IMG/VR virus record: IMGVR_UViG_3300008107_000028
Span: 34,195 to 98,194 of that record
DNA length: 64,000 nucleotides
Direction: 5' to 3' (one strand)
From: a virus
Taxonomy: Duplodnaviria > Caudoviricetes
Shown here: positions 1 to 64,000 of the stretch, in pieces
Position numbering within the stretch: the first letter of the stretch is position 1
Layout: each line of letters opens with the position of its first letter
The notes under the pieces: model-generated
What the model was told of the DNA's origin: nothing
Seen by the model: the letters and a program-made list of their open reading frames with translations, nothing else
The model's database searches: none
Made by a program: the position numbers and the translations under genes

Positions 1-70
1 TTGGTTAGAAACGGCAAAAAAAGAATTTTTCTTCAAAAATAAACGTGATGTAAATTATATTGAATCATAA

Positions 71-769
71 ATGCCGAGAAAAAGAACCCAAAAAATATAT
101 TTTGGGGAGGATCAAGAACAAGCGGTAATAAGATATTTAGAATCTGAATCCGAGGACGATAGAAATAAGATATTCAACGAATATTTAAGAGAACCCCTGA
201 TTATAATGGTCGAATCAATTATTCGACGTTATAAATTGTATAGAAAAGATTTAGAGTTTCAAGAAATACATGATGATACCATGTCATTTTTGATTACTAA
301 AATCAATAAATTTGACCACACAAAAAATCACAAAGCATATTCATATTTTGGAACTATTTGTAAGAATTACCTAATGGGAGCAATTCAGAAAGACACCAAA
401 GAAATGAATAGAAGCGTATCATATGATGATATCTCATCGTCGATAGAAGAAAGTCCCGAACATTCGTACACCATTGATGACGATGTTTTAGATTATAGAG
501 ATGTCATAATCAAGTTAACCATTTCTTTAGAAGAATTCATGGAAAAAGAATCTTTAACTGAAAATGAACAAAAACTTGGATATGCGTTATTGGAAATTTT
601 TAGCAATTTTGATAAAATATTCCAAATTGGTGATGGTAACAAATTCAATAAAAACTTGATTTTACTATCATTAAGAGAAATGACTTCACTTTCCACTAAA
701 GAAATTCGAATATCACTAAAAAAGTTTAAAAAATTATATGATGGTATTTTGAGTGGGTTTTTAGAATAA
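71..769 (+). CDS. Phage RNA polymerase sigma factor-like protein (T4 gp55/late sigma-like)
   Basis: Region-2-like motif KFDHTKNHKAYSYFGTICKNYL resembles the gp55-family 'F(D/N)..K..NPFAYFTQI..NAF' motif; HTH-like C-terminus. Confidence 0.6.
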   Translation: MPRKRTQKIYFGEDQEQAVIRYLESESEDDRNKIFNEYLREPLIIMVESIIRRYKLYRKDLEFQEIHDDTMSFLITKINKFDHTKNHKAYSYFGTICKNYLMGAIQKDTKEMNRSVSYDDISSSIEESPEHSYTIDDDVLDYRDVIIKLTISLEEFMEKESLTENEQKLGYALLEIFSNFDKIFQIGDGNKFNKNLILLSLREMTSLSTKEIRISLKKFKKLYDGILSGFLE

Positions 770-784
770 ATCTATTTATTTGTT

Positions 785-1159
785 ATGAGAGGAGAAAGAA
801 AAAACATAACATTAGATGTTGATTCCGCTTTAGCACTAATGCAAGAAATATATAATGATGTTGTTGAAAATAGAAATACCGCATCTACAATCATGCGTAA
901 AATGATGTCTTTCATGAAAGACGCTGAGGATATGAGTGTTATTGGTCCTGTAATTAAGGAACAACAAAAAATTTTAAATGACTGTACCGAAAAGAAAATT
1001 TCACTTGTAAAATTACAAGGTGTTTTATTAAAACAAACTCAGGGGGGTTCGAAAGGATCACCTATGGGTAAATTGAGTTTATCAGACGAGGACAGAGATT
1101 TACTTGATAAATTATTAACTGATGACGAAGATAAAAAAAACGAGAATTATAAATTGTAA
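785..1159 (+). CDS. Hypothetical helical protein
   Basis: 124-aa ORF preceded by TATTTATT (773-780); stop overlaps the next start. Confidence 0.6.
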   Translation: MRGERKNITLDVDSALALMQEIYNDVVENRNTASTIMRKMMSFMKDAEDMSVIGPVIKEQQKILNDCTEKKISLVKLQGVLLKQTQGGSKGSPMGKLSLSDEDRDLLDKLLTDDEDKKNENYKL

Positions 1160-3150
1160 TGAGTTTAAAGAAAAAAATAAATGAATTATTAGCCAAAATT
1201 GAGGCAATTGATGCAACGAAAACAAATGAAAATACACTTGATTCTCGTTCATTCAATGATCTTGCCGATCTCGTTACAAAAGATTTACCATCAAGTAAAG
1301 AATTAAGTCAAAAATTAGAAGGTTTAAAATCCTCAAGAAAAAATAGAAATAGAAAAAAACAAAATAAAAAGGATATATTTTCTGAAATACTTGGTCCATT
1401 AAATAAGATTTTAGAAAGTGGTAGAAAGGCTGATGATTTCGATAAATTCGCATCGACACAAAGATTAAAAAGACACGCAATTGATGCCGCAGATTCAACT
1501 GTAAATAAATCCAAAGAGATTGTTATGGATTGTGTGAAAACAGCATTGTTTTCTAATGGTGGAGTTTGTGGTAATAATAAGACATTTAGTGGTTGTACAT
1601 ATGATCAAGTTACACTCAAACCAAGAGAAATAGATTTTTTAAATATTTTGACAATTACCCCAAATAGTGATTTGGGTAAAATTATATACGAACCAATAAA
1701 AGAATCGGGTAAAGAAAAGGTAAACAGAAATCTTTTTACCACATTCCAAGGTACTCCCTATCAATTTGATACACCAAGTAATAAAACATTATTTACCATA
1801 AATTGGGATGATTCTAATCAACGTTTTAATATCACAGGATTAACACAAGGTAGTTCACCTGGTAACTGTGGGGTTGATGTTAAGGTTGAGGATTTTTTGG
1901 ATGATTATTATAGTAGTATTGAAATGCCGGATATAAAAACCATTTTAAAAAATGCTATGATAATGACATTAAATGCTGTCAATACTAACCCAATATCTAC
2001 AAGTGGAGGAGGTGATACTGTAAATGTAAGTTTTGATAGTGCAATTAATGATTTAGAAAGATTATTGAAGAAAATTATGTCTTTCTGTGGAAATCAAACA
2101 AAACGAGATGATTTAAAAAATCAGAATCCAACTGACATGTTTGATGAGAACGATGAAGATAAAGAATTTTATTTCAATTTTGACGACGTGGAAGGAATTG
2201 ATCTTGATGATGAGGATGCAAGACTGAGAAAAGTTTTAGTATTTCAAACATGTAATAATTTTGAAGTTCCAGTAAACACACAAATTGTAGAAGATTTCAT
2301 ATTTTTAGAAAATAAAAAAAGTGCAAACGATTTAATTAATTCAACTCTTAACAAAGCCGCAGCAGACGCATTTGAACAATCAGACGGATCTTTCGATTTA
2401 CCAAGTTTTCAATTATCATTAAATATAAAATTTTTAATCAACATACCTAAAGCAATAATCCAAAGTATTTTATCGCCAAAAATTTTCTTACCTATAGTTG
2501 CAATATATAAATTGTTTTCAGTAACGATAGATGGTACTGTTCAGGCTACCATGGATATTAAACTTTTCATGAAAAAATTATCCAATATGTTTTATTGTAT
2601 AATCAAAGAGGTTTTTTGGACATTCTTGAGAGATTTTTGGAAAAGAATTAAAAAAGATATTAAAAATTTTATAAAAGATGTTGCGGCAAAAATAATAAAA
2701 TCCAAGTATAAAAAATATTACATGGTAATATCCGCATTAATTGCGTTTTTAAAAGAAATAAAAGAAGACGATATAGATAGTTGTGCGGAATTAATTGAAA
2801 CCATAATAAAATCAATAGACAAAGGAATTGAATCTGCCGGTGGATTAGATCTCAAAATCCCAAAACCATTATTGGCGTTATCAGAAAAATTACCATCATT
2901 GAACAGTGCAAAAATTATGATGGATACAATATCTAAATTACAGGCAAATGGTATTGATGTCGGACCAATAAATGGAGAAAACAATGGTTTTGTTTCGGCA
3001 ATATCCTCTATGATGGATTCACTTGTAAAAAACTTAGCAAAGGCACCAATGTCAACAACTAATGCGAGACCAATAACTGTTGTGACACCTTTAGGACCGG
3101 GAATTATTCCTCCATTTACAAATAACAGTACGGGTCTTTTTAATACTTAA
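1159..3150 (+). CDS. Large hypothetical protein, possibly virion/baseplate-associated
   Basis: 663-aa ORF in an operon with a gp5-like gene; no recognisable catalytic motif. Confidence 0.5.
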   Translation: MSLKKKINELLAKIEAIDATKTNENTLDSRSFNDLADLVTKDLPSSKELSQKLEGLKSSRKNRNRKKQNKKDIFSEILGPLNKILESGRKADDFDKFASTQRLKRHAIDAADSTVNKSKEIVMDCVKTALFSNGGVCGNNKTFSGCTYDQVTLKPREIDFLNILTITPNSDLGKIIYEPIKESGKEKVNRNLFTTFQGTPYQFDTPSNKTLFTINWDDSNQRFNITGLTQGSSPGNCGVDVKVEDFLDDYYSSIEMPDIKTILKNAMIMTLNAVNTNPISTSGGGDTVNVSFDSAINDLERLLKKIMSFCGNQTKRDDLKNQNPTDMFDENDEDKEFYFNFDDVEGIDLDDEDARLRKVLVFQTCNNFEVPVNTQIVEDFIFLENKKSANDLINSTLNKAAADAFEQSDGSFDLPSFQLSLNIKFLINIPKAIIQSILSPKIFLPIVAIYKLFSVTIDGTVQATMDIKLFMKKLSNMFYCIIKEVFWTFLRDFWKRIKKDIKNFIKDVAAKIIKSKYKKYYMVISALIAFLKEIKEDDIDSCAELIETIIKSIDKGIESAGGLDLKIPKPLLALSEKLPSLNSAKIMMDTISKLQANGIDVGPINGENNGFVSAISSMMDSLVKNLAKAPMSTTNARPITVVTPLGPGIIPPFTNNSTGLFNT

Positions 3151-3151
3151 T

Positions 3152-3355
3152 ATGGAAAAGGAAAAACTATTAGAAATTATCAGTGATATAAAAAATAAAT
3201 CTAACAAAGATTTATTTTCCGCAATTGAAATATTAAGTGATGAATTTGAAAATACAAAACAACTAATAGTTGAAATGACCAAACATTTGGATATTATAGA
3301 AGAATATTATAATATGATAAATAATGAAATTAAAAAAAGACATGAAGGATTATGA
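3152..3355 (+). CDS. Small coiled-coil hypothetical protein
   Basis: 67 aa, tightly packed between its neighbours. Confidence 0.6.
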   Translation: MEKEKLLEIISDIKNKSNKDLFSAIEILSDEFENTKQLIVEMTKHLDIIEEYYNMINNEIKKRHEGL

Positions 3356-4869
3356 AAATTATTGATTTAGGTATATGTCTTGATAATATTGATCCGAAAG
3401 GTTTAGGAAGAATTAGATGTATTCGATATAATGATTATATATCAGGAAAAGAAAAATCTATAAAATATACTCTATGGGATAAAAGTGATCCATTTGTTGC
3501 ATCACCATTTTTACCAACAAACATTAATTTTATACCAGAAAATGGTCAAGCAGTTAAAATAATTAATTATAATCCAAACAAAGAAACTGTTAACCAAGAA
3601 TACATTGCGGGTCCTTTTACAACAACATATGATTTTAATAATCAAACATATTCACAACAAATATCTAACACAACATATGGTATTTTCGTACAAGATAAAC
3701 CTGATATAAGAGATGATTCTGGAACATATAGAGGTAAGACAGAAAACTGTTTTGCAAACGAAGAAGATTATGCTGTTTATGGTAAGTCAGGTTCAGATTT
3801 ATTATTCACCGAAAATGGATTACAATTAAGAGGTGGAAAATTATTATCTAAAGATGCTGCGAGTGTAAAAAATAAAGAGATATTAATTAATGAACCAATT
3901 TTTGCAAAAAAATCTTCAAACTTATACTTAAAGAAATTTCCTAAAAAAATGGTTCTTAAGGAGAGGGAGATTACACAAAGAAACTATGAAATAAAAAACT
4001 TAAATTATTTAGTCGAATATGAAATAGACTCACTATCCCCAACTGAATCAAATCCTGCAACAATAAAAATCTTTGTTTATAAAGTTTTATCTGAGTATGG
4101 TAATGTCTTTAAAACTGATTTTTTTAATATTGCCACAGAGGCACCAGGAAGTTTACTACAACTCATCAATGAGGACAACTCTGCAACTACACCTACTTTT
4201 ACAGAAACCATTACAGATATTATTGATGCATCTAAACAAGTGAGATCAATTATATTTGATATTCACGATTTAAATTTATCTGAAGTTAACCCTTTATACA
4301 CCGATGAAGATATTCATCCTTTTTATTTTAGACCATCTAAATCAATGGTATCGCTGTCACCTGCAAATCCAACAGAACAGACAAATAAAGAATACTTTAT
4401 ACAAAATACATCAGTTGCAAGAGTTGGACCAACCGCAGGATTAATTTGGTCACAAAACAGTGTTAAGGTACCATTTAAAGATGGTGTTCAAATAGAAAAA
4501 TATTTAGAAATTGATGAAAATACACCCGAGCAAACTTTTTCGGCCATAAAATCTGATAAAATATATTTTCTTTCTACTGATTTAGGTGATAACGAATCAT
4601 CTACACCTGTACCCTTTTATGATTTAGATAAGTATGAATATACACAAGAAAACTATGTCAAAGACATAGATCCAAATACATTTTCAACCGTAAGAGGGGA
4701 AAATTTATTGGCGGTATTAAGATCAATAATTAATGTGATTTTCACCCATAGACACAATCTTCTGAACTCAATAATTGGACAAACAGATTATTCGGAAGGT
4801 GAAGAATTAAAAAGATTATTAGAAACTCTCGAAAACGACATCTTAAATAAGTCAATTAGAATTAACTAA
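3352..4869 (+). CDS. Baseplate hub/spike-like protein with a gp5/VgrG-type N-terminal OB fold
   Basis: N-terminal 'CLDNIDPKGLGRIRC...P.NGQAV.I' matches the gp5 OB-fold signature; C-terminal HRH motif as in spike tips. Confidence 0.6.
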   Translation: MKIIDLGICLDNIDPKGLGRIRCIRYNDYISGKEKSIKYTLWDKSDPFVASPFLPTNINFIPENGQAVKIINYNPNKETVNQEYIAGPFTTTYDFNNQTYSQQISNTTYGIFVQDKPDIRDDSGTYRGKTENCFANEEDYAVYGKSGSDLLFTENGLQLRGGKLLSKDAASVKNKEILINEPIFAKKSSNLYLKKFPKKMVLKEREITQRNYEIKNLNYLVEYEIDSLSPTESNPATIKIFVYKVLSEYGNVFKTDFFNIATEAPGSLLQLINEDNSATTPTFTETITDIIDASKQVRSIIFDIHDLNLSEVNPLYTDEDIHPFYFRPSKSMVSLSPANPTEQTNKEYFIQNTSVARVGPTAGLIWSQNSVKVPFKDGVQIEKYLEIDENTPEQTFSAIKSDKIYFLSTDLGDNESSTPVPFYDLDKYEYTQENYVKDIDPNTFSTVRGENLLAVLRSIINVIFTHRHNLLNSIIGQTDYSEGEELKRLLETLENDILNKSIRIN

Positions 4870-4891
4870 TTGATATTTATTAAATAAAAAG

Positions 4892-6289
4892 ATGTCATAT
4901 TTCCGTTCATATTTTGAGAAAAATAACACAATTATAAAAGATTCGGTGGTTAACACCTCCAAAAATCCATCAACCGAAATTTTTTACGGTGACAAATTTT
5001 CTAAATTTATCTTTAAAATTGATTTTGAAGATTTAAAAAATAAAATTACCGGTGGGGATTATGTTATAACCACAGGCACCACTCATACACTTAATTTAAC
5101 AAACACAATATTTGGCGATGAAACTTTTTTAGGTGCAAAAAGAGGAACGGGTAGACAAAGAACAAATTCCTTTGATTTAATTTTATTTAAAATAAATGAG
5201 TTTTGGGATGAGGGTTTGGGTTTTGATTATGAAGAAGGTTCTTATGATTTCACAAGTGGAAATAACACATACGACGAAAGACCCTCGAATTGGTTCAATA
5301 GGACAACACTTTACGAATGGACAACTGAAGGTATATACGGAACAACACCTGATATAATCTCAACTATTCATTTTGACAAAGGAAATGAAAATATAATGGT
5401 TGATATTACCAATTATGTTAATGGTATATTAACAGGGGGTACTGTAAATCATGGGATAGGTCTTGCATTTTCTATACCGTATCAAGATATCAAAACAGAA
5501 TTTGAACAATCCGTAGCGTTTTTCACAAAATACACACAAACATTTTTTGAACCGTTTGTTGAAACTTTTTTTGACGATAGAATTAATGACGATAGATTAA
5601 ACTTTGTTGAAAAAGTTGATCAAAATTTGTATCTATACATAACTAAGGGTACTAATTTTTATGATTTAGATTCAAACCCAACCGTTGACATATTGGATAG
5701 TAACAATACACCAATTCCAAGTTTAACAGGATTAACATCCACAAAAATAAGAAAAGGAGTATATAAAGTTACATTTGGTATTGATGGTTTATTATGTGAC
5801 GGAAAACGATTTTTCTTTGACAAATGGAAAGGATTAACAATAGATGGGGTTTCAGTATCAGATACAACACAAAAATTTATTCCTAAACCATATACAAGTT
5901 TATATGGTATTGGTGATAACCCAAAAGATTATAAGAGATATGTTGTACAATTTTATGGTATAAAACAAAATGAAAAAATTATAAGAGGAGAAAAAAGAAA
6001 AGTTGTATCAATTTTGAAATCTATAGAAAATCCAATTTCAAATGTTTTTGACGATGTATTTTACAGAATATACATTAAAGAAGGTAGAACAAATGTAGTT
6101 GTTCACGATTGGACACAAATGGATACAACAAACGAAAACTCCTTTACTTTGGATACTTCAATATACATACCAAGAGAATATTACGTAGAAATAAAAGCAA
6201 AAATAAATAATGAAGAGATTTTCTTTAATGAAGAAATAAAATTTGAAATTCTTTCAGAAAGGGCTTCATTAATGAACAGCGTATCATAA
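4892..6289 (+). CDS. Putative virion structural protein (beta-rich)
   Basis: 465 aa rich in T/N/G/F; TATTTAT motif at 4874-4880. Confidence 0.5.
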   Translation: MSYFRSYFEKNNTIIKDSVVNTSKNPSTEIFYGDKFSKFIFKIDFEDLKNKITGGDYVITTGTTHTLNLTNTIFGDETFLGAKRGTGRQRTNSFDLILFKINEFWDEGLGFDYEEGSYDFTSGNNTYDERPSNWFNRTTLYEWTTEGIYGTTPDIISTIHFDKGNENIMVDITNYVNGILTGGTVNHGIGLAFSIPYQDIKTEFEQSVAFFTKYTQTFFEPFVETFFDDRINDDRLNFVEKVDQNLYLYITKGTNFYDLDSNPTVDILDSNNTPIPSLTGLTSTKIRKGVYKVTFGIDGLLCDGKRFFFDKWKGLTIDGVSVSDTTQKFIPKPYTSLYGIGDNPKDYKRYVVQFYGIKQNEKIIRGEKRKVVSILKSIENPISNVFDDVFYRIYIKEGRTNVVVHDWTQMDTTNENSFTLDTSIYIPREYYVEIKAKINNEEIFFNEEIKFEILSERASLMNSVS

Positions 6290-6310
6290 ATTAATCAATA
6301 TTTATAAAAT

Positions 6311-6781
6311 ATGAAAAAGTTAGACGAAATTATAAAAAAACACTTGAAACAAATAACTGAAGAACAGAATCATGAAAACTACATGTTTTTTGGAAATATT
6401 GAACAAATGAAAAGACAGTGTGATCTTTTGATGAAAGAAGATCACGATATGATCGATGGTATATTAAAAGAACATGATTGGGCTCAAGATCATATTGCAG
6501 AGGCCAAAAGTTTATTAGACCAAGTTTTCGATTTCCTAATGAACCAAACCAAAGGAGATGGAGAAGAAAAATCAGTAAAAGCTGACACTTCTCAATTTAG
6601 TCTAAACGAAATGGAAGAAATTGATGAAAGTAAAAATTGTCCCACGGATCCTGCAAAATGGGCAGCATCTAAAGCGGCGGCCAAAGCTAAATTTGATGTG
6701 TACCCTTCTGCATATGCAAACGGTTGGGCAGCAAAAAACTACAAATCCAAAGGTGGTGGATGGAGAAAATGTAAAAAATAA
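6311..6781 (+). CDS. Hypothetical protein, probable head-associated processed protein
   Basis: Acidic N-part with (I/L)xE motifs; basic C-terminal 'KFDVYPSAYANGW...GGGW' domain typical of large phages. Confidence 0.55.
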   Translation: MKKLDEIIKKHLKQITEEQNHENYMFFGNIEQMKRQCDLLMKEDHDMIDGILKEHDWAQDHIAEAKSLLDQVFDFLMNQTKGDGEEKSVKADTSQFSLNEMEEIDESKNCPTDPAKWAASKAAAKAKFDVYPSAYANGWAAKNYKSKGGGWRKCKK

Positions 6782-6784
6782 ACC

Positions 6785-6925
6785 ATGAAAGAATTTATCA
6801 AAGATTTAGAAACATTTCTTAGAAAAAATTGGAGACCTATAGTAATTATATCAGGAGTACTTATACTCCTTAATTATTATCCCGATATTAAGAGTGGGAT
6901 TATGGATGGTTGGTTAAATAAATAA
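6785..6925 (+). CDS. Small single-TM membrane protein (46 aa, missing from the ORF track)
   Basis: Translated by hand: MKEFIKDLETFLRKNWRPIVIISGVLILLNYYPDIKSGIMDGWLNK*; fills the gap between neighbours. Confidence 0.65.
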   Translation: MKEFIKDLETFLRKNWRPIVIISGVLILLNYYPDIKSGIMDGWLNK

Positions 6926-6929
6926 TAAT

Positions 6930-7679
6930 ATGAATATCATTGTATCTAAAGAAGATAAGGATTACATAAACGAATGTCTTGAATCAGGTGAAGTTTTAAA
7001 AGAGGACTTAAGAAGATGGTTCAAAGAGAAATGGGTAGATGTTAGTAGAAAAGTAAAAGGTAAACACCCACCTTGTGGTAGAAAAGATGCTGATGGTAAA
7101 GCATATCCAAAATGTAGACCATCAAAAAAAGTATCGAAAGAAACACCAAAAACAGCATCTTCTTACAGTAAAAAAGAAAAGAAATCAATGACTTCTCAAA
7201 AAAGAAGAGCCGAAAAAAAAGACCCTAAAGTCGGAAAGGGAAATAAACCGACAATGACAAAATTTGATGAAAATATGGAGAAAAGAACTGTAATTCAAAT
7301 AACCGAGGAACAATTTAATAGATTATTTAACTATAATGAACAAGTACCCGTACTAATGTACGAAGACGAATTTGGGTCAATTCAAAATACAAACTATGAA
7401 TTAGATGATTTATTAAATGAAGCCGAATACCAAGGTCGTAAAGTACAATTAGGTAAAATAATGCAAGGAGACGTAAAGAAATTCAAAGTTTACGTTAAAA
7501 ATGATAAAGGTAAAGTAGTGAAAGTTAACTTTGGATTTGGTGGAAAATCTGCTAAAGGAAAAGTTATGAAAATCAAGAAAAATAACCCTGAAAGAAGAAA
7601 ATCATTTAGAGCGAGACATCATTGTGATAATCCAGGTCCACGTTGGAAACCAAGATATTGGGCATGTAGAACTTGGTAA
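6930..7679 (+). CDS. Basic two-domain hypothetical protein, probable head internal protein
   Basis: 'LRRWFKEKWVDV..CGR..YPKCRP' and 'KVVKVNFG..RKSFRARHHCD..RYWAC' modules seen in large phages/viruses; VLKE and LLNE cleavage-like sites. Confidence 0.55.
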   Translation: MNIIVSKEDKDYINECLESGEVLKEDLRRWFKEKWVDVSRKVKGKHPPCGRKDADGKAYPKCRPSKKVSKETPKTASSYSKKEKKSMTSQKRRAEKKDPKVGKGNKPTMTKFDENMEKRTVIQITEEQFNRLFNYNEQVPVLMYEDEFGSIQNTNYELDDLLNEAEYQGRKVQLGKIMQGDVKKFKVYVKNDKGKVVKVNFGFGGKSAKGKVMKIKKNNPERRKSFRARHHCDNPGPRWKPRYWACRTW

Positions 7680-8120
7680 TTAGTAAAAAATTACATTAAT
7701 ATTACATTCAAGGAGAAGTTGGTAGGATTTACTTTGTGATTCGTCCCACTTCTCCTTATTTTTTGTGGTACAAATATGTTTACAGTAAACGACCCTGATA
7801 CCGCAGTTTACAATTCCTCTTGCACAATCCATACAAGGTAAACCAGATGTTAAGTATATTGTGGCACCTTTTAAAGGAGTACCAACACGAGCGGCGTTAT
7901 ATATTGCATTACGTTCCGCATGTTCAAACCAGAAGTATTTTTCAGGTCTTTCCTGACGTTCTTCTTTAGAATCGTCCATTCCCCTTGGAAATGAATTATA
8001 ACCCGTAGAAAGTACCTCATTATCCTCTCCAACAATAACAGCACCTATCTGTGTAGATTGATCTTTGGATTTAAGTTTAACTTGTTCTGCAATTCCTAAA
8101 AAATATTCGTTCCAATTCAT
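7680..8120 (-). CDS. dCMP deaminase
   Basis: HAERNAI and PCMDC zinc motifs; TGYN motif. Confidence 0.92.
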   Translation of the reverse strand: MNWNEYFLGIAEQVKLKSKDQSTQIGAVIVGEDNEVLSTGYNSFPRGMDDSKEERQERPEKYFWFEHAERNAIYNAARVGTPLKGATIYLTSGLPCMDCARGIVNCGIRVVYCKHICTTKNKEKWDESQSKSYQLLLECNINVIFY

Positions 8121-8431
8121 ATTAATTTATTCGGTATCCAATACCATATTCTTTCTTCAGAATATCTGTTTAGTGATTTCCCTTCTTTTTTTTCTATTAA
8201 TTTACTTATTTGTGATACGTGATCTTTGTTTTTAATATCTACTCCAACCATATAACCATTCCCGTCTTTTATATAAATTGTGTCTTTCGTTGGTTCAACA
8301 TATTTTCCTTCATCATAAAGTTTCAACATTTTCACCATTTCGTCCTTCTTCATTTTACATTCAATTCCTCTTGAATATATCATTTTTTCAAGGACATCTA
8401 ACCTTAATTTACTATAATCTGTATCTGACAT
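8117..8431 (-). CDS. Hypothetical protein with an N-terminal HeH/SAP-like helical motif
   Basis: Start reassigned to MSDTDYSKL (8431), downstream of a TATATTTG promoter; the longer ORF runs through the capsid terminator. Confidence 0.55.
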   Translation of the reverse strand: MSDTDYSKLRLDVLEKMIYSRGIECKMKKDEMVKMLKLYDEGKYVEPTKDTIYIKDGNGYMVGVDIKNKDHVSQISKLIEKKEGKSLNRYSEERIWYWIPNKLI

Positions 8432-8470
8432 ATTGCAAATATACAAAATAATCTGGAATATACCAAAAAT

Positions 8471-8496
8471 AAAAAACCCCCAATTTCTCGGGGGTT
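8471..8496 (-). terminator. Intrinsic terminator after the major capsid gene
   Basis: AACCCCC/GGGGGTT stem followed by a U-run on the minus strand. Confidence 0.75.
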
Positions 8497-8517
8497 CTTT
8501 ATATATCAAGATAAAAA

Positions 8518-10236
8518 TTATCTTAAAGTGTCCAAACTGAATGTTTGTAATCCGAAACAGTTGATCACACCGAAGTAACGGTTGTTAACCATTTTCTTCG
8601 CGTATCTTGTCATGATACCCTTGATTGGGGTAAAGTTGAACGGATTGTACATAGTTGGGGTCAACTGTAAAGGTACATATGGTGCGTAGATGTAACCAGC
8701 GTCTAACAATGACTTACCTTTGTGTCCCATGATAATTTTACCAGCTGGTAAATATGGATCACGGTAAACTTGATAACGACCTGCTATTGAACCGATTTTC
8801 TCGATACCCATGTTGTACTGATCTTGCTCAGGATGAGCATTTGATACGTGGAAATACTCTAAATCATCTAATACAGCAGAAACTTCTGAAGATACAACGA
8901 TCCAGTTAGCACCACCTCTTAAAGTTGATTTATGGATTTGAGCAGAAACCTGATTGATCTTAGTGATCAAAGTTTGGTTCCAGTCTTTTTGAGTGTAACC
9001 AGCGAATGCTACACCACCATTACCATATCTCCATTCGTTATAGTCCCACTTAGCAGTCCAAGCGGCACCTTTACGAAGGTCACGAAGGATTTCACGATCG
9101 ATTTCAGCTGCGATTTGCTCAGATAACAATGCTGTTAACTCAGCTTCAGCGTCGATGTTGTGGAATGCACTTACGTCTTGAGCCAATTCAGGAGACCAGC
9201 TTGCTCTTAATTTTCTTTCAGTTACAGAAACTGTTACTGATTGAAGATCAAAAGAAACTTCACCGATTGTCTCTTCGAATTCTAAAGTTGCATATGTTTT
9301 GTATGTAATCTTTAAGTTAGCAAGAGACAAATCATTACTACTGAAATCTGAATCAGTGAAACCAGATGTTGCACTGTAAGACTGAAGGTCTACACTCAAA
9401 TAGATTTTACCTTCTTCATCACAGATGTCAGAGAATTTATTAAGGTTTGTACCACCTTTTTGACCATATTCTACGATACCTTTACCGTATTTTTGTGTAA
9501 CAACGTTGAAATTTTTAACACCGTTGTTTGCAGTTGTGTTACCAGTAACTTCAACAGCAAGAGAAGCTAAAAATTCTTCAGTGTCCATAACGTTACCGTT
9601 AGCACCGATCATTTTACCTTGACCATCTTTACTGAAACCAGTAAGAACAACAATTACACTTGATAATGACGCACCACTTAAGTTAGCGGTTGTCTCAGAT
9701 GCTGCTCCGTTAGAGAAAGTAACCCATGCACCAGGTGCAGCTGTAGTTACAGTAGCATCACCTTTTGAATAGTCAAATAGACCTTGATCCGCAGCGTCAC
9801 TATTTTCATAAAAACGATCATAAAGACTTCTTGGATCTGTATAACCTGCTTGAGCATCTGTGTCGGTTGTATTAGGATAACCGAAAGGTGCCTTTTTAGT
9901 GTCCTGAATCTTTGGTAAGAAATAGAACAATTTACCAATTGGTAAGTTCATAGCTTGTACAGACACGATGTCGTTAGCTAATAATTTAGAGAATACACGA
10001 CGGATAATTGGGAATACCACGGTCTCAAAAGAACCTGAAGCGTCAGATACTGCTGCTTCGTTGATTAAATAAGACGCTTGGTTTTCATACAATTGCGCGA
10101 TGTTATCTTTTTGGTGACCTTCAAGACCCTCAAGGAATCCGAGATCATCCCATTTTTTAATGGTATCTTCTTTGATAACACGTAAGTGCTTAAGACCGAT
10201 GTTACCAACCATACCTGATTCTAATAATGCTCCCAT
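8518..10236 (-). CDS. Major capsid protein (T4 gp23 family)
   Basis: 'RKLRASWSPELAQD...H.IDAEAELT.LLS..I..EIDREI', 'YAPYVPL', 'GIMTRY' gp23 motifs. Confidence 0.97.
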   Translation of the reverse strand: MGALLESGMVGNIGLKHLRVIKEDTIKKWDDLGFLEGLEGHQKDNIAQLYENQASYLINEAAVSDASGSFETVVFPIIRRVFSKLLANDIVSVQAMNLPIGKLFYFLPKIQDTKKAPFGYPNTTDTDAQAGYTDPRSLYDRFYENSDAADQGLFDYSKGDATVTTAAPGAWVTFSNGAASETTANLSGASLSSVIVVLTGFSKDGQGKMIGANGNVMDTEEFLASLAVEVTGNTTANNGVKNFNVVTQKYGKGIVEYGQKGGTNLNKFSDICDEEGKIYLSVDLQSYSATSGFTDSDFSSNDLSLANLKITYKTYATLEFEETIGEVSFDLQSVTVSVTERKLRASWSPELAQDVSAFHNIDAEAELTALLSEQIAAEIDREILRDLRKGAAWTAKWDYNEWRYGNGGVAFAGYTQKDWNQTLITKINQVSAQIHKSTLRGGANWIVVSSEVSAVLDDLEYFHVSNAHPEQDQYNMGIEKIGSIAGRYQVYRDPYLPAGKIIMGHKGKSLLDAGYIYAPYVPLQLTPTMYNPFNFTPIKGIMTRYAKKMVNNRYFGVINCFGLQTFSLDTLR

Positions 10237-10266
10237 TTTTTTGTTTTTTTATTTTTTTTTGGTTTA

Positions 10267-11514
10267 TTATTTTATTTTACTCATCAAATCTTTCATTCTT
10301 CTGAATTGTGGATTTTCGTATGCTTTTGATTCCGCCAATACTTCTTTAGAAGTTGATGTTTGAGGAGTGTTAGAGATTTTTTCTACAACTGTTTCGGTTA
10401 CCGGTTTTTTAGTTTCCAATTCAGCCTTTATTGTTTTAAATAAGCCCTTAGACTCATTCATAGTAGAAACTGAATCAAATCTCTTTAATATGTTCAATTT
10501 CTCCTGTTTAGTTGTGGAATGTTCCGTGAAAAGACGAGTTGCATAAGCAAGATTTGCATTGAAGACTGCAACTTCATTTAATTTCTCTTTGAATAAAACT
10601 AATGCCTTTTTATATTCGTCATTTTGTTTTTTCAATTTAGAAACTTCTTCATTGATTGCACCTCCAGGATTTTTATTCATACCTTTACTACCAGCCATGA
10701 ACTTTGTACCACCGTTACCCTTTTTTTGAGCTGCGAAAGTACGAGATGACTCGTGAGCTTCGATTTCTTTTGAATCTTTTTCTTCTTCCTCTTTAGTTTC
10801 TTCTTCCTCTTCTTCATCTAATTCGATTTCATAAAGAGTTTCTTCGTTTTCTAAAGAAGATTCTTCGTCTTCCATAGATGATCCTTCGTCACCCATAGAA
10901 GATAATTCCTCATCTTCCATTGGTAATGATTCTTCATCCATTTCACTTTCTTCTCCGTCAAGTTTAATTATGTATTCGTCACCATCTAATTCAAGTTCGA
11001 TGTCATCACCATCTTTCTTAACTACTACGCCATCTTCGGGTTTCATAGCTTTGAAAATTTTGAGAACCTCTTCATCGGACGCAGATGTCATGTCCATGAC
11101 ATCATCATCAGAATCAATAGACGGTTCGTTACCCATAGGTAATGCGTCATCCATTGTGTCATCATCAGAGTCATCGTCCATAGACAAATCGTCACCGGAA
11201 TCCATAGAATCGATTCCTTTACTTGAATCTTCGTCATCTGCAGATAATTCGTCTGACTCATCGTCTCCTACTTCAGGTTCATCACCTTCTTCAGAATCTT
11301 CATCATCAGGCTGTTCTGCCACATCTTTTTCTTCTTCTTCAGGATTTGTTGTTTCTTCTTCAGATTCAACTTCTTCCTCTTCTTCTTCTTTAAGCAATTC
11401 GTTTAGTTCTTGTTTCATTGTAGAAGCAAGTATACCTTTTGCATTTGCTTTTACAGCTTCTTCAAGAGTTTGTACTTGAAGAAGTGCTTGTTCTAAAATT
11501 GATTTTTCACTCAT
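10267..11514 (-). CDS. Prohead core/scaffold protein
   Basis: Very acidic with coiled coils; lies between the protease and capsid genes as in T4-like phages. Confidence 0.8.
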   Translation of the reverse strand: MSEKSILEQALLQVQTLEEAVKANAKGILASTMKQELNELLKEEEEEEVESEEETTNPEEEEKDVAEQPDDEDSEEGDEPEVGDDESDELSADDEDSSKGIDSMDSGDDLSMDDDSDDDTMDDALPMGNEPSIDSDDDVMDMTSASDEEVLKIFKAMKPEDGVVVKKDGDDIELELDGDEYIIKLDGEESEMDEESLPMEDEELSSMGDEGSSMEDEESSLENEETLYEIELDEEEEEETKEEEEKDSKEIEAHESSRTFAAQKKGNGGTKFMAGSKGMNKNPGGAINEEVSKLKKQNDEYKKALVLFKEKLNEVAVFNANLAYATRLFTEHSTTKQEKLNILKRFDSVSTMNESKGLFKTIKAELETKKPVTETVVEKISNTPQTSTSKEVLAESKAYENPQFRRMKDLMSKIK

Positions 11515-11594
11515 TTGTGTAAATTTATTTTTATATAAATATTATGGATTTGATAAAAATTTTGATTTTAATATCATAAACTAAAGAAAATCAC

Positions 11595-12278
11595 TTATTT
11601 TGATAAAAAAGAATCGAGATTACCCATTAGTTTTTTCATTCGATCATCAACTAACGGTTTTGAATTGATATCTTCTTGATATTGTTCTCTTTCAGATTGA
11701 TCTTTAAAAATATATGCACCTGGTGTTGAGGGAGATGATACTAAGTCAAAACATACTAATTCAAAATCATCTTGAACTATATTTTGACCTTTGATTTGTT
11801 TAAGTGATCCTACACCACGAGATGAGATACCTAAGGTTGCGCCATTCATTAATAACATTGCAGCTTGATCACCCTTAGTGGATACTATTCCCATCTTTTT
11901 CCAACCTGGTGAAGTAAATAATTTAATTTTACCCATTAAGATTTTACCATCCCACCATGTTTCAAGAATTGAATGTGAAACTCTATCTAAATCTATTAAA
12001 GAAGATGACGGATGATTTAATTCATTTAACGCACTACCCTTTTTTATAATTGATTGATATTTTTCATTCTCTCTTTTGAGTAATGATTCGGGGTATATTC
12101 TTCCGTTTTTATTTGGTGTATCGAACTTTTGTAAAACGGCATAAAGAATGATGTCTTCAGAGAAGTCAACATTCTTCATTTCCGATATAATTTGTTGATT
12201 ATCTTTAGGGGAAACATGACCAGCATCATATTCAATTAAAATCCCCTTTCCAACTTCGTTTGGACCTAATATCTTCAT
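11595..12278 (-). CDS. Prohead core protease (T4 gp21 family)
   Basis: 'NKNGRIYP', 'ELNHP', 'GISSRGVGSL', 'DLVSSPS' motifs. Confidence 0.95.
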   Translation of the reverse strand: MKILGPNEVGKGILIEYDAGHVSPKDNQQIISEMKNVDFSEDIILYAVLQKFDTPNKNGRIYPESLLKRENEKYQSIIKKGSALNELNHPSSSLIDLDRVSHSILETWWDGKILMGKIKLFTSPGWKKMGIVSTKGDQAAMLLMNGATLGISSRGVGSLKQIKGQNIVQDDFELVCFDLVSSPSTPGAYIFKDQSEREQYQEDINSKPLVDDRMKKLMGNLDSFLSK

Positions 12279-12315
12279 TTATACTTTTATTCATATAAAT
12301 ACATCGATATCTATA

Positions 12316-12738
12316 TTATTTTTTTGATTTGTTAAAATTAAATAGTTTTTTATCTTCCAAACCCTGATCAATTATTTTTTCATGTATATCTTTTATTGTG
12401 AATTTAACGTCTTTTGATTTAACGTCAAATTGATTCTCAACGTATAAAGTAACTTCCAAGTTCATAAACGATCTTTTTTCTAACTTTATACCTTTAGTTC
12501 TAATATCTAAATCTACAATAGATTGTTTCTTAAATAACTTAGAACTATAATTGTAGATAATTTCTTTAACTTTTCTTCTTGATCTTGATATTGTCATTTC
12601 ATAATCACTATCAATTTCAGGTTGAATCCAAGAATTAAGTTTTAAATAAATTGTTTTTAAATTCTTGTAATCAACAGTGCCGTAACCAATTTTAACATCT
12701 TTGTATACTCCCAAAGGAATATATTTACCAGTTTTCAT
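12316..12738 (-). CDS. Hypothetical protein in the head module
   Basis: 140-aa ORF, divergent from rpsU. Confidence 0.6.
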   Translation of the reverse strand: MKTGKYIPLGVYKDVKIGYGTVDYKNLKTIYLKLNSWIQPEIDSDYEMTISRSRRKVKEIIYNYSSKLFKKQSIVDLDIRTKGIKLEKRSFMNLEVTLYVENQFDVKSKDVKFTIKDIHEKIIDQGLEDKKLFNFNKSKK

Positions 12739-12843
12739 TATTTTATCATATTATTATAATTTTATGGTGTAATAAAAAATAAAGAAAATAATTGATAAAA
12801 CAAAAAAATATTTTTATTATATTTGTGATATAATTATTAAAAT

Positions 12844-13035
12844 ATGATCATCATCGAAGTAAACAAAGAAAAAAACATTGAGTCCGCACTCAGGACTTAT
12901 AAAAACAAAGTTCAAAAGTCGAGACAAATACAAGAACTTAGAGATAGACAGACATACAAAAAACCCTCAATAAAAAAGAGAGAACAGGTTTTAAAAGCTA
13001 TCTATGTACAAAAAGTAAAAAACGGTCTTAATTAA
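12844..13035 (+). CDS. rpsU: Ribosomal protein bS21 (phage-encoded)
   Basis: MIIIEV..NIESALRTYK.K....ELRDRQTYKKPSIKKR...KAIY matches the Bacteroidota bS21 pattern; TATATTTG promoter upstream. Confidence 0.93.
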   Translation: MIIIEVNKEKNIESALRTYKNKVQKSRQIQELRDRQTYKKPSIKKREQVLKAIYVQKVKNGLN

Positions 13036-13045
13036 GACCGTTTTT
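13018..13045. terminator. Perfect 28-bp palindrome, probable bidirectional terminator overlapping two convergent stops
   Basis: AAAAACGGTCTTAATTAAGACCGTTTTT. Confidence 0.75.
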
Positions 13046-13765
13046 CAATTCAGATAATCTGAAATAATTTAATTTAGAGGGTTTGATAGAATTAACATGT
13101 GTTTTCACATTAGTTAATTTGTTTGTTAATTCATCTTCTTTAGATTCTAAAAGCATCGATTCTACTTTATTTAAAATATCTTCTTTCAATTCTTTAGTTT
13201 TAGATTCCAAATCTTCATTTGTTAATGATAGTATATTTTTTAATTCTTCTTTTTGGTTTTCTGAAAGTGTATTGTTATATAAAATATTAAAATTATTTGC
13301 TAAAACAGCATGTAAAAGATTTTCATTAACGGTATGATTAGTTTTATCAGTGTCCTTTACTTCTTTTTTGGTTGTTAAGTGTTCAACTAATTTCTTTTTT
13401 GCTAACACCTTTTTATCGATATTTTTTAAATTATCATCTTCTAAAAGTTGATCTATTGAATTATATAATTCATTTTCTTCAATTTGTGTGTCGTGTACTG
13501 ACATGTTTATTACTTCACAAAACTGTTTAATTTTTTTTGCTTTTTTCTTCAAAATGGTTTCAATCTCTTCAACATATAATTTTGCGGTTTCTTTATCGTC
13601 AAAATATTTGTTTTCAATTTCTTCGTAAAACAAATACATTTCTTTGAAATCTTTATTTTTTTTAACTACTTTAATTAAATTTTTTGTATTACCTAAACCC
13701 CCCTGATGATATGATTCAGTTATTTTTTTCAAGAATTTGGTTTTTATTTTTCCGAAATTGTTCAT
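13028..13765 (-). CDS. Hypothetical head-module protein downstream of the portal gene
   Basis: 245-aa helical K/E-rich ORF directly after the portal gene. Confidence 0.6.
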   Translation of the reverse strand: MNNFGKIKTKFLKKITESYHQGGLGNTKNLIKVVKKNKDFKEMYLFYEEIENKYFDDKETAKLYVEEIETILKKKAKKIKQFCEVINMSVHDTQIEENELYNSIDQLLEDDNLKNIDKKVLAKKKLVEHLTTKKEVKDTDKTNHTVNENLLHAVLANNFNILYNNTLSENQKEELKNILSLTNEDLESKTKELKEDILNKVESMLLESKEDELTNKLTNVKTHVNSIKPSKLNYFRLSELKNGLN

Positions 13766-13768
13766 TTT

Positions 13769-15586
13769 TTAATCGTTTAAAATATCGTTTAATTTATTTT
13801 CTATTTCATAAATATTCTGTTGAGCCTTCTTTACATCAAATAAATCGTCAAAAGATAATTTTTCATCTCCTAACATACTTAATATTTTTGATTTGTTTGA
13901 CTCTGAAAGAGGTTCACTTGGTTCTGAACCACCTGCTGCGGGTGCTGGTGATGGTGCCATACCACCCATGTCCCCACTTGGTGCGGCCTCTCCTGTTGCC
14001 CCCTGCGCCTCTAATTTTTCTCTTTCTTCTTCAGAAATTCCATATTTTTTATCAACCTCATCAAATACTCCTGAACGTTTAATAATGTTTTGAGTGTTTG
14101 TTAACTCAAATCCCATGGCACGTTCTAATCTTTGTTGTTGAAGATCTAAAATAACTTCCGATTCACTCATACCTAAAATATTCTTTTTAGCCCATGTATG
14201 AGAAACAGGTAATATACCAATTTGAGATTGATCTGAAGTCGCATCTTTATACAATGTTATCTTTTCTTTCCACTGCTCAATTCTTAATAGGTCGGATTGT
14301 GCCGATGGGTTTGTTAAACCGAGATTAAAATTATTTAATTCATCTTCCAATCCCATCAAATACAAATGTACAAGAGCAATTTTATTTAATTCTTGTATTA
14401 AAGATTTTTGTATTCTGTTTATGGTTCTTGCAAAACGTATATCCATTAATGCAAGAGTCTTACCTTCCCCAACAACTTCTTCAAAACCTAAAAACGCTTT
14501 AGGAATACGTAACGCGGCCAATAATTTCTTTTGGATATATTCAATATCGGCAATTTCACCTAAGTTTTGTGCACCTTGTAATGTTTCGATAGGGTTAGTT
14601 ACACTATAATCTCTTACAGGTATAAAATAATCTTGATCTACCGCCATTTGATTATACCTCATATCAACTTGACCATTTCTTGGATCGGGTATAACGTCTC
14701 TTTTAAATTTATTTGCAACACGTTGTACATACGGTTCAATATCTTTATCGTCCATATTTCCTACGAATACTTTGAATACACGTCTTTCAGGTGCTCTTGA
14801 TGTTCTATAGATTAACATTGCATCTTCCGCAAGTAAAAGTTGTTTCCAAATTCTTCTAATCTTGTCTAACATTGAGGTGCCATATGGTAATTTTCTATCA
14901 TCACCTAATAATCTAAAGTGTGCAATTTCCCATGCTTGAAATTCAATGTCTTTATTTTTCCATGCAAATCTTAATTCTCTACTTGGTATTTTATAATCTT
15001 TTTCTTGACCTGGTACTTTCGATGCGGCACCTTCCATTCTTTCTATTTCAATATTTGGAAGTTGTTGACAACCGATAATACCTTTTTCTTGGTCAACTTT
15101 TAAATAAACAAAGTTGTCACCGTACTTACACAATCCACGTGTCCACATTTGTAAGTTAGTATTCACATCTAATTTATTATAAAATAAATCTTCTAAAATT
15201 GTTTTAACTCTATCTGAATCTGAATATATAGTCAAAATTTGACCCTTCTCAGACATCGTTGTCGATTCCTCTGCGTAGATATCTAAGGCTGCAGATATTT
15301 CAGGTGTGAACTCCATTGATTCATAATCATAATATGCCGATAATCTATTAGGTTCATAATACACCGATTGATTATACAACGATTGATCTAACTTAGTCCA
15401 TTTATCTGCAATATATTGAGATTGTTGAGCTTGTAAGAGTTTTTGTTGATACTCTTCTTTACTATCAGTTTTTAATAATTCGTCTTTATTAAAATTAAAT
15501 GAAGGAGTATTTTCTGGTTTTACTTGACCAGGAAAACCAAACATCCTTGTTAATTTTTGAAAAACGGTTACATTTTGATTCGCCAT
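13769..15586 (-). CDS. Portal protein (T4 gp20 family)
   Basis: 'WKQLLLAEDAMLIYRTSRAPERRVFKVFVGNM', 'DYFIPVR', 'DIEYIQKKL..AL.IP'. Confidence 0.96.
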   Translation of the reverse strand: MANQNVTVFQKLTRMFGFPGQVKPENTPSFNFNKDELLKTDSKEEYQQKLLQAQQSQYIADKWTKLDQSLYNQSVYYEPNRLSAYYDYESMEFTPEISAALDIYAEESTTMSEKGQILTIYSDSDRVKTILEDLFYNKLDVNTNLQMWTRGLCKYGDNFVYLKVDQEKGIIGCQQLPNIEIERMEGAASKVPGQEKDYKIPSRELRFAWKNKDIEFQAWEIAHFRLLGDDRKLPYGTSMLDKIRRIWKQLLLAEDAMLIYRTSRAPERRVFKVFVGNMDDKDIEPYVQRVANKFKRDVIPDPRNGQVDMRYNQMAVDQDYFIPVRDYSVTNPIETLQGAQNLGEIADIEYIQKKLLAALRIPKAFLGFEEVVGEGKTLALMDIRFARTINRIQKSLIQELNKIALVHLYLMGLEDELNNFNLGLTNPSAQSDLLRIEQWKEKITLYKDATSDQSQIGILPVSHTWAKKNILGMSESEVILDLQQQRLERAMGFELTNTQNIIKRSGVFDEVDKKYGISEEEREKLEAQGATGEAAPSGDMGGMAPSPAPAAGGSEPSEPLSESNKSKILSMLGDEKLSFDDLFDVKKAQQNIYEIENKLNDILND

Positions 15587-15644
15587 GTATATAAATAGTT
15601 TTCTTTAATAATATAAACTTAATCTTTATCTTTTCAAAGTGAAA

Positions 15645-17420
15645 TTATCTTGGTTTTCCAAATAACCAATTATAATCTCTATACATATCTTTTGATAATT
15701 TTGTATTTTGATCAGGGTAATAAATTTCTTTATTATTCATTTGCATTGAACCCACATGATCTAATGATGTTCCGTATGAATAAAATGATTTTTGAGGTTC
15801 ATATGTTCTTTCGGACATAGTCCAAGATTCCATCATTGCGATATTTTTGGCTGTATTTTTTTCTAACTGATTAAAGGAAATATCACCAGCATAAAGAGCC
15901 ATAGATAAACTCATAATAGAATCATCATGGGCACCTTTCATGTGATCAGGTCTACCATTTATATAAACAAAAGTGTTTAATTCATTTAATAACCTATTTG
16001 ATCTGATTGCAAATCCTTTTCTTACCTGTTCTTCAAAAGACGCAACAATTTGTGTTCTTTTATTATTGAAATTAATACCGGGAATTTTTTCCATCATTTT
16101 TTTGTTGTATTCCCACATATTTTGTGTGTTGATACCATCAATGAATAAATTACGATAATTCATTTCCTGTAATTTTCTTGATGTTGCAACTCCCATCCCT
16201 CCTGTGATATCAATTACAATAAATGCATTGTACAATACACCCCATTTGTATGCAACTGATGCAAGATCATCCGGAGGTATTTTACCGATATATTCTAAAA
16301 CTTGTTCTCTATCATCAAAATCAATTATATTAATTGATGAGAAATCTTCACTATCTCCTCTACTTACATCGACACCCATTATATATCTGTGTTCTTGAAT
16401 TGGCTCTTTCCATTGCCATAAAGTTCCTTGCATATATTTTTCTATTGGAACTCTTATCATATTCTTCGCAATATTGTCTTGAACCTCACTTGGAATCACA
16501 CCATCACCCGAACCTAAAAAGTCACACTCCAATTCTTGTGCAATCTTTCTTCTATCGTATTTAAACTTTTTTGACATTGATTCGAACCATGATGAAAAAG
16601 GTTTATACCCCTGATCCATGTACTCGTTATATTTTTCAATATCGAAATCATACATAACAACTTCGTCATCATTATATTGTTCTCTATTTAACATATAATG
16701 AACAATATCACTACATTTGACCCATCTTAAATCTTTGGTATATCGAGGATCCTTAAACCAACGTAAATCAGTAATATGGAAATCGTTTAAACCTCTAATC
16801 GCTTGATCATATACACCATAGTAAATCGGATCAAAACCATTTGGTGTTGAGATTAATATAATTTTACCACCTGTAGACAATGACGCCATAGATGCCGCCC
16901 AAAAGTCTTCTCCGGCTTCAATATACGCAGCCTCATCAAATACAAGTATAGTCGGAGTATAACCACGAAGAGCATCCGCAGATGTTGCAACTGCTTTAAC
17001 TTCACAACCATTGTTTAATCTAAATCTACTCTCAGAGTTTTTGTCAGGATGAAATCCCACATTAATCCATTCGGGCCATTGATCTAAAAACGCTCTAACT
17101 TTGTTAGCCATTTCAATTGCGGTATCTCTTTTGTTCGCAATAATCAACACTCTTTCAGGATTTTCAGGTTTAGCTGTTTGTAAAATTTTTGAAATCCATG
17201 CAGCTGTTACTGTTGAGACACCAGCCTGTCTATATTTTCTTGTAATATTTTCGTTATACTTTTCATAGTCCTGAATCAATTGAATTTGATCAGGAAACAA
17301 TTCTAATGGTACGAATTTTTTTTGTGTATTATCGTAAGTTTGTAAATAAGTTCTAAGAGCATAAGGAGCATCTTTAATTATTTTTGCGTACTCTTTTATT
17401 TGTTCTATTCTTGTATTCAT
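15645..17420 (-). CDS. Terminase large subunit (T4 gp17-like)
   Basis: Walker A 'KYRQAGVST', Walker B 'LVFDEAA', 'ISTPNG', nuclease 'GVDVSRG' and 'HDDSIMS'. Confidence 0.96.
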   Translation of the reverse strand: MNTRIEQIKEYAKIIKDAPYALRTYLQTYDNTQKKFVPLELFPDQIQLIQDYEKYNENITRKYRQAGVSTVTAAWISKILQTAKPENPERVLIIANKRDTAIEMANKVRAFLDQWPEWINVGFHPDKNSESRFRLNNGCEVKAVATSADALRGYTPTILVFDEAAYIEAGEDFWAASMASLSTGGKIILISTPNGFDPIYYGVYDQAIRGLNDFHITDLRWFKDPRYTKDLRWVKCSDIVHYMLNREQYNDDEVVMYDFDIEKYNEYMDQGYKPFSSWFESMSKKFKYDRRKIAQELECDFLGSGDGVIPSEVQDNIAKNMIRVPIEKYMQGTLWQWKEPIQEHRYIMGVDVSRGDSEDFSSINIIDFDDREQVLEYIGKIPPDDLASVAYKWGVLYNAFIVIDITGGMGVATSRKLQEMNYRNLFIDGINTQNMWEYNKKMMEKIPGINFNNKRTQIVASFEEQVRKGFAIRSNRLLNELNTFVYINGRPDHMKGAHDDSIMSLSMALYAGDISFNQLEKNTAKNIAMMESWTMSERTYEPQKSFYSYGTSLDHVGSMQMNNKEIYYPDQNTKLSKDMYRDYNWLFGKPR

Positions 17421-17461
17421 ATATAATAAATAGAAAAAAGGTGGTAAAAACCACCTTTTTA

Positions 17462-18778
17462 TTATTCTTCATCATCGGGTCTTCGTATTCCAAGACTTCC
17501 TAAGAAATCATCGAGATCATCATCTTCTGTCTCGTCCGATATATCATTTAATGTTTGATCAAATTGATCCATAGTTTCACTATAATCATAATCATTTATT
17601 TCTTGTTCAATTGCTCTATATAGTAAATTCATTAGTTGTCCACCTCTTTCTGATTCCGATAACACTTCTTTCATAAAAACTAAAAACTCTTTAGCGGGTT
17701 TTTGAATTATATGTGAAAAAAGTATTAATTGCATTCTGTATTTATCCTCATCAACTAAAATTTCTTCAGGAAAACGATTTCTAACTTTTTCCCAAATAGC
17801 GGGACCTAAACGTAAGTCCCACATTTCTTTTTCTAACGTATCCTCGGATTGTTCAACATCACTGAAATCCATTTCATTACCTTCTTCATCTTGTGGTCTT
17901 CCTTTTATTGATATAACTTCCATTATACCTTTTATCAATTCATGAACTAATATTGGAAAATTTACCGCTCTTGCAATAATTGTAGGAGGTTCAGTATTTC
18001 TATCGACAGATTCCTTTCCCCCAACACTTGCGGGACCTCCGCCACCTCCCATCATCATTTTCATTTGATCGTCACTTAATTGCCAATATAATGTATCATT
18101 TACTGACATTAATATACCATATAAATTCACCAAATCTTCCGTTCCTGTAATTTCTCTAATCTTTTCTGAAACCATATGATACATGTAGTGTCCTTTTTTT
18201 GATGCACCTTGTATCATAGAATTTATTAGTCTTCTTTTAGCCTTTTCCAAATCCAAAGTTTCTAAGTCATCAAATAAATCTTTTTCAATTTCAACCTCAT
18301 CAATATTTTGATCATCACCCATTTCTCTATTAAAATCATCAGTACTAATTTCTCCCATCCCAACTATTTTCGCGTCGAAAATAAAATCTTCATCACTTAA
18401 ACCCATTTCTTTTTTTACTAATTCGACTGCTAAATTTTGTAACTGTTGTCTATACCTACCTTCAATGTTAACAATTCTATTATGGGAATCCATCATCATC
18501 ATAGTGAGAGGATTCATACTACCTTGTACTGTTGATTGGTTACCCAATCTGGTGTATTGTCTTACTTTATTTACAACTTCTTTATACCTTGTCGATGCTA
18601 ATATTTCTTGGAAATTTTTATTAGGTTCTTCGCCTGTTTTTGGTAAAGGTATTTTTTTTAAAGGTGTATCACCTGTAGAAAGTTTTCTTTCTATATCACT
18701 GTGAGGTCTATCCCCCGTTTCATAATCCATCGCCATTTCATTAATGATAGACAAAAATTTTTTCTTAGTCAATTTCAT
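17462..18778 (-). CDS. Hypothetical protein upstream of the terminase gene
   Basis: 438 aa; N-terminal IINE cleavage-like site; acidic tail. Confidence 0.6.
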   Translation of the reverse strand: MKLTKKKFLSIINEMAMDYETGDRPHSDIERKLSTGDTPLKKIPLPKTGEEPNKNFQEILASTRYKEVVNKVRQYTRLGNQSTVQGSMNPLTMMMMDSHNRIVNIEGRYRQQLQNLAVELVKKEMGLSDEDFIFDAKIVGMGEISTDDFNREMGDDQNIDEVEIEKDLFDDLETLDLEKAKRRLINSMIQGASKKGHYMYHMVSEKIREITGTEDLVNLYGILMSVNDTLYWQLSDDQMKMMMGGGGGPASVGGKESVDRNTEPPTIIARAVNFPILVHELIKGIMEVISIKGRPQDEEGNEMDFSDVEQSEDTLEKEMWDLRLGPAIWEKVRNRFPEEILVDEDKYRMQLILFSHIIQKPAKEFLVFMKEVLSESERGGQLMNLLYRAIEQEINDYDYSETMDQFDQTLNDISDETEDDDLDDFLGSLGIRRPDDEE

Positions 18779-19524
18779 TACTTATTTTCTTTTAATGCTT
18801 TTGGTTTAGGGTTTTGTCCAGGACCTGGTTGAAATGGTGTTTTTCTTGGATCTTTTTTTGGTGGTTGTTTTGTACCCGGATCTTTAGTTGGCGTTTTTGT
18901 TGGTGATGGTTTTTCTTTAGGTTCTGCTGCCGACACAATAGAATCATATGTCATAAATTCAGGAATACCATTGTGACCTTTTTTTACGTTAGACCCAACT
19001 TCAACATCTGAAGTTTTAGATTGTATTAATTCCATAATTTCACCTTTTGATGTAAAACTATGGAAATTGTTTTCCGCTAAAGTTTTAACCCAATTTTTTA
19101 TTTCAAAATTTTCTTTTTTAATTTCTTTCTTACTAACGTCTTTACCTTTTTTATCACTTTTAATTACTTCTTTTTTCTTTTCTTTTGATAATCCAATTGA
19201 AGATTTTTCTTCTTTAGTATCTTCTTTTTTTAATTTACTTTTCTTTTTTGAAGAATCTTTAGAAATTTTGTTTTTTTCTTCTTTAGTTACTTCAACATGA
19301 CCTTTTGCTTTCATATCTGCAACTGCCTTTGGGTTATTTATAAGATTATTTACTTCAGCGGCGTCATCTGCATTATTCATACTCAAAACTCTAACTTGTT
19401 TTGTGGTTGCTTCACCAATAATCCTTTCATATAAATGAACTAATTGTTTATCATTAAATTTAACTAAAGTCTTGTCTGAAAATCCTTCTTTCAAAAGACT
19501 ATTAACTATTTGTTCTCTTTTCAT
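18778..19524 (-). CDS. Hypothetical K/E/P-rich protein, probable head-internal
   Basis: Low-complexity charged ORF coupled to its neighbours. Confidence 0.55.
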   Translation of the reverse strand: MKREQIVNSLLKEGFSDKTLVKFNDKQLVHLYERIIGEATTKQVRVLSMNNADDAAEVNNLINNPKAVADMKAKGHVEVTKEEKNKISKDSSKKKSKLKKEDTKEEKSSIGLSKEKKKEVIKSDKKGKDVSKKEIKKENFEIKNWVKTLAENNFHSFTSKGEIMELIQSKTSDVEVGSNVKKGHNGIPEFMTYDSIVSAAEPKEKPSPTKTPTKDPGTKQPPKKDPRKTPFQPGPGQNPKPKALKENK

Positions 19525-19922
19525 ATATTTTTAAATTTTATTTCTTCCTTTAGTAAATGATAATTTCTTAATTTCAGTTTTTTTGTAACTGATTCAACAG
19601 TTTCACCAAACCTGAAAAAGATTCTGTCGTTATCAGAATCAAAATCAAATTTCTCCCATGCGAGAGATATGACACCATCAGCGGCGTCTATAACACCAAA
19701 ATAATCCGAATTTTGTATTAATTCAAGTTGTAAATCACTATCTTTCAGTAGTCCAACCATATCGATAAATTCGATACTTGGGGATTTAGATGATAATGTT
19801 GCTGATGCGGGAATTGTGTACCACTCTTCTATGTCAAGCTCAGTCGATTCACTAAAAATAAATTCGTACTGTTTTTGACCTTTGTAATCTGAACCGATTT
19901 CATTGACATAGATAAGATTCAT
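19521..19922 (-). CDS. Hypothetical protein
   Basis: 133-aa ORF within the operon. Confidence 0.6.
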   Translation of the reverse strand: MNLIYVNEIGSDYKGQKQYEFIFSESTELDIEEWYTIPASATLSSKSPSIEFIDMVGLLKDSDLQLELIQNSDYFGVIDAADGVISLAWEKFDFDSDNDRIFFRFGETVESVTKKLKLRNYHLLKEEIKFKNI

Positions 19923-19923
19923 T

Positions 19924-20940
19924 TTAATTGAAATATTTGCTCAATCTTTCGCTAATTGCTTGATTTATATCATTTTTAATTTCATCTAAATCCAATTCTC
20001 TAATTTCATCCTCTTCTTCTTTTACTTTAGATAAATCGGCATATGTAGAAAGATTTATTTCATCAGTTTCAACAGGTGTGTCTATAAACTCTTCTAACGC
20101 TTTCATAGAATCATATTCACCTAATTCTTCTTCACTTGATGGTTCTTCAGCTGGTATTTCTTCACTTGGTGGTTCTTCATCTGAAGTTTCTTCACCACCT
20201 TCCATACCTTCTTCTTCACGTTCGAATTTTTTTGCGATTTCCTCTAAATCTTCAAAATCTAATTTATCCAAATCAACTGCAGATATGATCATGTTAAGTA
20301 CATATTTAATATCATCACTTTCCATTCTATCTTGTTGATCTCTAAGTTCTTGACCAAGTTTACCCGCAAATTTTTGAACTTCAGCCATGTATGATGATCT
20401 TTTACCACCTTCTTCGCCTGCACCCATATCTTTTGGTTCACCACTCTCATCGCCAGATGGAGGGGGAACGTCACTACCCATATCACCAGATGGAGGAGGA
20501 ACGTCACCACTTTCATCTCCTAATGGTGCAGGAGGTGGAGGAGGTGGAGGTGCATCTAAAGATGGTTCAGACATTGGAGACTCTTCTTGAGGTTTGTTTT
20601 GTTTTAAAACATATTTTGTCGCCTCTTGTAATTCTTCCTGACCTTTTAATAGTTCTAATCTTTTTAGTGCTTCAGAATATGAAGAAAATCTATTTTTGTT
20701 CTTCATAAAGATTCCGCCTATATAATCAAGCGATGATTCATTCAATCCTCTTTTAACGTAATATCCATCTTTTTCTTTAACAATACCAAAAATACCACCG
20801 GTAGTTGATTCTTTAACTAACTCAGCTTTCTTTGTATTTTGATTATTCTTATTTTCTTTGTAGTAAGTTAATTCGAGGATTCTTTTCAATTTATCATCAC
20901 TGTTTAACTTTTCACTACCTAAAGGTTTTAAATCTGCCAT
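19924..20940 (-). CDS. Acidic Pro-rich hypothetical protein (scaffold-like)
   Basis: 338 aa with poly-Pro and E/D-rich tracts; TATTTATA upstream. Confidence 0.55.
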   Translation of the reverse strand: MADLKPLGSEKLNSDDKLKRILELTYYKENKNNQNTKKAELVKESTTGGIFGIVKEKDGYYVKRGLNESSLDYIGGIFMKNKNRFSSYSEALKRLELLKGQEELQEATKYVLKQNKPQEESPMSEPSLDAPPPPPPPAPLGDESGDVPPPSGDMGSDVPPPSGDESGEPKDMGAGEEGGKRSSYMAEVQKFAGKLGQELRDQQDRMESDDIKYVLNMIISAVDLDKLDFEDLEEIAKKFEREEEGMEGGEETSDEEPPSEEIPAEEPSSEEELGEYDSMKALEEFIDTPVETDEINLSTYADLSKVKEEEDEIRELDLDEIKNDINQAISERLSKYFN

Positions 20941-21010
20941 TTTTGTAATATTAAGATTTTGTTATTCTTATCCTATAAATACATAGATATGTTAAAAAAA
21001 ATATGGGTAT

Positions 21011-21793
21011 TTATTGTGTTAAGGACAATTTTTTATTTATTATGTCGGATTTTAAATCCAATATTTTACCAATATATCCGTTTCTTCTAAGTAATTTAAA
21101 TGTTAAATTTTCATATGAATATTCACCACCTTTTTCTAAACCACTTTGTCTAAATGATTTAATTTTTTTATAAAGATTTTTTGTTTCTTTTGAAACGTCT
21201 TTATTTGAATTGAATTTTGAGACTAAGTCGTCTATTTGTTTCTCGTATTCGTCACCTTTTTGTAGAATTTTACTATCGTCAATCTTAGGGTCCATTTTTT
21301 CGGGAACAACAACCCATTTATTATTTAAAACAGAGTACACACCCGAAGATATGTGTTCTTGATGTATGTCCTGAACATACATCTCAACTTCAAACCCTTT
21401 TATTTTTATGTCTTGTTTTGATTTCCAAACTTTTTCTTTTGAATCAAAAAAATCGTCGATTATTTTGTGAAAAACTACCGAATCTTTTGTTTCAGATTCA
21501 TCAAATTCATCTTTATCAATTAATATATGGATATCAACGTCAGAAAATTCTGACCAATTGTAATTAGCTAAAGACCCTGTAAATAATACATCGTGAACAA
21601 AGAAATCAATGTCAATAAAATCAAGATATTGTTCTACAATTTTCAGTATACCTTTTCTAATATCTTCTTTAAGTTTATAATCCTCTCCGATTCTATCGAA
21701 TATTTTATTACAGAGGGTATCTTTTCCCTTAAAAGATTTTAAAATCTTTTTGTTAAACTCTTTGTCTTCTATTAATTCTTCAAATAAACTCAT
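21011..21793 (-). CDS. Pol-beta superfamily nucleotidyltransferase
   Basis: 'FTGSLANYNWSEFSDVDIHIL' GS...DxD motif; 'EVEMYVQD' third acidic residue. Confidence 0.8.
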   Translation of the reverse strand: MSLFEELIEDKEFNKKILKSFKGKDTLCNKIFDRIGEDYKLKEDIRKGILKIVEQYLDFIDIDFFVHDVLFTGSLANYNWSEFSDVDIHILIDKDEFDESETKDSVVFHKIIDDFFDSKEKVWKSKQDIKIKGFEVEMYVQDIHQEHISSGVYSVLNNKWVVVPEKMDPKIDDSKILQKGDEYEKQIDDLVSKFNSNKDVSKETKNLYKKIKSFRQSGLEKGGEYSYENLTFKLLRRNGYIGKILDLKSDIINKKLSLTQ

Positions 21794-22032
21794 TGTATTT
21801 TTGTGTAACTATATTTTTTAATGTTCTCGTTAAAGAACTTTCCCTGAGACTCCGCCATTCTAAATTTAGTAAACATAGTCCAAGGAACTTTATTATACTC
21901 ATAAATACTTCCATTATTGAATGTCACCTGTAATGTTTCTGATTCCGTATCATATGACGCAGATTTGAGGTTGCTTGACTTAATTTCGATAAAAATTACT
22001 TTTCCTTCAATTTTTTCAGTTAATATTCCCAT
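21790..22032 (-). CDS. KTSC domain protein
   Basis: 'SSNLKSASYD....L.V.FNNGSIYEY.KVP.......AESQGKFFN..IK'; start reassigned to MGILTEK. Confidence 0.9.
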   Translation of the reverse strand: MGILTEKIEGKVIFIEIKSSNLKSASYDTESETLQVTFNNGSIYEYNKVPWTMFTKFRMAESQGKFFNENIKKYSYTKIQ

Positions 22033-22100
22033 GATCTTTTTTTTAAAAATATAATAAAAAAACACGATAAAAAAAATCCCCCAACTTATGGGGGATTTTT

Positions 22101-22469
22101 CTAATTTAAGGAAACTAACCTTTCTAATGACTTCTTTTTATCAATGGGTAATGTTAGAATTAACACACCATTTTCAACTTTTCCTTCTATGTCCTTTTCT
22201 TTAACATCTTCGGGAATGTAGTAAGACTTGATAAAATTATTAACAAAATAATGGTCATCAGTCTTTTCATTTTTTTCAAATGAAATTTTTAAAATACCAT
22301 CTTTTGTTGTAATTTTAAGGTCTTCTTTGGTTAAACCTGGTACACTTATAAAAAGTTTATAGTCATTGTCTGACTTTTTTAAATTTGTTTGAGGTGCAGA
22401 CAAAAACCTCGAGGTTTCAAAAACCTTGTCAAAGGTTTCAAAAAACGGGTCTTTAAATAATGTAATCAT
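22101..22469 (-). CDS. Small heat-shock protein (Hsp20/alpha-crystallin)
   Basis: 'VPGLTKEDLKI', 'IEGKVENGVLILTLP'. Confidence 0.93.
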   Translation of the reverse strand: MITLFKDPFFETFDKVFETSRFLSAPQTNLKKSDNDYKLFISVPGLTKEDLKITTKDGILKISFEKNEKTDDHYFVNNFIKSYYIPEDVKEKDIEGKVENGVLILTLPIDKKKSLERLVSLN

Positions 22470-22493
22470 AGTTATTAATTTTTTTATAAAAAA

Positions 22494-22565
22494 TACAAAC
22501 TATGTACCAAAAAGATTAGATTGACATTATGACATTAAATTTTAAAATAATATGACATAATGTCT
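22494..22565 (-). promoter_or_regulatory. Putative sigma54-like promoter with TGACA repeat operator/enhancer sites upstream of hsp20
   Basis: Minus strand TTGGTACATAGTTTGTA (GG-N10-GT); TGACA-N3-TGACA at 22522-22534 and TGACA-N3-TGTCT at 22553-22565. Confidence 0.5.
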
Positions 22566-22625
22566 ATCATTTGTTTTTAAGAATGATTTTTATTATATTT
22601 GTTTAATAACTATAAAATTATAAAC

Positions 22626-24644
22626 ATGGCGGTAGATTTTTTTGAAGAAGGACAAACAACCAACCCTAAAAAAATTAGAAAAGGGTCAAATACACCTATT
22701 CTTGATAATTTTTCAAGAGATTTAACTCGACTTGCAGAGGAAGGTAAAATCGATCCTGTTGTCGGGAGAGATAAAGAAGTAAAAAGAATTGCTCAAATTC
22801 TTTCACGCAAGAAAAAAAATAATGCAGTGATAGTTGGAGATGCGGGTGTTGGTAAATCTGCACTTGTAGAAAAACTTGCATTGATGATTAATAAAGGAGA
22901 TTGTCCGAGTAATTTAATTGATAAAAGGATCGTATCATTAGATTTAACCTCTTTAGTTGCCGGTACAAAATATAGAGGTCAATTTGAAGAAAGAATAAAA
23001 GCAATTTTAAATGAATTACAAGAAGTTACAAACGTTGTAGTTTTCATCGATGAACTACATACTATGGTAGGTGCAGGAAACGCAAGTGGATCAATGGATG
23101 CGGCCAATATTTTGAAACCCGCACTTGCAAGGGGCGAATTACAATGTATTGGTGCGACAACGTTTGATGAATATAAAAAACATTTAGAAAAGGATTCGGC
23201 ACTTGTTAGAAGATTTCAGAAAATTATTTTAAAAGAACCCAATCAATTAGAAACAATCAACATTTTAAATAATTTAATCGGTTCGTATCAAGATTTTCAT
23301 AAAGTAAAATACGAAGACGGTGTCATTGAAACTATTGTTAAGTTATGTGCTCGATATATTACTGATCGACAATTTCCTGATAAGGCAATCGATGTCTTAG
23401 ATGAACTCGGTTCAGAAAAAAGAGTCTCGTCTAAAGTACCTGATATTATTGAAAAATTAAAAAAAGATTCGGAGGAATTAAAAGAAAAAAAATTTCAAGT
23501 TGTTAAATCTCAAAATTACGAACAAGCGGCAAAATTACGAGATGAAGAAAGAAAAATATTACTAAGACTTGATGAAGAAAAACAAAAATGGTTAGATAAA
23601 TTAAAAGATAATAAAACACCAATAACCATTGATGATGTTTATGAAATTATTTCAAACATAACAGGTGTACCCATTTCTAAATTAGATAAAAAAGAGACTG
23701 ATAAGTTACTTAAAATGGAAGATATTCTCTCATCTAAAGTAATTGGTCAAACGGAAGCAATTTTAACAATATCTAAAGCGGTTAGAAGGAATCGTGTTGG
23801 TATTAAGGACGCAAATAAACCAATTGGATCATTCATTTTCTTAGGATCCACGGGTGTTGGTAAAACATTCTTAGCCAAATCAATTGCGGAATTACTTTTT
23901 GGTGATCCTGAAAAAATTATTCGTGTTGACATGAGTGAATTCATGGAAAAACATAATGTGTCTAAATTAATTGGTTCTCCTCCAGGATATGTTGGTTATG
24001 ATGAGGGTGGTCAATTAACAGAAAAAATTAAGAATAATCCATTCTCTGTTGTATTGTTTGATGAAATTGAAAAGGCACATAAAGACGTTTTTAATATCCT
24101 ACTTCAAATTTTAGATGAAGGACATTTAACTGATTCATTCGGAAGAAAGGTAAACTTTACTAACACAATTATTATCATGACATCAAATGTTGGTGCAAAA
24201 AAAGTTTCGGATTTTGGTGGAGGTGTTGGATTCGCAACATCGTCGTCTGAACAACAAAAATATGAGGTAAAAAAATCAATTATACAAAAGGCTTTAAAAC
24301 AACAATTCAATCCTGAATTTTTAAATCGAATTGATGATATTATTTTATTCAATTCATTAAATGAAGAATCACTTAAAAAAATTATTGAGATCGAGATTGA
24401 AAAATTATCAAAAAGACTAAAAGAAAAAAACTATACTGTAAATTTTGATAAATCTGTGATCAATAAAATATACGAACTAAACTCACAAGAAGAGTATGGT
24501 GCAAGACCCTTGAAAAGATTGATTCAAAATTTATGTGAAGATTTTTTAAGTGAGGAAATTTTAAGGGGAAACATAGTAGAAAATGATCCAATAACCTTGA
24601 AATATAAAACGGATAAATTAGTAATTCACAAAAAAAGTTTATAA
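22626..24644 (+). CDS. clpC: ClpC-type AAA+ unfoldase lacking the N-terminal Clp-repeat domain
   Basis: Two AAA modules ([16 protein letters not shown]), UVR-type M-domain '[12 protein letters not shown]', ClpP-docking 'VGF' loop. Confidence 0.88.
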
Positions 24645-24683
24645 ATATTTGTTTTTTTTAAAAATTATATATATTTATATTCT

Positions 24684-24786
24684 TGTAGGTTCTCTTTGTC
24701 GATAACCTCTTCGTTTTTTTCTAAAAGTAAGTGGAGTTGAATCCACCGAAAGACCTTGAAACCCCGACAACTTGTTGGGGTTTTTT
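24684..24786 (+). ncRNA. Putative small RNA 'A'
   Basis: TATTTATA at 24672-24679, internal hairpin GTGGA/TCCAC, terminator 24759-24786, no ORF; complementary to the minus-strand RNA at 46608-46650. Confidence 0.55.
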
Positions 24787-24816
24787 ATTTTCAATAATTT
24801 TATGTATATTAGTCCT

Positions 24817-25014
24817 ATGAGAAAATATGCTTTTATTATGACAATCATTGCAACAATTGCAATGGTGTCCTGTGGTAGCGGGTCAACCACAACAGAAACA
24901 ACTGACTCTACTGCGGTTCAAGTTGATTCATTGGCGGTTAGTGCAAATGATTCAACTGTTTCACAAATCCCAACTGAAAAAGTTGAGAAATCTGAGACTG
25001 AATCGGCGAAGTAA
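24817..25014 (+). CDS. Small lipoprotein
   Basis: MRK + hydrophobic stretch + MVSC lipobox, T/S/D-rich tail; start reassigned. Confidence 0.75.
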   Translation: MRKYAFIMTIIATIAMVSCGSGSTTTETTDSTAVQVDSLAVSANDSTVSQIPTEKVEKSETESAK

Positions 25015-25070
25015 AACTAATGAACCGGATTTTTCCGGTTCATTTTTCTATTTATATTAAATTAGTGAAT

Positions 25071-25490
25071 ATGGAATACATCGGAGAATTAATTTTATTA
25101 AGAGGACTACCGGGTAGCGGCAAAAGTACTCTTGGTGAAATTATATTATATACACGTGGATCGGATAACACAAATGCGGTATTGTCTGCTGATGATTATT
25201 TTATTGACGTTAATGGTAATTATAATTTTGATTACACAAAATTAAAAGAGGCTCACAATGATTGTGTATTAAGATGTGTTGAAAGAATGAAAAATCAAAT
25301 CGTTAAAATTGTTGTGGCTAACACATTTACACAAGAATGGGAAATGGAAAAGTATTTTGAAATTGCAGAAAGATACAAATATAGAGTTCATAGTTTAATT
25401 GTTGAAAATAGACATGGTAGTGAAAATATACATAGTGTACCAAAAGATAAACTTCAACAAATGAAGGAGAGATTTCAAATCAAACTCTAA
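25071..25490 (+). CDS. Polynucleotide kinase-like P-loop protein (AAA_33)
   Basis: 'LLRGLPGSGKST', 'SADDYF', 'VANTF', 'HSVP'. Confidence 0.85.
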   Translation: MEYIGELILLRGLPGSGKSTLGEIILYTRGSDNTNAVLSADDYFIDVNGNYNFDYTKLKEAHNDCVLRCVERMKNQIVKIVVANTFTQEWEMEKYFEIAERYKYRVHSLIVENRHGSENIHSVPKDKLQQMKERFQIKL

Positions 25491-25550
25491 TGAGTAAGTT
25501 TTTCGTTTCCTACGCATATCCGAAAAAAGAAAAAAAGAAAAGATTATTTA

Positions 25551-26615
25551 GTGTTATCAATATTAGAAAAATATTATCAAAATGGTTTGGTTTTAAAACA
25601 AACTCATCCGACTCTTGATCTATCTATATGGAACTATTCCCCAAAAGTTCAGTACGAAAAATTATGGGATGATGTCACTAAAATTTGTAGAGGTTTAGTT
25701 ACAAACTCCGAAGGAAAAATAATCGCAAGACCATTTAAAAAATTTTTTAATTACGAAGAACATTCTGTGAATGAAATTCCAAATGAATCATTTGAAGTTT
25801 TCGAAAAAATGGACGGTTCATTAGGAGTTGTTTTTTATTATCACGGAGAATGGCACATGGCAACAAGAGGATCATTTATCTCCAATCAATCTCTTGTTGG
25901 TCTCAAAATGTTAAAAGAACTTTCGATTTTAAAAAATTATCCATCAACGGGTTTAAATCGTAATTGGACTTATCTATTTGAAATAATATATAAAGAAAAC
26001 AGAATCGTTTGTGATTACGATTTTGAAGGTTTGGTTTTACTTGGTGCATATGAAACAGAATCAGGTAATGAAATTGATTTTGATATATTAAAACATAAAG
26101 TAGGTCTTTTTAATGATGTTAGAATAGTTAGAAAATATAATGGTATTAATGATTTCAAAAAATTAAAAGAAACGATTGCCGATGATCGAGAAGGTTATGT
26201 TATTCGTTTTAAAAACGGATTTAGAATAAAAATAAAAGGTGAAGAATATATTCGTTTACATAGAATATTAACAAATATATCCAGTAGAGATATTTGGGAA
26301 CACCTTAAAGATGGAAAATCCTTAGATGAAATTCTTGATAAGGTTCCCGATGAATTTTATAATTGGGTTAAAGAAACTAAAAATAACTTAAATGATGAAT
26401 TCACAAAAATTGAAAATGAATATAAATGGATTTACAAGATTATTACAAGATCATCAAATTCAACAGAAAGAAAAGTTTTTGCAGAATATGCATTGAAATA
26501 TAAACATTCATCTATATTATTTTCAATGTATAATAAAAAAGATTATAAAAAAATAATTTGGAAACTATTATATCCAAGTTACACAAAACCATTTAAAAAT
26601 GATAAAGAAAATTAA
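25551..26615 (+). CDS. RNA ligase (T4 Rnl1-like)
   Basis: 'CRGLV', 'RPFKKFFN', motif I 'EKMDGSLG', 'EGYVIR', 'KIKG.EY'. Confidence 0.9.
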   Translation: MLSILEKYYQNGLVLKQTHPTLDLSIWNYSPKVQYEKLWDDVTKICRGLVTNSEGKIIARPFKKFFNYEEHSVNEIPNESFEVFEKMDGSLGVVFYYHGEWHMATRGSFISNQSLVGLKMLKELSILKNYPSTGLNRNWTYLFEIIYKENRIVCDYDFEGLVLLGAYETESGNEIDFDILKHKVGLFNDVRIVRKYNGINDFKKLKETIADDREGYVIRFKNGFRIKIKGEEYIRLHRILTNISSRDIWEHLKDGKSLDEILDKVPDEFYNWVKETKNNLNDEFTKIENEYKWIYKIITRSSNSTERKVFAEYALKYKHSSILFSMYNKKDYKKIIWKLLYPSYTKPFKNDKEN

Positions 26616-27075
26616 CGTTTACTTAGATGATGTAAGAACACCAACTGAAGGTGATTGGGAAGTTGTTAGAAATTATGATGAATTTGTTTCAATAATAAAT
26701 TTACGTGGGTTAGAAAATATCGAAACGATATCCTTAGATCATGACTTGGGTGAAGGGGCAATGATTGAATATTATACAAATGTAAAAAATAATTTTACCT
26801 TAGATTATAATAATATACAAGAAAAAACTGGATACGATTGTTGTAAATTTTTGATTGATTTAAGTATGAATAAAAATATCCTACTGCCTCAAGTCTATGT
26901 TCATTCCGCAAACCCGATCGGTAGTGCAAATATGATGGGTTATATTAATAATTATTTAATGAATTGTCGACTTCCCCAAACATGTGTTAGAGTACAAATT
27001 CCACATACAATTGATGAAAGTCACCAAATTCCACCTGAGGCCAGAAAGGCAAAATGGGATAGAAGTAAAAAATAA
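26599..27075 (+). CDS. Cyclic-phosphate processing receiver-domain protein
   Basis: 'VYLDDVR', 'ISLDHDLG', 'TGYD', 'VHSANP.G' motifs; adjacent to the RNA ligase. Confidence 0.8.
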   Translation: MIKKINVYLDDVRTPTEGDWEVVRNYDEFVSIINLRGLENIETISLDHDLGEGAMIEYYTNVKNNFTLDYNNIQEKTGYDCCKFLIDLSMNKNILLPQVYVHSANPIGSANMMGYINNYLMNCRLPQTCVRVQIPHTIDESHQIPPEARKAKWDRSKK

Positions 27076-27131
27076 TTTTTTTATTTTATAAATTTTTATA
27101 TTTTTGTTTTACACTTATTAAACTAAAAAAC

Positions 27132-27455
27132 ATGCCATCTAAACAAAACGAATTTTACAAAAGATTAGTCTTTAAAGGAAAATACAACGAGTTCAAAGAC
27201 TTTTATGATGAGAACAAAGAAATGATTTATAAATCCATAATTGAAGTTTTTCAAGGGTTTAAAAATACAAGAAAAAAAAGTTTATCGTTGTATATATCGG
27301 CTAAAATTAAAGGATTGGAATGGGATACTGAATTCAACTTTAAAAAAGATGAATGTATTATTTTAAAAAGAGATCTAATGCCATATTTTGAACAAACGGA
27401 AGATTATGAAACTTGTTCTGAAATAATTTCTTTACATAAAGACTTGACAAATTAA
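27132..27455 (+). CDS. Hypothetical protein with a C-terminal UVR-like motif
   Basis: 'FEQTEDYETCSEI'. Confidence 0.55.
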   Translation: MPSKQNEFYKRLVFKGKYNEFKDFYDENKEMIYKSIIEVFQGFKNTRKKSLSLYISAKIKGLEWDTEFNFKKDECIILKRDLMPYFEQTEDYETCSEIISLHKDLTN

Positions 27456-27474
27456 AATATTTTGTCTATAATTT
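27444..27474 (+). promoter_or_regulatory. Promoter TTGACA-N17-TATAAT driving small RNA 'C'
   Basis: TTGACA at 27444-27449, 17-nt spacer, TATAAT at 27467-27472. Confidence 0.7.
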
Positions 27475-27477
27475 AAT

Positions 27478-27542
27478 TGTATCGAGAGGTACATTTATTG
27501 TTTTTTGTCAACCCCCCGATGTTTTTACATCGGGGTTTTTTT
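27478..27542 (+). ncRNA. Putative trans-acting antisense small RNA 'C' targeting the leader of the 27541-37239 operon
   Basis: Promoter, ~30-nt unstructured segment and terminator (27510-27542); 27481-27509 is 27/29 identical to 37285-37313. Confidence 0.7.
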
Positions 27543-28887
27543 ATAGTATCATTCTACTTCCAATTAAAACATTATGTAAGATTGGTGAATTCGGCATAGT
27601 GTTTACACTTAATTTATAATTTAAACTTAAACCAAATCTTTTACTTAGTTTATAATCTATGGATGATCCCAATAAAAAACCAAGATTTCTATTAACCGAA
27701 GACTTTTTTGTTTGAGTATTGTAACTAATTGGTGATGTCATAATAAAAACCTGAGGTGACAATGTAATTTTTTTACTGTAAGAATATGGTTTTGTCCAAA
27801 ATCCAACCGCAGATGTTACAACATTATAATCGAATCCTGTGTTTGTTGTATTTCTCAAAACTAAATTTATTGCACCTAAATTATAACCATATGTTCCATA
27901 CTTAGGATTTGGTCTTACGTAAGTATAAGATAATAAGTTCATAAAATTACCATCCAAATAGGCAAATGTAGTTCCATATGAATGTATAGCCTTTAGTGTT
28001 CCTTCTTCAAATTCCATTTTTGTGTATCCTCCACTTAGTGCGAATTGTTTTAAATTACTCCATATCATGGCATTTGCTGAAAATGTTTCATCTCCAGCCA
28101 TACTCGCTCTACTCCAACCCAATCCAACAATCATGTTTAATCTTTTGTCAGGATTTTGTGCTGCGGTCAAATCGGAGGCAAACATCATTGGATTTAAATT
28201 TCCATTTTTCTTTTTCTCCTCCTTTTTTTCTTCTTTTTTTTCTTCTTTTTTTTCTTCTTTTTTTTCTTCTTTAGATTCTTCTTTTTTAGATTCCTCTTTC
28301 TTTTCCTCACTTTTACTTTCTGATTTAGATTCCTCTTTTGATTCAGATTTAGTTTCTGATTTTGACTCAGATTTAGTTTCTGTTTTGGTTTCGGTTTTAC
28401 TTTCCGAAGAAGATGATGACGAATTGCTACTTTGTGAGGAAGATGATGTGTTGTTACTTGTTGATGGTGGTGTTGAAGAAGATGTAGATACGGATGATGA
28501 TGCCGCTGATGATGCAGAACTACTTGCAGCAGAGCTTGCCGATGAACTCGCTGCGGTACTTGCTGCTGTTGATGCAGCTTGAGACGCCGCTTGAGATACT
28601 GTATTTTGAACGGTTTGTTGTACTACTTGACTTGTTGGGCAGGCCATTGAGGAATATTGTGCAAAAACTGTATTCAACCATGTTTGAACTGTACCATTCG
28701 CAACCTCAATCGGAGTAAAAGTTCTGACTTGATTATAAAAAGAAACTACCGCATTACCATTTACATACGTCGTTGTCACCGTTTTAACTTCTCCTGTACA
28801 CTTATCTACATATGTTTGTGTATAAGTTTGTCCATTTACTTTATAAACGAACAATAATATTAATATACTTATTAAACATTTTTTCAT
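27541..28887 (-). CDS. Exported protein with a low-complexity S/E/K linker and a C-terminal outer-membrane beta-barrel
   Basis: Signal peptide; S/A-rich then EEKK repeats; alternating amphipathic strands in the C-terminal ~220 aa. Confidence 0.65.
   Translation of the reverse strand: MKKCLISILILLFVYKVNGQTYTQTYVDKCTGEVKTVTTTYVNGNAVVSFYNQVRTFTPIEVANGTVQTWLNTVFAQYSSMACPTSQVVQQTVQNTVSQAASQAASTAASTAASSSASSAASSSASSAASSSVSTSSSTPPSTSNNTSSSSQSSNSSSSSSESKTETKTETKSESKSETKSESKEESKSESKSEEKKEESKKEESKEEKKEEKKEEKKEEKKEEKKKNGNLNPMMFASDLTAAQNPDKRLNMIVGLGWSRASMAGDETFSANAMIWSNLKQFALSGGYTKMEFEEGTLKAIHSYGTTFAYLDGNFMNLLSYTYVRPNPKYGTYGYNLGAINLVLRNTTNTGFDYNVVTSAVGFWTKPYSYSKKITLSPQVFIMTSPISYNTQTKKSSVNRNLGFLLGSSIDYKLSKRFGLSLNYKLSVNTMPNSPILHNVLIGSRMIL
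28204..28600 (-). repeat. Low-complexity coding repeats (EEKK, SESK, ASSS)
   Basis: Tandem 12-nt TTTTTCTTCTTT-type units. Confidence 0.8.
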
Positions 28888-28890
28888 TTA

Positions 28891-29733
28891 TTAAAAATTC
28901 AAACCAAATCCAAATTGAGTATAATTTCTAATAGGATCAGTATCTATTTTAAGTGTCAAATTTTTTACATCTCTCATAATACCAACCTTTGCGGTAACAA
29001 AGTTTGAATTATATTTTGGAAAAGTGATTTCACCAATCGCATCTTTCCCTCTCCATCTAACAATTTCATTTCCAAATCCAATCATTGCATGAAATCCAGT
29101 TCTTTTGAATCTTTTACCACCACCAAGGTAGATTGTTTTTTCTTTAATTAAATCATTAATTAATGGAAAGTCAACTTGTGTAATTCTACCATATGGAAAA
29201 AAAGTTGATCGGTCTGGTTGATATGTCGAAACAAAATCTACCATAAAATAGTTTTTTCCGCCAACGGCAAATGATGCACCAATTTGGTTATTAGTTGTTT
29301 TATGTAAACCAAAATTTATTATTGGTTTTTTACCTCTAATAGTATCTCTCTTACCATTTTCGTAAACATAAATTCTTTGTGGTTGACGATACCCCCAATC
29401 ATTCCAATACCAAGACGGTTGCCAAAAGTTCCAACCAAATCCAGGTGCTCCCCACATATCCCATCTATTCCACCCCCATCCAAATCCACCAACCCACGGG
29501 TCTCTTACAATGATATTAGAACCTGGTCTTGTTCTTACAGGTCTATCATACCCTCTTGATGGTGGTTGACTTCTCCAATCACTAACATCATTTCTTTGTG
29601 GAATTGATTGTTGTACGGATGGAGTACTTCTTTGTGGTGATGATTGTTGTTGAGGTGGGTTACTTCTCCAAGATGAAACTTGTGAAAATGTTATCACAGG
29701 AATTAACAATAATAATATTAATGACTTCTTCAT
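28891..29733 (-). CDS. Putative outer-membrane beta-barrel protein with a W/G-rich N-region
   Basis: Signal peptide; ends in YTQFGFGLNF (terminal Phe beta-signal). Confidence 0.65.
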   Translation of the reverse strand: MKKSLILLLLIPVITFSQVSSWRSNPPQQQSSPQRSTPSVQQSIPQRNDVSDWRSQPPSRGYDRPVRTRPGSNIIVRDPWVGGFGWGWNRWDMWGAPGFGWNFWQPSWYWNDWGYRQPQRIYVYENGKRDTIRGKKPIINFGLHKTTNNQIGASFAVGGKNYFMVDFVSTYQPDRSTFFPYGRITQVDFPLINDLIKEKTIYLGGGKRFKRTGFHAMIGFGNEIVRWRGKDAIGEITFPKYNSNFVTAKVGIMRDVKNLTLKIDTDPIRNYTQFGFGLNF

Positions 29734-29818
29734 AATTAAAGTGTTTTATAACATATAAATATTAAAAAGGGGGTTATAAACCCCCCCTTATTATATTTTA
29801 ATTAATATGTTGTTTTTG

Positions 29819-30547
29819 TTATTTTGGGAAAACACCCTTTTTTACTAATTTATCTAATATGTTTGCACATGCAACATCTAATGCTTTTTTTGTTGCAATT
29901 GATATTGTTGATTGATTGAACTTAATTGGATCAACAGATGCGTCTGAAACCAAAGTTAATTCTCTTGTAGTTTTCGATTCACCTAACCCTGAAGCGGCAA
30001 TTATAGCACCCGTTTCGGCATTCGTAAATCTAACTTGAAGACCCAAACGAGTCACCATATTATCTTTAATACCATTTTTTAAATTGATGGTTTCATCTTC
30101 GGATACTGAGTAATCATAAACTTCAATCTCAACAAAATAATTTGCCAATTTAATTTTTCCTCTACCTTCTATTTTATTTTCAGATATACCGGCATTTGAT
30201 GCTTTGAACTGTTGAACCATTCTGTTTTTTATTTCCGTTTTATCTTCGGTAAATTCAAAACGATTAAGGTTATCCAAATATTCTAATACAATATTTGCAA
30301 CACCCAAACCAACTCTTTTCTCTTTTAATTCAGGGTACATATCATATACCTCTTCACCAATACCACATTTCAATATTTGAATATTCTTTTTGGGACCTTC
30401 GTAGTCTAAAAATGCTGAAATATCTTTTTTCTTTTCAAATTCTGCTTTATATTCTTCTGTTTTTGTAACACCTATCGTTTGTGCATTAAGTGAGTTGCTT
30501 AAAACAAAAATTAATAACAAACTTAAAACTAAAACTAATTTTTTCAT
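29819..30547 (-). CDS. CsgG/HfaB-family (curli assembly/secretion channel-like) protein
   Basis: Signal peptide; 'GLGVANIVLEYL..LNRF', 'LANYFVEIEVYDYS', 'LGLQVRFTNAETGAIIAASGLG'. Confidence 0.7.
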   Translation of the reverse strand: MKKLVLVLSLLLIFVLSNSLNAQTIGVTKTEEYKAEFEKKKDISAFLDYEGPKKNIQILKCGIGEEVYDMYPELKEKRVGLGVANIVLEYLDNLNRFEFTEDKTEIKNRMVQQFKASNAGISENKIEGRGKIKLANYFVEIEVYDYSVSEDETINLKNGIKDNMVTRLGLQVRFTNAETGAIIAASGLGESKTTRELTLVSDASVDPIKFNQSTISIATKKALDVACANILDKLVKKGVFPK

Positions 30548-30599
30548 ATTCTTTATTTTATAAATATAATAAAAGAGGGAGTCAAACTCCCTCTTTTAA

Positions 30600-30857
30600 T
30601 TAACCTTCGACTTCTTCATCTTTTTTATTGTGTTTGTTGTTTATATACTTGTCCACCGAGGCAATACCGAAGGCACCAAGTGTAATAACCAAGAAACCAT
30701 CAAAGATAAATTCGTTAATAAGTAATTCTTTACCTAACCAACCTGTTACGAGGTCAACTACTAAAGCTAATACCATACAAACGAATGATGCAAAACCGAC
30801 TACCGATTTTTCGTTGATTGTGTTGTTGTCGTTAAATAATTCTTTAAAAAATCCCAT
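30600..30857 (-). CDS. Small 2-TM membrane protein (holin-like)
   Basis: Two hydrophobic segments and a charged C-terminus. Confidence 0.6.
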   Translation of the reverse strand: MGFFKELFNDNNTINEKSVVGFASFVCMVLALVVDLVTGWLGKELLINEFIFDGFLVITLGAFGIASVDKYINNKHNKKDEEVEG

Positions 30858-30892
30858 AATTTGTGTTTTGTGTTTTGTGTTTTGTTTATGAT

Positions 30893-31561
30893 TTAACCCT
30901 CTATATGGTCATCAGGGTCAGGATCCTTAATTTTTCCACACTTCAGACATTCTAAATCACCGTCACCATCTGAGTCACCCCAAATATGTTCACATTGTCT
31001 ATGCGCGAAATACATATCAATTTTACCATCACCATCAAAGTCAATACCATCCATTTGTCCATCACCATCTTCATCCACTTCAACGCCTGTTCTACCTGTC
31101 TTTGGAGTTGTTACGGCATCGGTAATTTGTGTTTCAACTACAGTTTCTTTTGGTTTATTAACTTCAATCATATTAATTTCATGTGCATGATTTGCAGCTT
31201 GAACAAATGCATCGGGTATTAATGGTGTAACAGGTTTATCACTTTCTTTCATATCATTTGTGTTTGAAAGAGAAACCCCATCCTCTTCGTCCATTTTTTG
31301 AACTAACATCTTATCCTTATCAGTATCACTAAACCAATAGTCAATGATTTTACCATAGGAACCGATGAAAGCACCTAATAAAAGAAGTAATAATTCTTTC
31401 CACTCACCACCAATCTCATTCTTACCTATAATAGCTGCGAAAATACCCCCCATTATTAACATAAACCCCCCAAGAACGATAGCTGTGATAAACCATCTTC
31501 TTTTCATCATAGAGTTTAATAATTCTTTAAAACCTGTTGGTTGTTGATTGTTTTCCATCAT
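30893..31561 (-). CDS. 2-TM membrane protein with DxDGDG calcium-binding-like repeats and a C/H zinc-finger-like tail
   Basis: DEDGDGQMDGIDFDGDGKID; CEH.WGDSDGDGDLECLKCG. Confidence 0.6.
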   Translation of the reverse strand: MMENNQQPTGFKELLNSMMKRRWFITAIVLGGFMLIMGGIFAAIIGKNEIGGEWKELLLLLLGAFIGSYGKIIDYWFSDTDKDKMLVQKMDEEDGVSLSNTNDMKESDKPVTPLIPDAFVQAANHAHEINMIEVNKPKETVVETQITDAVTTPKTGRTGVEVDEDGDGQMDGIDFDGDGKIDMYFAHRQCEHIWGDSDGDGDLECLKCGKIKDPDPDDHIEG

Positions 31562-31573
31562 TATATAAAAATT

Positions 31574-31894
31574 TTACCACTCAGCTGGTTTTTCTTTAAA
31601 CTCATCACCGTCTTTTTTCTTAACAGGTGCGGGTTTTTCTTTTATTGTTTCTTTTTCTTTGATTACAACCGTTTTACCGCCGGCACCTCCAGCCGCTTGT
31701 TGCTGTTGATTTGAGTTTGTAATATTAATTACTGGTGCCGCTTGCTGTACTGGAGTAGCTTCTTTGTCTCCACCTCCAAATAATGTGGTGACCCATACAC
31801 CACCTGCGGTTACTACGGTACCGGCTACTCCGACAATGGTCTTCTTTAATCCTGACCATGTACCATCATTTGTGCTTTCTACTTCTTCTGACAT
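31574..31894 (-). CDS. Small membrane-anchored hypothetical protein
   Basis: One hydrophobic segment, Q/A-rich linker. Confidence 0.6.
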   Translation of the reverse strand: MSEEVESTNDGTWSGLKKTIVGVAGTVVTAGGVWVTTLFGGGDKEATPVQQAAPVINITNSNQQQQAAGGAGGKTVVIKEKETIKEKPAPVKKKDGDEFKEKPAEW

Positions 31895-31911
31895 AATTTG
31901 TGTTTTTGTGT

Positions 31912-32283
31912 TTATAGTTTATTAAAATCGGTTATTCCTAATTCTTTATCGTTTTGATCATATAATCCTATTCTATATGCGGAGGACGGTAAAGCATTGG
32001 TATATACTTTAAGTATATTGTCTCCAACCTTTACGTTCACAGTTTCTTTAGAAATCACTTTGTTACCAATATTAAAAATCTTTATAGTTACTGTTTGGGC
32101 GACGTCACTTTTTACGTTCATTGCCACTTCTGATGTAACAAAAGGAGTCTCTAATTTTATACCAACCTTGGAGGTTATTTCTAAAGCGTTTGGTGTTGGT
32201 GGTAGAGGAGGTTCAACGAATGGAGTTTTTCTACATCCGAGAATAAATACGGCCGCGATTAATGTAATAATTAATTTTTTCAT
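31912..32283 (-). CDS. Lipoprotein with an Ig-like, T9SS C-terminal-domain-like fold
   Basis: Lipobox FILGC-RK; 'VTIKIFNIGNKVI...GDN...LPSSAY.I' resembles the Por-secretion CTD/FlgD-Ig pattern. Confidence 0.6.
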   Translation of the reverse strand: MKKLIITLIAAVFILGCRKTPFVEPPLPPTPNALEITSKVGIKLETPFVTSEVAMNVKSDVAQTVTIKIFNIGNKVISKETVNVKVGDNILKVYTNALPSSAYRIGLYDQNDKELGITDFNKL

Positions 32284-32293
32284 TGTTTTTTGT

Positions 32294-32641
32294 TTAGTTT
32301 AATATTAATAACGTTCTACCTATTTGGACATTATTAACATCCTCTAAGGATAAATATAAATATCTAATAGGCAACGATTTTGTATATATATTCAAAGTAT
32401 TTTGTCCGATTTTTCCGGCAATTCTTTCTCTTGTAATTACCTGTTGTCCGACAGAATCAAAAAGAGTCATCGTGTGTATTCCTTCTGTCTTTAAATCAAA
32501 ATTTAATTCATCTCCATTAGATACCTTGAGTTCTTTTACAGAAAACACGTCCACTTTTCCAATAGAAGAAATTGGCTCGGGTAAATTTGTTTTTCTACAT
32601 CCTGATATAAAAATCAAAAAACATAATAATACAATTCTCAT
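32294..32641 (-). CDS. Lipoprotein, paralog of 31912-32283
   Basis: Lipobox ISGC-RK; shared 'G.N.L..YT..LP...Y.L.L.D.N..' pattern. Confidence 0.65.
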   Translation of the reverse strand: MRIVLLCFLIFISGCRKTNLPEPISSIGKVDVFSVKELKVSNGDELNFDLKTEGIHTMTLFDSVGQQVITRERIAGKIGQNTLNIYTKSLPIRYLYLSLEDVNNVQIGRTLLILN

Positions 32642-34950
32642 TCTATTCTAATTTTAATGCTACCGCCCATTTTGGTAACCGCCTCATTTGTTGCGATTGA
32701 CACCAACCCGAGCGAATTTGTTATTTTTTTATTCAACTTAAAAGATAATTTGTATTCTGTGGTATTATCTAAAATCCCCCCACTCATATTCAACGACCCT
32801 AAATTTATATTATCACCTCTATCATTACCAAAGTTTATCGGTGATCCGGCTGTTTTAAATTGTGTTCCACTATATTTTAAAATTGAGTTATCGTAATTGA
32901 TTCTAAATTGTGTTCCAACAATATCATTTGTATTTGGATTAAACTTTACTATGACAACCAAACTATCACCGATAATTTCAGATATTACATAAGCACTTGG
33001 TTCGGAAGAATTTTTTGATATACTGTTTGACATAGAAGTAATTGAATTTATCTGATTGGCAACACCATTCGTAACAGTTTGAGATGGTGAATGAGACATA
33101 TTCACATCTCCTTTCCAAAAGGCGTTCAATGTGAAGGCGTTTAACAACTGAGTTGAGCTCAGTGTCAAGTTACTATAACTGTCTGAAGTTGCATTTGGAT
33201 ATGACATCCAATTACTTTTTGTTACCGCATCGTAATCAGATTTTGGTAACAATTTAATAAAAGATTGTAAATTATTTGTTGTTAATAATGATTCTTGACC
33301 TAATAAATGTCTTAATAATTTAAAACAATCTGCTTCATTAAATTGGCCATTTTCATCTACATCTGCGTTCATAAATTGTATACCTGAAGTGAAATAGTTA
33401 CTTGTATTTCCGAATATTCCACCGTCTGCAAATTCTTTAAAAGCAAGATATACATCCGATACCGTCACTATTCTATCTAACATTGAAGTTATAGTATCTG
33501 CTATTGGATTTTGGAATTGTACCATTTGCGGTTTATACACCATTTGATTTGAAAAACTTATTGTTGATGTGAAAGCATAATCAGTATTCCAACCATTTAC
33601 ATTTCGGATATTCGAATTGTATATTGATGTTCCATCAGTTACTTTTGTAAGTGGTGATGGAACTCTATATTGTGCCCACGCAGCATCGCTACTTAAATAT
33701 GTCACAGGCCCATCATATGTATCTAATATTTTTGCACGCGATATTGTTGATGGAACTGTATTGCCAAATGTTCTCATATCAATTAAAAGCCGACTATCAC
33801 CATTTAACCAACTTGCATTTGGATTGGTATACGAATATTCGACTTGACCAGAATTTATGTTTGCGGATATTCCACCAACAACTTTAATTGTATCTGAAAA
33901 AGAACTCATATCCACTCTACCAATATTATTTAATGATGTATAATTTTGTGAGAATGGTGTCCAAACATTATTAGATTGTGAATGTGTTCTTAATGCGAAT
34001 CTACTTGCCGTAAGATTGTTAAAATTAAAAGTATATTGAACTCTAAACACATCTCCATTTGAATGTATTACACTATTAGAATAAAATTCAGTAAATGTTT
34101 GGTCATCAGGATTTGTCCATGTTCCATACTCAATTACATAAGGATTATTCCAATTGTTTGATAAATCGTTCCAACAAGCTGCACCATTCCATTTTGCTAC
34201 TGCATAGTTTTCACTACCATTACTACCATTTGGTTCACCACCACACCAGTTGTTATATACACCTACTATGTTTCCGTTTAGTTGTCCATTTGCGGTTTTC
34301 ATTACTGTCCCCTTTTCAGGCCCAGCATCAATTACCCATCTTCCATCCACAACTTCATCCGTTGCTGCAAACCATACATTCGTTGCAGGAACATTTACTC
34401 TAATAAATTCTTCTTCAGATGTGGAGGTTATTGTTACCAAATATCCCGACTGTCCTTTGAATGTACTTAATAAAGACCTTGCTCTTGCGTTTGTATATGT
34501 AGTTCTATCAGCGGTTGCGGTTAGTGGTTTATAAAAGTGTCCATTAACTCCGTTGTAAAAAAATCCAATTGGATTGATAGTTGCCGCAACTGATAATTGA
34601 ACATTACCAACTACTGAACCTGTGTTTACTTTCAAAGATGCTAATGCTGTATTAACATTGGCGATTGTTCCCGTTACAACTAAACGAGTTTTATTACCAT
34701 TTAAAGTAAATCCACTTGCTGCTGTTAAACCTGTTGTTGTGTTAAGATAAAATGTAGTACCAGATGGTGGATTGATTAAACTAATTGAAGCAAGTAATGT
34801 TTCAGTTGCGTTAAATCCACTTAATACAAATCCACTGGCATCCTGTCCAATGGTGTTTATGGCAAACGATTTGGGTTCAGGTGCCGTTACCGACTGCCCA
34901 AACCCAAAAGTTGTGATTATAGATAATAGAATTACAAATAATAATCTCAT
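32638..34950 (-). CDS. Exported adhesin-like protein with C-type lectin, dockerin-like and cohesin-like domains
   Basis: Signal peptide; CTLD motifs 'NGHFY', 'YLVTITS.EE', 'YNNWCGGEPN', 'WNDL'; 'ADVDENGQFNEADCFKLLRHLLG'; C-terminal 'GTQFRINYDNSILKY'. Confidence 0.75.
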   Translation of the reverse strand: MRLLFVILLSIITTFGFGQSVTAPEPKSFAINTIGQDASGFVLSGFNATETLLASISLINPPSGTTFYLNTTTGLTAASGFTLNGNKTRLVVTGTIANVNTALASLKVNTGSVVGNVQLSVAATINPIGFFYNGVNGHFYKPLTATADRTTYTNARARSLLSTFKGQSGYLVTITSTSEEEFIRVNVPATNVWFAATDEVVDGRWVIDAGPEKGTVMKTANGQLNGNIVGVYNNWCGGEPNGSNGSENYAVAKWNGAACWNDLSNNWNNPYVIEYGTWTNPDDQTFTEFYSNSVIHSNGDVFRVQYTFNFNNLTASRFALRTHSQSNNVWTPFSQNYTSLNNIGRVDMSSFSDTIKVVGGISANINSGQVEYSYTNPNASWLNGDSRLLIDMRTFGNTVPSTISRAKILDTYDGPVTYLSSDAAWAQYRVPSPLTKVTDGTSIYNSNIRNVNGWNTDYAFTSTISFSNQMVYKPQMVQFQNPIADTITSMLDRIVTVSDVYLAFKEFADGGIFGNTSNYFTSGIQFMNADVDENGQFNEADCFKLLRHLLGQESLLTTNNLQSFIKLLPKSDYDAVTKSNWMSYPNATSDSYSNLTLSSTQLLNAFTLNAFWKGDVNMSHSPSQTVTNGVANQINSITSMSNSISKNSSEPSAYVISEIIGDSLVVIVKFNPNTNDIVGTQFRINYDNSILKYSGTQFKTAGSPINFGNDRGDNINLGSLNMSGGILDNTTEYKLSFKLNKKITNSLGLVSIATNEAVTKMGGSIKIRIE

Positions 34951-36596
34951 TATTCAACTACGAGTTCTATTTTGTTACCTAAAGCATCAACAGCATCGGC
35001 TAAAACGAAATAGAATAATCCCGCAGTATTCGCTAATGATACTTTTGGTGTAAAGATTAGTTTATATGGTGTTCCTGTTTTAATTCTGGCAGTCTTCAAT
35101 TGGTCAATAGAACCAAATGTTAATCTACCATTATCATGTGTTGAGAAATTTGTTATTGTTGATCCCGCATCAAATATTACATTTTCTAAAGTAAGTTTAG
35201 TTGAGTCATAATTCATAATAACTTCTAAACCTGCTAAACCTTCTTTAGTTAATCCACCTGTTAATATAACTTTACCATTTTCTAATTTAGATACAACTGT
35301 TAATTTAGCTGTCTCCAAAGTTTTATCTTGATAACCAACTGACATAGTTTGTATACCACTTTCGGTTGAACCATTTTTAGAATTTGTAAACACACCACTT
35401 GATATACTTGAAGCAATTGCCGAAGTTGACGATGAATGTGACCAATCTAAGTCACCACCCCAAGCAAATACAGCATTTACTGTTTGAATTGGTGTTGTGA
35501 TGTATACTCTATTTCTCGTTGTTCCATCTAACCAACTTTGATTTAATAAACCACTATACCATCTTACACTTGTTGAAGTTGAAGTTGGTATTAAAGCACT
35601 TGTTGAAACATTTATACCCATAACATGAGCAAAAAGAAAATATGCATCACTTTCATTAAAGTTATTATCATTAAGTGTAATATTTCCAATTCTTTTTTCT
35701 AAAACAGGATATTGAAAATATGTAGCATTACCACTTATATCTGTTTGTGTATGTCCTAAAAATGCTTTATACGCATCGGTTACTGTTATAACATTATTCA
35801 TCCACGATTTTTGAAAAGCGGCACCAACGAATACACCTAAACTATCACCAACTCTTACACCTGAAGTAAAAATTGCTTCTCCACTGGCATCAAGTGGTCT
35901 TGTTTGTAATGGTTGTTGTGACCAATCAATATCACCACTACCATCGTTCTTTAATCTCATTAATTGAACTGAGTGATCTGTAATTGTATATCCTTGTGGA
36001 AATAAAACTTTAACTTTAAACTGAGAAGTATTACCAATAACGCCTGTTAAAGATAAATCGGTAACATCTGTATACACTGGTGATATATTTACTGAGGCAT
36101 CGTTAATTGCGTACGACATATCAATTTTATGAATGTCAGTATATTCACCCAAATCTTTTACCACAAATTTTTGAGTTGCAATATCACCGTTTATTGATGC
36201 ATCTGTTCTTTGAACAGTTAATTGACCCACATTCCAATCATTATTAATTGTGTAAGACCAAGGTGTTGCCAAATATTGTGCATATAATGAAGTGTCGGGA
36301 ACATTTGATGAAGGAGTAAATTTGTAGTTCGCCCATTCAGTAAAATATGTTTGGGTTGAAGAACCTTGACTGAAAAAAGTACTATTAGGTACCATAGTCA
36401 AAGCCTTGTTATTATACTGATATCTCATCCAAAAATAACGAGGTGTTGTCGTCCCTCTTTCAACTGTATATTTTACAGTAATTGTGTCACCTACCCTATA
36501 TCCAGAAGTTGGTGTTACAGTTTGGTTTACTCTTAATTGAGAAAAAGTAGTCGTAGTAATTGACAAAAATAAAAATAAATTAATTAGTTTTTTCAT
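34950..36596 (-). CDS. Exported protein with cohesin-like and degenerate dockerin-like domains
   Basis: Signal peptide; 'VGDTITV..MRYQYNNKAL', 'ITVTDAYKAF..FNESDAY', 'W.GDL..SHS', 'AGLEVIMNYDSTKL'; C-terminal half parallels 32638-34950. Confidence 0.65.
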   Translation of the reverse strand: MKKLINLFLFLSITTTTFSQLRVNQTVTPTSGYRVGDTITVKYTVERGTTTPRYFWMRYQYNNKALTMVPNSTFFSQGSSTQTYFTEWANYKFTPSSNVPDTSLYAQYLATPWSYTINNDWNVGQLTVQRTDASINGDIATQKFVVKDLGEYTDIHKIDMSYAINDASVNISPVYTDVTDLSLTGVIGNTSQFKVKVLFPQGYTITDHSVQLMRLKNDGSGDIDWSQQPLQTRPLDASGEAIFTSGVRVGDSLGVFVGAAFQKSWMNNVITVTDAYKAFLGHTQTDISGNATYFQYPVLEKRIGNITLNDNNFNESDAYFLFAHVMGINVSTSALIPTSTSTSVRWYSGLLNQSWLDGTTRNRVYITTPIQTVNAVFAWGGDLDWSHSSSTSAIASSISSGVFTNSKNGSTESGIQTMSVGYQDKTLETAKLTVVSKLENGKVILTGGLTKEGLAGLEVIMNYDSTKLTLENVIFDAGSTITNFSTHDNGRLTFGSIDQLKTARIKTGTPYKLIFTPKVSLANTAGLFYFVLADAVDALGNKIELVVE

Positions 36597-37239
36597 CTGT
36601 TAATAGTTTAGTTACAAGTTTATCGGCCGTTTTTTTCAAAGCGTTAGAAAGTGAAGTTTGATTAAACTTACCTCCTTGATCAACAATTAACGTTGACATA
36701 GAAATTTCAGAAGAAGATTCTTCTACTAAGACTTCTTTTTCTTTTTTACCATCTTTATAAAGAATACCCTTCATTCTAATAACGACCTCTTCTTCATTTT
36801 TGTGAAATACTGATACGTTTTTCTTTGTTGTTAAAACGTCAAAATAAACAATTTCTACTTTTAGTTTATTTGGTGCGTTAGGTGACAGTTCATATTCTTT
36901 ATCTTGAAGGTACTCTTCTAATATATTCTTGACACCAAATTCTAAATTTCTATTACCCGCTAATTTTCCTATTTTAACTTTGTTTTCAACACTTTCAACC
37001 CATACGTGTTGGTCTTCTTCGTAATATATATTTGATGGGTCATTTTTGAATCTTCCATCAAACTTTACCGTAAAAGAATTTACTAAATTCCTAATAACAT
37101 CGTCTTGTCCTGTTGCTTCTAAATAAACAAAATAAATTTGAGTAAGTAGTGCTAATGACACGAACGCCACAAAAAGGTATATCACCATGAATACCATTTT
37201 GTCTAACATTAAATTAGTGATTGATTTAATTTTTTGCAT
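36580..37239 (-). CDS. Membrane-anchored, CsgG-related protein (first gene of the operon)
   Basis: N-terminal TM; shares 'GV.NI..EYL' and 'KFNQ...S.A.KK' with 29819-30547. Confidence 0.55.
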   Translation of the reverse strand: MQKIKSITNLMLDKMVFMVIYLFVAFVSLALLTQIYFVYLEATGQDDVIRNLVNSFTVKFDGRFKNDPSNIYYEEDQHVWVESVENKVKIGKLAGNRNLEFGVKNILEEYLQDKEYELSPNAPNKLKVEIVYFDVLTTKKNVSVFHKNEEEVVIRMKGILYKDGKKEKEVLVEESSSEISMSTLIVDQGGKFNQTSLSNALKKTADKLVTKLLTDEKTN

Positions 37240-37324
37240 AAAAATCCTGTTTTAAGTGTCTCAGGATTTTTTGGGCATCAAAAAATCGAGAGATTCATTT
37301 ATTGTTTTTTGTCTTCAATAAATA
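37240..37324 (-). promoter_or_regulatory. Operon leader: TATTTATT promoter motif, uORF1 MNLSIF* (37298-37278), coupled uORF2 MPKKS* (37278-37261) and a 10-bp hairpin abutting the ATG
   Basis: Read from sequence: TGATG overlap; AAAAATCCTG/CAGGATTTTT arms at 37271-37262 and 37249-37240. Confidence 0.65.
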
Positions 37325-37328
37325 TCTC

Positions 37329-37700
37329 TCAGTAAAGTAGTTGCCGGTATTTTGCCAAAATTATTTTGCCGAGCGAGATTCGTGTTTCAACCTGAGGTAT
37401 AGAAAATTCAACTATTTCACGTATTTCATCTATATATATGTTATCCTCACCATACAATTTAGGATTTTCTGAAATATATACATATCTATGTTTGTCAAAT
37501 ATTTTTTTTATATTATTATAATCCTCTTTAAATGAATTTAACTCTTTTATCATACATTCCATGTGCAATAAATGAGGAGATAATTTTTTTTGAATAAAGG
37601 AATCATCAACTTTTTTTAGATATGATAATAAAACATATTGTTTATGTTCAAAATCTATCGGAGATTCTATGTACCATTGCAACGTAATTAAATCTTCCAT
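37329..37700 (-). CDS. Hypothetical protein
   Basis: 123 aa; 'W.....IDFEHKQYVLLSYL' resembles a conserved Bacteroidota hypothetical family. Confidence 0.6.
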   Translation of the reverse strand: MEDLITLQWYIESPIDFEHKQYVLLSYLKKVDDSFIQKKLSPHLLHMECMIKELNSFKEDYNNIKKIFDKHRYVYISENPKLYGEDNIYIDEIREIVEFSIPQVETRISLGKIILAKYRQLLY

Positions 37701-37754
37701 AAAATTTCCTTTTTATATAAATATTTCTTATATTTTCAATATAAATTGATTTTT

Positions 37755-38534
37755 ATGACTTTTAAACACCTTACTGACTTAGAAATCCAACAAATGACAT
37801 TTGATTGGAGATATAGAGGTTTCACAATTCTTGAGTTACTAACAGAAGAAGAATGTGACGAAATAAATGATGAACTCGAACGTCTTAGAGAAAAACGTAT
37901 GGGTACAATCACTGAAGACGGTAAACCATGGGGAGAGTGGGATCCATTTGCTTATCCACATAAGTTATCAGATAAACTTGAAAAACTTTTTGCTCACCCT
38001 AAATTAATTGAAGCGTGTGAGTTTTTAATGGAAGGTGAATTAATGGGAATGCAAAGCTGGGCATATTTCAAACCCCCTGGTCAATTAGGTAGAGATCAGC
38101 ATCAAAACGCGTTTTACACAGGTTGTAAACATAATGAGATTATCAACACCGCATTAGCATTAGATAATCACGACGCCGCAAATGGTGCCGTTTGGAATTA
38201 CGAAGGTTCCCACAGATTACCAACATTACCAATTGAAGTAGATGAAGAAAGAACAAAAACAAACCCAACATTTTGGAGAAATGAAAGAGGTAAACCTTGT
38301 GTGATGCCAGAAGGACATGATTTTAGAAAAGTTGAAGGTGTTTTGAAAAAAGGTCAATGTGTGTTGTTACATTCACACTGTGTACATGGTTCTGAACCCA
38401 ACAATTCAAATAGAATGAGAAGAAACTTCTTGGGTGGATTCTTGAAAAAGGGTGCGTACTATAATCAAGGTTCACACATGAAAAGAGAACCAATTGATAT
38501 GTATGAATTGAGAAAAAAACATTGGGGAGAATAA
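37755..38534 (+). CDS. Phytanoyl-CoA dioxygenase (PhyH)-family Fe(II)/2-oxoglutarate oxygenase
   Basis: 'YFKPPG...HQN..Y', 'ALD...NGA....GSH', 'HGSEPNNSNRMRR'; the usual HxD is HQN here. Confidence 0.85.
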   Translation: MTFKHLTDLEIQQMTFDWRYRGFTILELLTEEECDEINDELERLREKRMGTITEDGKPWGEWDPFAYPHKLSDKLEKLFAHPKLIEACEFLMEGELMGMQSWAYFKPPGQLGRDQHQNAFYTGCKHNEIINTALALDNHDAANGAVWNYEGSHRLPTLPIEVDEERTKTNPTFWRNERGKPCVMPEGHDFRKVEGVLKKGQCVLLHSHCVHGSEPNNSNRMRRNFLGGFLKKGAYYNQGSHMKREPIDMYELRKKHWGE

Positions 38535-38536
38535 TA

Positions 38537-39286
38537 ATGCCAAAAATTTTTGTTTTCGGCGATAGTTTTAGTGAAGATTTTGAATTCTTTTCTAAACCTG
38601 AATTAAAAAATACATTTAGATACAAATATATTCATGATTTTTTGAACGGAAGAATTCCAAAATCATTTGGTAAAATAATTTCTGAAAAAATTAATTATGA
38701 ATATATTAATAGGGCTGCAATCTATGGATTGGAGAATGAAGGAAATTGCAATGAATCACTTTTCAATAATTTTTGTTTATCGTCTCGTGAAATGAATAGT
38801 GGTGATATTGTATTTTATGGTTACACAGGATTACAAAGAATGAAATGGGCTCATCATAATAAACTAACTTCAGTTCTTCCCAATCAAATACCTGAAAGTA
38901 TTTCTAAAGATGAAAAATTTGCAATTGAGCAAATTATGGTTAATAAAGATCAACCAGCATGGATGAAGGAATATGTTAATAAAGAAATATTATTAAGAGA
39001 ATTTTGTAAATCAAAAAATGTTTTAATATTTTTTTGGTCCTGTGAAAATCAAATTTACAAATACCTGAAAGATTATGTTAGAAGTGAATCATCGTGGCTT
39101 TTAAATAATATAATCTATAATGATATTAATACTACAGACATTTATAATGTTTTAAATAAACTTGGGGGTAAAAGTATAAAACACGAAACAAACGGTGAAA
39201 TTCCTGATGATCATTTTGGAGAATCGGCTCATCAAGTTTTGGCGGATTTATTTTATCAAGATATTATAGATAAAAATTATATCTAA
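38537..39286 (+). CDS. SGNH/GDSL hydrolase-like protein
   Basis: 'VFGDSFS' N-terminal motif; C-terminal 'DDH.GE.AH..LA'. Confidence 0.7.
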   Translation: MPKIFVFGDSFSEDFEFFSKPELKNTFRYKYIHDFLNGRIPKSFGKIISEKINYEYINRAAIYGLENEGNCNESLFNNFCLSSREMNSGDIVFYGYTGLQRMKWAHHNKLTSVLPNQIPESISKDEKFAIEQIMVNKDQPAWMKEYVNKEILLREFCKSKNVLIFFWSCENQIYKYLKDYVRSESSWLLNNIIYNDINTTDIYNVLNKLGGKSIKHETNGEIPDDHFGESAHQVLADLFYQDIIDKNYI

Positions 39287-39326
39287 TACATTTTTTATTT
39301 TAAGAAAATTTTTATATTTTTGTATT

Positions 39327-39340
39327 GTTCTTTGAAATAA
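39327..39340 (+). promoter_or_regulatory. boxA-like antitermination element upstream of the tRNA cluster
   Basis: GTTCTTTGAAATAA, repeated at 39444; GTTCTTTGAA at 41546. Confidence 0.55.
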
Positions 39341-39346
39341 TGAATT

Positions 39347-39433
39347 GCCTTGGTGGTGGAACTGGTAGACACGCAGGACTTAAAATCCTGTGAACCGAAA
39401 AAGTTCGTGCGGGTTCGATTCCCGCCTGAGGCA
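39347..39433 (+). tRNA. tRNA-Leu(TAA)
   Basis: Cloverleaf with anticodon arm CAGGA-CTTAAAA-TCCTG, long variable arm, GGTTCGATTCC. Confidence 0.95.
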
Positions 39434-39471
39434 CAACACTATCGTTCTTTGAAATAAAGGAGAAATAAACT

Positions 39472-39717
39472 ATGGATATACTATCATTTATTTTAGGAAT
39501 GTCCGTTGTGGTGGTTATCGCAGTTGCGGTAGTCGCTGTAATGGCCTTTGTTAGGGTAAAAAAACATAACAAAGATATTGAAGATATACGTCAATGTATG
39601 TCAAGAGATTATGAATATCAAAATAGAGAGCGTGATAATATTGTTCAAGACATATACAGAACATTAGATTCACGACTTGATAAACTTGAAAGTAGAATAA
39701 TAAGCCGTAAGGTATAA
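39472..39717 (+). CDS. Small protein with N-terminal TM and coiled coil, inside the tRNA cluster, with a strong SD
   Basis: AAAGGAG 9 nt before ATG; flanked by a 19-bp inverted repeat (39435-39454 / 39733-39751). Confidence 0.75.
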   Translation: MDILSFILGMSVVVVIAVAVVAVMAFVRVKKHNKDIEDIRQCMSRDYEYQNRERDNIVQDIYRTLDSRLDKLESRIISRKV

Positions 39718-39755
39718 CAATTAAATAAAAACTTTCAAAGACGATAGTGTTAAAT

Positions 39756-39827
39756 GGTCCCATAGTTAAACGGATATAACTACAGATTTCTAATCTGTTA
39801 TTCGTGGTTCGATTCCACGTGGGACTA
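39756..39827 (+). tRNA. tRNA-Arg(TCT)
   Basis: Anticodon arm ACAGA-TTTCTAA-TCTGT; acceptor GGTCCCA/TGGGACT. Confidence 0.95.
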
Positions 39828-39875
39828 CAATCGTTAATTTAAACGATAATTCAAATTATCGTTTAATCTTATGAT

Positions 39876-39947
39876 GTCTCCTTAGCTCAGCGGTAGAGCA
39901 TCTCGCTGTTAACGAGAGGGTCCGAGGTTCGAAACCTCGAGGGGACG
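39876..39947 (+). tRNA. tRNA-Asn(GTT)
   Basis: Anticodon arm TCTCG-CTGTTAA-CGAGA; discriminator G. Confidence 0.95.
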
Positions 39948-39951
39948 CATA

Positions 39952-40025
39952 GGACCCTTAGCTCAGTTGGTTAGAGCAAATGACTCATAATCATTAGGTC
40001 CACGGTTCGAGCCCGTGAGGGTCCA
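39952..40025 (+). tRNA. tRNA with CAT anticodon, likely tRNA-Ile2 (lysidine type)
   Basis: AATGA-CTCATAA-TCATT; acceptor GGACCCT has the C4-G69/C5-G68 TilS determinants; no initiator features. Confidence 0.85.
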
Positions 40026-40082
40026 CAAAGGACTTTAATGAACGAAGTACAAGTTTGGAGTAGGTTAGTCCCACCTACAATC

Positions 40083-40154
40083 GCTCAGTTCGTCTAATGG
40101 TTAGGACGTGTCCCTTTCACGGACAAAATACGGGTTCGACTCCCGTACCGAGTA
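40083..40154 (+). tRNA. tRNA-Glu(TTC)
   Basis: TGTCC-CTTTCAC-GGACA; one A-C mismatch in the acceptor stem. Confidence 0.9.
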
Positions 40155-40168
40155 CTATAAAAATTTTT

Positions 40169-40522
40169 ATGAGTAAAGATCAAATGTATAATTTAATAAT
40201 ATCATTTATATTGTTTACAATTGGATCATTTGGTCATTGGTATATTATGTATTGGCAATTTAAAACACCTAATTGGATAAAAAGTCCGATTCCATATTTA
40301 CTGTCTGTTGTTTGCACATTTTTGTGGATCGCAGCTTCTCACTATGGTGTCAAATCTTTTAATGGTGAAATGTGGAGTAACAGATTTTTATTTTTTGTTA
40401 CAGGAATTCTTGTTGCATCTATATTATATCCGTATCATTTTAACCAACACTTTACAGTCAAAACTTTAACACAATTAATTTTGGCTTTACTTATAATAAT
40501 CGTATCATTATTTTGGAAATAA
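40169..40522 (+). CDS. 4-TM membrane protein (SMR/DMT-like topology)
   Basis: Four hydrophobic segments; start reassigned to MSKDQ after tRNA-Glu. Confidence 0.65.
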   Translation: MSKDQMYNLIISFILFTIGSFGHWYIMYWQFKTPNWIKSPIPYLLSVVCTFLWIAASHYGVKSFNGEMWSNRFLFFVTGILVASILYPYHFNQHFTVKTLTQLILALLIIIVSLFWK

Positions 40523-40535
40523 AAAAATCAAGTTT

Positions 40536-40787
40536 ATGTTATCTACTTATTATGTTATTTGTGTAATTTATTGTTTTTATCAATTGAGTAATCGTTATAG
40601 AAAAGATATGATGCCGGGAGGTTTGGGTGTCACACCTGCGATGGACGCAATTATGGTTATTATTTTAGGTTGGGTGTTGGCTCCTATTGACTTTTTTCTA
40701 ACATGGGTTAGATTATATAAAGAAGCTGAAGAGGCAAGAAGGAGAGGAAATAAACAGATTTTAAATGAAGACGATGAAAAACTTTAA
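40536..40787 (+). CDS. Small membrane protein
   Basis: Two hydrophobic segments. Confidence 0.6.
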   Translation: MLSTYYVICVIYCFYQLSNRYRKDMMPGGLGVTPAMDAIMVIILGWVLAPIDFFLTWVRLYKEAEEARRRGNKQILNEDDEKL

Positions 40788-41235
40788 AACATTATATGGA
40801 ATAAAAATTGATAATTTAATTGATTATATTAAGGACTACATAAAAGATAGAAATAATATTGAAATTTTGATAGGATCAGATTCACAATGTTTTAGAAATA
40901 ATAAAACTGTTTATGGTGTTGTGATTGCATTATACACAGCAGGAAAGGGTGCTCATGTTTTATGTAAAAGAGAAAATGGTCCAATGGAATATAATACACA
41001 AAAAAGACTTTTAACTGAAGTTTGGAAATCTGTTGAAACCGCCGAATTCTTAAAAAATAATGGGTTACCTAAACCAACTTGGATTGATATTGATTTGAAT
41101 CCAGATCCAAAATACAAATCCAACTCTGTCCTGAGACAGGCGGTAGGTTTGGTAGAAGGTATGGGATATAAAGTAAGATATAAACAATTAGGTGCAATGT
41201 CAACATATGCTGCAAATCATTTAGTTAGAATTTGA
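40765..41235 (+). CDS. RNase H-like YkuK (DUF458) family protein
   Basis: 'IGSDSQ', 'RLLTEVWKS.E.A', 'IDIDLN', 'YAANHLVR'. Confidence 0.8.
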   Translation: MKTMKNFKTLYGIKIDNLIDYIKDYIKDRNNIEILIGSDSQCFRNNKTVYGVVIALYTAGKGAHVLCKRENGPMEYNTQKRLLTEVWKSVETAEFLKNNGLPKPTWIDIDLNPDPKYKSNSVLRQAVGLVEGMGYKVRYKQLGAMSTYAANHLVRI

Positions 41236-41279
41236 TTTATTAAAATAAAAATCATATATTATTACTATAATTTAAAATT

Positions 41280-41489
41280 ATGAAGTGTATAAAAAATAGT
41301 ACTACAGGAAACATAATTCGCGTTGAAGATAAACAGGCATTTCAAATAGTCGGTAATACTTGGAAATATGTTTCTAAGGATGAGTGGAGAAAATATAAAA
41401 CACCGCAAGTTGTTGAAACTCAACATGATATGGGTGGATCATATGAAGTAAAAAAAGAAAACAAAAAAAATTTAAAAAAAGTTAAGTAA
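41280..41489 (+). CDS. Small hypothetical protein
   Basis: 69 aa; TTGATT-N17-TATATT promoter upstream. Confidence 0.6.
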   Translation: MKCIKNSTTGNIIRVEDKQAFQIVGNTWKYVSKDEWRKYKTPQVVETQHDMGGSYEVKKENKKNLKKVK

Positions 41490-41566
41490 AAATTTTGTTT
41501 TTGTAAAAAGTTATTGTATATTTGTAAAACAATCGGAAACGATAAGTTCTTTGAATCTAAAATATT

Positions 41567-42366
41567 GGCCGCCTATGGTCGATTAAAATAAACCATGAAA
41601 GTGGTATAAAGTGAATCTGAATTGGTTATTTAGGTTTGCGGTTTCCGAAAGGGAACTCGAGTAGGCAAGCGGGATATCGTCTGACCTTAAGTACTGAGGG
41701 TAACACTGTAGGGAACGTGGTTAGATGACCGAGCGATACCGGTCGTTTGGTTGAGGTGGGAACACCAATAAGAATAACTCGATAGAATTATTGTAAGAAG
41801 TGTAGTTATCCAACTACACAATTGCGAAATTCAATACAATGGGGATCTTAAAACCGAAAGGTATGTTCATGTACAGGTGGTGCTGTTATGATCCTTGATT
41901 TGAATCTACCAAGGTTCTTATCTTGAAGGAATCCAAAAGTATGGAGGCAGGGATGTCTCAGAGGGTAGTTTAGTATCGTGTCATCCAAAAGATGGCATGG
42001 CTGGTTGACGGACCACTACCTTCCAAATCGGTAACTAACTTTGTTAATTAAGGTTTAACAAACTCAAAATTAAACAAGGAAAAGTGTCCGTCAGTCGTTA
42101 GAGACAGGTGACTACATAGTCGTGAGGGGTTCACGGCCACAAAGGGTCCCAAACCCAATGTGAATTACAAGAAAGTTCTCTAATCCCGCAAGGATGAGTT
42201 GGGGTGGCAACCTCAAAGAGTAATCAGTATTGTGAGAGTATCTAATGACTTAAGGATTGGTTAATCTAATTGACCGTCACTGGTTGGTACAGTTCAAAAG
42301 ACTGTGGATAAGAAAGGAAACAATAATCTTTCTAAAGTCAACTATTAAAACTTGTAATCTCAGAGG
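41567..42366 (+). ncRNA. GOLLD-like giant structured ncRNA (~800 nt)
   Basis: ORF-free, GC-elevated, many GNRA-type hairpins; segments I recall as GOLLD-like (GGCCGCCTATGGTC, TACTGAGGGTAACACTGTAG, ACAGGTGGTGCTG, GAAAAGTG, TGTAATCTCAG); near tRNAs in a phage. Confidence 0.75.
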
Positions 42367-42368
42367 AT

Positions 42369-42971
42369 ATGTATGATCATATTACGATAATTGCGGATAT
42401 ACAGAATGAAAATTTTGACATTTTAAACAAGTATTTCGATTCATTAAATGATTCTAATTACATTGATAATGGAATAAGAAATTTTTTAATTTATGCTGAC
42501 GAAAATTATTTGATGAATAATGAAGAATATGTTGAAAAAATAGAAAAATTATACATTTTTAAAAATAATGAAATACGAAATATATTAAATTTATCTCTTG
42601 AATATTTAAGATCTTTATTCTCAATAAGAAGAATTTGGTTAATGTCATATTCACCAAAATCAAACATCAGTTTTCATGTTGATAGTGAATTAAAACGTCA
42701 TTTAATCTGCTTTAATGAAGATGATATGTTTTTTAATTATGAGTGTAATGGTGGTGATCTTCATAAAAGAAATTTATCATATACCGAAAATTTAGAAAAA
42801 ATGATTAATGATCCATTAAAATTTAATGATTTCTTTTTGAAAGATGACCCTAACAATAAAATAATTAATTCGAAAAAAAATAAAATTTACAGTTTTGGTG
42901 ATTGTGGTCATTCTTTTTTTAATGGTTCAGATACAAAATATAGATTTAATTTAGTTTTTGAAATATTTTAA
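42369..42971 (+). CDS. Putative 2OG-Fe(II) oxygenase (Asp/Asn beta-hydroxylase-like)
   Basis: 'FHVD', distal 'HSFFNGS..YRFNLV'. Confidence 0.6.
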   Translation: MYDHITIIADIQNENFDILNKYFDSLNDSNYIDNGIRNFLIYADENYLMNNEEYVEKIEKLYIFKNNEIRNILNLSLEYLRSLFSIRRIWLMSYSPKSNISFHVDSELKRHLICFNEDDMFFNYECNGGDLHKRNLSYTENLEKMINDPLKFNDFFLKDDPNNKIINSKKNKIYSFGDCGHSFFNGSDTKYRFNLVFEIF

Positions 42972-43001
42972 ATATTCAATTTATTTTGTTATATTTCCAT
43001 A

Positions 43002-43739
43002 ATGAAAATTGTTTGCATATCCGACACACATGGTCTTCATAAATCCATGGAACACTTATTACCTGAAGGTGATATTTTAATTCATGCTGGTGATTGCACA
43101 AATGTTGGTAAAGAAAAAGAAATTGAGGAGTTTATATATTGGTTTCAAAATTTAAAAGGTTTCGATACGAAAATTTTTATTGCAGGTAATCACGATTTTG
43201 GTTTTGAACATTATAATGGTGTTAGACATAATAATGAGGCACCGTGGCTACATCATTTATTGAATGAAGAAAACTTATCACAATCGGATGTTGTTTATTT
43301 ACATGATTCCGAATTTATCATTGAGTCACCTGAATTTTCCAGACCAATAAAATTTTATGGATCACCATGGCAACCTGAATTTTATAATTGGGCTTTTAAT
43401 CTTCCAAGAAATGGTTGGGAGTTAGAAGTTAAATGGAAGGACATTCCTGAAGATACTGATGTTTTAATTACACACGGACCACCTCATGGAGTTAGAGACT
43501 TTACACCAAACAATCTACAAGTTGGTTGTGAATTACTAAGGTTTCGCGTGGAACATTTAAATCCACCTGTTCATATTTTTGGACATATACATGGGGCATA
43601 TGGTGCAGCACAAATAGGTGAAACATTATATGTGAATGCTTCTACATGCACTGAAAGATACAAACCAACCAATAAACCAATCATCATTGAATTAAATGAA
43701 TATGATGGTAATATAATTTCTTCTTATGTCGATTATTAA
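43002..43739 (+). CDS. Calcineurin-like metallophosphoesterase
   Basis: ISDTH, IHAGD, AGNHD, THGPP, FGHIH. Confidence 0.93.
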   Translation: MKIVCISDTHGLHKSMEHLLPEGDILIHAGDCTNVGKEKEIEEFIYWFQNLKGFDTKIFIAGNHDFGFEHYNGVRHNNEAPWLHHLLNEENLSQSDVVYLHDSEFIIESPEFSRPIKFYGSPWQPEFYNWAFNLPRNGWELEVKWKDIPEDTDVLITHGPPHGVRDFTPNNLQVGCELLRFRVEHLNPPVHIFGHIHGAYGAAQIGETLYVNASTCTERYKPTNKPIIIELNEYDGNIISSYVDY

Positions 43740-44400
43740 TCCTGTTAGTGTTGTTATATCAACAAGGCAAATAGATGACAAATATTTAGAACATGTTTCT
43801 AAAATGTTTTCACATCCAAAAACTGAAATAATAGTATATGAAAATCAAAATGAATTTTCATTACCATACTTGTATAATAAAGGGTTAGATGAATCAACGA
43901 ATGATATTGTTGTTTTCATGCATGATGATCTAATTATTGAAACTACAAATGTCACAAAAAAAATTGTTAGATTATTTGAGACCAATCCCGATCATGGGAT
44001 AATAGGAATAGCGGGTACCAATAATTTAATTAATGGTATGTGGTGGACAGATAGAAAATCTATGTATGGACAAGTAAAACATGAACATGAAGGTAAAATT
44101 CATAGGAATAATTATTCAGGACCATACAACGAATTTTTAAAAAATGTGGTTTGTATAGACGGACTATTTTTCGCAGTTCACAAAAAAAGAATAAAAGAAA
44201 AATTTGATGAAGAATTTGTTGGTTTTCATTTTTATGACATACCGTTTTGTGTTTCTAATTTTATAAAACAAGTTAAAATCGGAGTAACCACCAAAATTAT
44301 GGTTGTTCATAAGTCAATCGGGATGGTAAATAAACAATGGGAAAAGAATAAACTATTTTTTGAGGCAAAATATGGTAATCTTCTTCCACTGACCTCGTAG
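43726..44400 (+). CDS. GT-A fold glycosyltransferase
   Basis: 'YNKGL...VVFMHDD', 'GIIGIAG', 'IDGLFFA', 'FDE.F.GFHFYD'. Confidence 0.85.
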   Translation: MSIINPVSVVISTRQIDDKYLEHVSKMFSHPKTEIIVYENQNEFSLPYLYNKGLDESTNDIVVFMHDDLIIETTNVTKKIVRLFETNPDHGIIGIAGTNNLINGMWWTDRKSMYGQVKHEHEGKIHRNNYSGPYNEFLKNVVCIDGLFFAVHKKRIKEKFDEEFVGFHFYDIPFCVSNFIKQVKIGVTTKIMVVHKSIGMVNKQWEKNKLFFEAKYGNLLPLTS

Positions 44401-44449
44401 ATGATTTTCTAAATTAAAGAAGTATTTATTTATATAAAAACTTCAAACT

Positions 44450-44644
44450 ATGGGTACAGTTTTATTAATTTTAGCAGTATTAGCAGGTGTGGCATTTCTT
44501 TTAATTAAGAGTGGTAAACTTAGCGATAAAAATGGTAACAATATTCCTGATGTGGTTGAAAAACCTATTGTGGAAGTAGTTGCAAAAGTTAAAAAAACCG
44601 CTAAAAAAGCAACTGCAAAAAAATCAGCGAAAAAATCTAAATAA
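44450..44644 (+). CDS. Small membrane protein with a histone-like K/A tail
   Basis: N-terminal TM, DKNGNNIPD motif, KKATAKK tail. Confidence 0.65.
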   Translation: MGTVLLILAVLAGVAFLLIKSGKLSDKNGNNIPDVVEKPIVEVVAKVKKTAKKATAKKSAKKSK

Positions 44645-44716
44645 TCATTTAAATTTATAGTATTGTGGGTTAAAATTAGGTTTTTAACCCTTTTTTTTCT
44701 ATATTTGTACTATATT

Positions 44717-45122
44717 GGGGGTGCTTGGATTTGACGGGCGTTGATATGGTAAATGGGCACGTAGTCGGATGTCATCTACGACTTAAATCTATGGTGATAA
44801 AAATTAAACGGCAACGTTTACAACAACATGGAAGTATCAGGTCTTCTTGCAACTTCTAAAGTGGCTGCCTAATTAGGTCCCCACTAACGGGTCGATGGAC
44901 ACATAACCTTGGAACAGAAGTCCCTACGGTGTGATACCACCAAAAGAGTGTCAGGGAGTTGTTTTCGGTTCAATCCTATTTAATAGGAACCGACCACAGT
45001 TGTGAGTTCTGATGGAAAAATAAGAACCCTCTATTTGTCAGTTGAGAACTAACTGAATAAACGTGTAGTCCATTTATGATATGGCGGTTCGGACAAGGGT
45101 TCGACTCCCTTCACCTCCACCA
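44717..45122 (+). ncRNA. ssrA: tmRNA
   Basis: 5' GGGGGTG / 3' CACCTCC-A-CCA with G3.U70; GATTTGAC D-loop analog; T-arm GGTTCGACTCC; tag ORF at 44810-44872 GNVYNNMEVSGLLATSKVAA*. Confidence 0.93.
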
Positions 45123-45157
45123 AAAATTAAACCCATCAATTGATGGGTTTTTTTATT

Positions 45158-45646
45158 TTAATCACTTGATTTGTTTATGTTTGGGTCTGACATATTCTGA
45201 ATATACGCATCAACTAACCTACTCACTGCTTCAGGTTTTTCATCTGCTTTGAATTTTACTTTAATTCTGGACATACCAGACCTATCAGTATTTTTACCAG
45301 AATCAACTTCTATACCTTTGATGTTGTGTTCGTACCCTTGTTTTTTGAATAAACCCAATAACGACCTTTTTAGGTCTGAAACATTTGTCTCATCCTCACC
45401 AAATATTAATCTGGCCTCAAATTCAATATCTAACTCGTCTAATCCTATGGAAGAGTGATCCGCCAAAATATAAAGAGGTACATCTAAACTCTTATCTCCA
45501 ATAATGAAGGTATGAAATTTAGGTGTACCATCTTGATTGAAATAGTTTCTAATGGCATTTATATGCTGTCTTTCACTTATACCCTGAGCGACCATGGCAG
45601 CCTCCAAAAGTCCACCAACAAGTTCTTCTATATTTAATCTTGCCAT
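45158..45646 (-). CDS. DUF2589-like protein
   Basis: 'LEAAMVAQ...HIN....YF', 'VPLYIL......LDELDIEFE', 'PEAVSRL'; paired with a paralog. Confidence 0.7.
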   Translation of the reverse strand: MARLNIEELVGGLLEAAMVAQGISERQHINAIRNYFNQDGTPKFHTFIIGDKSLDVPLYILADHSSIGLDELDIEFEARLIFGEDETNVSDLKRSLLGLFKKQGYEHNIKGIEVDSGKNTDRSGMSRIKVKFKADEKPEAVSRLVDAYIQNMSDPNINKSSD

Positions 45647-45696
45647 AATTATGATTTATATTAAAATATAACATAAATCATTCACAAAATCAAACA

Positions 45697-46293
45697 TTAT
45701 TTACTTGGGTCTGCCGTAAGTGGAATTAAAGATGGTTCTAACATTTGAGTTAAATAATCTGATAATTTCAACATACCTTCAGTTGCGGGTAATTGTTCAG
45801 CATGTACTTTTACCTCATATTTTGCTGAGTTATCTGTACTTCTTGTATTCTCTTTGTGTGTGGCAACCTTTCCAGCAACGGTTGCAGAAAATTTCATTCC
45901 CCACCAACTTGCTGATGCTGATGCTGAATATGAAGTCTCACTATCTGAACTTTCCTTTGCGGTTTCAGATGTTTTAACCTCCATTGTGAAACCAATATCG
46001 GCGGATGTAATGGCTAAAGAAGGTAATGGAACTAATGGTAACATAGGAACTTTATTATACAATTTCTGTATAGTTTGTTCACCTGTTGCACCGTCAGTTA
46101 CTACCCTGTTCATTTCTACGTCCAATGAACGAGCACTTGTTTTACCATCCTTATCTTTTTCGAAAGCAACCTCTGAGATATATCTCCAAGTAACTTCGTT
46201 TAATTTTGCTTGACCTTTAGCCATACCGACAATAGGTGAAACAATTAGATCTTCAATTGGAAGACCCGCAAATTGATCTGCAATTCCTGGCAT
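45697..46293 (-). CDS. DUF2589 family protein
   Basis: 'QFAGLPIEDLI.SP.....GQ..L', 'VPML.LVP.PSL.I', 'RSTDNSAKY.V.V.A...EG...L'. Confidence 0.8.
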   Translation of the reverse strand: MPGIADQFAGLPIEDLIVSPIVGMAKGQAKLNEVTWRYISEVAFEKDKDGKTSARSLDVEMNRVVTDGATGEQTIQKLYNKVPMLPLVPLPSLAITSADIGFTMEVKTSETAKESSDSETSYSASASASWWGMKFSATVAGKVATHKENTRSTDNSAKYEVKVHAEQLPATEGMLKLSDYLTQMLEPSLIPLTADPSK

Positions 46294-46344
46294 AAAATTT
46301 GAATTTAGTTTGTTTTATTAACTATAAATACTTCAATAAATCTA

Positions 46345-46548
46345 TTAGGAAAACTTAACCATACCCTTATATTGCCCTTTTATCTTTTCTATCTCAGACA
46401 TTGTTTCTTTGTAGGTTTTAAAAATATCTTCATTAACGGTGAAATTAAAACTTGTTTGACAGTGAGGACATACACATATTGGGTTTTTCATTATAAATTC
46501 TAAAGTTAATCCTAAAGGATTTTTACATGTGGGACAAGGAAACGACAT
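46345..46548 (-). CDS. Small zinc-ribbon protein
   Basis: CPTC...CPHC. Confidence 0.7.
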   Translation of the reverse strand: MSFPCPTCKNPLGLTLEFIMKNPICVCPHCQTSFNFTVNEDIFKTYKETMSEIEKIKGQYKGMVKFS

Positions 46549-46588
46549 AATTGAATATAATAATAAAATATAAAATAATAAACTATAT

Positions 46589-46680
46589 AACGAACAAAGA
46601 GGTCTTTAGGACCCCTTTGCCGAGATTAGAATACCTCCTTTCGTTTTTTCATATTATCACTTAACGGCGACCAAACCAAT
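46589..46680 (-). ncRNA. Putative small RNA 'B' with an extended Shine-Dalgarno-like tract and a mini-ORF MKKRKEVF*
   Basis: TATTTATT at 46691-46698, GAAAGGAGGTATTCTA, terminator-like hairpin CAAAGGGGTC/GACCTCTTTG. Confidence 0.55.
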
Positions 46681-47834
46681 TAAGATCTATAATAAATATC
46701 TTTTAAATTTCTTCTTACAGATTCCTTAATTATTTTTTTTATTTTTTTATTTTCTTCCAATTTTTTCAAATCAGGAACTTTGGATCTTATTACATTATAT
46801 TCATCTTTAGTAATTCCGTCACCACTTGAAATCCAATCTAAATTTTTTAATTCGTCAATTAATTCCTGAGTTAATGAATTACCATGTCTTCCACTAAGAA
46901 ACTTTTTATTTAATAACCCAATTATATCGTTTTCACATCCTATTTTCCATTTGGATTTTTCTAAAGATGCAAGAGAGCAATAATTTTGTGTTTTTTGCGG
47001 TTTTGGTGGAGTTGGTTCTTCTTTGGGTTTTGGAACTTCTGTAGGTTTTGGGTTCGGTTTATTGTCTACTTGTATAACTTGATCTTCTTCAGAATCACTT
47101 TCATCATCGTATTCACCATCAGGTATTAAGGACTTAAATTCGTATGTTCCGGTATATTTTGGATGTGTTATTTTTAAAGTAAAATCACAATAAACTGTAC
47201 CATTTTCATCAGGTTCAGGACATTTGAATTTTACGGTACCTATAGATGTGGGTACCTTTACTCCTTGCAAATATGTAAAAACATTTAGTACGTCTGTTCT
47301 TTTTGTTAATTCTAATACAAGAATTGTGTCTTTATCTTTTTCTATTTCCAATTTTACAACATCAGTGGGATCTTCTAAACTTATAGATTTTTCTAAAATA
47401 CTTACCATCCCGATTTGATCATTTTCATAATCACCATAATATTCTTCAATATCTCTTTGTGGTTGTACACAATAGTTTGTGTTTTTAACAAAAGAAAGAT
47501 CACATGCGTATGTTAAGAAAAAGTCTTGTTCAGACATGTTTCTCATTTCATCATTTTTAACACTTCCTTTGGCAATTTTGTATATGTCTTTAATACCACT
47601 CATTTTTGGATAATCCGGTAATTTTTCAATTGATGAAAAAAACAATTTACCCCAAGCTTGATATAACGCTTCTTTTTGTGATTCATTCTTACCATCTTCT
47701 AATTTTTTAAATGAGTAATATTTTTTTTCCTTACCAACAGGAATAGAAACAGCATGTTTAGTTGAATCATATAGAATTTTTCTAAACTCTTCAGTGGTGT
47801 ATTTTTTTTCTTCTGTTGATTGTTCTTTTATCAT
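46680..47834 (-). CDS. Hypothetical protein, probable head-internal
   Basis: 384 aa; IKE motifs; P/K-rich linker. Confidence 0.6.
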   Translation of the reverse strand: MIKEQSTEEKKYTTEEFRKILYDSTKHAVSIPVGKEKKYYSFKKLEDGKNESQKEALYQAWGKLFFSSIEKLPDYPKMSGIKDIYKIAKGSVKNDEMRNMSEQDFFLTYACDLSFVKNTNYCVQPQRDIEEYYGDYENDQIGMVSILEKSISLEDPTDVVKLEIEKDKDTILVLELTKRTDVLNVFTYLQGVKVPTSIGTVKFKCPEPDENGTVYCDFTLKITHPKYTGTYEFKSLIPDGEYDDESDSEEDQVIQVDNKPNPKPTEVPKPKEEPTPPKPQKTQNYCSLASLEKSKWKIGCENDIIGLLNKKFLSGRHGNSLTQELIDELKNLDWISSGDGITKDEYNVIRSKVPDLKKLEENKKIKKIIKESVRRNLKDIYYRS

Positions 47835-47856
47835 AAAATTTGTAACTTTTTTTGTT

Positions 47857-49779
47857 TTATCTGGTTAATACATGATTCAATAGACTATCGATGTTTCCGT
47901 CGTATCCTTTAAATGTTGTTGTGTCATCGGCAAGTTGTTGATAATTTGGTACCTTTTCCATTAAAATTCTATTAGCTTCGGTTGTGTCAACTTTAGCTTC
48001 CTTAATTGCGATCATTAAATTTTCTTTTGTCATTTCAGGTGTCCCACCCTTTTCTAAATTTGTAAGAATGGCATATAATCCGGGTGATAAACCTTTTGAT
48101 AAACTTGTCATAATATCTTTACGATTAAATTTAAAATTTTTAAACATATAATCGTTCCATATTGTTCTTATAAATGGCCACGGGTTGTCAAGAAACTCAA
48201 CCTCTTCTCCGCCAAACCAAGCCTCATCGTCTACAAATGGTATGTCAATACTTGTCAATTTCCTGTCAAGTAAACCAAGCATTGATTCTAAAAAACCAAT
48301 TGCTAAAGGTGCATATATCAATGTTGACATAACTAATTCACCAAGTTGATATCCTCTGTATTTTGTAGATGATAGTAACCATCCAGGTTGTCCACCATAA
48401 AATTTATCATTTGCATCAATTTCTTTACTAAGTCTAAAAGTACCACTTCTTGCCCACATACCGAGTCTCATGAATCTATTTTTAATTCGTACAGAACTTT
48501 CCACCTCCTTGATATTTTCTGATCCTCTTCCTCTCCAAAATCTTATGAATGCATCTATTTTTGAAACCACTTTTGGGGGTAATAACATTTGTTTACCTGC
48601 ACCAGAGGCACTTTCATAAAATTTTATCCATTCCATGAATATATTTTCATCAAAATTTCCATCAGGATTTTCTAATTTTTTTAAGAATGGTGTCGGCATC
48701 ACATTTTTAGTTCCATCCCAAAATTCTTTTATTTGAGATCTATTAAATTCAGATATTTCTCTTGATAATTTATTTAGTTTATTTAATTTTTCTAAATCTA
48801 TATTATTACCCTTTTCAATATCATCAGATATCTCATCTATTATATTTCTGAATTGAATTTTAATTTCATCTAATTTAGTTTTTGAATTTCCAGCAATTTT
48901 TTTATACAAAGCTCCAACCGTACTACTTAGTAATAAATCATTTTTAAAGAAATATGTCATCAGAAGACTAAAAAAATTGTCATTAGAAACATCAATTTTG
49001 AAATTTCTCTCAATAAATCTCAACATTTCAGGATCCAAAGGCTGACTCAATGAATTTTTTTGAGCAAAAAACGCTTCATAATCACCGTTTTTTGCATGTT
49101 GTATCATCATATTTACATGTTTTTGATCTTCTGGATCTAACCTTTGTAAATAATTTCTGAAGGCATCATCTTGAATTTGACTATTTTTAGGATCTATAAA
49201 AATATCTCTTTTTGTTTTTGGAAGCTTTGTTTCTAAATAATTTAATATTACAGGATCAAAAAATCCACCTCTTTCGGCTTGTAATCTTGCAGTTTCAAAC
49301 GCCTCTTTTTCTCCTGCCTCAGCTAAAGCCTCTAAATCATCTAACGCTTTTCGAGTATTTGGTGCAAAAATATTTTTATATTGTTCTAAAACTGTTTCTC
49401 TTATGTCTTGATATTTTGATTCCTTAAATATTTTTAAAATAAAGTCTTTTGCAAATGCAATGTATTCATCATCAGATCCTTTTACTGCGGCACCCGTATT
49501 AACTTTTTTTGTGTCATCCACTAATTCATTAAACGTTCTAACACCCTTTTGTTCTAATTTATCAAAACTTGATTTTGTTCTTAAACCATTATACGCATCT
49601 TCAAATCTTGATTTAATACGAGTAAGTGCGGGTTCAGAAGAACTTAATAGTTTTTTTAATAAGACTCCACCCCACCCATAAGGGTTACCTGGTCCTGATT
49701 CTTTTAAAATTGATGTGCGTTCATTAATACCCATCAATTTTTTTTGTCTTTCTATTTCTAATAATAATTTATTTTTCAT
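47857..49779 (-). CDS. Large helical hypothetical protein, probable processed virion/ejection protein
   Basis: N-terminal 'LLLEIERQKKLMGINE..ILKE' propeptide-like segment; hydrophobic segment near residue 480-500. Confidence 0.55.
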   Translation of the reverse strand: MKNKLLLEIERQKKLMGINERTSILKESGPGNPYGWGGVLLKKLLSSSEPALTRIKSRFEDAYNGLRTKSSFDKLEQKGVRTFNELVDDTKKVNTGAAVKGSDDEYIAFAKDFILKIFKESKYQDIRETVLEQYKNIFAPNTRKALDDLEALAEAGEKEAFETARLQAERGGFFDPVILNYLETKLPKTKRDIFIDPKNSQIQDDAFRNYLQRLDPEDQKHVNMMIQHAKNGDYEAFFAQKNSLSQPLDPEMLRFIERNFKIDVSNDNFFSLLMTYFFKNDLLLSSTVGALYKKIAGNSKTKLDEIKIQFRNIIDEISDDIEKGNNIDLEKLNKLNKLSREISEFNRSQIKEFWDGTKNVMPTPFLKKLENPDGNFDENIFMEWIKFYESASGAGKQMLLPPKVVSKIDAFIRFWRGRGSENIKEVESSVRIKNRFMRLGMWARSGTFRLSKEIDANDKFYGGQPGWLLSSTKYRGYQLGELVMSTLIYAPLAIGFLESMLGLLDRKLTSIDIPFVDDEAWFGGEEVEFLDNPWPFIRTIWNDYMFKNFKFNRKDIMTSLSKGLSPGLYAILTNLEKGGTPEMTKENLMIAIKEAKVDTTEANRILMEKVPNYQQLADDTTTFKGYDGNIDSLLNHVLTR

Positions 49780-49797
49780 AATACTACATATAAATAT

Positions 49798-52110
49798 TTA
49801 ATTCTTCTCGTTTGGAGATTTAACCGGTTCGGTATTATTTTTTATGGATTCTTGTTCTCTTTTTTTTCTCATAATATCAACTATACTCACGTTTTCATAT
49901 TTTTTCAAATTAATATAGAAATCCTCTGGTAAACCAAGTGTTTTTGCGTGTTCTATCAAGTCTTGATTATTCATTTCTTTTGCTATTAATATTTGTTTTA
50001 CTGTTTCAGACTTTAAATCTTCAACATTTTTAATATTTTTAACCTTTTCTGGTTTTGATAGTTCATTTGTAATATGTATAACTTGCGGTACCGTTAAATT
50101 TTTTAACTCTTCCTTTAAGAAATTTTTTATTTCGGTCATTTCAATAGGTGTAAAGGTGATACCCATATTTGGAAACAAATTGGCAAACGCATCTATAAAG
50201 TTAACCAATGTTGGAGGACCCCCTTCAAATGCAAAAACCTTAAATATTGGTTTTGCCCATATTCTAAATGGTGCCTTTGCAACTTCAACACCTGATTTTT
50301 TAAACCCTTCTGCGGCAATTTTTAATAAAATATCATGATTGGCTTTGATACCTTCTTTAGATAATGACATTGCATTTCTAAAAACATATCTTTGTGTGTC
50401 AGACATTGATGCAACGGCTTTTCTCATACTTTCAGCATCCCCAAAATCTACAGTATTTAATAATTTTAATAGTCCTTCGGATTCTTTAACTGAAATTTTC
50501 CCAACATTTTTTGCGTATGAAACAAATGGTATTACAGTACACATTAATGAAATAAGTGCACCGATTTTATCATTTCTACTCATTTGGTATGTTCCTACTG
50601 TAGAGTTGAAAAGTGCGTCTGCAACATATGGTGTCATAGCTCTAACGGTACCACTTCTTAAAAGTTGTATACCGACAATTCTTGCTGCCCCAATTGCTGC
50701 ACCCTCTATGAATCCTGCAATACCACCACTGGCAACAACTATTGCAACGTTACCGATGATTTGTGCAATTGTGCCGTATTTGTCCCACCACTCATCGAAA
50801 GCTTGACCAAACATTCCAACATCTTTATACCAGTCATCTTTTCCAAAAATAAAATTTATGTTTTTTATTGTTTCATTTTTATTTTTTAGTAATTCAAGTT
50901 GTTTTGGGTCTTCTAAAACATATGTTGATTTTATTATTTTTGTATTATCTATTTTTGGTGCGTTTGGATTTGGTTCTACAACTTTATTTTCAGGATAATT
51001 ACCAAAAATATTTTTATATTCTTCCCTATATTGATTCTCAGCTTCTTTTATTCTTTCATCATATAATTTTTTCTCTTCTGGTGTGATACCGTAACTGAAT
51101 AATGGTGACCAATATTCATTTTTTAAATCTATTAATTTTTCTTTAATAAAATCGACTTCTTTAATTTCAGTATCGGTCAATTTTCCATGAGAAAGTACTT
51201 TTTTTGTAAGAACTTTTAAACGATTTTCTAATGGACTTTTTTTAGAAAGATATTCAGGATATTTTTTCGGATCAAATCCTTTCGGAACAGATTCACCCGT
51301 ACTTGTTTTTCTTTCAAAATATCTTGTTTCCTCATCTTTTGTAATCCCTCTATTTGATTGTAACCACATATCATCCTCAAATTCAAATTTTTGATTTAAA
51401 TCTCTTTGATATCCTTCCATGTATCCATCAACTAAACTATCATAACTCCAAATTATAAAATCTCCAAATCTATTTTTTGATTGTATTTTTTTACTTCTTT
51501 CGGGAGTCATTATAGTTCCACTCGGATTATTCTTTTTCAAATATTCGTATGATGGTGTTGGAGGGGTAGGTCTTTTTTTTCCTAAATAAGTTTCTTTTTT
51601 GTTTGCATTGAAAATCTTAGGACCTAATCTTGGTTGACTCCAATAGTAACGATCCATATCCTGATATGAAATTGTTTTTGGTGGATTTTTAGGATCTTTT
51701 ATCAACGAATTTGATAATGAACTAACATCAACCGAACCTTTAGGTTTTCCATTGGAAAGCGGTCCTCCTTGGTCATATTCGTAACCAACTATTTTACCGT
51801 TTTCAAATTTTGGTGAATAAAATGGTGCTATTTGTTCCGATAATATGGATTCTTTTAACTGGTTTGCTTTACTACGTTTTAAAGTTGAACCAACAACATC
51901 CGACCATTTTGTGACCTTTATTTGGTTCGCAGGTCCTCTTGTGACACCACTCTCCCATTTCCCAACTTCAGGGTAACCAGTACCTCCAGATTGAGTTTGT
52001 GATGTACCAGGATTAGGTTCTGAGTTCGTATCTCCACCTTGTTCATCTATTTCCTTTTTTACAAGTTCGGTAATTAACTCATACTGTCTCTTATTAAGAC
52101 CTATCTTCAT
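49798..52110 (-). CDS. Large hypothetical protein, probable processed virion/ejection protein
   Basis: LITE/IDE/ILSE motifs; Gly/Ala-rich hydrophobic hairpin. Confidence 0.55.
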   Translation of the reverse strand: MKIGLNKRQYELITELVKKEIDEQGGDTNSEPNPGTSQTQSGGTGYPEVGKWESGVTRGPANQIKVTKWSDVVGSTLKRSKANQLKESILSEQIAPFYSPKFENGKIVGYEYDQGGPLSNGKPKGSVDVSSLSNSLIKDPKNPPKTISYQDMDRYYWSQPRLGPKIFNANKKETYLGKKRPTPPTPSYEYLKKNNPSGTIMTPERSKKIQSKNRFGDFIIWSYDSLVDGYMEGYQRDLNQKFEFEDDMWLQSNRGITKDEETRYFERKTSTGESVPKGFDPKKYPEYLSKKSPLENRLKVLTKKVLSHGKLTDTEIKEVDFIKEKLIDLKNEYWSPLFSYGITPEEKKLYDERIKEAENQYREEYKNIFGNYPENKVVEPNPNAPKIDNTKIIKSTYVLEDPKQLELLKNKNETIKNINFIFGKDDWYKDVGMFGQAFDEWWDKYGTIAQIIGNVAIVVASGGIAGFIEGAAIGAARIVGIQLLRSGTVRAMTPYVADALFNSTVGTYQMSRNDKIGALISLMCTVIPFVSYAKNVGKISVKESEGLLKLLNTVDFGDAESMRKAVASMSDTQRYVFRNAMSLSKEGIKANHDILLKIAAEGFKKSGVEVAKAPFRIWAKPIFKVFAFEGGPPTLVNFIDAFANLFPNMGITFTPIEMTEIKNFLKEELKNLTVPQVIHITNELSKPEKVKNIKNVEDLKSETVKQILIAKEMNNQDLIEHAKTLGLPEDFYINLKKYENVSIVDIMRKKREQESIKNNTEPVKSPNEKN

Positions 52111-52177
52111 AAATAATAAATATAAATTTTTTCCTTATTTTTTGGTATAGTACGGGAAAAAAATTGTCATTTATAAC

Positions 52178-52546
52178 TTATTCATCGTAAATTGTGGAAT
52201 CAACCTTTGCAAACATCTTGATGAATTGTCCCGCTTTGGCGTTTGCTTCATCTTCAATCTCACCACCAATGTCAGGTGGTTGTACTTTTAATCTACCCTG
52301 TTCAAATTGTTTATGGTGTACCATTTCATGTGCAATACTTCTCATAACATCAACTAATGCACGGTTTTTAGCACAAACTTTGATAATTTTATTTTCTTTA
52401 GTGTAATCATAATTAGCGGTGGTTTTGAGACCATTCCTATTATTTTGTATTGAAACTGTTGGGCAGTCTTTGAGATCAAGCTCCTTTTTTACAAATTTTA
52501 CAAAATCCTCTAATTTCTGTTTTTTATCTTTATCTAAGAATCCCAT
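52178..52546 (-). CDS. Zincin-like metalloprotease domain protein
   Basis: 'IAHEMVHHKQ...IEDEAN'. Confidence 0.7.
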   Translation of the reverse strand: MGFLDKDKKQKLEDFVKFVKKELDLKDCPTVSIQNNRNGLKTTANYDYTKENKIIKVCAKNRALVDVMRSIAHEMVHHKQFEQGRLKVQPPDIGGEIEDEANAKAGQFIKMFAKVDSTIYDE

Positions 52547-52551
52547 ATAAA

Positions 52552-52791
52552 CTATAAATATATCTGACCAGGTAAGTCGTTATCTTTAAAGAATTCAATT
52601 AAAATTTCAACAACATCAGATTCCTCCAAAAATTCGATATCATTTTTTGTTATAATATTTGGTGAATATAGAATCACATCATTATAGTCTAATTCCACAG
52701 TCCTATAAAAAATGTCTTCATCTTCATTTATAGAAAATTCTACATATAAAAACCCATTAATACCGTCGTATTCTTGCCTTAGTATATTCAT
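52552..52791 (-). CDS. Small acidic hypothetical protein
   Basis: 79-aa ORF. Confidence 0.55.
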   Translation of the reverse strand: MNILRQEYDGINGFLYVEFSINEDEDIFYRTVELDYNDVILYSPNIITKNDIEFLEESDVVEILIEFFKDNDLPGQIYL

Positions 52792-52877
52792 TTATAAACA
52801 CTCATAATTATGTTAAAAATTGACAAAATCTATGATTTATATGTAAAATTTGTTATATTTTTTATATAATTAATGAT

Positions 52878-53204
52878 ATGATGGATTGGTATGTTATAGA
52901 TTATTTGTATCCTAATGCATTAAAAAAATTCATAGATACTATGTTTCCAAACATAGGTATGCCAAGTATTTCAACATTAGAATTTTATGACATTAAAAGG
53001 TTATATAATTTTTTTGATAAGAATGGTGTATATCTCTATGTAGAAATGTATAGTAAAGATCAATGGGTGTTTACAATATCATTAAATAACGGGGTTGTTT
53101 TTGGACCAACACAAAATTCAAAAAAAACAAGAGAAGATGCGGAATGTGACGGATTTTCTGAATGTTTTAAACTGATGGAAAAAATTATACTTGATAAAAT
53201 ATGA
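52878..53204 (+). CDS. Hypothetical protein
   Basis: 108-aa ORF. Confidence 0.6.
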   Translation: MMDWYVIDYLYPNALKKFIDTMFPNIGMPSISTLEFYDIKRLYNFFDKNGVYLYVEMYSKDQWVFTISLNNGVVFGPTQNSKKTREDAECDGFSECFKLMEKIILDKI

Positions 53205-53515
53205 GCAGTATTTATTTTATGAGCATGTCTGTAAATTTTTTAATTCAATCGATAAGAGTTCTACATATTGGAAATTTTGATGAAGAGGAATTGAAAATGG
53301 TTTATAACTATTTTATTTCGGTAGATGAAGAAATCTTAAAAGAATATAACAATACGTGTACAATAATTTCATATGAAAACGATTTAGAACTATACATTGA
53401 AATTTTGAACAAATTGATTGAAATATTTGAGGAAAGGGAAGAATATGAAAAATGCAATTTATTAAAACAAAAAAAAGATTTATCTTTAGATATAATGAAA
53501 ATTAAAAATATATAA
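53201..53515 (+). CDS. Hypothetical protein with a UVR-like motif
   Basis: 'FEEREEYEKCNLLK'. Confidence 0.55.
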   Translation: MSSIYFMSMSVNFLIQSIRVLHIGNFDEEELKMVYNYFISVDEEILKEYNNTCTIISYENDLELYIEILNKLIEIFEEREEYEKCNLLKQKKDLSLDIMKIKNI

Positions 53516-53516
53516 T

Positions 53517-53663
53517 ATGTCACTTTTAAAATTATCAGAAGAAGAAAAGAAGAAAATTCTTGAAAAACACAAAAAAGCAACTAAAGCTCAGAGTGATAAA
53601 AAAGAAGAATTAAAAAAAGGATTACAACAACCTAAAAAACAAGAAAATAAAAAAACCTCCTAA
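53517..53663 (+). CDS. Small basic protein (48 aa, missing from the ORF track)
   Basis: Translated by hand: MSLLKLSEEEKKKILEKHKKATKAQSDKKEELKKGLQQPKKQENKKTS*. Confidence 0.55.
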   Translation: MSLLKLSEEEKKKILEKHKKATKAQSDKKEELKKGLQQPKKQENKKTS

Positions 53664-53908
53664 TCGGAGGTTTCTTCTTTATTTAAGTATTTCGTAAGAA
53701 ATATATACGATAACCAAAAACAACCTGAAATTGAGTAGAAAATCATATCTGCAACCCAATATGAACCACTCAAATCCATTATTAATTTGAAAAGTGCGTC
53801 GTATCCAAATGGGAGAAAGAACATTGCTAATAAAAGAGAGGTATCTTTGTAAAATGTTAATCTCTTTTTTTTGTTTTTTAGTTTTTTTAGTTTGTTCATC
53901 ACCATCAC
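53660..53908 (-). CDS. Small 2-TM membrane protein
   Basis: Basic N-terminus, two hydrophobic helices. Confidence 0.6.
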   Translation of the reverse strand: MMVMNKLKKLKNKKKRLTFYKDTSLLLAMFFLPFGYDALFKLIMDLSGSYWVADMIFYSISGCFWLSYIFLTKYLNKEETSD

Positions 53909-53951
53909 CGTCCATGTTGTTTGTAGTTTTATCTGTTATGTGGCGTTTAAA

Positions 53952-55055
53952 TTATAAATACCCAAAGTTCTTAATTTCTTCTTTAACTCTTTTTAATGCA
54001 GACCCAATAACTTGATGCATATCATAATATTTGTAATCAGCTAATCTACCACCAAAAATATATTTAGTTTCATTCGACATTAATTTTTTATAATCGTTAT
54101 ATCGATTATTATTAATTGTATCGTTTACCGGATAATACTGTTCTCCACTATTCTTAGGATATTCTTTTGTTATTATGGTTGTTGGTTGATTACCAAATTC
54201 AAAATGTTTATGTTCTATGATTCTTGTATATTCAATATCAACATCACCATAATTCATACCAGCAATACCTTGGTAATCTGACATATCCAATCTTTCTGTT
54301 TCAAAATGTAAACTACGATATTCTAATTTGCCGAATGTGTAATTGTAAAATTGATCTATTGGTCCTGTATATAAAACTTTATGTGATATACTATCAAAGT
54401 ATTCTTTATTTTCAAAATAATTTACACCTAATTTAACCTCAACCCCTTTTAATAAATTTTCAAATATTTTGGTATACCCACCAATAGGAATCCCTTGATG
54501 AGTATCAAAATAATAATTGTCATCATATGTTAATCTTATTGGTAATCTTTTTATTATACTTGATGGTAATTCTTTAGGTTCTCTACCCCATTGTTTTGTT
54601 GTATAACCTTTTACAAATATTTCATAAAGTTCGGGTCCAACTTGAGATAATACCCATTCTTCTAAATTTCTTGGGTTTTCATTTTTAATTCTAACCTCAT
54701 TAAGTTTTTTATTTGCGTCTTTTGGTGTTTTGACTCCATATACTTGATATAAAGACATCATGTTAATGGGCAATGAGTAAATCTTGTCTTTATATTTGAT
54801 TTTAGGTCTATAACTAAAATGATTAAATGGAACAATATTATTCACATAATCCCAAATACGTTTATCCGATGTATGGAAAATATGTGGACCATATTTGTGA
54901 ACATTAATATCATCTATATTTTCTGTGTAACAGTTACCACCTATGTGGTTTCTTTTATCAATTACTAAAACTTTTTTTCCTATTTTGTTTAGTTCATTTG
55001 CAAATATTGATCCATATATTCCTGAACCAACAATTAAATAATCATAAAGAATCAC
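53952..55055 (-). CDS. glf: UDP-galactopyranose mutase
   Basis: 'DYLIVGSG..G', 'HIGGNCY', 'HKYGPHIFHT', 'YTTKQWG', 'GRLADYKYYDMHQ'. Confidence 0.96.
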   Translation of the reverse strand: MILYDYLIVGSGIYGSIFANELNKIGKKVLVIDKRNHIGGNCYTENIDDINVHKYGPHIFHTSDKRIWDYVNNIVPFNHFSYRPKIKYKDKIYSLPINMMSLYQVYGVKTPKDANKKLNEVRIKNENPRNLEEWVLSQVGPELYEIFVKGYTTKQWGREPKELPSSIIKRLPIRLTYDDNYYFDTHQGIPIGGYTKIFENLLKGVEVKLGVNYFENKEYFDSISHKVLYTGPIDQFYNYTFGKLEYRSLHFETERLDMSDYQGIAGMNYGDVDIEYTRIIEHKHFEFGNQPTTIITKEYPKNSGEQYYPVNDTINNNRYNDYKKLMSNETKYIFGGRLADYKYYDMHQVIGSALKRVKEEIKNFGYL

Positions 55056-55864
55056 ACTATTTTATTTTTTGCAATCCCCAACTCATCATCTTTATAGTTG
55101 TAAAAATGTTTATATAAATGTATGAATGCAACATCTTCCTGTTCATTCATAGGAACAGACCACCCAGTCTTATCAAAAAAATTACCAAGATTTTTTGTAT
55201 TATACTGACTCCAATCACTCCACCTTCCACAACTAAATCCTGCGTACTGCATAACAAATGATAAACTTGCATCAGACCATTCACAAGGTCTCGTATCCAT
55301 TTTATAAATTAAATCCCAATCTATTTCATTTAATTTATTATAGGCAATTATAAATTTTTCTCTATTGAAAATTGTTCCACCGCAAGCCTGATAACTTTCT
55401 AATGTACCTTCTGGACTCCAATGACCTCTTGTTTGTGATGTTTCACCAAAACGATTTAAAAGATGTTCCCTTAATTCTTTTGTGTACAATGGACCATTTG
55501 CACCCGATAAATCAAATTCAGGAAATTTTGTGATTTCTTTTTTACACCATACATCATCTTCATAATGTAATACCCAATCGACATCTTTTAACGTTGTGAC
55601 ACATGATTCATATATTCTATCTAACCATGCCAAATTTGATTTTAAGTCTTTAACAGGTCTACCTGAATGAGTTGAGTTTATACCCTGTACTGTTGTTTTT
55701 TTATAGTCACAATTAAATTCTTTTGCAACAATTTCCAATATATCACTACCATCTTCATATAATGCAACTGGTATATTTGGATAAATTTTTCTTAATTGTT
55801 GTAACGCCATGTAACAAGCAACTAATTTATAACCCGATTGGTAAAATGCACCTATTTTAATCAT
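55052..55864 (-). CDS. Putative glycosyltransferase (GT-A like)
   Basis: 'WVLHYEDDV', 'CGGTIFN', 'SDA.LS'; lies in a glycosylation operon. Confidence 0.6.
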   Translation of the reverse strand: MIKIGAFYQSGYKLVACYMALQQLRKIYPNIPVALYEDGSDILEIVAKEFNCDYKKTTVQGINSTHSGRPVKDLKSNLAWLDRIYESCVTTLKDVDWVLHYEDDVWCKKEITKFPEFDLSGANGPLYTKELREHLLNRFGETSQTRGHWSPEGTLESYQACGGTIFNREKFIIAYNKLNEIDWDLIYKMDTRPCEWSDASLSFVMQYAGFSCGRWSDWSQYNTKNLGNFFDKTGWSVPMNEQEDVAFIHLYKHFYNYKDDELGIAKNKIV

Positions 55865-57063
55865 AACATTGTATCTTTTCTATTAAACCACTCCCCATTT
55901 AAATCAACTGGCCAATAAACTATTTTATATGGTTTATCAAATGATTTAAATGTGATGTTTATTTCTTCTTTATATTCTTTAAGGTCTTCTCTATAAATAA
56001 CGTTACCTTTAATATCCTCTACACCAATATAAATAAATTTAAAATCTTTTGTTTCGGGTATTTTATATGTTAAGTTAAATTCTTCCTCCACTAATTTATA
56101 CCAATCACTTTCGTCATTTATTGGTGGATTAATACCTTTTAATGTATCAGGATGTAATCTTCTATTTTTAAAATTTATACCCGCATACAATTCATAATCT
56201 CTATGTGTTCTAACATTCCCTAATCCGTAGATAGTTAAATCAATATTATTATCTTCTTCTTGTAACATGTGACGAAGTCTTCTTTTACTATCATTGTCCA
56301 TTTCCCACCAAACTTTTTCAACTGTACCCTTATTTACATTTTCAGGATTAAAATCAGTCCAATGTTTTGTTCTACCTTCTCTTGTATATTCGTGCCAAAC
56401 AATAGTTTTATGAGGGTGAAATAAATCATATCCAAGTGTATATGATCTTATTGATAAACTTATTTCATCTCCGGCAAAGTAAATGTTTGGATCATATTTG
56501 TATTCTTCACAATGAATCCCATATGTAAAAAAGAAGTGACCACTGACGAATCTTGCGGGTATGGGTTTTGTTAAAGATTCCCAATTTGGTATCGAATGAG
56601 GTCTGAAAAGAATTGTACCACTTGGTGTAAAATTGGATGCAACCATTTTATACGGTTCCACATTTAACAAGGTATTATCTGATGGTCTGTACATGCCGGC
56701 ATATGTTGTTATTATTGGCTTTTCAGATCCTGTTAACCTCATCATTTCAATTAATTCTTCATCCCAATTTTGTAGAAACCTATGATGTGAATCTAATTGT
56801 AAGGTATACTTTTCCCCTTTCCATAATTTTTGTATTTCACTACGAGCCCAACAAAGACCTTTACTTTCGTTCCAAGGATAATCTAAAATTGTGAATCTCG
56901 GATCCTCGTGAAATTCACTCATTGTTTCTGTCTCATCTCTTTGCCAACACACACCAAAAGTTAGGTTTTCAGGGTTTTTTGCTTTTTGTATACAATCTCT
57001 GATTGTGGGTAATAATTCAGGATCCCTATACGATGCAATTTGTACAAATATTTTTTCACTCAT
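55861..57063 (-). CDS. GT60-like N-acetylglucosaminyltransferase (Skp1-hydroxyproline GlcNAc-transferase family)
   Basis: 'IFVQIASYRDPEL..TI', 'G.CWAR', 'LQLDSHHRF..WD', 'YDP.IYF.GDEISLSIR.YT.GYDLFHP'. Confidence 0.85.
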   Translation of the reverse strand: MSEKIFVQIASYRDPELLPTIRDCIQKAKNPENLTFGVCWQRDETETMSEFHEDPRFTILDYPWNESKGLCWARSEIQKLWKGEKYTLQLDSHHRFLQNWDEELIEMMRLTGSEKPIITTYAGMYRPSDNTLLNVEPYKMVASNFTPSGTILFRPHSIPNWESLTKPIPARFVSGHFFFTYGIHCEEYKYDPNIYFAGDEISLSIRSYTLGYDLFHPHKTIVWHEYTREGRTKHWTDFNPENVNKGTVEKVWWEMDNDSKRRLRHMLQEEDNNIDLTIYGLGNVRTHRDYELYAGINFKNRRLHPDTLKGINPPINDESDWYKLVEEEFNLTYKIPETKDFKFIYIGVEDIKGNVIYREDLKEYKEEINITFKSFDKPYKIVYWPVDLNGEWFNRKDTML

Positions 57064-57151
57064 ATTAAAATTATACATTTTTTTTACAAAAAAATAAACA
57101 CATACATTTTGTTTTTCAAAATTTTAAGTTTATTTTTTATAAAATACTAAT

Positions 57152-57583
57152 ATGTCAAAAATATATCAACAAATTGTTTTAGATGAGTGTGAAACCATAA
57201 TAATTACATTAACTGAAATGGATTTTTTTAAAGATTATGAGATTGTGGATCTAACATTTGTTAGAAAACATTTATGTGATATTTTAACACAAAAATATAT
57301 AGATGGGTTACTAAATGAAGATGATATTTCAATATTCACTGAAGATGAATTTGAAAAATTACTCAGAGAACTTGCAGCCGGATCAGTTTTGTTTGAATTG
57401 AAAAAAAAGGGGTTTATCGATTCTTATGAAGATGACAATACCGAGGAAATTTTCTTTTTATCTGAAAAGGGTAAGGTATATTTGCAAGAATTGAAAGAAA
57501 ATCCGTCAAATTCCGATAAAGAATTGAAAAATATGTTCCATTTGTTGTTTGGAGATGATAATCAATCTAATTCAAACGTTTGA
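57152..57583 (+). CDS. Hypothetical protein with a winged-helix-like C-terminus
   Basis: 'LFELKKKGFI.......FFLSEKGK'. Confidence 0.55.
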   Translation: MSKIYQQIVLDECETIIITLTEMDFFKDYEIVDLTFVRKHLCDILTQKYIDGLLNEDDISIFTEDEFEKLLRELAAGSVLFELKKKGFIDSYEDDNTEEIFFLSEKGKVYLQELKENPSNSDKELKNMFHLLFGDDNQSNSNV

Positions 57584-58320
57584 TTGAATTTTTTACCTGA
57601 TTTTTTATAACTTTCATTAGTTTCATCTTTTGGATTGTCTGTATATTGCCAATTCCAAGATAATTCGTCTTTAACATCAAACCCAAAAAAAGATAATACC
57701 TGTTTTTGGGTGTCAATTACCTCTTTACCTCTCCAATTTTGACCTGTAGCAACGATACCACAAGATATATCCTTCAAAATATTTGATTCCCCAAGAGTTG
57801 TGTGTCTATTTTCCAACCACGTTAATCTTTCTATAAGATTTTGGTACTGAGCATTCATTTGACCCCATCTTATTGAACCAAAAAATATAACCGCATCAGA
57901 TTCAAATAGTTCTTTTGTTATTTTCCATAACTCATCGTCTGGATTGTTAATACTTCTCCAACATCTATGATTTCCAGTTGGGTTTTTATCCTTATCTTTT
58001 AATTTCGACTTTTTAACGCCGCATGAGTTACCTTCAAAGTGTGAAACATTACCTTCACAATGATGAATTTGTAGTTTTATTGTTTCAAATAGGACACATT
58101 TTGATTTTCCAAGATATGATTGTATTGCTTTAGCTAATTTAGTGGATTTAGGCTCTTCTTTTAGTTCTTTCATTGCCCACTCACCTCGATTAGAGGTTGT
58201 TATAAACAACACCCTTTTTTTACCCTCAAGAAATTTAACAGTTTTAACAAGTTTTTTATAACTCGAATCATCTTTTTTTAGGTTTGGATCGATTTCTTCT
58301 AAGAGTTTTAATAATTCCAT
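57562..58320 (-). CDS. Flavodoxin-like/NADPH-dependent FMN reductase family protein
   Basis: 'TTSNR', 'IHHCEG', 'SDAVIFFGSIRWG...Q.LIERL'. Confidence 0.75.
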   Translation of the reverse strand: MELLKLLEEIDPNLKKDDSSYKKLVKTVKFLEGKKRVLFITTSNRGEWAMKELKEEPKSTKLAKAIQSYLGKSKCVLFETIKLQIHHCEGNVSHFEGNSCGVKKSKLKDKDKNPTGNHRCWRSINNPDDELWKITKELFESDAVIFFGSIRWGQMNAQYQNLIERLTWLENRHTTLGESNILKDISCGIVATGQNWRGKEVIDTQKQVLSFFGFDVKDELSWNWQYTDNPKDETNESYKKSGKKFNQTFELD

Positions 58321-58649
58321 TATTTTTTCTTTTCTTCAATTTGTTGTGACTGCAAACTTTTTTTATAGGTTCTTACCTTCTCTTTCAATTGTGATATAAG
58401 TTTGTTTGCGTTCGATAAATTATTTGAAATACCTGTAATTCTACCATTACAAAGTGGTTTTAACCCATTTGGTACAGAATCATCAAGTTTTCGTAGTTCC
58501 TTCATAGTTTCATTAAGAGAATTTTGTAATTCTTCTAATTTAAACTGAACTCTATTAAATTCCTCTCTTTTAACTTTTGATGTTTCCTCACTTAAAATTT
58601 GTGATAAAACGTTTTTTATTGTATTTTCAGAAATAATCCTCTTTTCCAT
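58320..58649 (-). CDS. Coiled-coil hypothetical protein
   Basis: IISE/ILSE motifs; TATTTATA upstream. Confidence 0.55.
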   Translation of the reverse strand: MEKRIISENTIKNVLSQILSEETSKVKREEFNRVQFKLEELQNSLNETMKELRKLDDSVPNGLKPLCNGRITGISNNLSNANKLISQLKEKVRTYKKSLQSQQIEEKKK

Positions 58650-58721
58650 ATTAATATAAATACTTTTTGTTTTTTAATTTTTTTTTATCCTCTCTTTTTA
58701 TTATATTTTAGTACAAAACTA

Positions 58722-59777
58722 ATGTACATGGGAGAAGTTTATGATATGTTATTTGATTTTGATGATATTCTTATTGAACCGGCAATTCTGTCAAAAATAA
58801 ACTCCAGAAGTGAGGTAAATCCAAGAAATATGTGGGGAAATTTACCATTAATGACAGCACCTATGGATACAGTGGTAGATCAGAATAATTTTCACCTTTT
58901 CAAAGAAAAGGGTATCATGCCGGTTTTACCAAGAATCCCTAATCCAAAAAAAGATTGGGTTGACACTAATATTTTCCTTTCGTATAGTCTACAGGACTTT
59001 GAACAAATTTTCTTAAAAGAAAAAGTCTATGTCCAAGACGGAAGTAGAATCATGGCTCTTATCGATGTTGCAAATGGTCATATGGAAAGTCTATACGATA
59101 TGGCCAAAGAAGCTAAAAAAAGATATGGATATTCAATGTGCTTAATGGTTGGAAATGTTGCGAACCCAAAAACCTTTCAAGAGTACTGTAAAATTGGTGT
59201 GGATGTGGTGAGGATTGGAATCGGAAACGGAAATGGTTGTTTAACAACTGTACAAACAGGTGTTGGGTATCCCATGGCGTCACTTATCGAAGAGTGTAAC
59301 CAGTTGAGGATTTATAATGAATGTAGAACGGAAATAATCGCCGATGGGGGTTTTAAAAAATTTTCCGATATTATTAAGGCATTGGCTTTAGGTGCTGATT
59401 ATGTTATGTTAGGATCAGTTTTGAATAAGTGTTTAGAAAGTGCAGGTGAAACAATAGATGATGAAGGTGAAAAAATTAACCAATATCATGATGATGCTAA
59501 AAAAATGTTTCACGCGGAACTTTCTTTATTTAAGACATTTAGAGGTATGAGTACAAAAGAAGTTCAAAAGTCTTGGGGTAAAGAAAATTTAACAACATCT
59601 GAGGGAGTTGTTAGGAAAAATAAAGTAGAATATACTCTTGAGGGTTGGACCAAAAATTTTGAGGATTATTTAAAATCTGCAATGAGTTATACGGGGCAAA
59701 AAGAACTCCACCGTTTTATTGGTGGAGTAAATTATAATTTAATTAGCACAAACTCCTTCAAAAGATTTGATAAATAA
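58722..59777 (+). CDS. IMPDH/GMP reductase family protein
   Basis: 'APMDTV', 'DVANGH', 'GIGNGNGCLT', 'IIADGG', 'KALALGADYVMLGS', 'FRGMS', 'SEG'. Confidence 0.9.
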   Translation: MYMGEVYDMLFDFDDILIEPAILSKINSRSEVNPRNMWGNLPLMTAPMDTVVDQNNFHLFKEKGIMPVLPRIPNPKKDWVDTNIFLSYSLQDFEQIFLKEKVYVQDGSRIMALIDVANGHMESLYDMAKEAKKRYGYSMCLMVGNVANPKTFQEYCKIGVDVVRIGIGNGNGCLTTVQTGVGYPMASLIEECNQLRIYNECRTEIIADGGFKKFSDIIKALALGADYVMLGSVLNKCLESAGETIDDEGEKINQYHDDAKKMFHAELSLFKTFRGMSTKEVQKSWGKENLTTSEGVVRKNKVEYTLEGWTKNFEDYLKSAMSYTGQKELHRFIGGVNYNLISTNSFKRFDK

Positions 59778-60029
59778 TTAATCGATTCTAAATTCTTTGT
59801 CTTCTTTACCACTAATTTCTCCGTCTCTTTTCATACCCTCTTTAATGTAACCTCTAATTAATTTAGAAACTGTTATTTTTTTATGGTTTGCCACTTTTTC
59901 AATTTCCTTGTAATATGCAGGTACAACTCTAAAAGATAACATTTGTATTAATTGTTTGTGTTTAGGACTTTCTGATCCAACATTATCAGATTTGTTATCT
60001 TCCATTTCTTTATATTTTTTCGACGCCAT
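59778..60029 (-). CDS. Ribbon-helix-helix DNA-binding protein
   Basis: 'LSFRV....KEIEKVA.....VSKLIRGYI'. Confidence 0.65.
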   Translation of the reverse strand: MASKKYKEMEDNKSDNVGSESPKHKQLIQMLSFRVVPAYYKEIEKVANHKKITVSKLIRGYIKEGMKRDGEISGKEDKEFRID

Positions 60030-60100
60030 TATTAGATATTTTTATATAAATATTTGGGAATGTTAATTAATTTTCTTATTTTATACTAAAACGAATATAT

Positions 60101-60457
60101 ATGTCAGAAGAAAAACAAATGAACCCCGTAATTAAACAAATTGAAGATCAATATCCCGAAATGACTAAAGAATTTAAACGCATTATGAGGGAACAATATG
60201 AGACTTTTTGTAGAAAACAGTCAAATTACGGTCCCGATAACATTTCTTTAGGGAGAGATCTTTCAAAAGAAGAGGATAGAAAATTATCACAAATGGGTCT
60301 TTTTTTCCGTATGAACGACAAAATTCAAAGAATTAAACAGTTGGTTGTTTTAGGTAAAGAGGATAACGTTGGGGAGGCAGTTGAGGATACATATAAGGAT
60401 TTATCTGTATATTCAATCATTGCACAATTGGTTAAAAACGGTAAGTGGGGTAAGTAA
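60101..60457 (+). CDS. Nucleotide-modification-associated (DUF1599-like) protein
   Basis: 'KQSNYG', 'RMNDKIQRI', 'EAVEDTYKDLSVYSII'. Confidence 0.75.
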   Translation: MSEEKQMNPVIKQIEDQYPEMTKEFKRIMREQYETFCRKQSNYGPDNISLGRDLSKEEDRKLSQMGLFFRMNDKIQRIKQLVVLGKEDNVGEAVEDTYKDLSVYSIIAQLVKNGKWGK

Positions 60458-60518
60458 AAATAATTCTGGCGGAATTCAATCCGCAATTTTTTAGGGTGGT
60501 ATTTATTAAAAAAAGGTC

Positions 60519-60878
60519 ATGAGAGTTAACACTAATCACCCATCTTTTATTTCTTTTTTAGAAACTGTAACATCTAATATTCTTACAAATGTTAGTGTCG
60601 ACAGTTATTTTTCTCTAAACCAAGAAAAAAAGTTAGGGGTACAATACATGGTTCTGAAACTTATTAAAAGTTCTGTAAAAGTTAGAGCCAAACTTACTGA
60701 TACCGAATTAATAAGTTTTGTTAATATTTTATGGAAGAAAAACGAAGAGTCTGAAAATTATGAATTCGCAGCAATACTGAATGATATTTCTAAAAACTTT
60801 GATAAGGTAAATGAAGTCACAAATACCAAAAAAAGAATAACAAGGAAAATTAAAACAGACACTTCAAAAAATGGGTAG
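60519..60878 (+). CDS. Hypothetical protein with a UVR-like motif
   Basis: 'ESENYEFAAILND'. Confidence 0.55.
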   Translation: MRVNTNHPSFISFLETVTSNILTNVSVDSYFSLNQEKKLGVQYMVLKLIKSSVKVRAKLTDTELISFVNILWKKNEESENYEFAAILNDISKNFDKVNEVTNTKKRITRKIKTDTSKNG

Positions 60879-61275
60879 AAATTATGTAGATTATACTCTT
60901 AAAAAAAAATATATGAATTTCGCCCTGAAGTGGTGTAAAGATTATCTTGGTGAAAACGACAGAAAAAGAACTAAATTAGTTATAAATCTCAGTAAAAAAA
61001 CTAAAAAACACAAAAATGACATTTTTTATGGTCATTACTGTTTTTACAGAAATAAAATAACTCTATATGAAAATTCATGTAAAACTGTTTATGACATAGT
61101 CTCAACAGTGATACATGAATATACTCATTATTTACAGTCGAGAACAAAGTACTTGAATTATCAGAACAACTACTATTATTCTACAAATCCTTACGAAAGA
61201 GAGGCTAAAAGAAACGAAGATAGATATACCAAATTATGCATTCGAGATATTAGAAAATTAATTTACCAATTCTAA
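60871..61275 (+). CDS. Zincin-like metalloprotease domain protein
   Basis: 'TVIHEYTHYLQ...NPYEREA'. Confidence 0.7.
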   Translation: MGRNYVDYTLKKKYMNFALKWCKDYLGENDRKRTKLVINLSKKTKKHKNDIFYGHYCFYRNKITLYENSCKTVYDIVSTVIHEYTHYLQSRTKYLNYQNNYYYSTNPYEREAKRNEDRYTKLCIRDIRKLIYQF

Positions 61276-61458
61276 ATCAGGTATTTCTCTTAAAAAGAGC
61301 AATTCATCTGAATCACTTCTTGATTTTACCACAAGATCACAATTCCATAACTCTTTTACATCGTTTACTTTACCATCTTTAATACCAGACGATTTAAATT
61401 TTCTGTACACCCAGTACAATTTATTATTGAAATTTACCAATTCCTTTGTTAACGTCAT
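61258..61458 (-). CDS. Small hypothetical protein
   Basis: 66-aa ORF within the operon. Confidence 0.55.
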   Translation of the reverse strand: MTLTKELVNFNNKLYWVYRKFKSSGIKDGKVNDVKELWNCDLVVKSRSDSDELLFLREIPDLELVN

Positions 61459-61461
61459 AAA

Positions 61462-62064
61462 TTATTTATGTTCTTTACTATTGCAAATTTTTTCTAACAT
61501 ATCCCATTTATATTTTGGTTTTTCATTTAAAAAAACAAAACACTTCCATTTATTCTGTTTTTCAAAATAAATATGTTTCTCCAAATACGATGGGATTGCA
61601 GCATTTGTTGGGATTCTTTTAACAGGATTATCAAAATGTAATGTAATTAATATTGTTAAATTTTCATTATCATCCCATTTTCTCTCTTGTTCTTCTAAAA
61701 GTCTCCATTCACCCCTATTAAGATATTGATCTTGTAAAATACAATTTAGATAGGAGAACGTTTGTTTTAAATTTTCCATATTATCCGAAAAAGTGGCGGC
61801 AGGTGCCCCATGACCTTTATCGTATATATTTTTTACGTAGTCCTCAGCATCAGATGTTTTTATACCTTTTTCAGTATAAAAGTCCATAGATCCTCTATTA
61901 ACGTTTGTGGGTCTATTTGAAGACCTATATTTAATCCATAAGGGTTGTTCTAAGTTCTGTGAATAAAGGACCTCAAACACGTTATTTTTAACTCTAATCG
62001 TATCCTGAGATAGTAATGTTAAACTAAAAAATAATAAACCTGTAATTAATAGTAATTTTTTCAT
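61462..62064 (-). CDS. Secreted DNA/RNA non-specific endonuclease (NucA/EndoG family)
   Basis: Signal peptide; 'YDKGHGAPAA', 'TFSYLNCILQ...LNRGEW..LE'. Confidence 0.88.
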   Translation of the reverse strand: MKKLLLITGLLFFSLTLLSQDTIRVKNNVFEVLYSQNLEQPLWIKYRSSNRPTNVNRGSMDFYTEKGIKTSDAEDYVKNIYDKGHGAPAATFSDNMENLKQTFSYLNCILQDQYLNRGEWRLLEEQERKWDDNENLTILITLHFDNPVKRIPTNAAIPSYLEKHIYFEKQNKWKCFVFLNEKPKYKWDMLEKICNSKEHK

Positions 62065-62618
62065 ATTTGTTCTTTGATTATATAATTAAATATATCCAAA
62101 GAAGTGTTACTGTGAACGCCAAATTCAACAAAAGGTATACTATTAACCAATAATCGTTTCCTAACATCTTCATCAATTTCTTTAGATTCCTGTAAATTTT
62201 GAAATCTTCCGTTTTCGTCATAAGTCGTATCATCTCTTTTCAATAAAATATTTAAACTGTTATACTTCTTAAATAGTGTAAGAATAAAGTCATCAAAGGT
62301 TTCATCATAGAACATTGATGGATATTCAGGTTGATTATTGTATCTGTTTTTGTAAACCATACCCAAAATAATAGGTGAATCAACAATAATGTATTTTACT
62401 TTACCATACAAACGACTAATGTTTCTATGTTGATTTGCGGTTATATAAAATTGATCTTTTACCGCTGAAAAGTTTTCTTCCCAAGCAACTATTTTTGGAA
62501 ACTCATATGTCAACTCAACATCATAGTGATGTTTTTTCATAATGGTATAAAGTCCTGCAGATTGTGTTGACTTGCCAATGCCTGGACCACCAAAAAAATT
62601 TATGATAACACTTTCCAT
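62061..62618 (-). CDS. P-loop kinase (NadR/AAA_28-like)
   Basis: 'INFFGGPGIGKST', 'IVDSPI', 'GRFQ'. Confidence 0.75.
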   Translation of the reverse strand: MESVIINFFGGPGIGKSTQSAGLYTIMKKHHYDVELTYEFPKIVAWEENFSAVKDQFYITANQHRNISRLYGKVKYIIVDSPIILGMVYKNRYNNQPEYPSMFYDETFDDFILTLFKKYNSLNILLKRDDTTYDENGRFQNLQESKEIDEDVRKRLLVNSIPFVEFGVHSNTSLDIFNYIIKEQI

Positions 62619-62685
62619 GTTTCATTAATATACAAAAAAAGAGGGAGATTTAAAACCTCCCTCTTAAAAATTATTTATAGAATTT

Positions 62686-64000
62686 TTATCTTCCGAATGT
62701 GTAACGAATACCTAATTGTGCTGTCCACACATCAAATACGGATGAATTGTATTGATATGTATCTTTTGCTAAGAAAGTATTCACACCATCTCTTTGAGTT
62801 GATAGTCTATATGTCGGAACATTGTTAGCATCTCTACTGACAAAGTTTAACAATTGTGGTGCACCCGCTCTTTGAGAAACTCCCCATTTATTGTTCAACA
62901 TGTTTCCGAAGTTAAGAATATCTGCTCTGATTTGAAATGCATTTCTCTTTCCTTTAATTTTTACAAATACATCTTGTGCAACTGAAAAGTCGAATCTGTG
63001 TAAGAAAGGAAGTGCTAATGCATTTCTTTCGGCATATTGACCTCTACGTGTTGAAAGGTATGGATCTTGTGCGATGAATGATTCGAAAGCTTCTTGTTGT
63101 TGTGCCTCACTATAAACAGTTGTACCAACAGTTAAAGGTGCAAAACGAATATCTGAACCTTTCAATGGAACGAATAACAAATCGTTATTTGATACTCTAT
63201 CTCCATTTAAGTCACCCGCCACAATATAAGAGAACGGATTGTTTTGAGATCCTACATAACCTAAAGTAAATGTGGTTGCTCCACCATATTTCTTACCATA
63301 ATCTAATCTGTAACCTAATAAACCTACAATACGATTTCTTACTAAGAAAGATGAAGTAGTTAAACCTAAATCGTTATTACCATTAACTGATAATGCCGAT
63401 TGCCAACTACCACTTGCGATTGAACCCGCATCCATGAAATCTTGAGCATTTGCCATAGTGTAGGCAACATAACCCCAAAGACCTTTAGATACTGGCTTTT
63501 CTAATTTAAAAGTTGCAGAACGATTAAATGCACCATTTCTATTTGTAAGAACGGCTGCCATTGAAACGTTATTGTTTACTCTTACAGTTGCATCAGTACC
63601 ACCATAAAGAGGTCTTTGGTCAACTCCACCTAATTTACCAACCGCATCTTTTAAATTAGCGTTATAGTAATGAACAGCATTTAAAGTTCTGTTGTAAAGT
63701 AATTCAACACTTGCAACCAAACCCAACCAAGGTAACTTTTGATCAATAGCTAAGTTGTTTTTCCAAACTTGTGGAAATTTGTAGTTAGGGTCAGTTAATG
63801 CTAAATCAAATGTTGAAGGTAATGTTGGAGTTGAAGGAATAAAGTATTGGTTTGGATTTGCTGTAAAACCATAAGCCGCCGCAGCTGATCCTGATACATC
63901 AATAAATCCTGATAATACACCTGTGTTACCAATTTGATTAGATAAGAACACATAAGGAGGTCTACCAGTAAAGATACCTGTACCACCACGTACTTGTGTT
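62686..64000 (-). CDS. TonB-dependent outer-membrane receptor (Oar-like), 5' part outside the window
   Basis: Frame stays open to the window edge (TQVRGGTGIFTGRPPYV); 'GDLNGD', 'DILNFGNMLN..WG', C-terminal 'WTAQLGIRYTF'. Confidence 0.88.
   Translation of the reverse strand, partial: TQVRGGTGIFTGRPPYVFLSNQIGNTGVLSGFIDVSGSAAAAYGFTANPNQYFIPSTPTLPSTFDLALTDPNYKFPQVWKNNLAIDQKLPWLGLVASVELLYNRTLNAVHYYNANLKDAVGKLGGVDQRPLYGGTDATVRVNNNVSMAAVLTNRNGAFNRSATFKLEKPVSKGLWGYVAYTMANAQDFMDAGSIASGSWQSALSVNGNNDLGLTTSSFLVRNRIVGLLGYRLDYGKKYGGATTFTLGYVGSQNNPFSYIVAGDLNGDRVSNNDLLFVPLKGSDIRFAPLTVGTTVYSEAQQQEAFESFIAQDPYLSTRRGQYAERNALALPFLHRFDFSVAQDVFVKIKGKRNAFQIRADILNFGNMLNNKWGVSQRAGAPQLLNFVSRDANNVPTYRLSTQRDGVNTFLAKDTYQYNSSVFDVWTAQLGIRYTFGR

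Follow-up and report, generated by a model that had tools for sequence, protein, structure and literature searches.

Two intervals of the window, by which we mean the whole 64,000-nucleotide stretch of viral DNA that was analysed, are occupied by putative non-coding RNA genes: RNA A, of ~100 nt, at 24684–24786 on the plus strand, with its 5′ end placed by a promoter motif and its 3′ end by the T-run of a terminator, and RNA B, of ~105 nt, at 46583–46688 on the minus strand, with both ends putative. The window corresponds to bases 34195–98194 of a 98-kb viral record that was judged 29% complete, and its GC content is 31%. An Rfam 15 search of the window at gathering thresholds matched only a GOLLD RNA (41961–42366, plus strand, 317.7 bits), a tmRNA (44717–45122, plus strand) and five tRNAs. 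A bS21 ribosomal protein of 63 amino acids is encoded by an open reading frame at 12844–13035 on the plus strand (Pfam PF01165 above cut-off), and by the same Pfam match bS21 is encoded in all five clade records tested.

Related records are 324–336 kb long and 97–100% complete. They resemble the bS21-encoding freshwater Bacteroidetes phages of 293–331 kb, as these are presented in the main text of PMC9723584, in size, GC content (~31%), possession of a bS21 gene and origin from lake metagenomes or metatranscriptomes, a likeness of size, GC, bS21 content and source rather than one drawn from sequence comparison with those genomes. That main text, supplements aside, has 0 occurrences each of the terms tmRNA, small RNA and non-coding RNA. 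The clade bearing A and B is one of bS21-encoding freshwater jumbo phages, with hosts that are probably Bacteroidota. The phage does without Shine-Dalgarno (SD) sequences in front of its own genes: an SD-like 4-mer precedes 5 of 78 long open reading frames, compared to 6.6% of random windows, and the phage bS21 gene, 34 kb from B, has no SD.

A 49-nt repeat holding TTATTATATTTGT (12803–12851 and 22579–22627, 78% alike) precedes the bS21 and clpB-like genes, and its TATATTTGT also lies upstream of the tmRNA (44693–44701). The repeats and the tmRNA upstream motif probably act as promoters built on TAnnTTTG, the −7 consensus of Bacteroidetes. A search of sequencing runs found 11 lake or aquatic metatranscriptomes holding 5–9% of the words of window positions 40000–49999. 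Contigs of four metatranscriptome runs (four studies) lie on 41900–46900, where they cover GOLLD at high word depth; the tmRNA is covered by contigs of two of those runs, and B by no contig in the four, with contigs lacking strand and ends and small RNAs being easily lost from them. Two further stretches under contigs, 43168–43327 (run X1) and ~44404–44571 (run X2), match no RNA family and may be additional non-coding RNAs or gene fragments.

RNA A and its surroundings

A lies between a gene for a ClpB-like ATPase (22599–24644) and a small lipoprotein-like open reading frame. Among 80 loci related through the ATPase (78–87% protein identity), 77 had a full A downstream in the same orientation, a count that includes loci with another gene inserted between the ATPase gene and A; the remaining loci end at the ATPase gene (two) or are cut (one). 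Downstream of A, 24817–26615 (plus strand) holds the lipoprotein-like frame (65 amino acids), then an AAA_33/polynucleotide-kinase-like gene (25020–25490) and a T4 Rnl1-type RNA ligase gene (25551–26615, plus strand), the last two making up an RNA repair pair.

The promoter-like region of A (24649–24679, plus strand) consists of TTG at 24649–24651, an 18-nt spacer and TATATTTA at 24670–24677. The preliminary description had credited A with a motif and a terminator of its own, and both are there: TATTTATA occupies 24672–24679 and the terminator stem 24758–24784. ATATATATTTATAT, mostly with TTGAC before it, is kept upstream of A in related loci, and the 57 distinct A sequences share a promoter-like TTGAC...TATATATTTATA. 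The motif resembles the TAnnTTTG found upstream of the tmRNA, the bS21 gene and the clpB-like gene.

The predicted fold of A opens with hairpin P1 (24687–24708, plus strand), in which an AGGTT/AACCT stem closes a 12-nt loop, CTCTTTGTCGAT, at 24692–24703. One P1 stem pair (columns 9–24 of the alignment) is UA in 51 sequences, AU in 4 and CG in 1, and the loop sequence TCTTTGYCGA is invariant save for Y. According to duplex and cofold predictions, the P1 loop and 5′ arm (plus strand) form the A side of an intermolecular helix, helix I. The A side of a second such helix, helix II, is at 24704–24720 (plus strand) and reads AACCTCTTCGTTTTTTT, a segment also written CCUUUUCG; relatives read TACCTTTTCGTTTTTT, with CCTTTTCGTTT kept, and the A sequences share the single-stranded linker CCUUUUCGUUUU. 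Hairpin P2 (24731–24746, plus strand; GTGGA GTTGAA TCCAC) has a conserved GTTGAA loop and compensatory changes in four of its five pairs. The sequences also share GAAAGACCU, which is listed after P2 and before the intrinsic terminator (24758–24786, plus strand), itself a 12-pair stem followed by a T-run and kept in relatives.

Across the 57 distinct sequences there were 21 consensus pairs, 6 of them with compensatory changes, and 52 of the 57 fold better on the plus strand. A covariance model of the family (R1) found one copy in the window (119.7 bits; next best 19.5), and a pattern scan placed A in at least 149 viral contigs. No Rfam family fits at permissive thresholds, the best score being 23.8 bits where the gathering score is 55, and A as a coding sequence was rejected. 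In genomes of bacterial species, the search pattern matched 27 stretches, of which only 2 were real A RNAs by model R1 (L309:489-592 and L304:2776-2869, full length, 122.1 and 103 bits). Both are on short contigs binned into Bacteroidota metagenome-assembled genomes (MAGs; Flectobacillus and Chitinophagaceae), and may be a weak hint of host range or a carry-over of phage DNA during binning.

RNA B and its extended Shine-Dalgarno-like element

B is preceded on the minus strand by a promoter-like motif (46690–46700, GATATTTATTA) situated within the last codons of a 384-amino-acid open reading frame. In this promoter region TATAAATATC (plus strand) does not vary among 14 B loci, an invariant GATATTTATA lies upstream of B on the minus strand, and a TTTnGC-like element upstream of the motif was recognised by eye. 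The 384-amino-acid frame (46680–47834, minus strand), the last codons of which overlap both the motif and the B 5′ hairpin, had no Pfam or PHROG match, had no relatives in viral contigs and is absent from the related records G001–G003. Its appearance is that of an insertion that has separated B from the neighbours it once had. B itself is found ~45 nt beyond the tmRNA gene in G001 and G002, where the two converge head-on with a shared terminator between them.

The predicted 5′ hairpin of B (46660–46684, minus strand) has the conserved loop UUUGGUCRC and compensatory changes in its stem (columns 14–27: UA 22, UG 13, CG 6). The terminal hairpin (46595–46619, minus strand) reads CAAAGGGGUCC UAA AGACCUCUUUG and leads into a tail, UUGUUCGUU, that is conserved; a simple scan for terminators did not call it because this tail is not a clean U-run. 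The B side of helix I (46608–46623, minus strand, UCGGCAAAGGGGUCCU) overlaps the 5′ arm of the terminal hairpin, and that of helix II, from duplex and cofold predictions, is at 46633–46649 (minus strand, GAAAAAACGAAAGGAGGU). In 43 distinct B sequences, AAACGAAAAGGAGGU and AUCUCG are invariant, and 6 of 17 consensus pairs have compensatory changes, with covariation in two hairpins. B was found in 83 viral contigs by pattern scans, and its own 120 nt are 87% identical in G001 and 78% in G002. B works on the minus strand, where each of the 43 distinct copies has the more stable fold (mean −32.1 vs. −21.3 kcal/mol) and the helices contain 149 G-U pairs vs. 6 A-C.

No Rfam family fits B at permissive thresholds either (best 15, gathering score 75). 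B as a coding sequence was rejected, since the length of its variable linker changes among copies (7, 8, 9 or 10 nt) and no reading frame is conserved; the sole ATG frame of B in the window has 8 codons and is not conserved. A type I toxin-antitoxin system does not describe B, which lacks a start codon at SD distance.

The comparative sequences argue for two separate non-coding RNA genes of ~100 nt, A and B, each conserved and the two lying on opposite strands. For A this follows from its position after the clpB-like gene in 77 of 80 loci and its promoter-like motif, three hairpins and terminator, and for B from its being kept while its flanks are not and from its two covarying hairpins. At the level of sequence, A and B each keep a promoter-like motif and a terminal hairpin, the transcript ends being putative.

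Within B, positions 46629–46641 (minus strand) form an extended SD-like element, AAAGGAGGUAUUC, whose plus-strand sequence GAATACCTCCTTT is that of the 3′ tail of Bacteroidota 16S rRNA. The 16S rRNA of a Chitinophagales MAG ends in ...GCTGGAATACCTCCTTT, to which the plus strand of B in the window is identical at 13 of 13 positions. The preliminary description had noted an SD-like tract and had not recognised it as a perfect extended complement of the 16S tail, which is new here. A 17-mer of the tail was present in 29 of 201 sampled Bacteroidota genomes (15 with T and 14 with C at its variable site). Perfect complements of at least 12 nt to the tail occurred in 39 of the 43 distinct B copies, the longest being 13 nt in 25 copies and 15 nt in 5, and 24 copies fit the U form of the tail and 19 the C form. 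The predicted energy of the duplex between B and the 16S tail averaged −22.6 kcal/mol and was at or below −14 kcal/mol in all 43. In each of the phage records G000, G001, G002 and G009 there is a single such element, at B, and the 98-kb record likewise has one. A shares only runs of 5–6 nt with the tail.

The ribosome of Bacteroidia has been described as SD-blind, with bS21, bS18 and bS6 holding the 16S tail (PMC9976891; PMC7797042), and rpsU, the gene for bS21, as the only strong-SD gene in Flavobacteriales (PMC9976891). The extended SD of rpsU makes 9–13 pairs and is reported to be read by ribosomes without bS21 (PMC9976891; PMC7797042). B is like the rpsU leader described there in offering 9–13 or more consecutive pairs to the 16S tail where SD sequences are otherwise avoided, and its mean of −22.6 kcal/mol is at or beyond the −14 to −21 kcal/mol published for rpsU, with different energy programs behind the two figures (PMC9976891). 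It differs from the described leader in having neither a start codon at SD distance nor an rpsU frame. At SD distance B offers no ATG, GTG or TTG, none of its frames is conserved and it is not beside the phage bS21 gene, so it is not a leader of the rpsU type; lacking a start codon there, its SD element does not serve ordinary translation initiation. Three of five sampled host-type rpsU leaders (L329, L330 and L332) read AGAGGAGGTGT or AAAGGGGGTAT, and in these three the purine after GGU follows the 16S variant of the same genome. AAAGGGGGTAT also matches B of record G004 (L319), which has an unusual form with GGGGG.

Complementarity and co-variation of A and B

The resemblance between A and B that the preliminary description reported is found where it was placed, both sequences having been read there. 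In a first block, A 24687–24702 and B 46608–46623 are identical at 12 of 16 positions, and the four differences (A/B) are T/A, T/C, T/C and T/C, so that, as had been claimed, A has T where B has C at three of the four. In B, 9 inserted nucleotides separate this block from a second one (A 24704–24721, B 46633–46650). When the two intergenic regions were aligned locally, the score was 30, a value reached by 6 of 2000 dinucleotide shuffles and, against the whole A intergenic region, by 185 of 6538 genome tiles (score ≥30). Within the 98-kb record, the 35-nt core of A and the 43-nt core of B are each other's best hit, by a small margin (26 vs. 25 and 24), and B (minus strand) is the best predicted hybridisation partner of the 5′ part of A (−34.0 kcal/mol, next site −32.0), the antisense strand of A itself aside. 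Within this genome alone, the match is only marginal. The comparative sequences point to a resemblance that is far more than chance, since A and B are conserved in related phages and change together.

In the window, 21.9 kb separate A from B, which do not overlap and so do not form a cis-antisense pair; in relatives the distance is 4–27 kb. All four large B-bearing records searched hold exactly one A, and both RNAs are present in G001, G002, G004 and G009–G012. Same-sense paralogs, which the preliminary description had put forward as the finding that would speak against pairing, were not what we saw, with B favouring the minus strand in 43 of 43 copies and A the plus strand in 52 of 57, and six further whole records again have the two in opposite sense. 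In 18 of 18 readable contigs, A and B carry their shared sequence on one and the same DNA strand; being read from opposite strands, the two RNAs are complementary. In G001 (97% complete) and G002, the 11-mer AAACGAAAAGG occurs only on the antisense strand of A and at B.

We then considered the two variable features of the complementary segments in 33 A/B pairs from as many genomes. At the Y site of UCUUUGYCGA (A, B plus strand), the states were T/T in 17, T/C in 9, C/C in 7 and C/T in none, the last being the only state that gives a C-A mismatch. In the pyrimidine run of helix II, A with 3 nt went with B with 3 nt in 5 of 5 genomes and A with 4 nt with B with 4 nt in 24 of 27. These are raw counts from which kinship was not removed; we judged Y = C to represent about four independent lineages. 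Predicted duplexes of cognate pairs were stronger than those of non-cognate pairs (−35.4 vs. −33.2 kcal/mol), with 5 of 10,000 permutations reaching the cognate value (kinship likewise not removed). Covariation across related phages, one of the checks that had been proposed, thus came out in favour of the pair: complementarity is kept and co-varies in 33 genomes at the Y site and in run length. One exception is G011, in which A reads CGT for CGA with no compensating change in B. A variable region III was considered as a third helix and set aside, as it co-varied only weakly (587 of 20,000 permutations) and the rank of the cognate pair was often poor.

A and B are, as judged from their sequences, complementary over two helices totalling ~30 bp. 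Helix I (~12–15 bp) would pair the P1 loop of A with the base and 5′ arm of the B terminal hairpin, and helix II (~11–16 bp) the A linker CCUUUUCGUUUU with AAACGAAAAGG(AGGU) of B. Both formed in the minimum-energy cofold of the window pair (ddG −8.5 kcal/mol), helix I between the A P1 loop and B UCGGCAAAGGGG and helix II between A ACCUCUUCGUUUUUUU and B AAAAAACGAAAGGAGGU. Duplex and cofold predictions therefore bear out the expectation that pairing would cover both the SD-like tract of B and the 5′ arm of its terminal hairpin.

The proposed comparison of energies with shuffled controls gave a divided answer. The preference for cognate over non-cognate duplexes stood, but the net gain of −8.5 kcal/mol is unexceptional, being reached by 68 of 300 shuffled B sequences (mean −6.5, s.d. 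2.9 kcal/mol, n = 300). Raw duplexes were stronger in the forward than in the mirror combination of strands in 25 of 25 cases, whereas net of the RNAs' own folds the mirror strands gain more (mean −11.4 vs. −9.5 kcal/mol) and forward was better in only 9 of 32. The forward excess is confounded, since G-U positions are also explained by the hairpin of B itself. The same holds for the earlier argument that a bias preserving G-U pairs identifies A plus and B minus as the interacting strands: the purine-rich arm of B also pairs with its own U-rich 3′ arm, owing to which G/A changes would be tolerated there anyway. A would in effect imitate that 3′ arm.

We found little sign of other partners within the phage genomes. 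The complement of A block 1 occurred at one extra site, in G002 only, and that of the B hairpin loop at one extra exact site, in G001 only, neither of them conserved. A repeat scan of the window for other complementary pairs, which the preliminary description had thought might recur in this phage, returned low-complexity families only.

Explanations for the pair and a possible role at the ribosome

We lean towards the explanation that A and B are complementary RNAs encoded in trans, B being masked by A, a reading somewhat more probable than its negation given the conserved, co-varying sequences. A as a sponge or antagonist of B is plausible: pairing would hide the SD element and open the B terminal hairpin, and the resulting duplex would probably be a substrate for an RNase III-type enzyme. 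B, for its part, would engage the freed 16S tail of host ribosomes, or compete with rpsU mRNA for it. That B binds ribosomes is something we purely infer, as we do the direction of regulation between A and B, its timing and its outcome.

An explanation that dispenses with any meeting of the two RNAs, which we consider unlikely, is that each is tuned to SD or anti-SD sequences of the host and that their mutual complementarity is a side effect. B would then act as an SD decoy that draws the 16S tail, and A as a loose mimic of that tail, one that binds RNAs with an SD, host rpsU mRNA among them. This would account for the core of B being a perfect complement of the tail and for a net dimerisation energy that is not exceptional, and the A helix II segment UACCUUUUCG resembles the tail and, reasoning from the sequences, can pair with GGAGGU in a shifted register. 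However, helix I (UCUUUGYCGA vs. UCGRCAAAG) is unrelated to SD or anti-SD sequences and yet is the most conserved part of A, and it co-varies with B, as the missing C/T state (0 of 33) indicates. In addition, the best contiguous register of helix II, CCUUUUCGUUU with AAACGAAAAGG, is partly outside the SD, and the runs that A has in common with the 16S tail are only 5–6 nt long.

It is quite improbable, in our estimation, that A and B are paralogs kept alike by gene conversion, or carriers of a shared DNA- or protein-binding motif, with RNA-RNA pairing having no role. The direct DNA orientation of the blocks in all 18 contigs, with copies 4–27 kb apart, is what such a process would leave, and lineage-specific stretches common to A and B extend beyond the cores (for example, 15 of 17 positions match in G008). 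Concerted change is possible between direct copies, and the wobble bias has another explanation. Conversely, both elements show RNA-level constraints, on opposite strands, and their A- and B-specific parts stay distinct, which is unexpected under repeated conversion; whatever the cause of the likeness, transcription of the copies from opposite strands would still yield complementary RNAs. The idea that B is a full paralog of A was rejected, with model R1 giving B on the plus strand 9.5 bits (E 4.7, rank 31 of 46).

The preliminary description had also offered A as an antiterminator of B acting in trans, such that polymerase would read through into the minus-strand genes beyond it. Helix I does cover the 5′ arm of the B terminal hairpin, and three minus-strand genes are downstream of B in the window (46548–45158). 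We hold this to be very unlikely, in that the head-on arrangement of B and the tmRNA gene ~45 nt away in G001 and G002 leaves no gene to read into, and the genes after B in the window are outside the conserved arrangement, with the 384-amino-acid neighbour absent from G001–G003. Chance resemblance of two AT-rich intergenic regions, to which the marginal single-genome statistics could be taken to point, has a negligible probability and was judged refuted by comparative data, A and B being conserved, co-occurring and co-varying in 33 genomes.

Enterobacteria and their prophages provide well-known examples of base-pairing small RNAs (sRNAs) and of sponges for them; to our knowledge, almost nothing is known of such RNAs for lytic jumbo phages or phages of Bacteroidota, and we know of no Hfq-type context for the A–B pair. 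The immunity antisense RNAs of phages P1 and P7 (c4) and P4 (CI) pair through two short blocks; in c4-ant one block covers a ribosome-binding region, and in P4 one block provokes or alters termination. A and B share with these the use of two separated complementary blocks in a phage small RNA, and differ from them in that c4 and CI act on a target in the same strand and operon, whereas A and B are independent, on opposite strands and 4–27 kb apart. Like sRNA/sponge pairs, A and B are encoded far apart and would be two separately transcribed RNAs, one of which could sequester the other. What sets A and B apart from those pairs is that both are encoded by, and inherited together in, a Bacteroidota jumbo phage of lytic type, that their predicted pairing is long (two helices, ~30 bp) and that neither belongs to a described family. 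The phage origin of such an RNA has a precedent in AgvB and AsxR, described as anti-sRNAs encoded by prophages of E. coli O157 (PMC4104026). The titles and abstracts listed by literature searches contained no description of the A or B RNAs.

The pair amounts to two undescribed, mutually complementary RNA families that have been inherited together throughout a large clade of phages abundant in lakes. B carries the type of SD that is reserved for the bS21 gene in SD-blind hosts, and the phages bring a bS21 of their own, which ties the pair to the unsolved problem of host-ribosome takeover by phage bS21. Tentatively, and with well under an even chance of being right, B may be a phage decoy of the extended SD of host rpsU that grips the 16S tail, and A a timed antidote that masks the decoy. 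B would then grip ribosomes without bS21, or pull the tail from the bS21/bS18/bS6 pocket. The ribosome question is testable in vitro with Flavobacterium johnsoniae ribosomes, for which assays already exist. If true, a decoy of this kind would shut off autoregulation of host bS21 or help the phage bS21 to replace that of the host, and A and B together would constitute a virus-encoded RNA switch on ribosome specialisation.

Follow-up and report, generated by a model that had tools for sequence, protein, structure and literature searches.

The hok/sok-mok and CopA/tap-repA systems are cis-encoded: the antisense gene overlaps its target, and a conserved leader ORF is needed for control. In phages P1 and P7, the antisense RNA c4 of the immI region (icd-ant) acts in trans on the leader of the phage's own mRNA and controls the downstream gene by way of an upstream reading frame. 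This RNA is cut from the same transcript, just upstream of its targets, and belongs to the immunity region of a temperate phage. IstR-1 occludes the standby site of tisB, and bacterial sRNAs of the DapZ and MicL type are found at the 3′ end of a coding gene that contains their promoter, depend on a chaperone and use short seeds. We know of almost no regulatory small RNAs from virulent and jumbo phages. Standby-site occlusion has precedent in the accessible text of two publications (PMC6690012, PMC5934652), and in IstR-1/tisB of E. coli an unstructured 5′ region lies well upstream of a structure-closed start (PMC6690012). The accessible text of the phiKZ transcriptome paper reports one predicted sRNA, which was not confirmed by northern blot (PMC8244752), and that of a 2025 review contains no match for "lytic phage" or "phage T4" (PMC12197685). 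Our literature searches agree with the earlier sequence-only reading of this DNA in finding no trans-encoded system of this kind described for jumbo phages; the 38 phage sRNAs without described function in Table S1 of PMC12197685 fall outside the scope of that statement.

Our analysis of a 64-kb window (the whole stretch of phage DNA under study) suggests that 27444-27542 on the plus strand is quite probably the gene for a ~64-nt trans-encoded antisense sRNA, which would pair with and most likely repress a distant mRNA. A predicted sRNA-target pair of this kind is well supported in uncultured T4-like jumbo phages from freshwater. A canonical -35/-10 promoter, located within the final codons of the preceding gene, would drive transcription of the sRNA up to an intrinsic terminator, and the U-rich single strand and 5′ hairpin of the RNA would pair with mRNA nucleotides 37313-37285 (minus strand). 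The target mRNA is predicted to start ~5 nt after a TATTTAT motif and to encode a membrane-anchored LptE-fold protein together with the genes behind it. The sRNA transcript is a prediction, and the 5′ ends of the two RNAs are deduced from motif geometry (Table 1).

Table 1. Predicted features of the sRNA gene, its target and the surrounding genes, numbered from the first base of the window.
Feature	Position	Strand	Basis or remark
Conserved 107-aa gene, function not assigned	27132..27455	+	ORF; last codons (..Leu-Thr..) hold the sRNA -35 box
Sigma-70-type sRNA promoter, TTGACA + 17-nt spacer + TATAAT	27444..27472	+	12/12 match
Predicted ~64-nt sRNA	27479..27542	+	Fold and covariance-model match; 5′ end inferred from -10 position
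sRNA 5′ hairpin GUAUC-GAGA-GGUAC	27479-27492	+	Fold
sRNA segment complementary to mRNA 5′ end	27481..27509	+	Repeat search, duplex prediction
Intrinsic terminator	hairpin 27514-27535, U-run to 27542	+	Terminator scan and fold
Last gene of minus-strand block, 448 aa	27541..28887	-	ORF; sRNA gene is antisense to its 3′ flank
Two internal terminator + TATTTAT junctions	30598-30560 and 29790-29755	-	Terminator and motif scans
First gene, 219 aa, N-terminal membrane helix, LptE/PelC-like lipoprotein fold	36580..37239	-	AF2 and Foldseek
10-bp hairpin (AAAAAUCCUG / CAGGAUUUUU), covers AGGA, abuts AUG	37240..37271	-	Arms 37271-37262 and 37249-37240
uORF2 MPKKS*, shares TGATG with uORF1	37278-37261	-	Read directly
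uORF1 MNLSIF*	37298-37278	-	Read directly
Target: first ~29 nt of presumed mRNA, A-rich unstructured 5′ tail	37285..37313	-	Duplex and fold
TATTTAT promoter-like motif of target transcript	37318..37324	-	Motif scan

The sRNA promoter is the sole 12/12 match in a 12-kb scan. Over the full 64-kb window, the pattern TTGACW-N16-18-TATAAT occurs once, and 24 of 100 shuffled sequences contain at least one occurrence, so a single match is not rare in itself. Promoter, body and terminator all lie where the sequence-only reading had placed them. In the predicted fold of the 64-nt RNA (-21.2 kcal/mol, z -3.96), a U-rich, unpaired stretch of 21 nt separates the 5′ hairpin from a 9-bp terminator stem with U7, leaving the seed open. 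The loop of the sRNA hairpin is GAGA or of the GAGAG type, and the leader carries a mirror CUCUC loop. A search of Rfam over 27000-37800 on both strands returned no match at E ≤ 1. The phage stretch is present in 20 DNA runs from 11 studies; among the 24 runs considered, no RNA run contains it.

A covariance model (R1) places the unit behind the 448-aa gene, at its end, in 23 of 80 related loci, and the model recovered seven units absent from its training set. It matches the window only once (77.4 bits, 27478-27542, plus strand). TTGAC and positions 1, 2 and 6 of the -10 box are invariant across the 23 aligned units, with a spacing of 17 and free spacer sequence; three further units have the -35 variants TTTACA and TTGAAA. 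Conserved Leu-Thr codons of the 107-aa gene fall on the -35 TTGAC, part of whose invariance could therefore be a protein constraint. Compensatory changes affect seven of the eight terminator stem pairs. At loci L098-L100 the stem needs G-U pairs that form on the sRNA strand only, which is also the only strand with the T-run there; in the window, the minus-strand side of the hairpin is followed by GGTTGAC, with no U-run. This conservation indicates that the sRNA has a promoter of its own, its predicted 3′ end coincides with an intrinsic terminator as in trans-encoded sRNAs, and the distal copy is, judged from the alignments, conserved as a transcription unit.

The genes on either side of the sRNA are conserved as well. 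Homologs of the 107-aa gene stand directly upstream of the unit in 17 of 19 relatives examined. The AF2 model of the 107-aa protein (pLDDT 87.9) has no PDB match at E ≤ 0.001, and Pfam returned nothing. A chaperone role for this protein was considered and dropped, given a confident model without a PDB match; weak Rai1-like rows were not used. On the other side of the sRNA, the C-terminal domain of the 448-aa protein is conserved in 80 loci.

Within the window, the sRNA body and the target are 27/29 identical on the same strand, with two mismatches; none of 100 shuffles gave any match, and the complete 98,194-base record contains no third copy of the 29-mer. The pairing that the sequence-only reading had drawn from this identity is borne out, since the predicted duplex has 28 pairs and one mismatch at -36.5 kcal/mol, a value that none of 300 shuffled bodies reached (-10.5 ± 2.7). 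The target is also the best trans partner in the window, at -37.8 against -27.4 for the next best (6394 windows scanned, mean -11.0, sd 3.0). The MFE fold of the leader leaves its first ~27 nt unpaired, with a mean P(unpaired) of 0.88 over the first 25 nt, and the start region is closed, with a mean P(unpaired) of 0.34 from AUG-12 to AUG+3. Pairing of the sRNA with the main start region was tried as a further contact and dropped, being no better than shuffles in nine of nine long-leader genomes. Most TATTTAT motifs in the window are intergenic and precede the start of a gene on the same strand by 4-22 nt, the portal and large terminase genes among them; the motif ahead of the target is exceptional in standing 79 nt from the next start. 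Contigs from four DNA runs are identical to the window across both ends of the minus-strand block, and among the variants listed for four DNA runs none falls at either 29-nt copy.

The sRNA and its target occur together in 13 of 13 genomes that hold both loci, a count that comprises 12 distinct pairs and includes near-identical genomes that are not independent (G002 and G026 carry the same pair). Both are absent from five of five other contigs with both loci, and no contig is discordant. Nine sRNA-bearing records whose short contig has no first-gene homolog are outside these same-genome pairs; records L067, L135, L136 and L137 were left out of them. The separation ranges from 9.8 to 17.3 kb across genomes (9.8 in the window, 10.8-17.3 in relatives), always with the two copies on the same strand. 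Complementarity to the distant mRNA is beyond chance and conserved in all 13 genomes: cognate duplexes range from -20.5 to -41.7 kcal/mol, and in every genome the observed value lies beyond all 300 shuffles. Pairing is imperfect in some genomes, and the G007 pair is weak (-20.5 kcal/mol, z -3.4, with indels). The matrix of cross-pairing energies is block-diagonal, with three clade-specific classes, and 17 of 32 alignment columns show at least two states that are common to copy and leader within a genome. Comparison with relatives, in which unit and target co-occur and co-vary, thus supports the earlier proposal of a small antisense unit directed against the start of a distant mRNA of the TATTTAT type.

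These patterns bear on two readings that require no regulatory RNA. The distal copy might be a decaying relic, a functionless duplicate of the first gene's 5′ end in the 3′ UTR and terminator of the upstream gene. The leader copy does resemble vestigial N-terminal coding sequence, reading M-T-K-I-K.. and M-A-K-N-N-R.. in G005 and G012 against non-coding sequence in the window. A neutral relic would diverge, however, and copy-to-copy identity is 0.49 across clades but up to 25/25 within a genome; with co-occurrence standing at 13 to 0 and joint loss at 5 to 0, we find a relic barely credible. The second reading concerns the DNA itself. Differences between the copies show no clear preference for G-U-compatible changes, on few events, so co-variation alone does not separate RNA pairing from DNA-level identity. 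The copies could be binding sites for one phage protein, or recombination or gene-conversion repeats marking the ends of a module, with RNA complementarity as a by-product. Direct repeats do flank the syntenic block in every genome, and concerted evolution is also expected under gene conversion. Yet the distal copy always lies inside an opposite-strand promoter-to-terminator unit with conserved -35/-10 geometry, the homology is just 25-35 nt long with its upstream end at the presumed mRNA +1, and 3-nt indels between copies are tolerated; none of the contig joints listed for four DNA runs links the two repeats across the block. In each of the 13 genomes, complementarity sets in 4-6 nt downstream of TATTTAT and never reaches the promoter, and therefore only transcribed sequence appears to be copied. 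We consider a purely DNA-level role highly improbable, and the co-change of sRNA and target across relatives points to RNA-based control of a putative late envelope-protein gene.

How such an antisense sRNA would act may differ between lineages. In G005, G007 and G012, the target includes an ATG 4 nt after TATTTAT that opens a 171-180-aa homolog of the first gene, making the mRNA near-leaderless. The AUG lies wholly within the duplex in G005, as do its U and G in G007 and G012. Since the duplex covers the AUG and first codons in these lineages, we propose that pairing would block initiation directly. In the window, the AUG sits 75 nt downstream in a hairpin while the sRNA would cover the 5′ tail, and we therefore propose removal of a standby site, double-strand cleavage and decay, or both. 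An open 5′ region with a structured start is predicted in the window, G002 and G004, and a pre-start hairpin of different sequence occupies the equivalent position in G001-type relatives (for example GGUUCUGAG/CUCGGAAC). The folds predicted for clade B and G022 leave the main AUG region open (P unpaired 0.73-0.89), which is at odds with standby entry and a sequestered start there.

We infer repression as the sign of the effect. The sRNA could instead be a positive regulator that binds the 5′ end and thereby shields the late mRNA from 5′-end-dependent decay or remodels the leader to open the start. That the duplex covers the extreme 5′ end is consistent with protection, and the sRNA would disrupt a hairpin that, in G001-type leaders, takes up the 3′ part of the target. 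Activation strikes us as very unlikely all the same: where the AUG, or its U and G, lies within the duplex, pairing must hinder initiation, and in the window the target is already unpaired and takes no part in the inhibitory hairpin.

A third reading gives the upstream ORFs the central part. According to the sequence-only reading, the sRNA would block uORF1, whose translation would be coupled through TGATG to uORF2, and ribosomes on uORF2 would melt the hairpin that hides the start. Both uORFs, their TGATG overlap and the 10-bp hairpin before the ATG at 37239 are indeed present in the window. In 9 of 18 leaders the pre-start hairpin also has an ATG at its foot, and in several of these the ATG opens an ATG-TAG or ATG-TGG-TTC-TGA mini-ORF running into the 5′ arm. 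A target-internal ATG, however, is found in just 8 of the 18 leaders, the other 10 reading ACG, ATA or AAG, and two leaders (L037 and L057) have no ATG uORF at all. The leaders closest to that of the window (L015 and L081) have no uORF2 equivalent, in G005, G007 and G012 the target is itself the start of the main ORF, and neither uORF in the window is preceded by a Shine-Dalgarno-like sequence. The check in relatives that had been suggested for both elements thus came out differently for each: the sRNA-target pair is kept in 13 of 13 genomes and the uORF pair is not conserved. We judge the relay unlikely, and favor repression by pairing at the mRNA 5′ end.

The first gene of the block has homologs in 80 related loci. 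The AF2 model of its 219-aa product (pLDDT 74) matches Cj1090c, LptE, PelC and PqiC in Foldseek (E 7e-6 to 5e-4, target-normalised TM 0.4-0.6), and Pfam gives a weak Lipoprotein_16 row below cut-off. A holin identity, suggested by the size and topology of the T4 holin, is unsupported, the fold search giving LptE/PelC-like lipoproteins. PHROGs and Pfam searches with the block proteins returned nothing above cut-offs (weak Cohesin, Lectin_C, Lipoprotein_16 and CDC27 rows only), and matches in the Protein Atlas were viral clusters without names only. Comparison of both block ends with 50,697 phage records by blastn gave no match. By their capsid, the closest relatives in culture share only ~29-42% identity and have hosts in several phyla, which does not support the Flavobacterium host that had been proposed. 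Nor is the 9.7-kb block the single operon that it had been taken for: each of two minus-strand terminators, at 30598-30570 and at 29789-29765, has a TATTTAT and then a gene start behind it, and these internal terminators and promoters split it into at least three units.

From the promoter types, we would expect the host-type sRNA promoter to be early and TATTTAT to be late. This timing admits a further variant, a self-resetting timer built from the two copies that flank the gene block. Early sRNA from the host-type promoter would keep the first late unit silent. Because the hairpin has no U-run on the minus strand, late transcripts of the last gene would continue across the sRNA gene. Such read-through would interfere with sRNA transcription by collision, and its product, being perfectly complementary, would titrate the sRNA as a decoy. 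The end of the block, once expressed, would in this way turn on the beginning, and the three co-varying classes would act like plasmid incompatibility groups between co-infecting relatives. We hold such a timer to be quite unlikely.

The main proposal, an antisense sRNA that represses a distant mRNA, would give many uncultured freshwater phages a promoter-to-terminator sRNA gene with one clear target on the phage's own late mRNA. A use of RNA-RNA pairing by large lytic phages in timing or safeguarding the expression of a late envelope protein thereby becomes testable, as does the effect of pairing at the extreme 5′ end on near-leaderless mRNAs. The three specificity classes are predicted to be natural orthogonal sRNA/target pairs.

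The locus shares some features with described systems and differs from them in others. Like hok/sok-mok and CopA/tap-repA, it would bring an antisense RNA made of a stem-loop and a single-stranded tail to a leader; unlike them, its sRNA gene is far from the target rather than overlapping it, and the leader uORFs are not conserved. The first gene encodes a 219-aa LptE-like protein and the uORF peptides have 5-6 aa, so that neither matches the small hydrophobic peptide of a type I toxin. With c4 it would share a phage-encoded antisense RNA acting in trans on the leader of the phage's own mRNA. Whereas c4 is processed from the transcript that holds its target sites, the sRNA described here has a separate promoter on the opposite strand, ~10 kb away (9.8 kb in the window), in a phage with T4-type structural genes. 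By its predicted fold, the leader in the window would resemble that of tisB in having an open 5′ region upstream of a closed start. In contrast to IstR-1/tisB, the predicted target mRNA belongs to a phage, encodes a 219-aa envelope-type protein instead of a small toxin and would be bound at its extreme 5′ end; the sRNA gene lies at a distance of 9.8-17 kb, the AUG falls in the duplex in three lineages, and the closed start is not seen in clade B. Finally, as in sRNAs of the DapZ and MicL type, the promoter is embedded in the 3′-terminal codons of the preceding gene, whose mRNA would end at the same terminator; in place of their short seeds, the phage sRNA is predicted to have 25-30 nt of complementarity to a single phage target.

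Our analysis recovered on the plus strand all the elements that the sequence-only reading had proposed for a small RNA (sRNA): promoter, body and terminator, the 27/29 repeat of the body, and pairing of 28 of 29 nt with the 5' leader of the mRNA for a 219-aa protein. The promoter, TTGACA-17-TATAAT, matches the consensus at 12/12 positions and lies upstream of the terminator. The RNA predicted from an inferred start to the end of the U-run (-21.2 kcal/mol, z -3.96; the mRNA start is likewise inferred) has a fold of three parts, with the hairpin GUAUC-GAGA-GGUAC at its 5' end, then 21 nt of U-rich single strand, then a terminator stem of 9 bp with U7; its seed is predicted to be open. The 29-mer has a second copy on the same strand, from which it differs at two positions; shuffling never produced such a match, and no third copy was found across the 98,194-base record. 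The sRNA-leader duplex (-36.5 kcal/mol, 28 pairs and one mismatch) was equalled by 0/300 shuffled bodies, and the leader is the sRNA's best trans partner in the window (-37.8 versus -27.4 for the next, 6394 windows). Pairing of the sRNA with the main start region was no stronger than chance, and an Rfam search of the sRNA/leader region gave no match.

Features of the window, in order of position
Feature	Position	Strand	Remarks
gp23-type major head protein	8518-10236		
Portal protein	13769-15586		
Large terminase	15645-17420		
TTGACA-type promoter-like site	22521-22548		upstream of Lon-like protease gene
Lon-like ATP-dependent protease	22599-24644	+	phrog_4871, E 2e-243
Polynucleotide-kinase-like ATPase	25020-25490	+	RNA-repair-like cluster
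Rnl1-type RNA ligase	25551-26615	+	RNA-repair-like cluster
cREC_REC cyclic-phosphate receiver domain protein	26599-27075	+	RNA-repair-like cluster
sRNA promoter	27444-27472	+	
Predicted sRNA	27479-27542	+	
29-mer, sRNA body	27481-27509	+	
sRNA terminator	27514-27535	+	
Internal terminator	29789-29765	-	
Internal terminator	30598-30570	-	
First gene, 219 aa	36580-37239	-	
10-bp hairpin	37271-37262 / 37249-37240	-	downstream of overlapping uORFs; ends at ATG of 219-aa gene
29-mer, second copy (target)	37285-37313	-	
TATTTAT before target	37324-37318	-	
Imperfect palindrome	37288-37330	-	promoter motif and target
Five tRNA genes (Leu, Arg, Asn, Met, Glu)	39347-40155	+	ARAGORN
tmRNA-like gene	44717-45122	+	ARAGORN; 406 nt, unusual tag peptide

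We collected related loci from IMG/VR, 80 for the 219-aa protein and 80 more for the C-terminal domain of the 448-aa protein encoded next to the sRNA unit. The leader form TATTTAT-N2-8-G(A/G)CAA.. occurs at 20/80 first-gene loci under a strict pattern, and also at L014; a pattern search found the sRNA unit at 21/80 loci. From 23 distinct units we built a covariance model, which gives rough E-values because it is home-made; it matches 23/80 loci and the window once, and also finds seven units left out of its building (L113, L173, L192-L195, L201). In the 23-unit alignment, TTGAC and -10 positions 1, 2 and 6 are invariant across a 17-nt, freely variable spacer, with the caveat that the -35 box shares sequence with conserved Leu-Thr codons of an upstream 107-aa gene; in three more units the -35 box reads TTTACA or TTGAAA. 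The terminator stem shows pair-preserving two-sided changes at 7/8 pairs, and in L098-L100 its G-U pairs and T-run are possible solely on the sRNA strand. At six loci (L117, L118, L122, L124, L125, L133), a small plus-strand ORF, whose product would be a membrane-type protein of ~70-80 aa, directly follows the sRNA terminator, which lies about 270 nt from the end of the 448-aa homolog; L123, L150 and L178 have this ORF without the sRNA.

The 29-mer pair itself proved to be conserved and to co-vary. Both loci could be examined in 18 genomes or contigs: 13 carry sRNA and target, five carry neither (L023/L111, L054/L116, L035/L123, L034/L151, L093/L155), and none of the 18 has one element alone. 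In every genome the copies lie on the same strand at opposite block ends, 9.8 to 17.3 kb apart. Cognate duplexes range from -20.5 to -41.7 kcal/mol, values reached by 0/300 shuffles in each of the 13 genomes. The 13x13 duplex-energy matrix, in which some relatives are near-identical, forms three blocks: clade A (window, G023, G001, G002, G004, G026, G005), clade B (the L057/L160 contig, G025, G024) and clade C (G022, G012, G007), with cross-clade values mostly -8 to -24 kcal/mol. G002 and G026 have an identical pair, which leaves 12 distinct ones. In the joint copy-leader alignment, 17/32 columns have two or more different shared states. Such co-variation, taken alone, is also compatible with identity kept at the DNA level.

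Complementarity begins 4-6 nt past TATTTAT in all 13 genomes and never enters the promoter, which fits a copy limited to sequence predicted to be transcribed. An ATG 4 nt past TATTTAT in G005, G007 and G012 starts a 171-180-aa first-gene homolog, and the duplex includes the whole AUG (G005) or its U and G only (G007, G012). In the window and clades A and B the same sequence persists as a 5' tail that codes for nothing and precedes, by 75-94 nt, an N-terminus that is longer and of another kind. Retention of the target while the coding start was replaced argues for selection probably acting on the target itself.

The promoter-like motif that belongs to the phage itself is TATTTAT: its occurrences in the window are mostly intergenic, on the strand of the gene and 4-22 nt before the start codon. 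Many gaps to the ATG are just 4-6 nt, as for the portal and terminase genes and those at 6311-6781, 49798-52110 and 785-1159, which implies that a large share of late-type mRNAs would be leaderless or nearly so. The motif before the target is exceptional, with 4 nt to the second 29-mer copy and 79 nt to the next start. Plus-strand genes at 22599, 40765 and 52878 are preceded by TTGACW-type promoters; by T4 analogy, which the early and late labels follow, this class would be early/host-type and TATTTAT late. Promoter motif and target together make up an imperfect palindrome (GAGAGATATTTATTG - 11 nt - CAATAAATGAATCTCTC), and the sRNA body therefore has CATTTAT, a near-copy of the promoter heptamer; the clade B body has exact TATTTAT. 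The block had been read as a single 9.7-kb operon, which two internal terminators contradict, each with TATTTAT next and a gene start 13-22 nt further on. The sRNA could therefore directly control the first unit at most.

The window's leader does contain, read directly from the minus strand, two overlapping uORFs and a 10-bp hairpin abutting the ATG. A conserved relay from uORF1 to uORF2 is contradicted by the relatives: an ATG lies inside the target in 8/18 leaders, L037 and L057 have no ATG uORF, and L015 and L081, the leaders closest to the window's, lack a uORF2 equivalent. In 9/18 leaders the pre-start hairpin has an ATG at its foot, in several cases as ATG-TAG, and a hairpin-opening mini-uORF is possible within clade A. 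Another leader type, ~110 nt and without the target, precedes first-gene homologs in L032, L036, L041, L045 and L047, with a ATATTTAT motif in a hairpin loop (gagtatcca-ATATTTAT-gtttggatactc).

From the sequence evidence we commit to antisense repression, in which the sRNA would pair with the mRNA 5' end. RNase III could plausibly act on a 28-bp RNA duplex. In the window's leader, folding predictions leave the first ~27 nt open (P unpaired 0.88) and the AGGA/AUG region closed (0.34); this matches the ribosome standby site with closed start outlined in two papers (PMC6690012, PMC5934652). Standby-site and decay routes would be likeliest in the window's lineage, and direct occlusion in near-leaderless ones. 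The open-tail/closed-start layout is not universal: clade B and G022 have a start that is predicted to be open. The first-gene protein has an N-terminal membrane helix and an LptE/PelC/Cj1090c-like lipoprotein-fold domain (AF2 model, pLDDT 74; Foldseek E-values from 7e-6, TM-scores modest), which hints at a protein of the envelope in a Gram-negative host. The genes after it (548 aa, 770 aa and others) gave no family above the cut-off.

The window spans bases 34195-98194 of its source record (98,194 bases), which is 29% complete by CheckV, and the largest related record has 335,630 bases at 100%. Cultured relatives nearest to the head protein are about 29-42% identical and infect Flavobacterium, Microcystis, Rhodothermus and others. 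Given these distant relatives, the related records and the head, portal and terminase genes, the window is a fragment of an uncultured freshwater jumbo phage with T4-type structural genes. An RNA-repair-like cluster (25020-27075, +) lies directly upstream of the sRNA gene.

The claim that no such trans-encoded system is described in jumbo phages agrees with the literature covered on phage-encoded sRNAs in lytic and jumbo phages, which, supplements aside, held no comparable case. Unlike cis-encoded leader-ORF systems, type I toxin-antitoxin pairs and the P1 c4 type, to none of which the sRNA-target pair belongs, the system would work like a trans-encoded antisense sRNA.

Follow-up and report, generated by a model that had tools for sequence, protein, structure and literature searches.

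The window, by which the whole 64,000-nucleotide stretch of DNA analysed is meant, belongs to a viral contig of 98 kb with a completeness estimate of 29%. Major head protein, portal and terminase genes at 8.5-17.4 kb of the window identify the element as a phage, and the source is a large phage of freshwater Flavobacteria. Positions 27541-37239 carry, on the minus strand, 11 consecutive co-oriented ORFs, here termed the cassette and named by length (g448, g280, g242, g85, g222, g106, g123, g115, g770, g548 and g219), which are listed below from the first gene onwards:

36580..37239, minus strand: g219, the cassette's first gene; exported or membrane-anchored product resembling YajG (Pfam Lipoprotein_16)
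34950..36596, minus strand: g548, secreted multidomain protein with an N-terminal cohesin-like region, a degenerate dockerin-like helical segment and a C-terminal cohesin-like domain
32638..34950, minus strand: g770, secreted protein with a beta-sandwich, a C-type lectin domain, a beta-rich middle, a dockerin-like segment and a C-terminal cohesin fold
32294..32641, minus strand: g115, small lipoprotein, paralog of g123; lipobox ISGC
31912..32283, minus strand: g123, small lipoprotein, paralog of g115; lipobox ILGC
31574..31894, minus strand: g106, membrane protein with a single pass and a tail rich in Gln/Ala/Gly and Lys/Glu, last residue Trp
30893..31561, minus strand: g222, two-TM protein whose juxtamembrane block is invariant and whose C-terminal part carries the motif H-R-x-C-x-H ... 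C-x2-C
30600..30857, minus strand: g85, small two-TM protein, C-terminus charged
29819..30547, minus strand: g242, exported protein of the CsgG fold; it has no lipobox and is predicted to form oligomers by lateral packing
28891..29733, minus strand: g280, secreted protein with a Gln/Pro/Ser-rich and Trp/Gly-rich N-terminal part; candidate small outer-membrane beta-barrel
27541..28887, minus strand: g448, secreted protein with a Cys-containing N-terminal domain, low complexity and a conserved C-terminal domain; candidate outer-membrane anchor

Reading of the sequence, from which the descriptions of g106 and g85 also derive, places a signal peptide, lipobox or TM segments in all 11 ORFs. A crude hydrophobicity criterion (mean Kyte-Doolittle of at least 2.0 over 15 aa) was passed by 9/11 cassette ORFs versus 6/63 of the remaining ORFs in the window (Fisher p 2.1e-6), and the hydrophobic segments of the two below threshold, g548 (1.70) and g106 (1.69), are both Thr/Gly-rich. 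Right behind the hydrophobic core, a small residue followed by Gln is found in 70/70, 44/44, 53/53 and 18/18 distinct homologs of g548, g770, g242 and g280, respectively (together 185/185 with Gln after the signal peptide), against a background rate of 0.18-0.34 in random windows and just 28/69 homologs of g219. Gln directly after the signal peptide is the Bacteroidetes Q-rule (PMC5837995, PMC10367356). All cassette products carry a Sec-type export or membrane signal, in a form adapted to Bacteroidota, and the initial annotation of 11 co-oriented genes with uniform export or membrane features holds. Its view that signal peptides speak against a role in the virion is shared here, since these signals are conserved in the homologs.

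The gene block is punctuated by promoter-like motifs and hairpins:

30570..30598, minus strand: terminator-like hairpin after g85, with a 13-pair stem and a T-rich tail behind it
30559..30567, minus strand: promoter-like motif ATATTTATA, 12 nt upstream of the g242 start
29765..29789, minus strand: terminator-like hairpin after g242, with an 11-pair stem
29754..29762, minus strand: promoter-like motif ATATTTATA, 21 nt upstream of the g280 start
27514..27535, listed on the plus strand, no strand assigned: GC-rich hairpin between the convergent g448 and a 107-aa ORF, with a 9-pair stem (6 GC pairs) and a T-run

The motif precedes g242, g280 and g219 and no internal gene of the cassette, while terminator-like hairpins stand behind g85, g242 and g448. 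Three transcription units are apparent, each with the motif before it: g219 to g85, g242 alone, and g280-g448. In relatives, TATTTATA occurs at most 60 nt upstream of g242 in 16/50 distinct sequences (background 0.0097), and the motif lies upstream of g280 in 5/17. The same motif is present ahead of the gene adjoining the MCP gene, and a looser form ahead of the portal gene. Its count in the window is modestly above chance (11 versus 4.46 expected, 11 being reached by 2/100 shuffles).

Folds of CsgG, cohesin and C-type lectins were sought in structure predictions and all three were found. The predicted model of g242 (pLDDT 81.9, pTM 0.70) retrieves CsgG at Foldseek ranks 1-20 (E 2.9e-8 to 8.7e-6, TM 0.37-0.57), followed by PelC, FlgT and GNA1162. 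Its relative P0179 (phmmer E 1.9e-18) matches Pfam CsgG (E 1.9e-17, 63.7 bits), and 6/42 members of the family alignment also match Pfam LpoB, a periplasmic activator of peptidoglycan synthase. Self-association of g242 into oligomers by lateral packing is predicted: with four copies the model scored 0.75 versus 0.01 for the best of 3 controls, and in the complex runs contacts agreed to at least 94% with partner pLDDT of at least 79. The mark used is reached by 20/30 proteins solved as one-chain pairs and by 1/23 solved as single chains, a calibration from which this job differed in its custom alignment and four copies; the pass may mirror likeness to solved CsgG nonamers.

Two CsgG-related paralogs had been proposed, of which g242 stands. 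The candidacy of g219 as the second is not borne out, paralogy not being demonstrable: BLASTP between the two gives E 0.18, and the profile-profile match covers 33 C-terminal columns only, at a probability of 49%. The g219 product resembles YajG instead, with a match to Pfam PF03923 at E 7e-5 (23 bits, under the cut-off of 25); Lipoprotein_16 is matched by 20/25 family members at E <= 0.01 and TraT by 2/25. Its relatives have cleavable signal peptides, and a PDB sequence search with g219 gave no match. The notion of a CsgG secretion channel is likewise doubtful, since g242, unlike CsgG, has neither a lipid anchor nor clear membrane hairpins: the long hairpin of the model has a polar tip, and a signal-peptidase-I site followed by Gln stands in place of the lipobox seen in its distant cellular homologs. 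Family searches for CsgE, CsgF and CsgA/B gave no match among the cassette proteins. PelC and GNA1162 are non-pore periplasmic rings, and g242 may form such a ring instead of a pore.

The two largest proteins share their C-terminal ~300 residues (BLASTP E 2e-8, 23% identity). The domains of g770 are, in order, an N-terminal beta-sandwich, a lectin domain (~135-280), a beta-rich middle, a four-helix dockerin-like segment (484-549) and a cohesin fold (652-759). Foldseek with its model (pLDDT 78.1, the lectin part being weaker, with block pLDDT 45-66 over residues 200-270) retrieves cohesins (2xdh at E 7.6e-6, with a TM on target of 0.67) as well as CEL-I, a C-type lectin (4wqq_A at E 4.8e-5, with a TM on target of 0.65). 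Among 28 relatives, Lectin_C is matched by 25, Cohesin by 16 and Dockerin_1 by 3. In g548, residues 26-173 match Pfam Cohesin at E 1.8e-4 (22.1 bits, cut-off 24.1); Cohesin is matched by 10/29 of its relatives. An earlier description of two large cohesin/dockerin paralogs is thus borne out for the paralogy and the cohesins, the dockerin being weak. The C-type lectin domain, assigned to one of the two, is confirmed in g770, where the residues EPN (239-241), E247 and WND (260-262) are near-invariant across the family; the canonical disulfides are missing from the family consensus. In lectins, an EPN motif suggests that mannose, GlcNAc, glucose or fucose-type sugars are bound.

The lipoproteins g123 and g115 are, as had been claimed, paralogs (BLASTP E 3e-14), with a lipobox kept in 55/57 and 58/59 homologs, respectively. 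The T9SS-CTD-like Ig fold ascribed to them is unverified: its one support is a weak Pfam DUF3244 match of g123 (E 0.0058), no NCBIfam T9SS family is matched, and the joint family profile had no PDB sequence match. In the alignment of g222 (23 sequences), residues 54-95 are almost invariant and H187, R188, C190, H192, C205 and C208 invariant, and an Asp-rich DxDGDG stretch is present in part of the family only. The Cys/His motif is probably zinc-binding and, since it is conserved behind two TM segments, the C-terminus is probably cytoplasmic. Another small two-TM family occupies the cassette in 26 loci other than those with g85.

The proposal that g280 and g448 are beta-barrels could not be verified. 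The C-terminal ~160 aa of g280 terminate in FGFGLNF; a PDB sequence search gave no match, and a protein-atlas feature search gave leads only (OMP_b-brl_2 and OMP_b-brl clusters at 0.88). The g448 protein comprises a small Cys-containing N-terminal domain, a low-complexity stretch of ~150 aa (Ser/Ala/Thr and Glu/Lys) and a ~215 aa C-terminal domain. That last domain has 160 homologs, and no OMP Pfam family is present in any of the 120 listed.

A relative of g548 is encoded in 118/121 candidate viral stretches, and 80 loci were fetched and kept. By tblastn, g219, g548 and g770 are present in all 80, g115 and g106 in 65 each, g123 in 64, g222 in 61, g242 in 60, g448 in 43, g85 in 33 and g280 in 20; many of the loci are truncated at contig ends. 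Synteny in relatives was confirmed in 80/80 viral loci: the order g219-g548-g770-lipoproteins-g106-...-g242 is kept in 44/44 loci of at least 21 kb, and the flanking genes recur in only 1-12 of the 80. In two complete genomes, G303 of 288.7 kb and G305 of 245.4 kb, identity to the window is 31-34% in TerL, 41-43% in portal and 46-50% (partial) in MCP, versus 64% in g548 and 52% and 84% in g242, and their cassettes lie ~85-95 kb from the head genes versus ~10 kb in the window. Between divergent lineages of jumbo phages, similarity in the cassette equals or exceeds that in TerL, portal and MCP, and the cassette appears to act as an exchangeable unit among phage lineages. Pairwise distances among cassette genes are poorly correlated in 36 loci (Spearman -0.10 to 0.33, cassette genes only), so the genes are not inherited strictly as one block, and relatives have insertions within the cassette, such as a glycosyltransferase-like and a phosphoesterase-like gene.

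The nearest cultured relative by both MCP and g242, Flavobacterium phage immuto, has a reduced cassette, gp013-gp019. It includes an annotated lectin (gp013, matching the lectin domain of g770 at E 4.5e-9), a cohesin by annotation (gp015), a g106 homolog (gp016, 48% identity, E 1.7e-17) directly upstream of the g242 homolog (gp017, 54% identity), a protein that has the g448 N-terminal domain (gp018, E 5e-6) and LTF as its last residues, and a g219 homolog (gp019). The available portions of the literature on immuto apparently do not address these genes. The cassette is near-absent from the bacterial genomes searched: across one genome for each of 185,579 species, the g548 family was found at one locus, a 3.4 kb contig of a Schleiferiaceae MAG, and the g242 profile matched 8/301 Flavobacteriales genomes, with a single strong match, on a small contig. 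The synteny, the similarity equal to or above that of head genes, the reduced form in immuto and this near-absence in bacteria are new.

The reading that we favour, tentatively, sees in the cassette a conserved envelope module, specific to phages and carried by T4-like jumbo phages of Flavobacteriales (Bacteroidota), that would serve in glycan binding and surface remodelling. Localisation (surface exposure included), glycan binding and the assembly of cassette proteins with one another are inferred here. During infection, the products would enter the host envelope and assemble there, with the laterally oligomerising g242 and the YajG-like g219 in the periplasm or at the outer membrane, g123 and g115 as small lipoprotein parts, g280 and g448 as candidate outer-membrane parts with long disordered extensions, and g85, g106 and g222 in the inner membrane. 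The large soluble parts would be g770 and g548, combining a dockerin-like segment with cohesin folds; the calcium-type C-type lectin is additional in g770. The most likely activity of the module is that g770 binds glycans of the envelope or surface in a calcium-dependent manner, and the remaining proteins would hold g770 in place.

Of the other explanations, one in which the proteins never reach the surface is unlikely, yet survives best. The g242 ring, g219 and the lectin/cohesin proteins would then act on peptidoglycan or outer-membrane biogenesis, for example stabilising or re-tuning the envelope through the long latent period of a jumbo phage. The missing lipobox and polar hairpin tip of g242, its LpoB-matching relatives and the non-pore rings among its fold matches all agree with this, as does the GlcNAc that an EPN-type lectin could bind. 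An NCBIfam search detected no T9SS C-terminal domain on g770 or g548, and Sec is the only export signal found on them; with g242 lacking a lipid anchor and a clear hairpin, no route over the outer membrane was found for folded proteins of 550-770 aa, which may therefore stay periplasmic. However, candidate outer-membrane proteins with long disordered, low-complexity extensions (g280 and g448) and a cohesin/dockerin architecture are more in keeping with display or scaffolding than with enzyme regulation, and family searches matched no peptidoglycan-binding or peptidoglycan-enzyme families.

A lysis or egress apparatus for the Bacteroidota envelope, with TM proteins as holin and antiholin, spanin-like lipoproteins and g106, and outer-membrane proteins breaching that membrane late, is improbable. 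The layout of g85, with its two TM segments and charged C-terminus, is holin-like, yet the gene is missing from most loci; lipoproteins do accompany an N-terminally anchored membrane protein, conservation is very high, and the motif common to the head genes suggests late expression. Also in its favour, a PHROGs scan of 30 window ORFs outside the first ten cassette proteins gave no canonical spanin or holin. Nevertheless, no endolysin lies in or beside the cassette (that annotated in immuto is ~8 kb off), the only lysis-type matches were an Rz-like spanin (E 0.074) and Cor (E 0.0039, signal peptide only), and lysis needs no lectin/cohesin proteins of such size. More improbable still is that g770 and g548 pile up in the periplasm and, freed at lysis, attach to progeny virions or to glycans in the environment (those of particles, algae or mucus, for example), altering where the phage ends up; a possibly late-type promoter motif, classic binding modules and conservation equal to or above that of head proteins would suit this, but the co-conserved membrane proteins, lipoproteins and CsgG-fold ring are left unexplained. 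A chance cluster of unrelated host-derived secreted morons without joint function, to which the tolerated insertions, discordant gene histories and frequent loss of g280 and g85 might point, is already disfavoured and highly improbable given the order kept in every long locus, five families still together in the distant immuto, the near-absence from bacteria and the enrichment in exported proteins.

For the envelope module, the preferred consequence is that the surface of the infected cell would be remodelled or masked, so that neither further phages nor the progeny of the phage itself adsorb; adhesion of the infected cell is a close second. Roles in aggregation, exclusion or anti-grazing are speculation. 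Exclusion genes are classically early genes, and an exclusion role is at odds with the promoter-like motif common to the cassette and the head genes.

All 11 products of the cassette, the co-oriented minus-strand genes at 27541-37239 of the window (transcription order g219-g548-g770-g115-g123-g106-g222-g85-g242-g280-g448, each named by its length in residues), carry a signal peptide, a lipobox or a transmembrane (TM) segment. This is what the initial annotation claimed, and the features, read in 11 of 11 proteins, are conserved in relatives. By reading of the sequence, cleavable signal peptides followed by Gln are found in g448 and g280 (candidate outer-membrane proteins), g242 (CsgG fold) and g770 and g548 (the lectin/cohesin proteins), lipoboxes in g123 and g115, a signal anchor in the YajG-like g219, and TM segments in g85, g106 and g222. 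A crude test for hydrophobic segments is positive in 9 of the 11 cassette ORFs and in 6 of the 63 other ORFs of the window (p 2.1e-6). Among distinct homologs, a small residue plus Gln after the hydrophobic core occurs in g548 (70/70), g770 (44/44), g242 (53/53) and g280 (18/18), and the lipobox is kept in 55 of 57 homologs of g123 and 58 of 59 of g115; the Gln pattern is seen in just 28 of 69 homologs of g219. Gln at position +1 is termed the "Bacteroidetes Q-rule" (PMC5837995), and PMC10367356 reports the rule for proteins of P. gingivalis phages, five unknown Q-rule proteins among them. The presence of this Gln in phage signal peptides thus connects the phage with a host from the Bacteroidota.

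The viral record comprises 98,194 bases, is estimated to be 29% complete and has a G+C content of about 30%. A T4-type major head protein (MCP; phrog_138, E 1e-67), a portal and a large terminase (TerL) are encoded at 8.5-17.4 kb of the window, and Rhodothermus phage RM378 and the Flavobacterium phages immuto are among the best cultured matches of the head protein; the element is therefore part of a jumbo T4-like phage, whose host is probably a member of the Bacteroidota. No DNA nearly identical to the window was found in the phage collection. The genes around the cassette, and others in the window that may bear on it, are as follows.

22599-24644, plus strand: Lon-like ATP-dependent protease of 681 aa (phrog_4871, E 2e-243), just upstream of the cassette region
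25020-27075, plus strand: likely RNA-repair cluster, adjoining the cassette
37746-38534, plus strand: PhyH-family dioxygenase (E 3e-20), divergent from the cassette
55861-57078 (minus strand), 43726-44400 (plus strand) and 58722-59777 (plus strand): glycosyltransferase-like and dehydrogenase-like genes

The RNA-repair cluster encodes a kinase-like protein (AAA_33, E 5e-12), an RNA ligase of the Rnl type (phrog_562, E 2e-68) and a protein with a cyclic-phosphate processing receiver domain (PF20274, E 1e-22); in some relatives, too, these genes border the cassette on this side. The dioxygenase is about 90% identical across the 5 related loci that carry it. The last group of loci matches phrog_24687 (E 2e-102) and phrog_1721 (E 6e-5), both glycosyltransferase-like, and phrog_9582 (E 3e-55), dehydrogenase-like; these genes may matter should the phage modify surface glycans as well.

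IMG/VR, scanned with g548, yielded 118 relatives, from which 80 loci were fetched. By tblastn, g219 and g770 are found in all 80 of these loci, g115 and g106 in 65, g123 in 64, g222 in 61, g242 in 60, g448 in 43, g85 in 33 and g280 in 20, many of the loci ending at contig edges, and the flanking genes in just 1-12. The initial annotation had looked to synteny as a check on its reading, and the cassette is indeed syntenic in its relatives: the order g219-g548-g770-lipoprotein(s)-g106-...-g242 is kept in 44 of the 44 loci of at least 21 kb, with a varying position of g448 and insertions in some. The insertions include a signal-peptide protein of up to about 300 aa that ends in FQF and lies between g770 and the lipoproteins (26 loci, e.g. 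L004 13949-14842), another family of small two-TM proteins (26 loci) and a lipoprotein rich in Trp (10 loci, e.g. L002 7457-7783); the first and the last of these are absent from the window. A few of the genes inserted in the cassette plainly encode cytoplasmic proteins.

The cassette and the head genes have diverged to different extents, as is evident from a comparison of the window with four long records, two of which, G303 and G305, have terminal repeats and are complete.

Protein identity to the window in four long viral records
Record; TerL; portal; MCP; g548; g242
G302; 81%; 84%; 76%; 61%; 75%
G304; 80%; 80%; 79%; 71%; 76%
G303; 33-34%; 43%; 50% (partial); 64%; 52%
G305; 31-32%; 41%; 46% (partial); 64%; 84%

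Between divergent lineages, the similarity of the cassette thus equals or exceeds that of the terminase, portal and capsid genes; in G305, g219 and g123 are also each 62% identical to those of the window. The distance from the cassette to the head genes is about 10 kb in the window versus about 85-95 kb in G303 and G305. Within the cassette, whose genes alone were compared, pairwise distances for g219, g548, g770, g123 and g242 across 36 loci (L002-L081) correlate poorly (Spearman -0.10 to 0.33), and its alleles appear to have been shuffled with gene order kept. The divergence of the head genes, the change in distance and the discordant distances within the cassette together point to an exchange of the module and its internal alleles among co-circulating phage lineages, or to an unusually strong constraint.

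In bacteria, a scan with the g548 family (one genome for each of 185,579 species) found one locus, L083, a 3.4 kb contig in a Schleiferiaceae MAG, whose g548 is 72% identical. The g242 profile matched 8 of 301 Flavobacteriales genomes, one of them strongly (G194:C68, that is L084, a small contig, E 2.4e-54), the remaining matches (E 2e-13 to 1e-3) falling on CsgG-like ORFs of 296-402 aa. The small contigs L083 and L084 are probably phage fragments, and their binning into Flavobacteriales MAGs gives a weak hint of the host. In view of its near-absence from the bacterial genomes searched, the cassette is not a recent capture from the host.

A cultured counterpart exists. Among records of the phage collection, g242 matches only four of Flavobacterium phage immuto, at 54% identity; tblastn of g548, g770 and g219 against 50,697 phage records gave no match. 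The immuto block gp013-gp019 is a reduced cassette.

gp013 (NC_055915.1): annotated C-type lectin, E 4.5e-9 to the lectin domain of g770
gp014: signal peptide, annotated as "hypothetical"
gp015: annotated cohesin
gp016: equivalent of g106
gp017: equivalent of g242
gp018: equivalent of the g448 N-terminal domain
gp019: equivalent of g219

The immuto genes, like those of the cassette, are co-oriented and adjacent, and provide counterparts of the lectin, the cohesin, g106, g242, the g448 N-terminal domain and g219. In contrast to the cassette, the block has 7 genes, its lectin and cohesin are on separate proteins, its g219 homolog is at the far end, and homologs of g222, g85, g123/g115 and g548 are missing (BLASTP, E 0.01). 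All but two of the seven genes are annotated as "hypothetical".

The two large proteins g770 and g548 match each other over their last 300 residues (E 2e-8), which bears out the claim that they are paralogs. Lectin_C is matched by 25 of 28 relatives of g770 and PA14 by 1; g770 itself reaches 21.8 bits with Lectin_C (PF00059), slightly under the cut-off of 22.6, and its family profile finds many C-type lectin domains in the PDB at E 0.006-0.5. In the model of g770 (pLDDT 78.1), the region has the C-type lectin fold, with matches to the lectin CEL-I (4wqq_A, E 4.8e-5, TM on target 0.65; 1wmy_A, E 6.0e-5), local pLDDT being low and the sugar-site loops modeled at low confidence. The residues of the calcium/sugar site, E239, P240, N241, E247, W260, N261 and D262, are at least 90% conserved among 28 sequences. 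In its fold and its EPN/E/WND residues the domain thus resembles CEL-I and mannose-binding protein, yet it lacks the canonical disulfides, the family consensus having no Cys at those positions.

The C-terminal domain of g770 has the cohesin fold. Foldseek matches it to 2xdh (E 7.6e-6, TM on target 0.67) and also to 5nrm, 2jh2 and 2y3n; the matches span type I, type II and non-cellulosomal cohesins, with TM on target of 0.5-0.68 and a probability of 1.00. With Pfam Cohesin (PF00963, cut-off 24.1 bits), g770 scores 21.9 and g548 22.1 bits, and the family is matched at E <= 0.01 by 16 of 28 relatives of g770 and 10 of 29 of g548. Upstream of the cohesin lies a dockerin-like segment, modeled as helices (484-549), in which one loop, DVDENGQFNEAD, is canonical and the other degenerate; g548 has two degenerate loops. 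Dockerin_1 (PF00404) is matched by 3 of 28 relatives of g770 (best E 3.3e-4), and the PDB dockerin 3ul4_B only at E 0.71, so that the segment is weakly identified as a dockerin. The likeness to the cohesin-dockerin pairs of cellulosomes lies in the cohesin fold and the upstream helical segment with its one DxDxNGxxxxxD-type loop. Unlike cellulosomal systems, the cassette has no glycoside hydrolases, belongs to a phage of a Gram-negative host and places the dockerin-like and cohesin modules on one polypeptide, and the first calcium loop, in comparison with the cellulosomal dockerin, is degenerate in g770. The window proteins were also considered as cargo of the type IX secretion system (T9SS), a reading rejected for want of a match to its C-terminal sorting domain (CTD): scanned with NCBIfam, 10 of the 11 cassette proteins (all but g85) gave none at E <= 0.1. 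The C-terminal end of immuto gp015 looks CTD-like to the eye.

Three of the folds on which the initial annotation built its proposal are found in the models, cohesin and C-type lectin in g770 and CsgG in g242. The latter protein itself matches no Pfam family. An exhaustive HMMER search with it yields 209 clusters at 50% identity (E <= 0.001), its family counts 6393 database proteins at E <= 0.001, and from the size of this family its function would be environmentally widespread. An alignment of 42 sequences was assembled from g242, 31 near-full-length representatives out of 150 listed (fragments omitted) and 10 homologs from phage loci; 14 of the 42 match Pfam CsgG (best E 1.9e-17) and 6 match LpoB. 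One database homolog, P0179 (E 1.9e-18 to g242), scores 63.7 bits with CsgG (PF03783) against a cut-off of 20.8, which P0176, P0167 and P0153 likewise exceed. Ten distant homologs, looked up by cluster, are mostly unnamed metagenome proteins and include two fusions of a CsgG-like domain, P0202 (535 aa) and P0262 (647 aa), with the source names "caspase family protein" and "serine/threonine-protein kinase".

The AlphaFold model of g242 (pLDDT 81.9, pTM 0.70) has the alpha/beta fold of CsgG. CsgG chains fill ranks 1-20 of the Foldseek search (E 2.9e-8 to 8.7e-6, probability 1.00, TM 0.37-0.57), among them 4uv2, 4uv3, 6l7c and 6si7. Below CsgG rank PelC, FlgT, GNA1162 and a flagellar ring protein. 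PelC, GNA1162 and FlgT (E 5e-5 to 3e-4) have the alpha/beta fold in common with g242 and, judged by their PDB entry titles, are ring-forming envelope proteins and not themselves membrane pores; g242 differs from them in not being lipidated and in having no Pel or flagellar genes nearby. In BFVD, just 2 viral fold matches to g242 have E <= 0.001. One, with the same fold, is an uncultured-phage protein named CsgG.

With four copies and a custom alignment, g242 is predicted to associate with itself through a head-to-tail, lateral interface (score 0.75, best control 0.01); at least 94% of the contacts are common to the runs, and the partner pLDDT is at least 79. Of 30 proteins solved as pairs of one chain, 20 pass the mark for self-association; of 23 solved as single chains, 1 does. 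Since CsgG rings are already solved, this result shows likeness and is no proof of binding, and the pass may derive from that likeness.

The CsgG subunit builds its barrel from two amphipathic transmembrane beta-hairpins. In the model of g242 a single long hairpin (137-176) is seen, polar at its tip, besides short loops at 119-136 and 198-211 that are modeled at low confidence. At its cleavage site the protein reads LNA followed by Q, with no Cys, whereas distant cellular homologs carry a GC, SC or AC lipobox. No CsgE, CsgF or CsgA/CsgB family is matched in Pfam by the 11 cassette products. The missing lipobox, the polar hairpin tip and the absence of CsgE, CsgF and CsgA/B argue against a channel role for g242. 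The protein thus resembles the curli channel in its fold, in relatives that pass the Pfam cut-off and in its predicted lateral self-association, yet it is unlipidated and phage-encoded, has about 40 residues fewer than the chains it matches and lacks clear membrane hairpins. Of the proposed pair of CsgG-related paralogs, g242 is retained on the basis of its fold and its relatives' Pfam matches; paralogy of g219 is undetectable (BLASTP E 0.18), and hhalign of the two aligns 33 C-terminal columns only, at a probability of 49%.

Instead, g219 resembles YajG. It scores 23 bits with Pfam Lipoprotein_16 (YajG, PF03923; cut-off 25), and 20 of 25 family members match this family at E <= 0.01 and 2 of 25 match TraT. 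It has no lipobox; where its relatives carry signal peptides of the SPI type, the window copy has a signal anchor. PMC12065857 describes E. coli YajG as a lipoprotein of the outer membrane; it co-purified with LptDE and is reported to be surface-exposed. The lipoproteins g123 and g115 are paralogs (E 3e-14) and both have lipoboxes, in agreement with the earlier claim; for the T9SS-CTD-like Ig fold that this claim also gave them, neither NCBIfam nor the PDB returned a supporting match. What g448 and g280 have in common is their signal peptides only, profile comparison included. For the putative barrels of g280 and the C-terminal domain of g448, no outer-membrane protein (OMP) family of Pfam or NCBIfam and no PDB sequence was matched; none of the 120 g448 homologs listed has an OMP family, and a feature search of a protein atlas gives leads from g280 to OMP_b-brl families at 0.88. 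Two home-made scores of beta-strand alternation were dropped, as they did not separate the candidates from controls.

The small membrane protein g222 (30893-31561, minus strand) has two TM segments. In 23 homologs, with an identity of about 62% elsewhere, hardly any residue changes at 54-95, the stretch surrounding the second segment. Its invariant C-terminal motif, H-R-x-C-x-H ... C-x2-C (residues 187-209), is probably cytoplasmic, as judged from the sequence. An Asp-rich stretch resembling a calcium loop is Glu/His-rich instead in part of the family. PDB sequence and profile searches gave nothing meaningful for g242, g548, g219, g448, g280 or the lipoproteins. PHROGs gave no match below E 4e-4 to 10 cassette proteins besides low-complexity ones, and NCBIfam low-complexity matches only.

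Taken together, the products may form an envelope-targeted assembly, the working end of which would be a calcium-type lectin on a cohesin/dockerin scaffold, with a CsgG-fold oligomer, the YajG-like protein, the lipoproteins and the candidate outer-membrane and inner-membrane proteins as supporting parts. Binding of glycans at the surface or envelope, whereby receptors are masked or the infected cell is made to adhere, is offered as a tentative account of its role. A purely periplasmic role is the closest rival, consistent with the unlipidated g242 and less so with the candidate outer-membrane proteins. A role in lysis or egress is less likely, as searches for a lysis cassette (holin, endolysin, spanin) gave no family at a meaningful E, an Rz-like spanin appearing at E 0.074 only. 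About as unlikely is that the products are released or bind virions, for which their lectin and cohesin modules can be cited, and which would leave the membrane proteins, the lipoproteins and the CsgG-fold protein unexplained.

The glycan-binding account also has a more elaborate and less probable form: a phage-borne envelope nanomachine in which a CsgG-fold ring and outer-membrane partners would anchor or export a lectin lattice linked by cohesin/dockerin modules. This would give the infected Flavobacteriales cell a glycan-binding coat, a viral counterpart of the cellulosome-type scaffold, and the kit would be traded as a cassette between unrelated jumbo-phage lineages.

Most known cases of host-surface alteration by phages involve single genes, such as those for exclusion lipoproteins and O-antigen modifiers. 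Cor and Llp, superinfection-exclusion and receptor-blocking lipoproteins, are single-gene phage envelope morons. They and the P. gingivalis Q-rule proteins are phage-encoded, Sec-exported and proposed to alter the host surface, as the cassette would, whereas here a conserved block of 7-11 genes with defined folds is found in virulent-type T4-like jumbo phages; past the signal peptide, Cor and Llp have no sequence relation to the cassette proteins. These 7-11 exported proteins are kept together in more than 100 uncultured freshwater phage contigs. If a calcium-dependent lectin does coat or mask the cell, virulent phages would have a new way of controlling adsorption or the adhesion of infected cells in lakes, and a non-lipidated viral CsgG-fold ring would gain its first role. 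No prior description of such a cassette was found in the literature, as judged from titles and the beginnings of abstracts. The shorter form in a cultured pair, Flavobacterium sp. LMO8 and phage immuto, makes the function testable at the bench.

The transcription of the cassette may be linked to that of the head genes. The motif ATATTTATA occurs in 11 copies in the window versus 4.46 expected, a count reached by 2 of 100 shuffles (positions 6298, 11534, 24640/24671, 29754, 30559, 32355, 37716, 49789, 52553 and 60045). Most copies precede a start codon of their own strand by 5-25 nt; among them are those of g242, g280, the gene adjoining that of the MCP and a small gene that lies before g219, and a looser form precedes the portal gene. 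Among distinct relatives, the 60 nt before the gene contain TATTTATA in 16 of 50 for g242, 5 of 17 for g280 and 9 of 64 for g219, against a background of 0.0097, and the motif is essentially absent upstream of the internal cassette genes. The T4 late promoter has the consensus TATAAATA, and identification of the motif with it was rejected, TATTTATA in the sense orientation being its reverse complement. The motif is a candidate phage promoter, and its placement, together with terminator-like hairpins 3' of g85, g242 and g448, suggests three transcription units under a promoter class common to the head genes.
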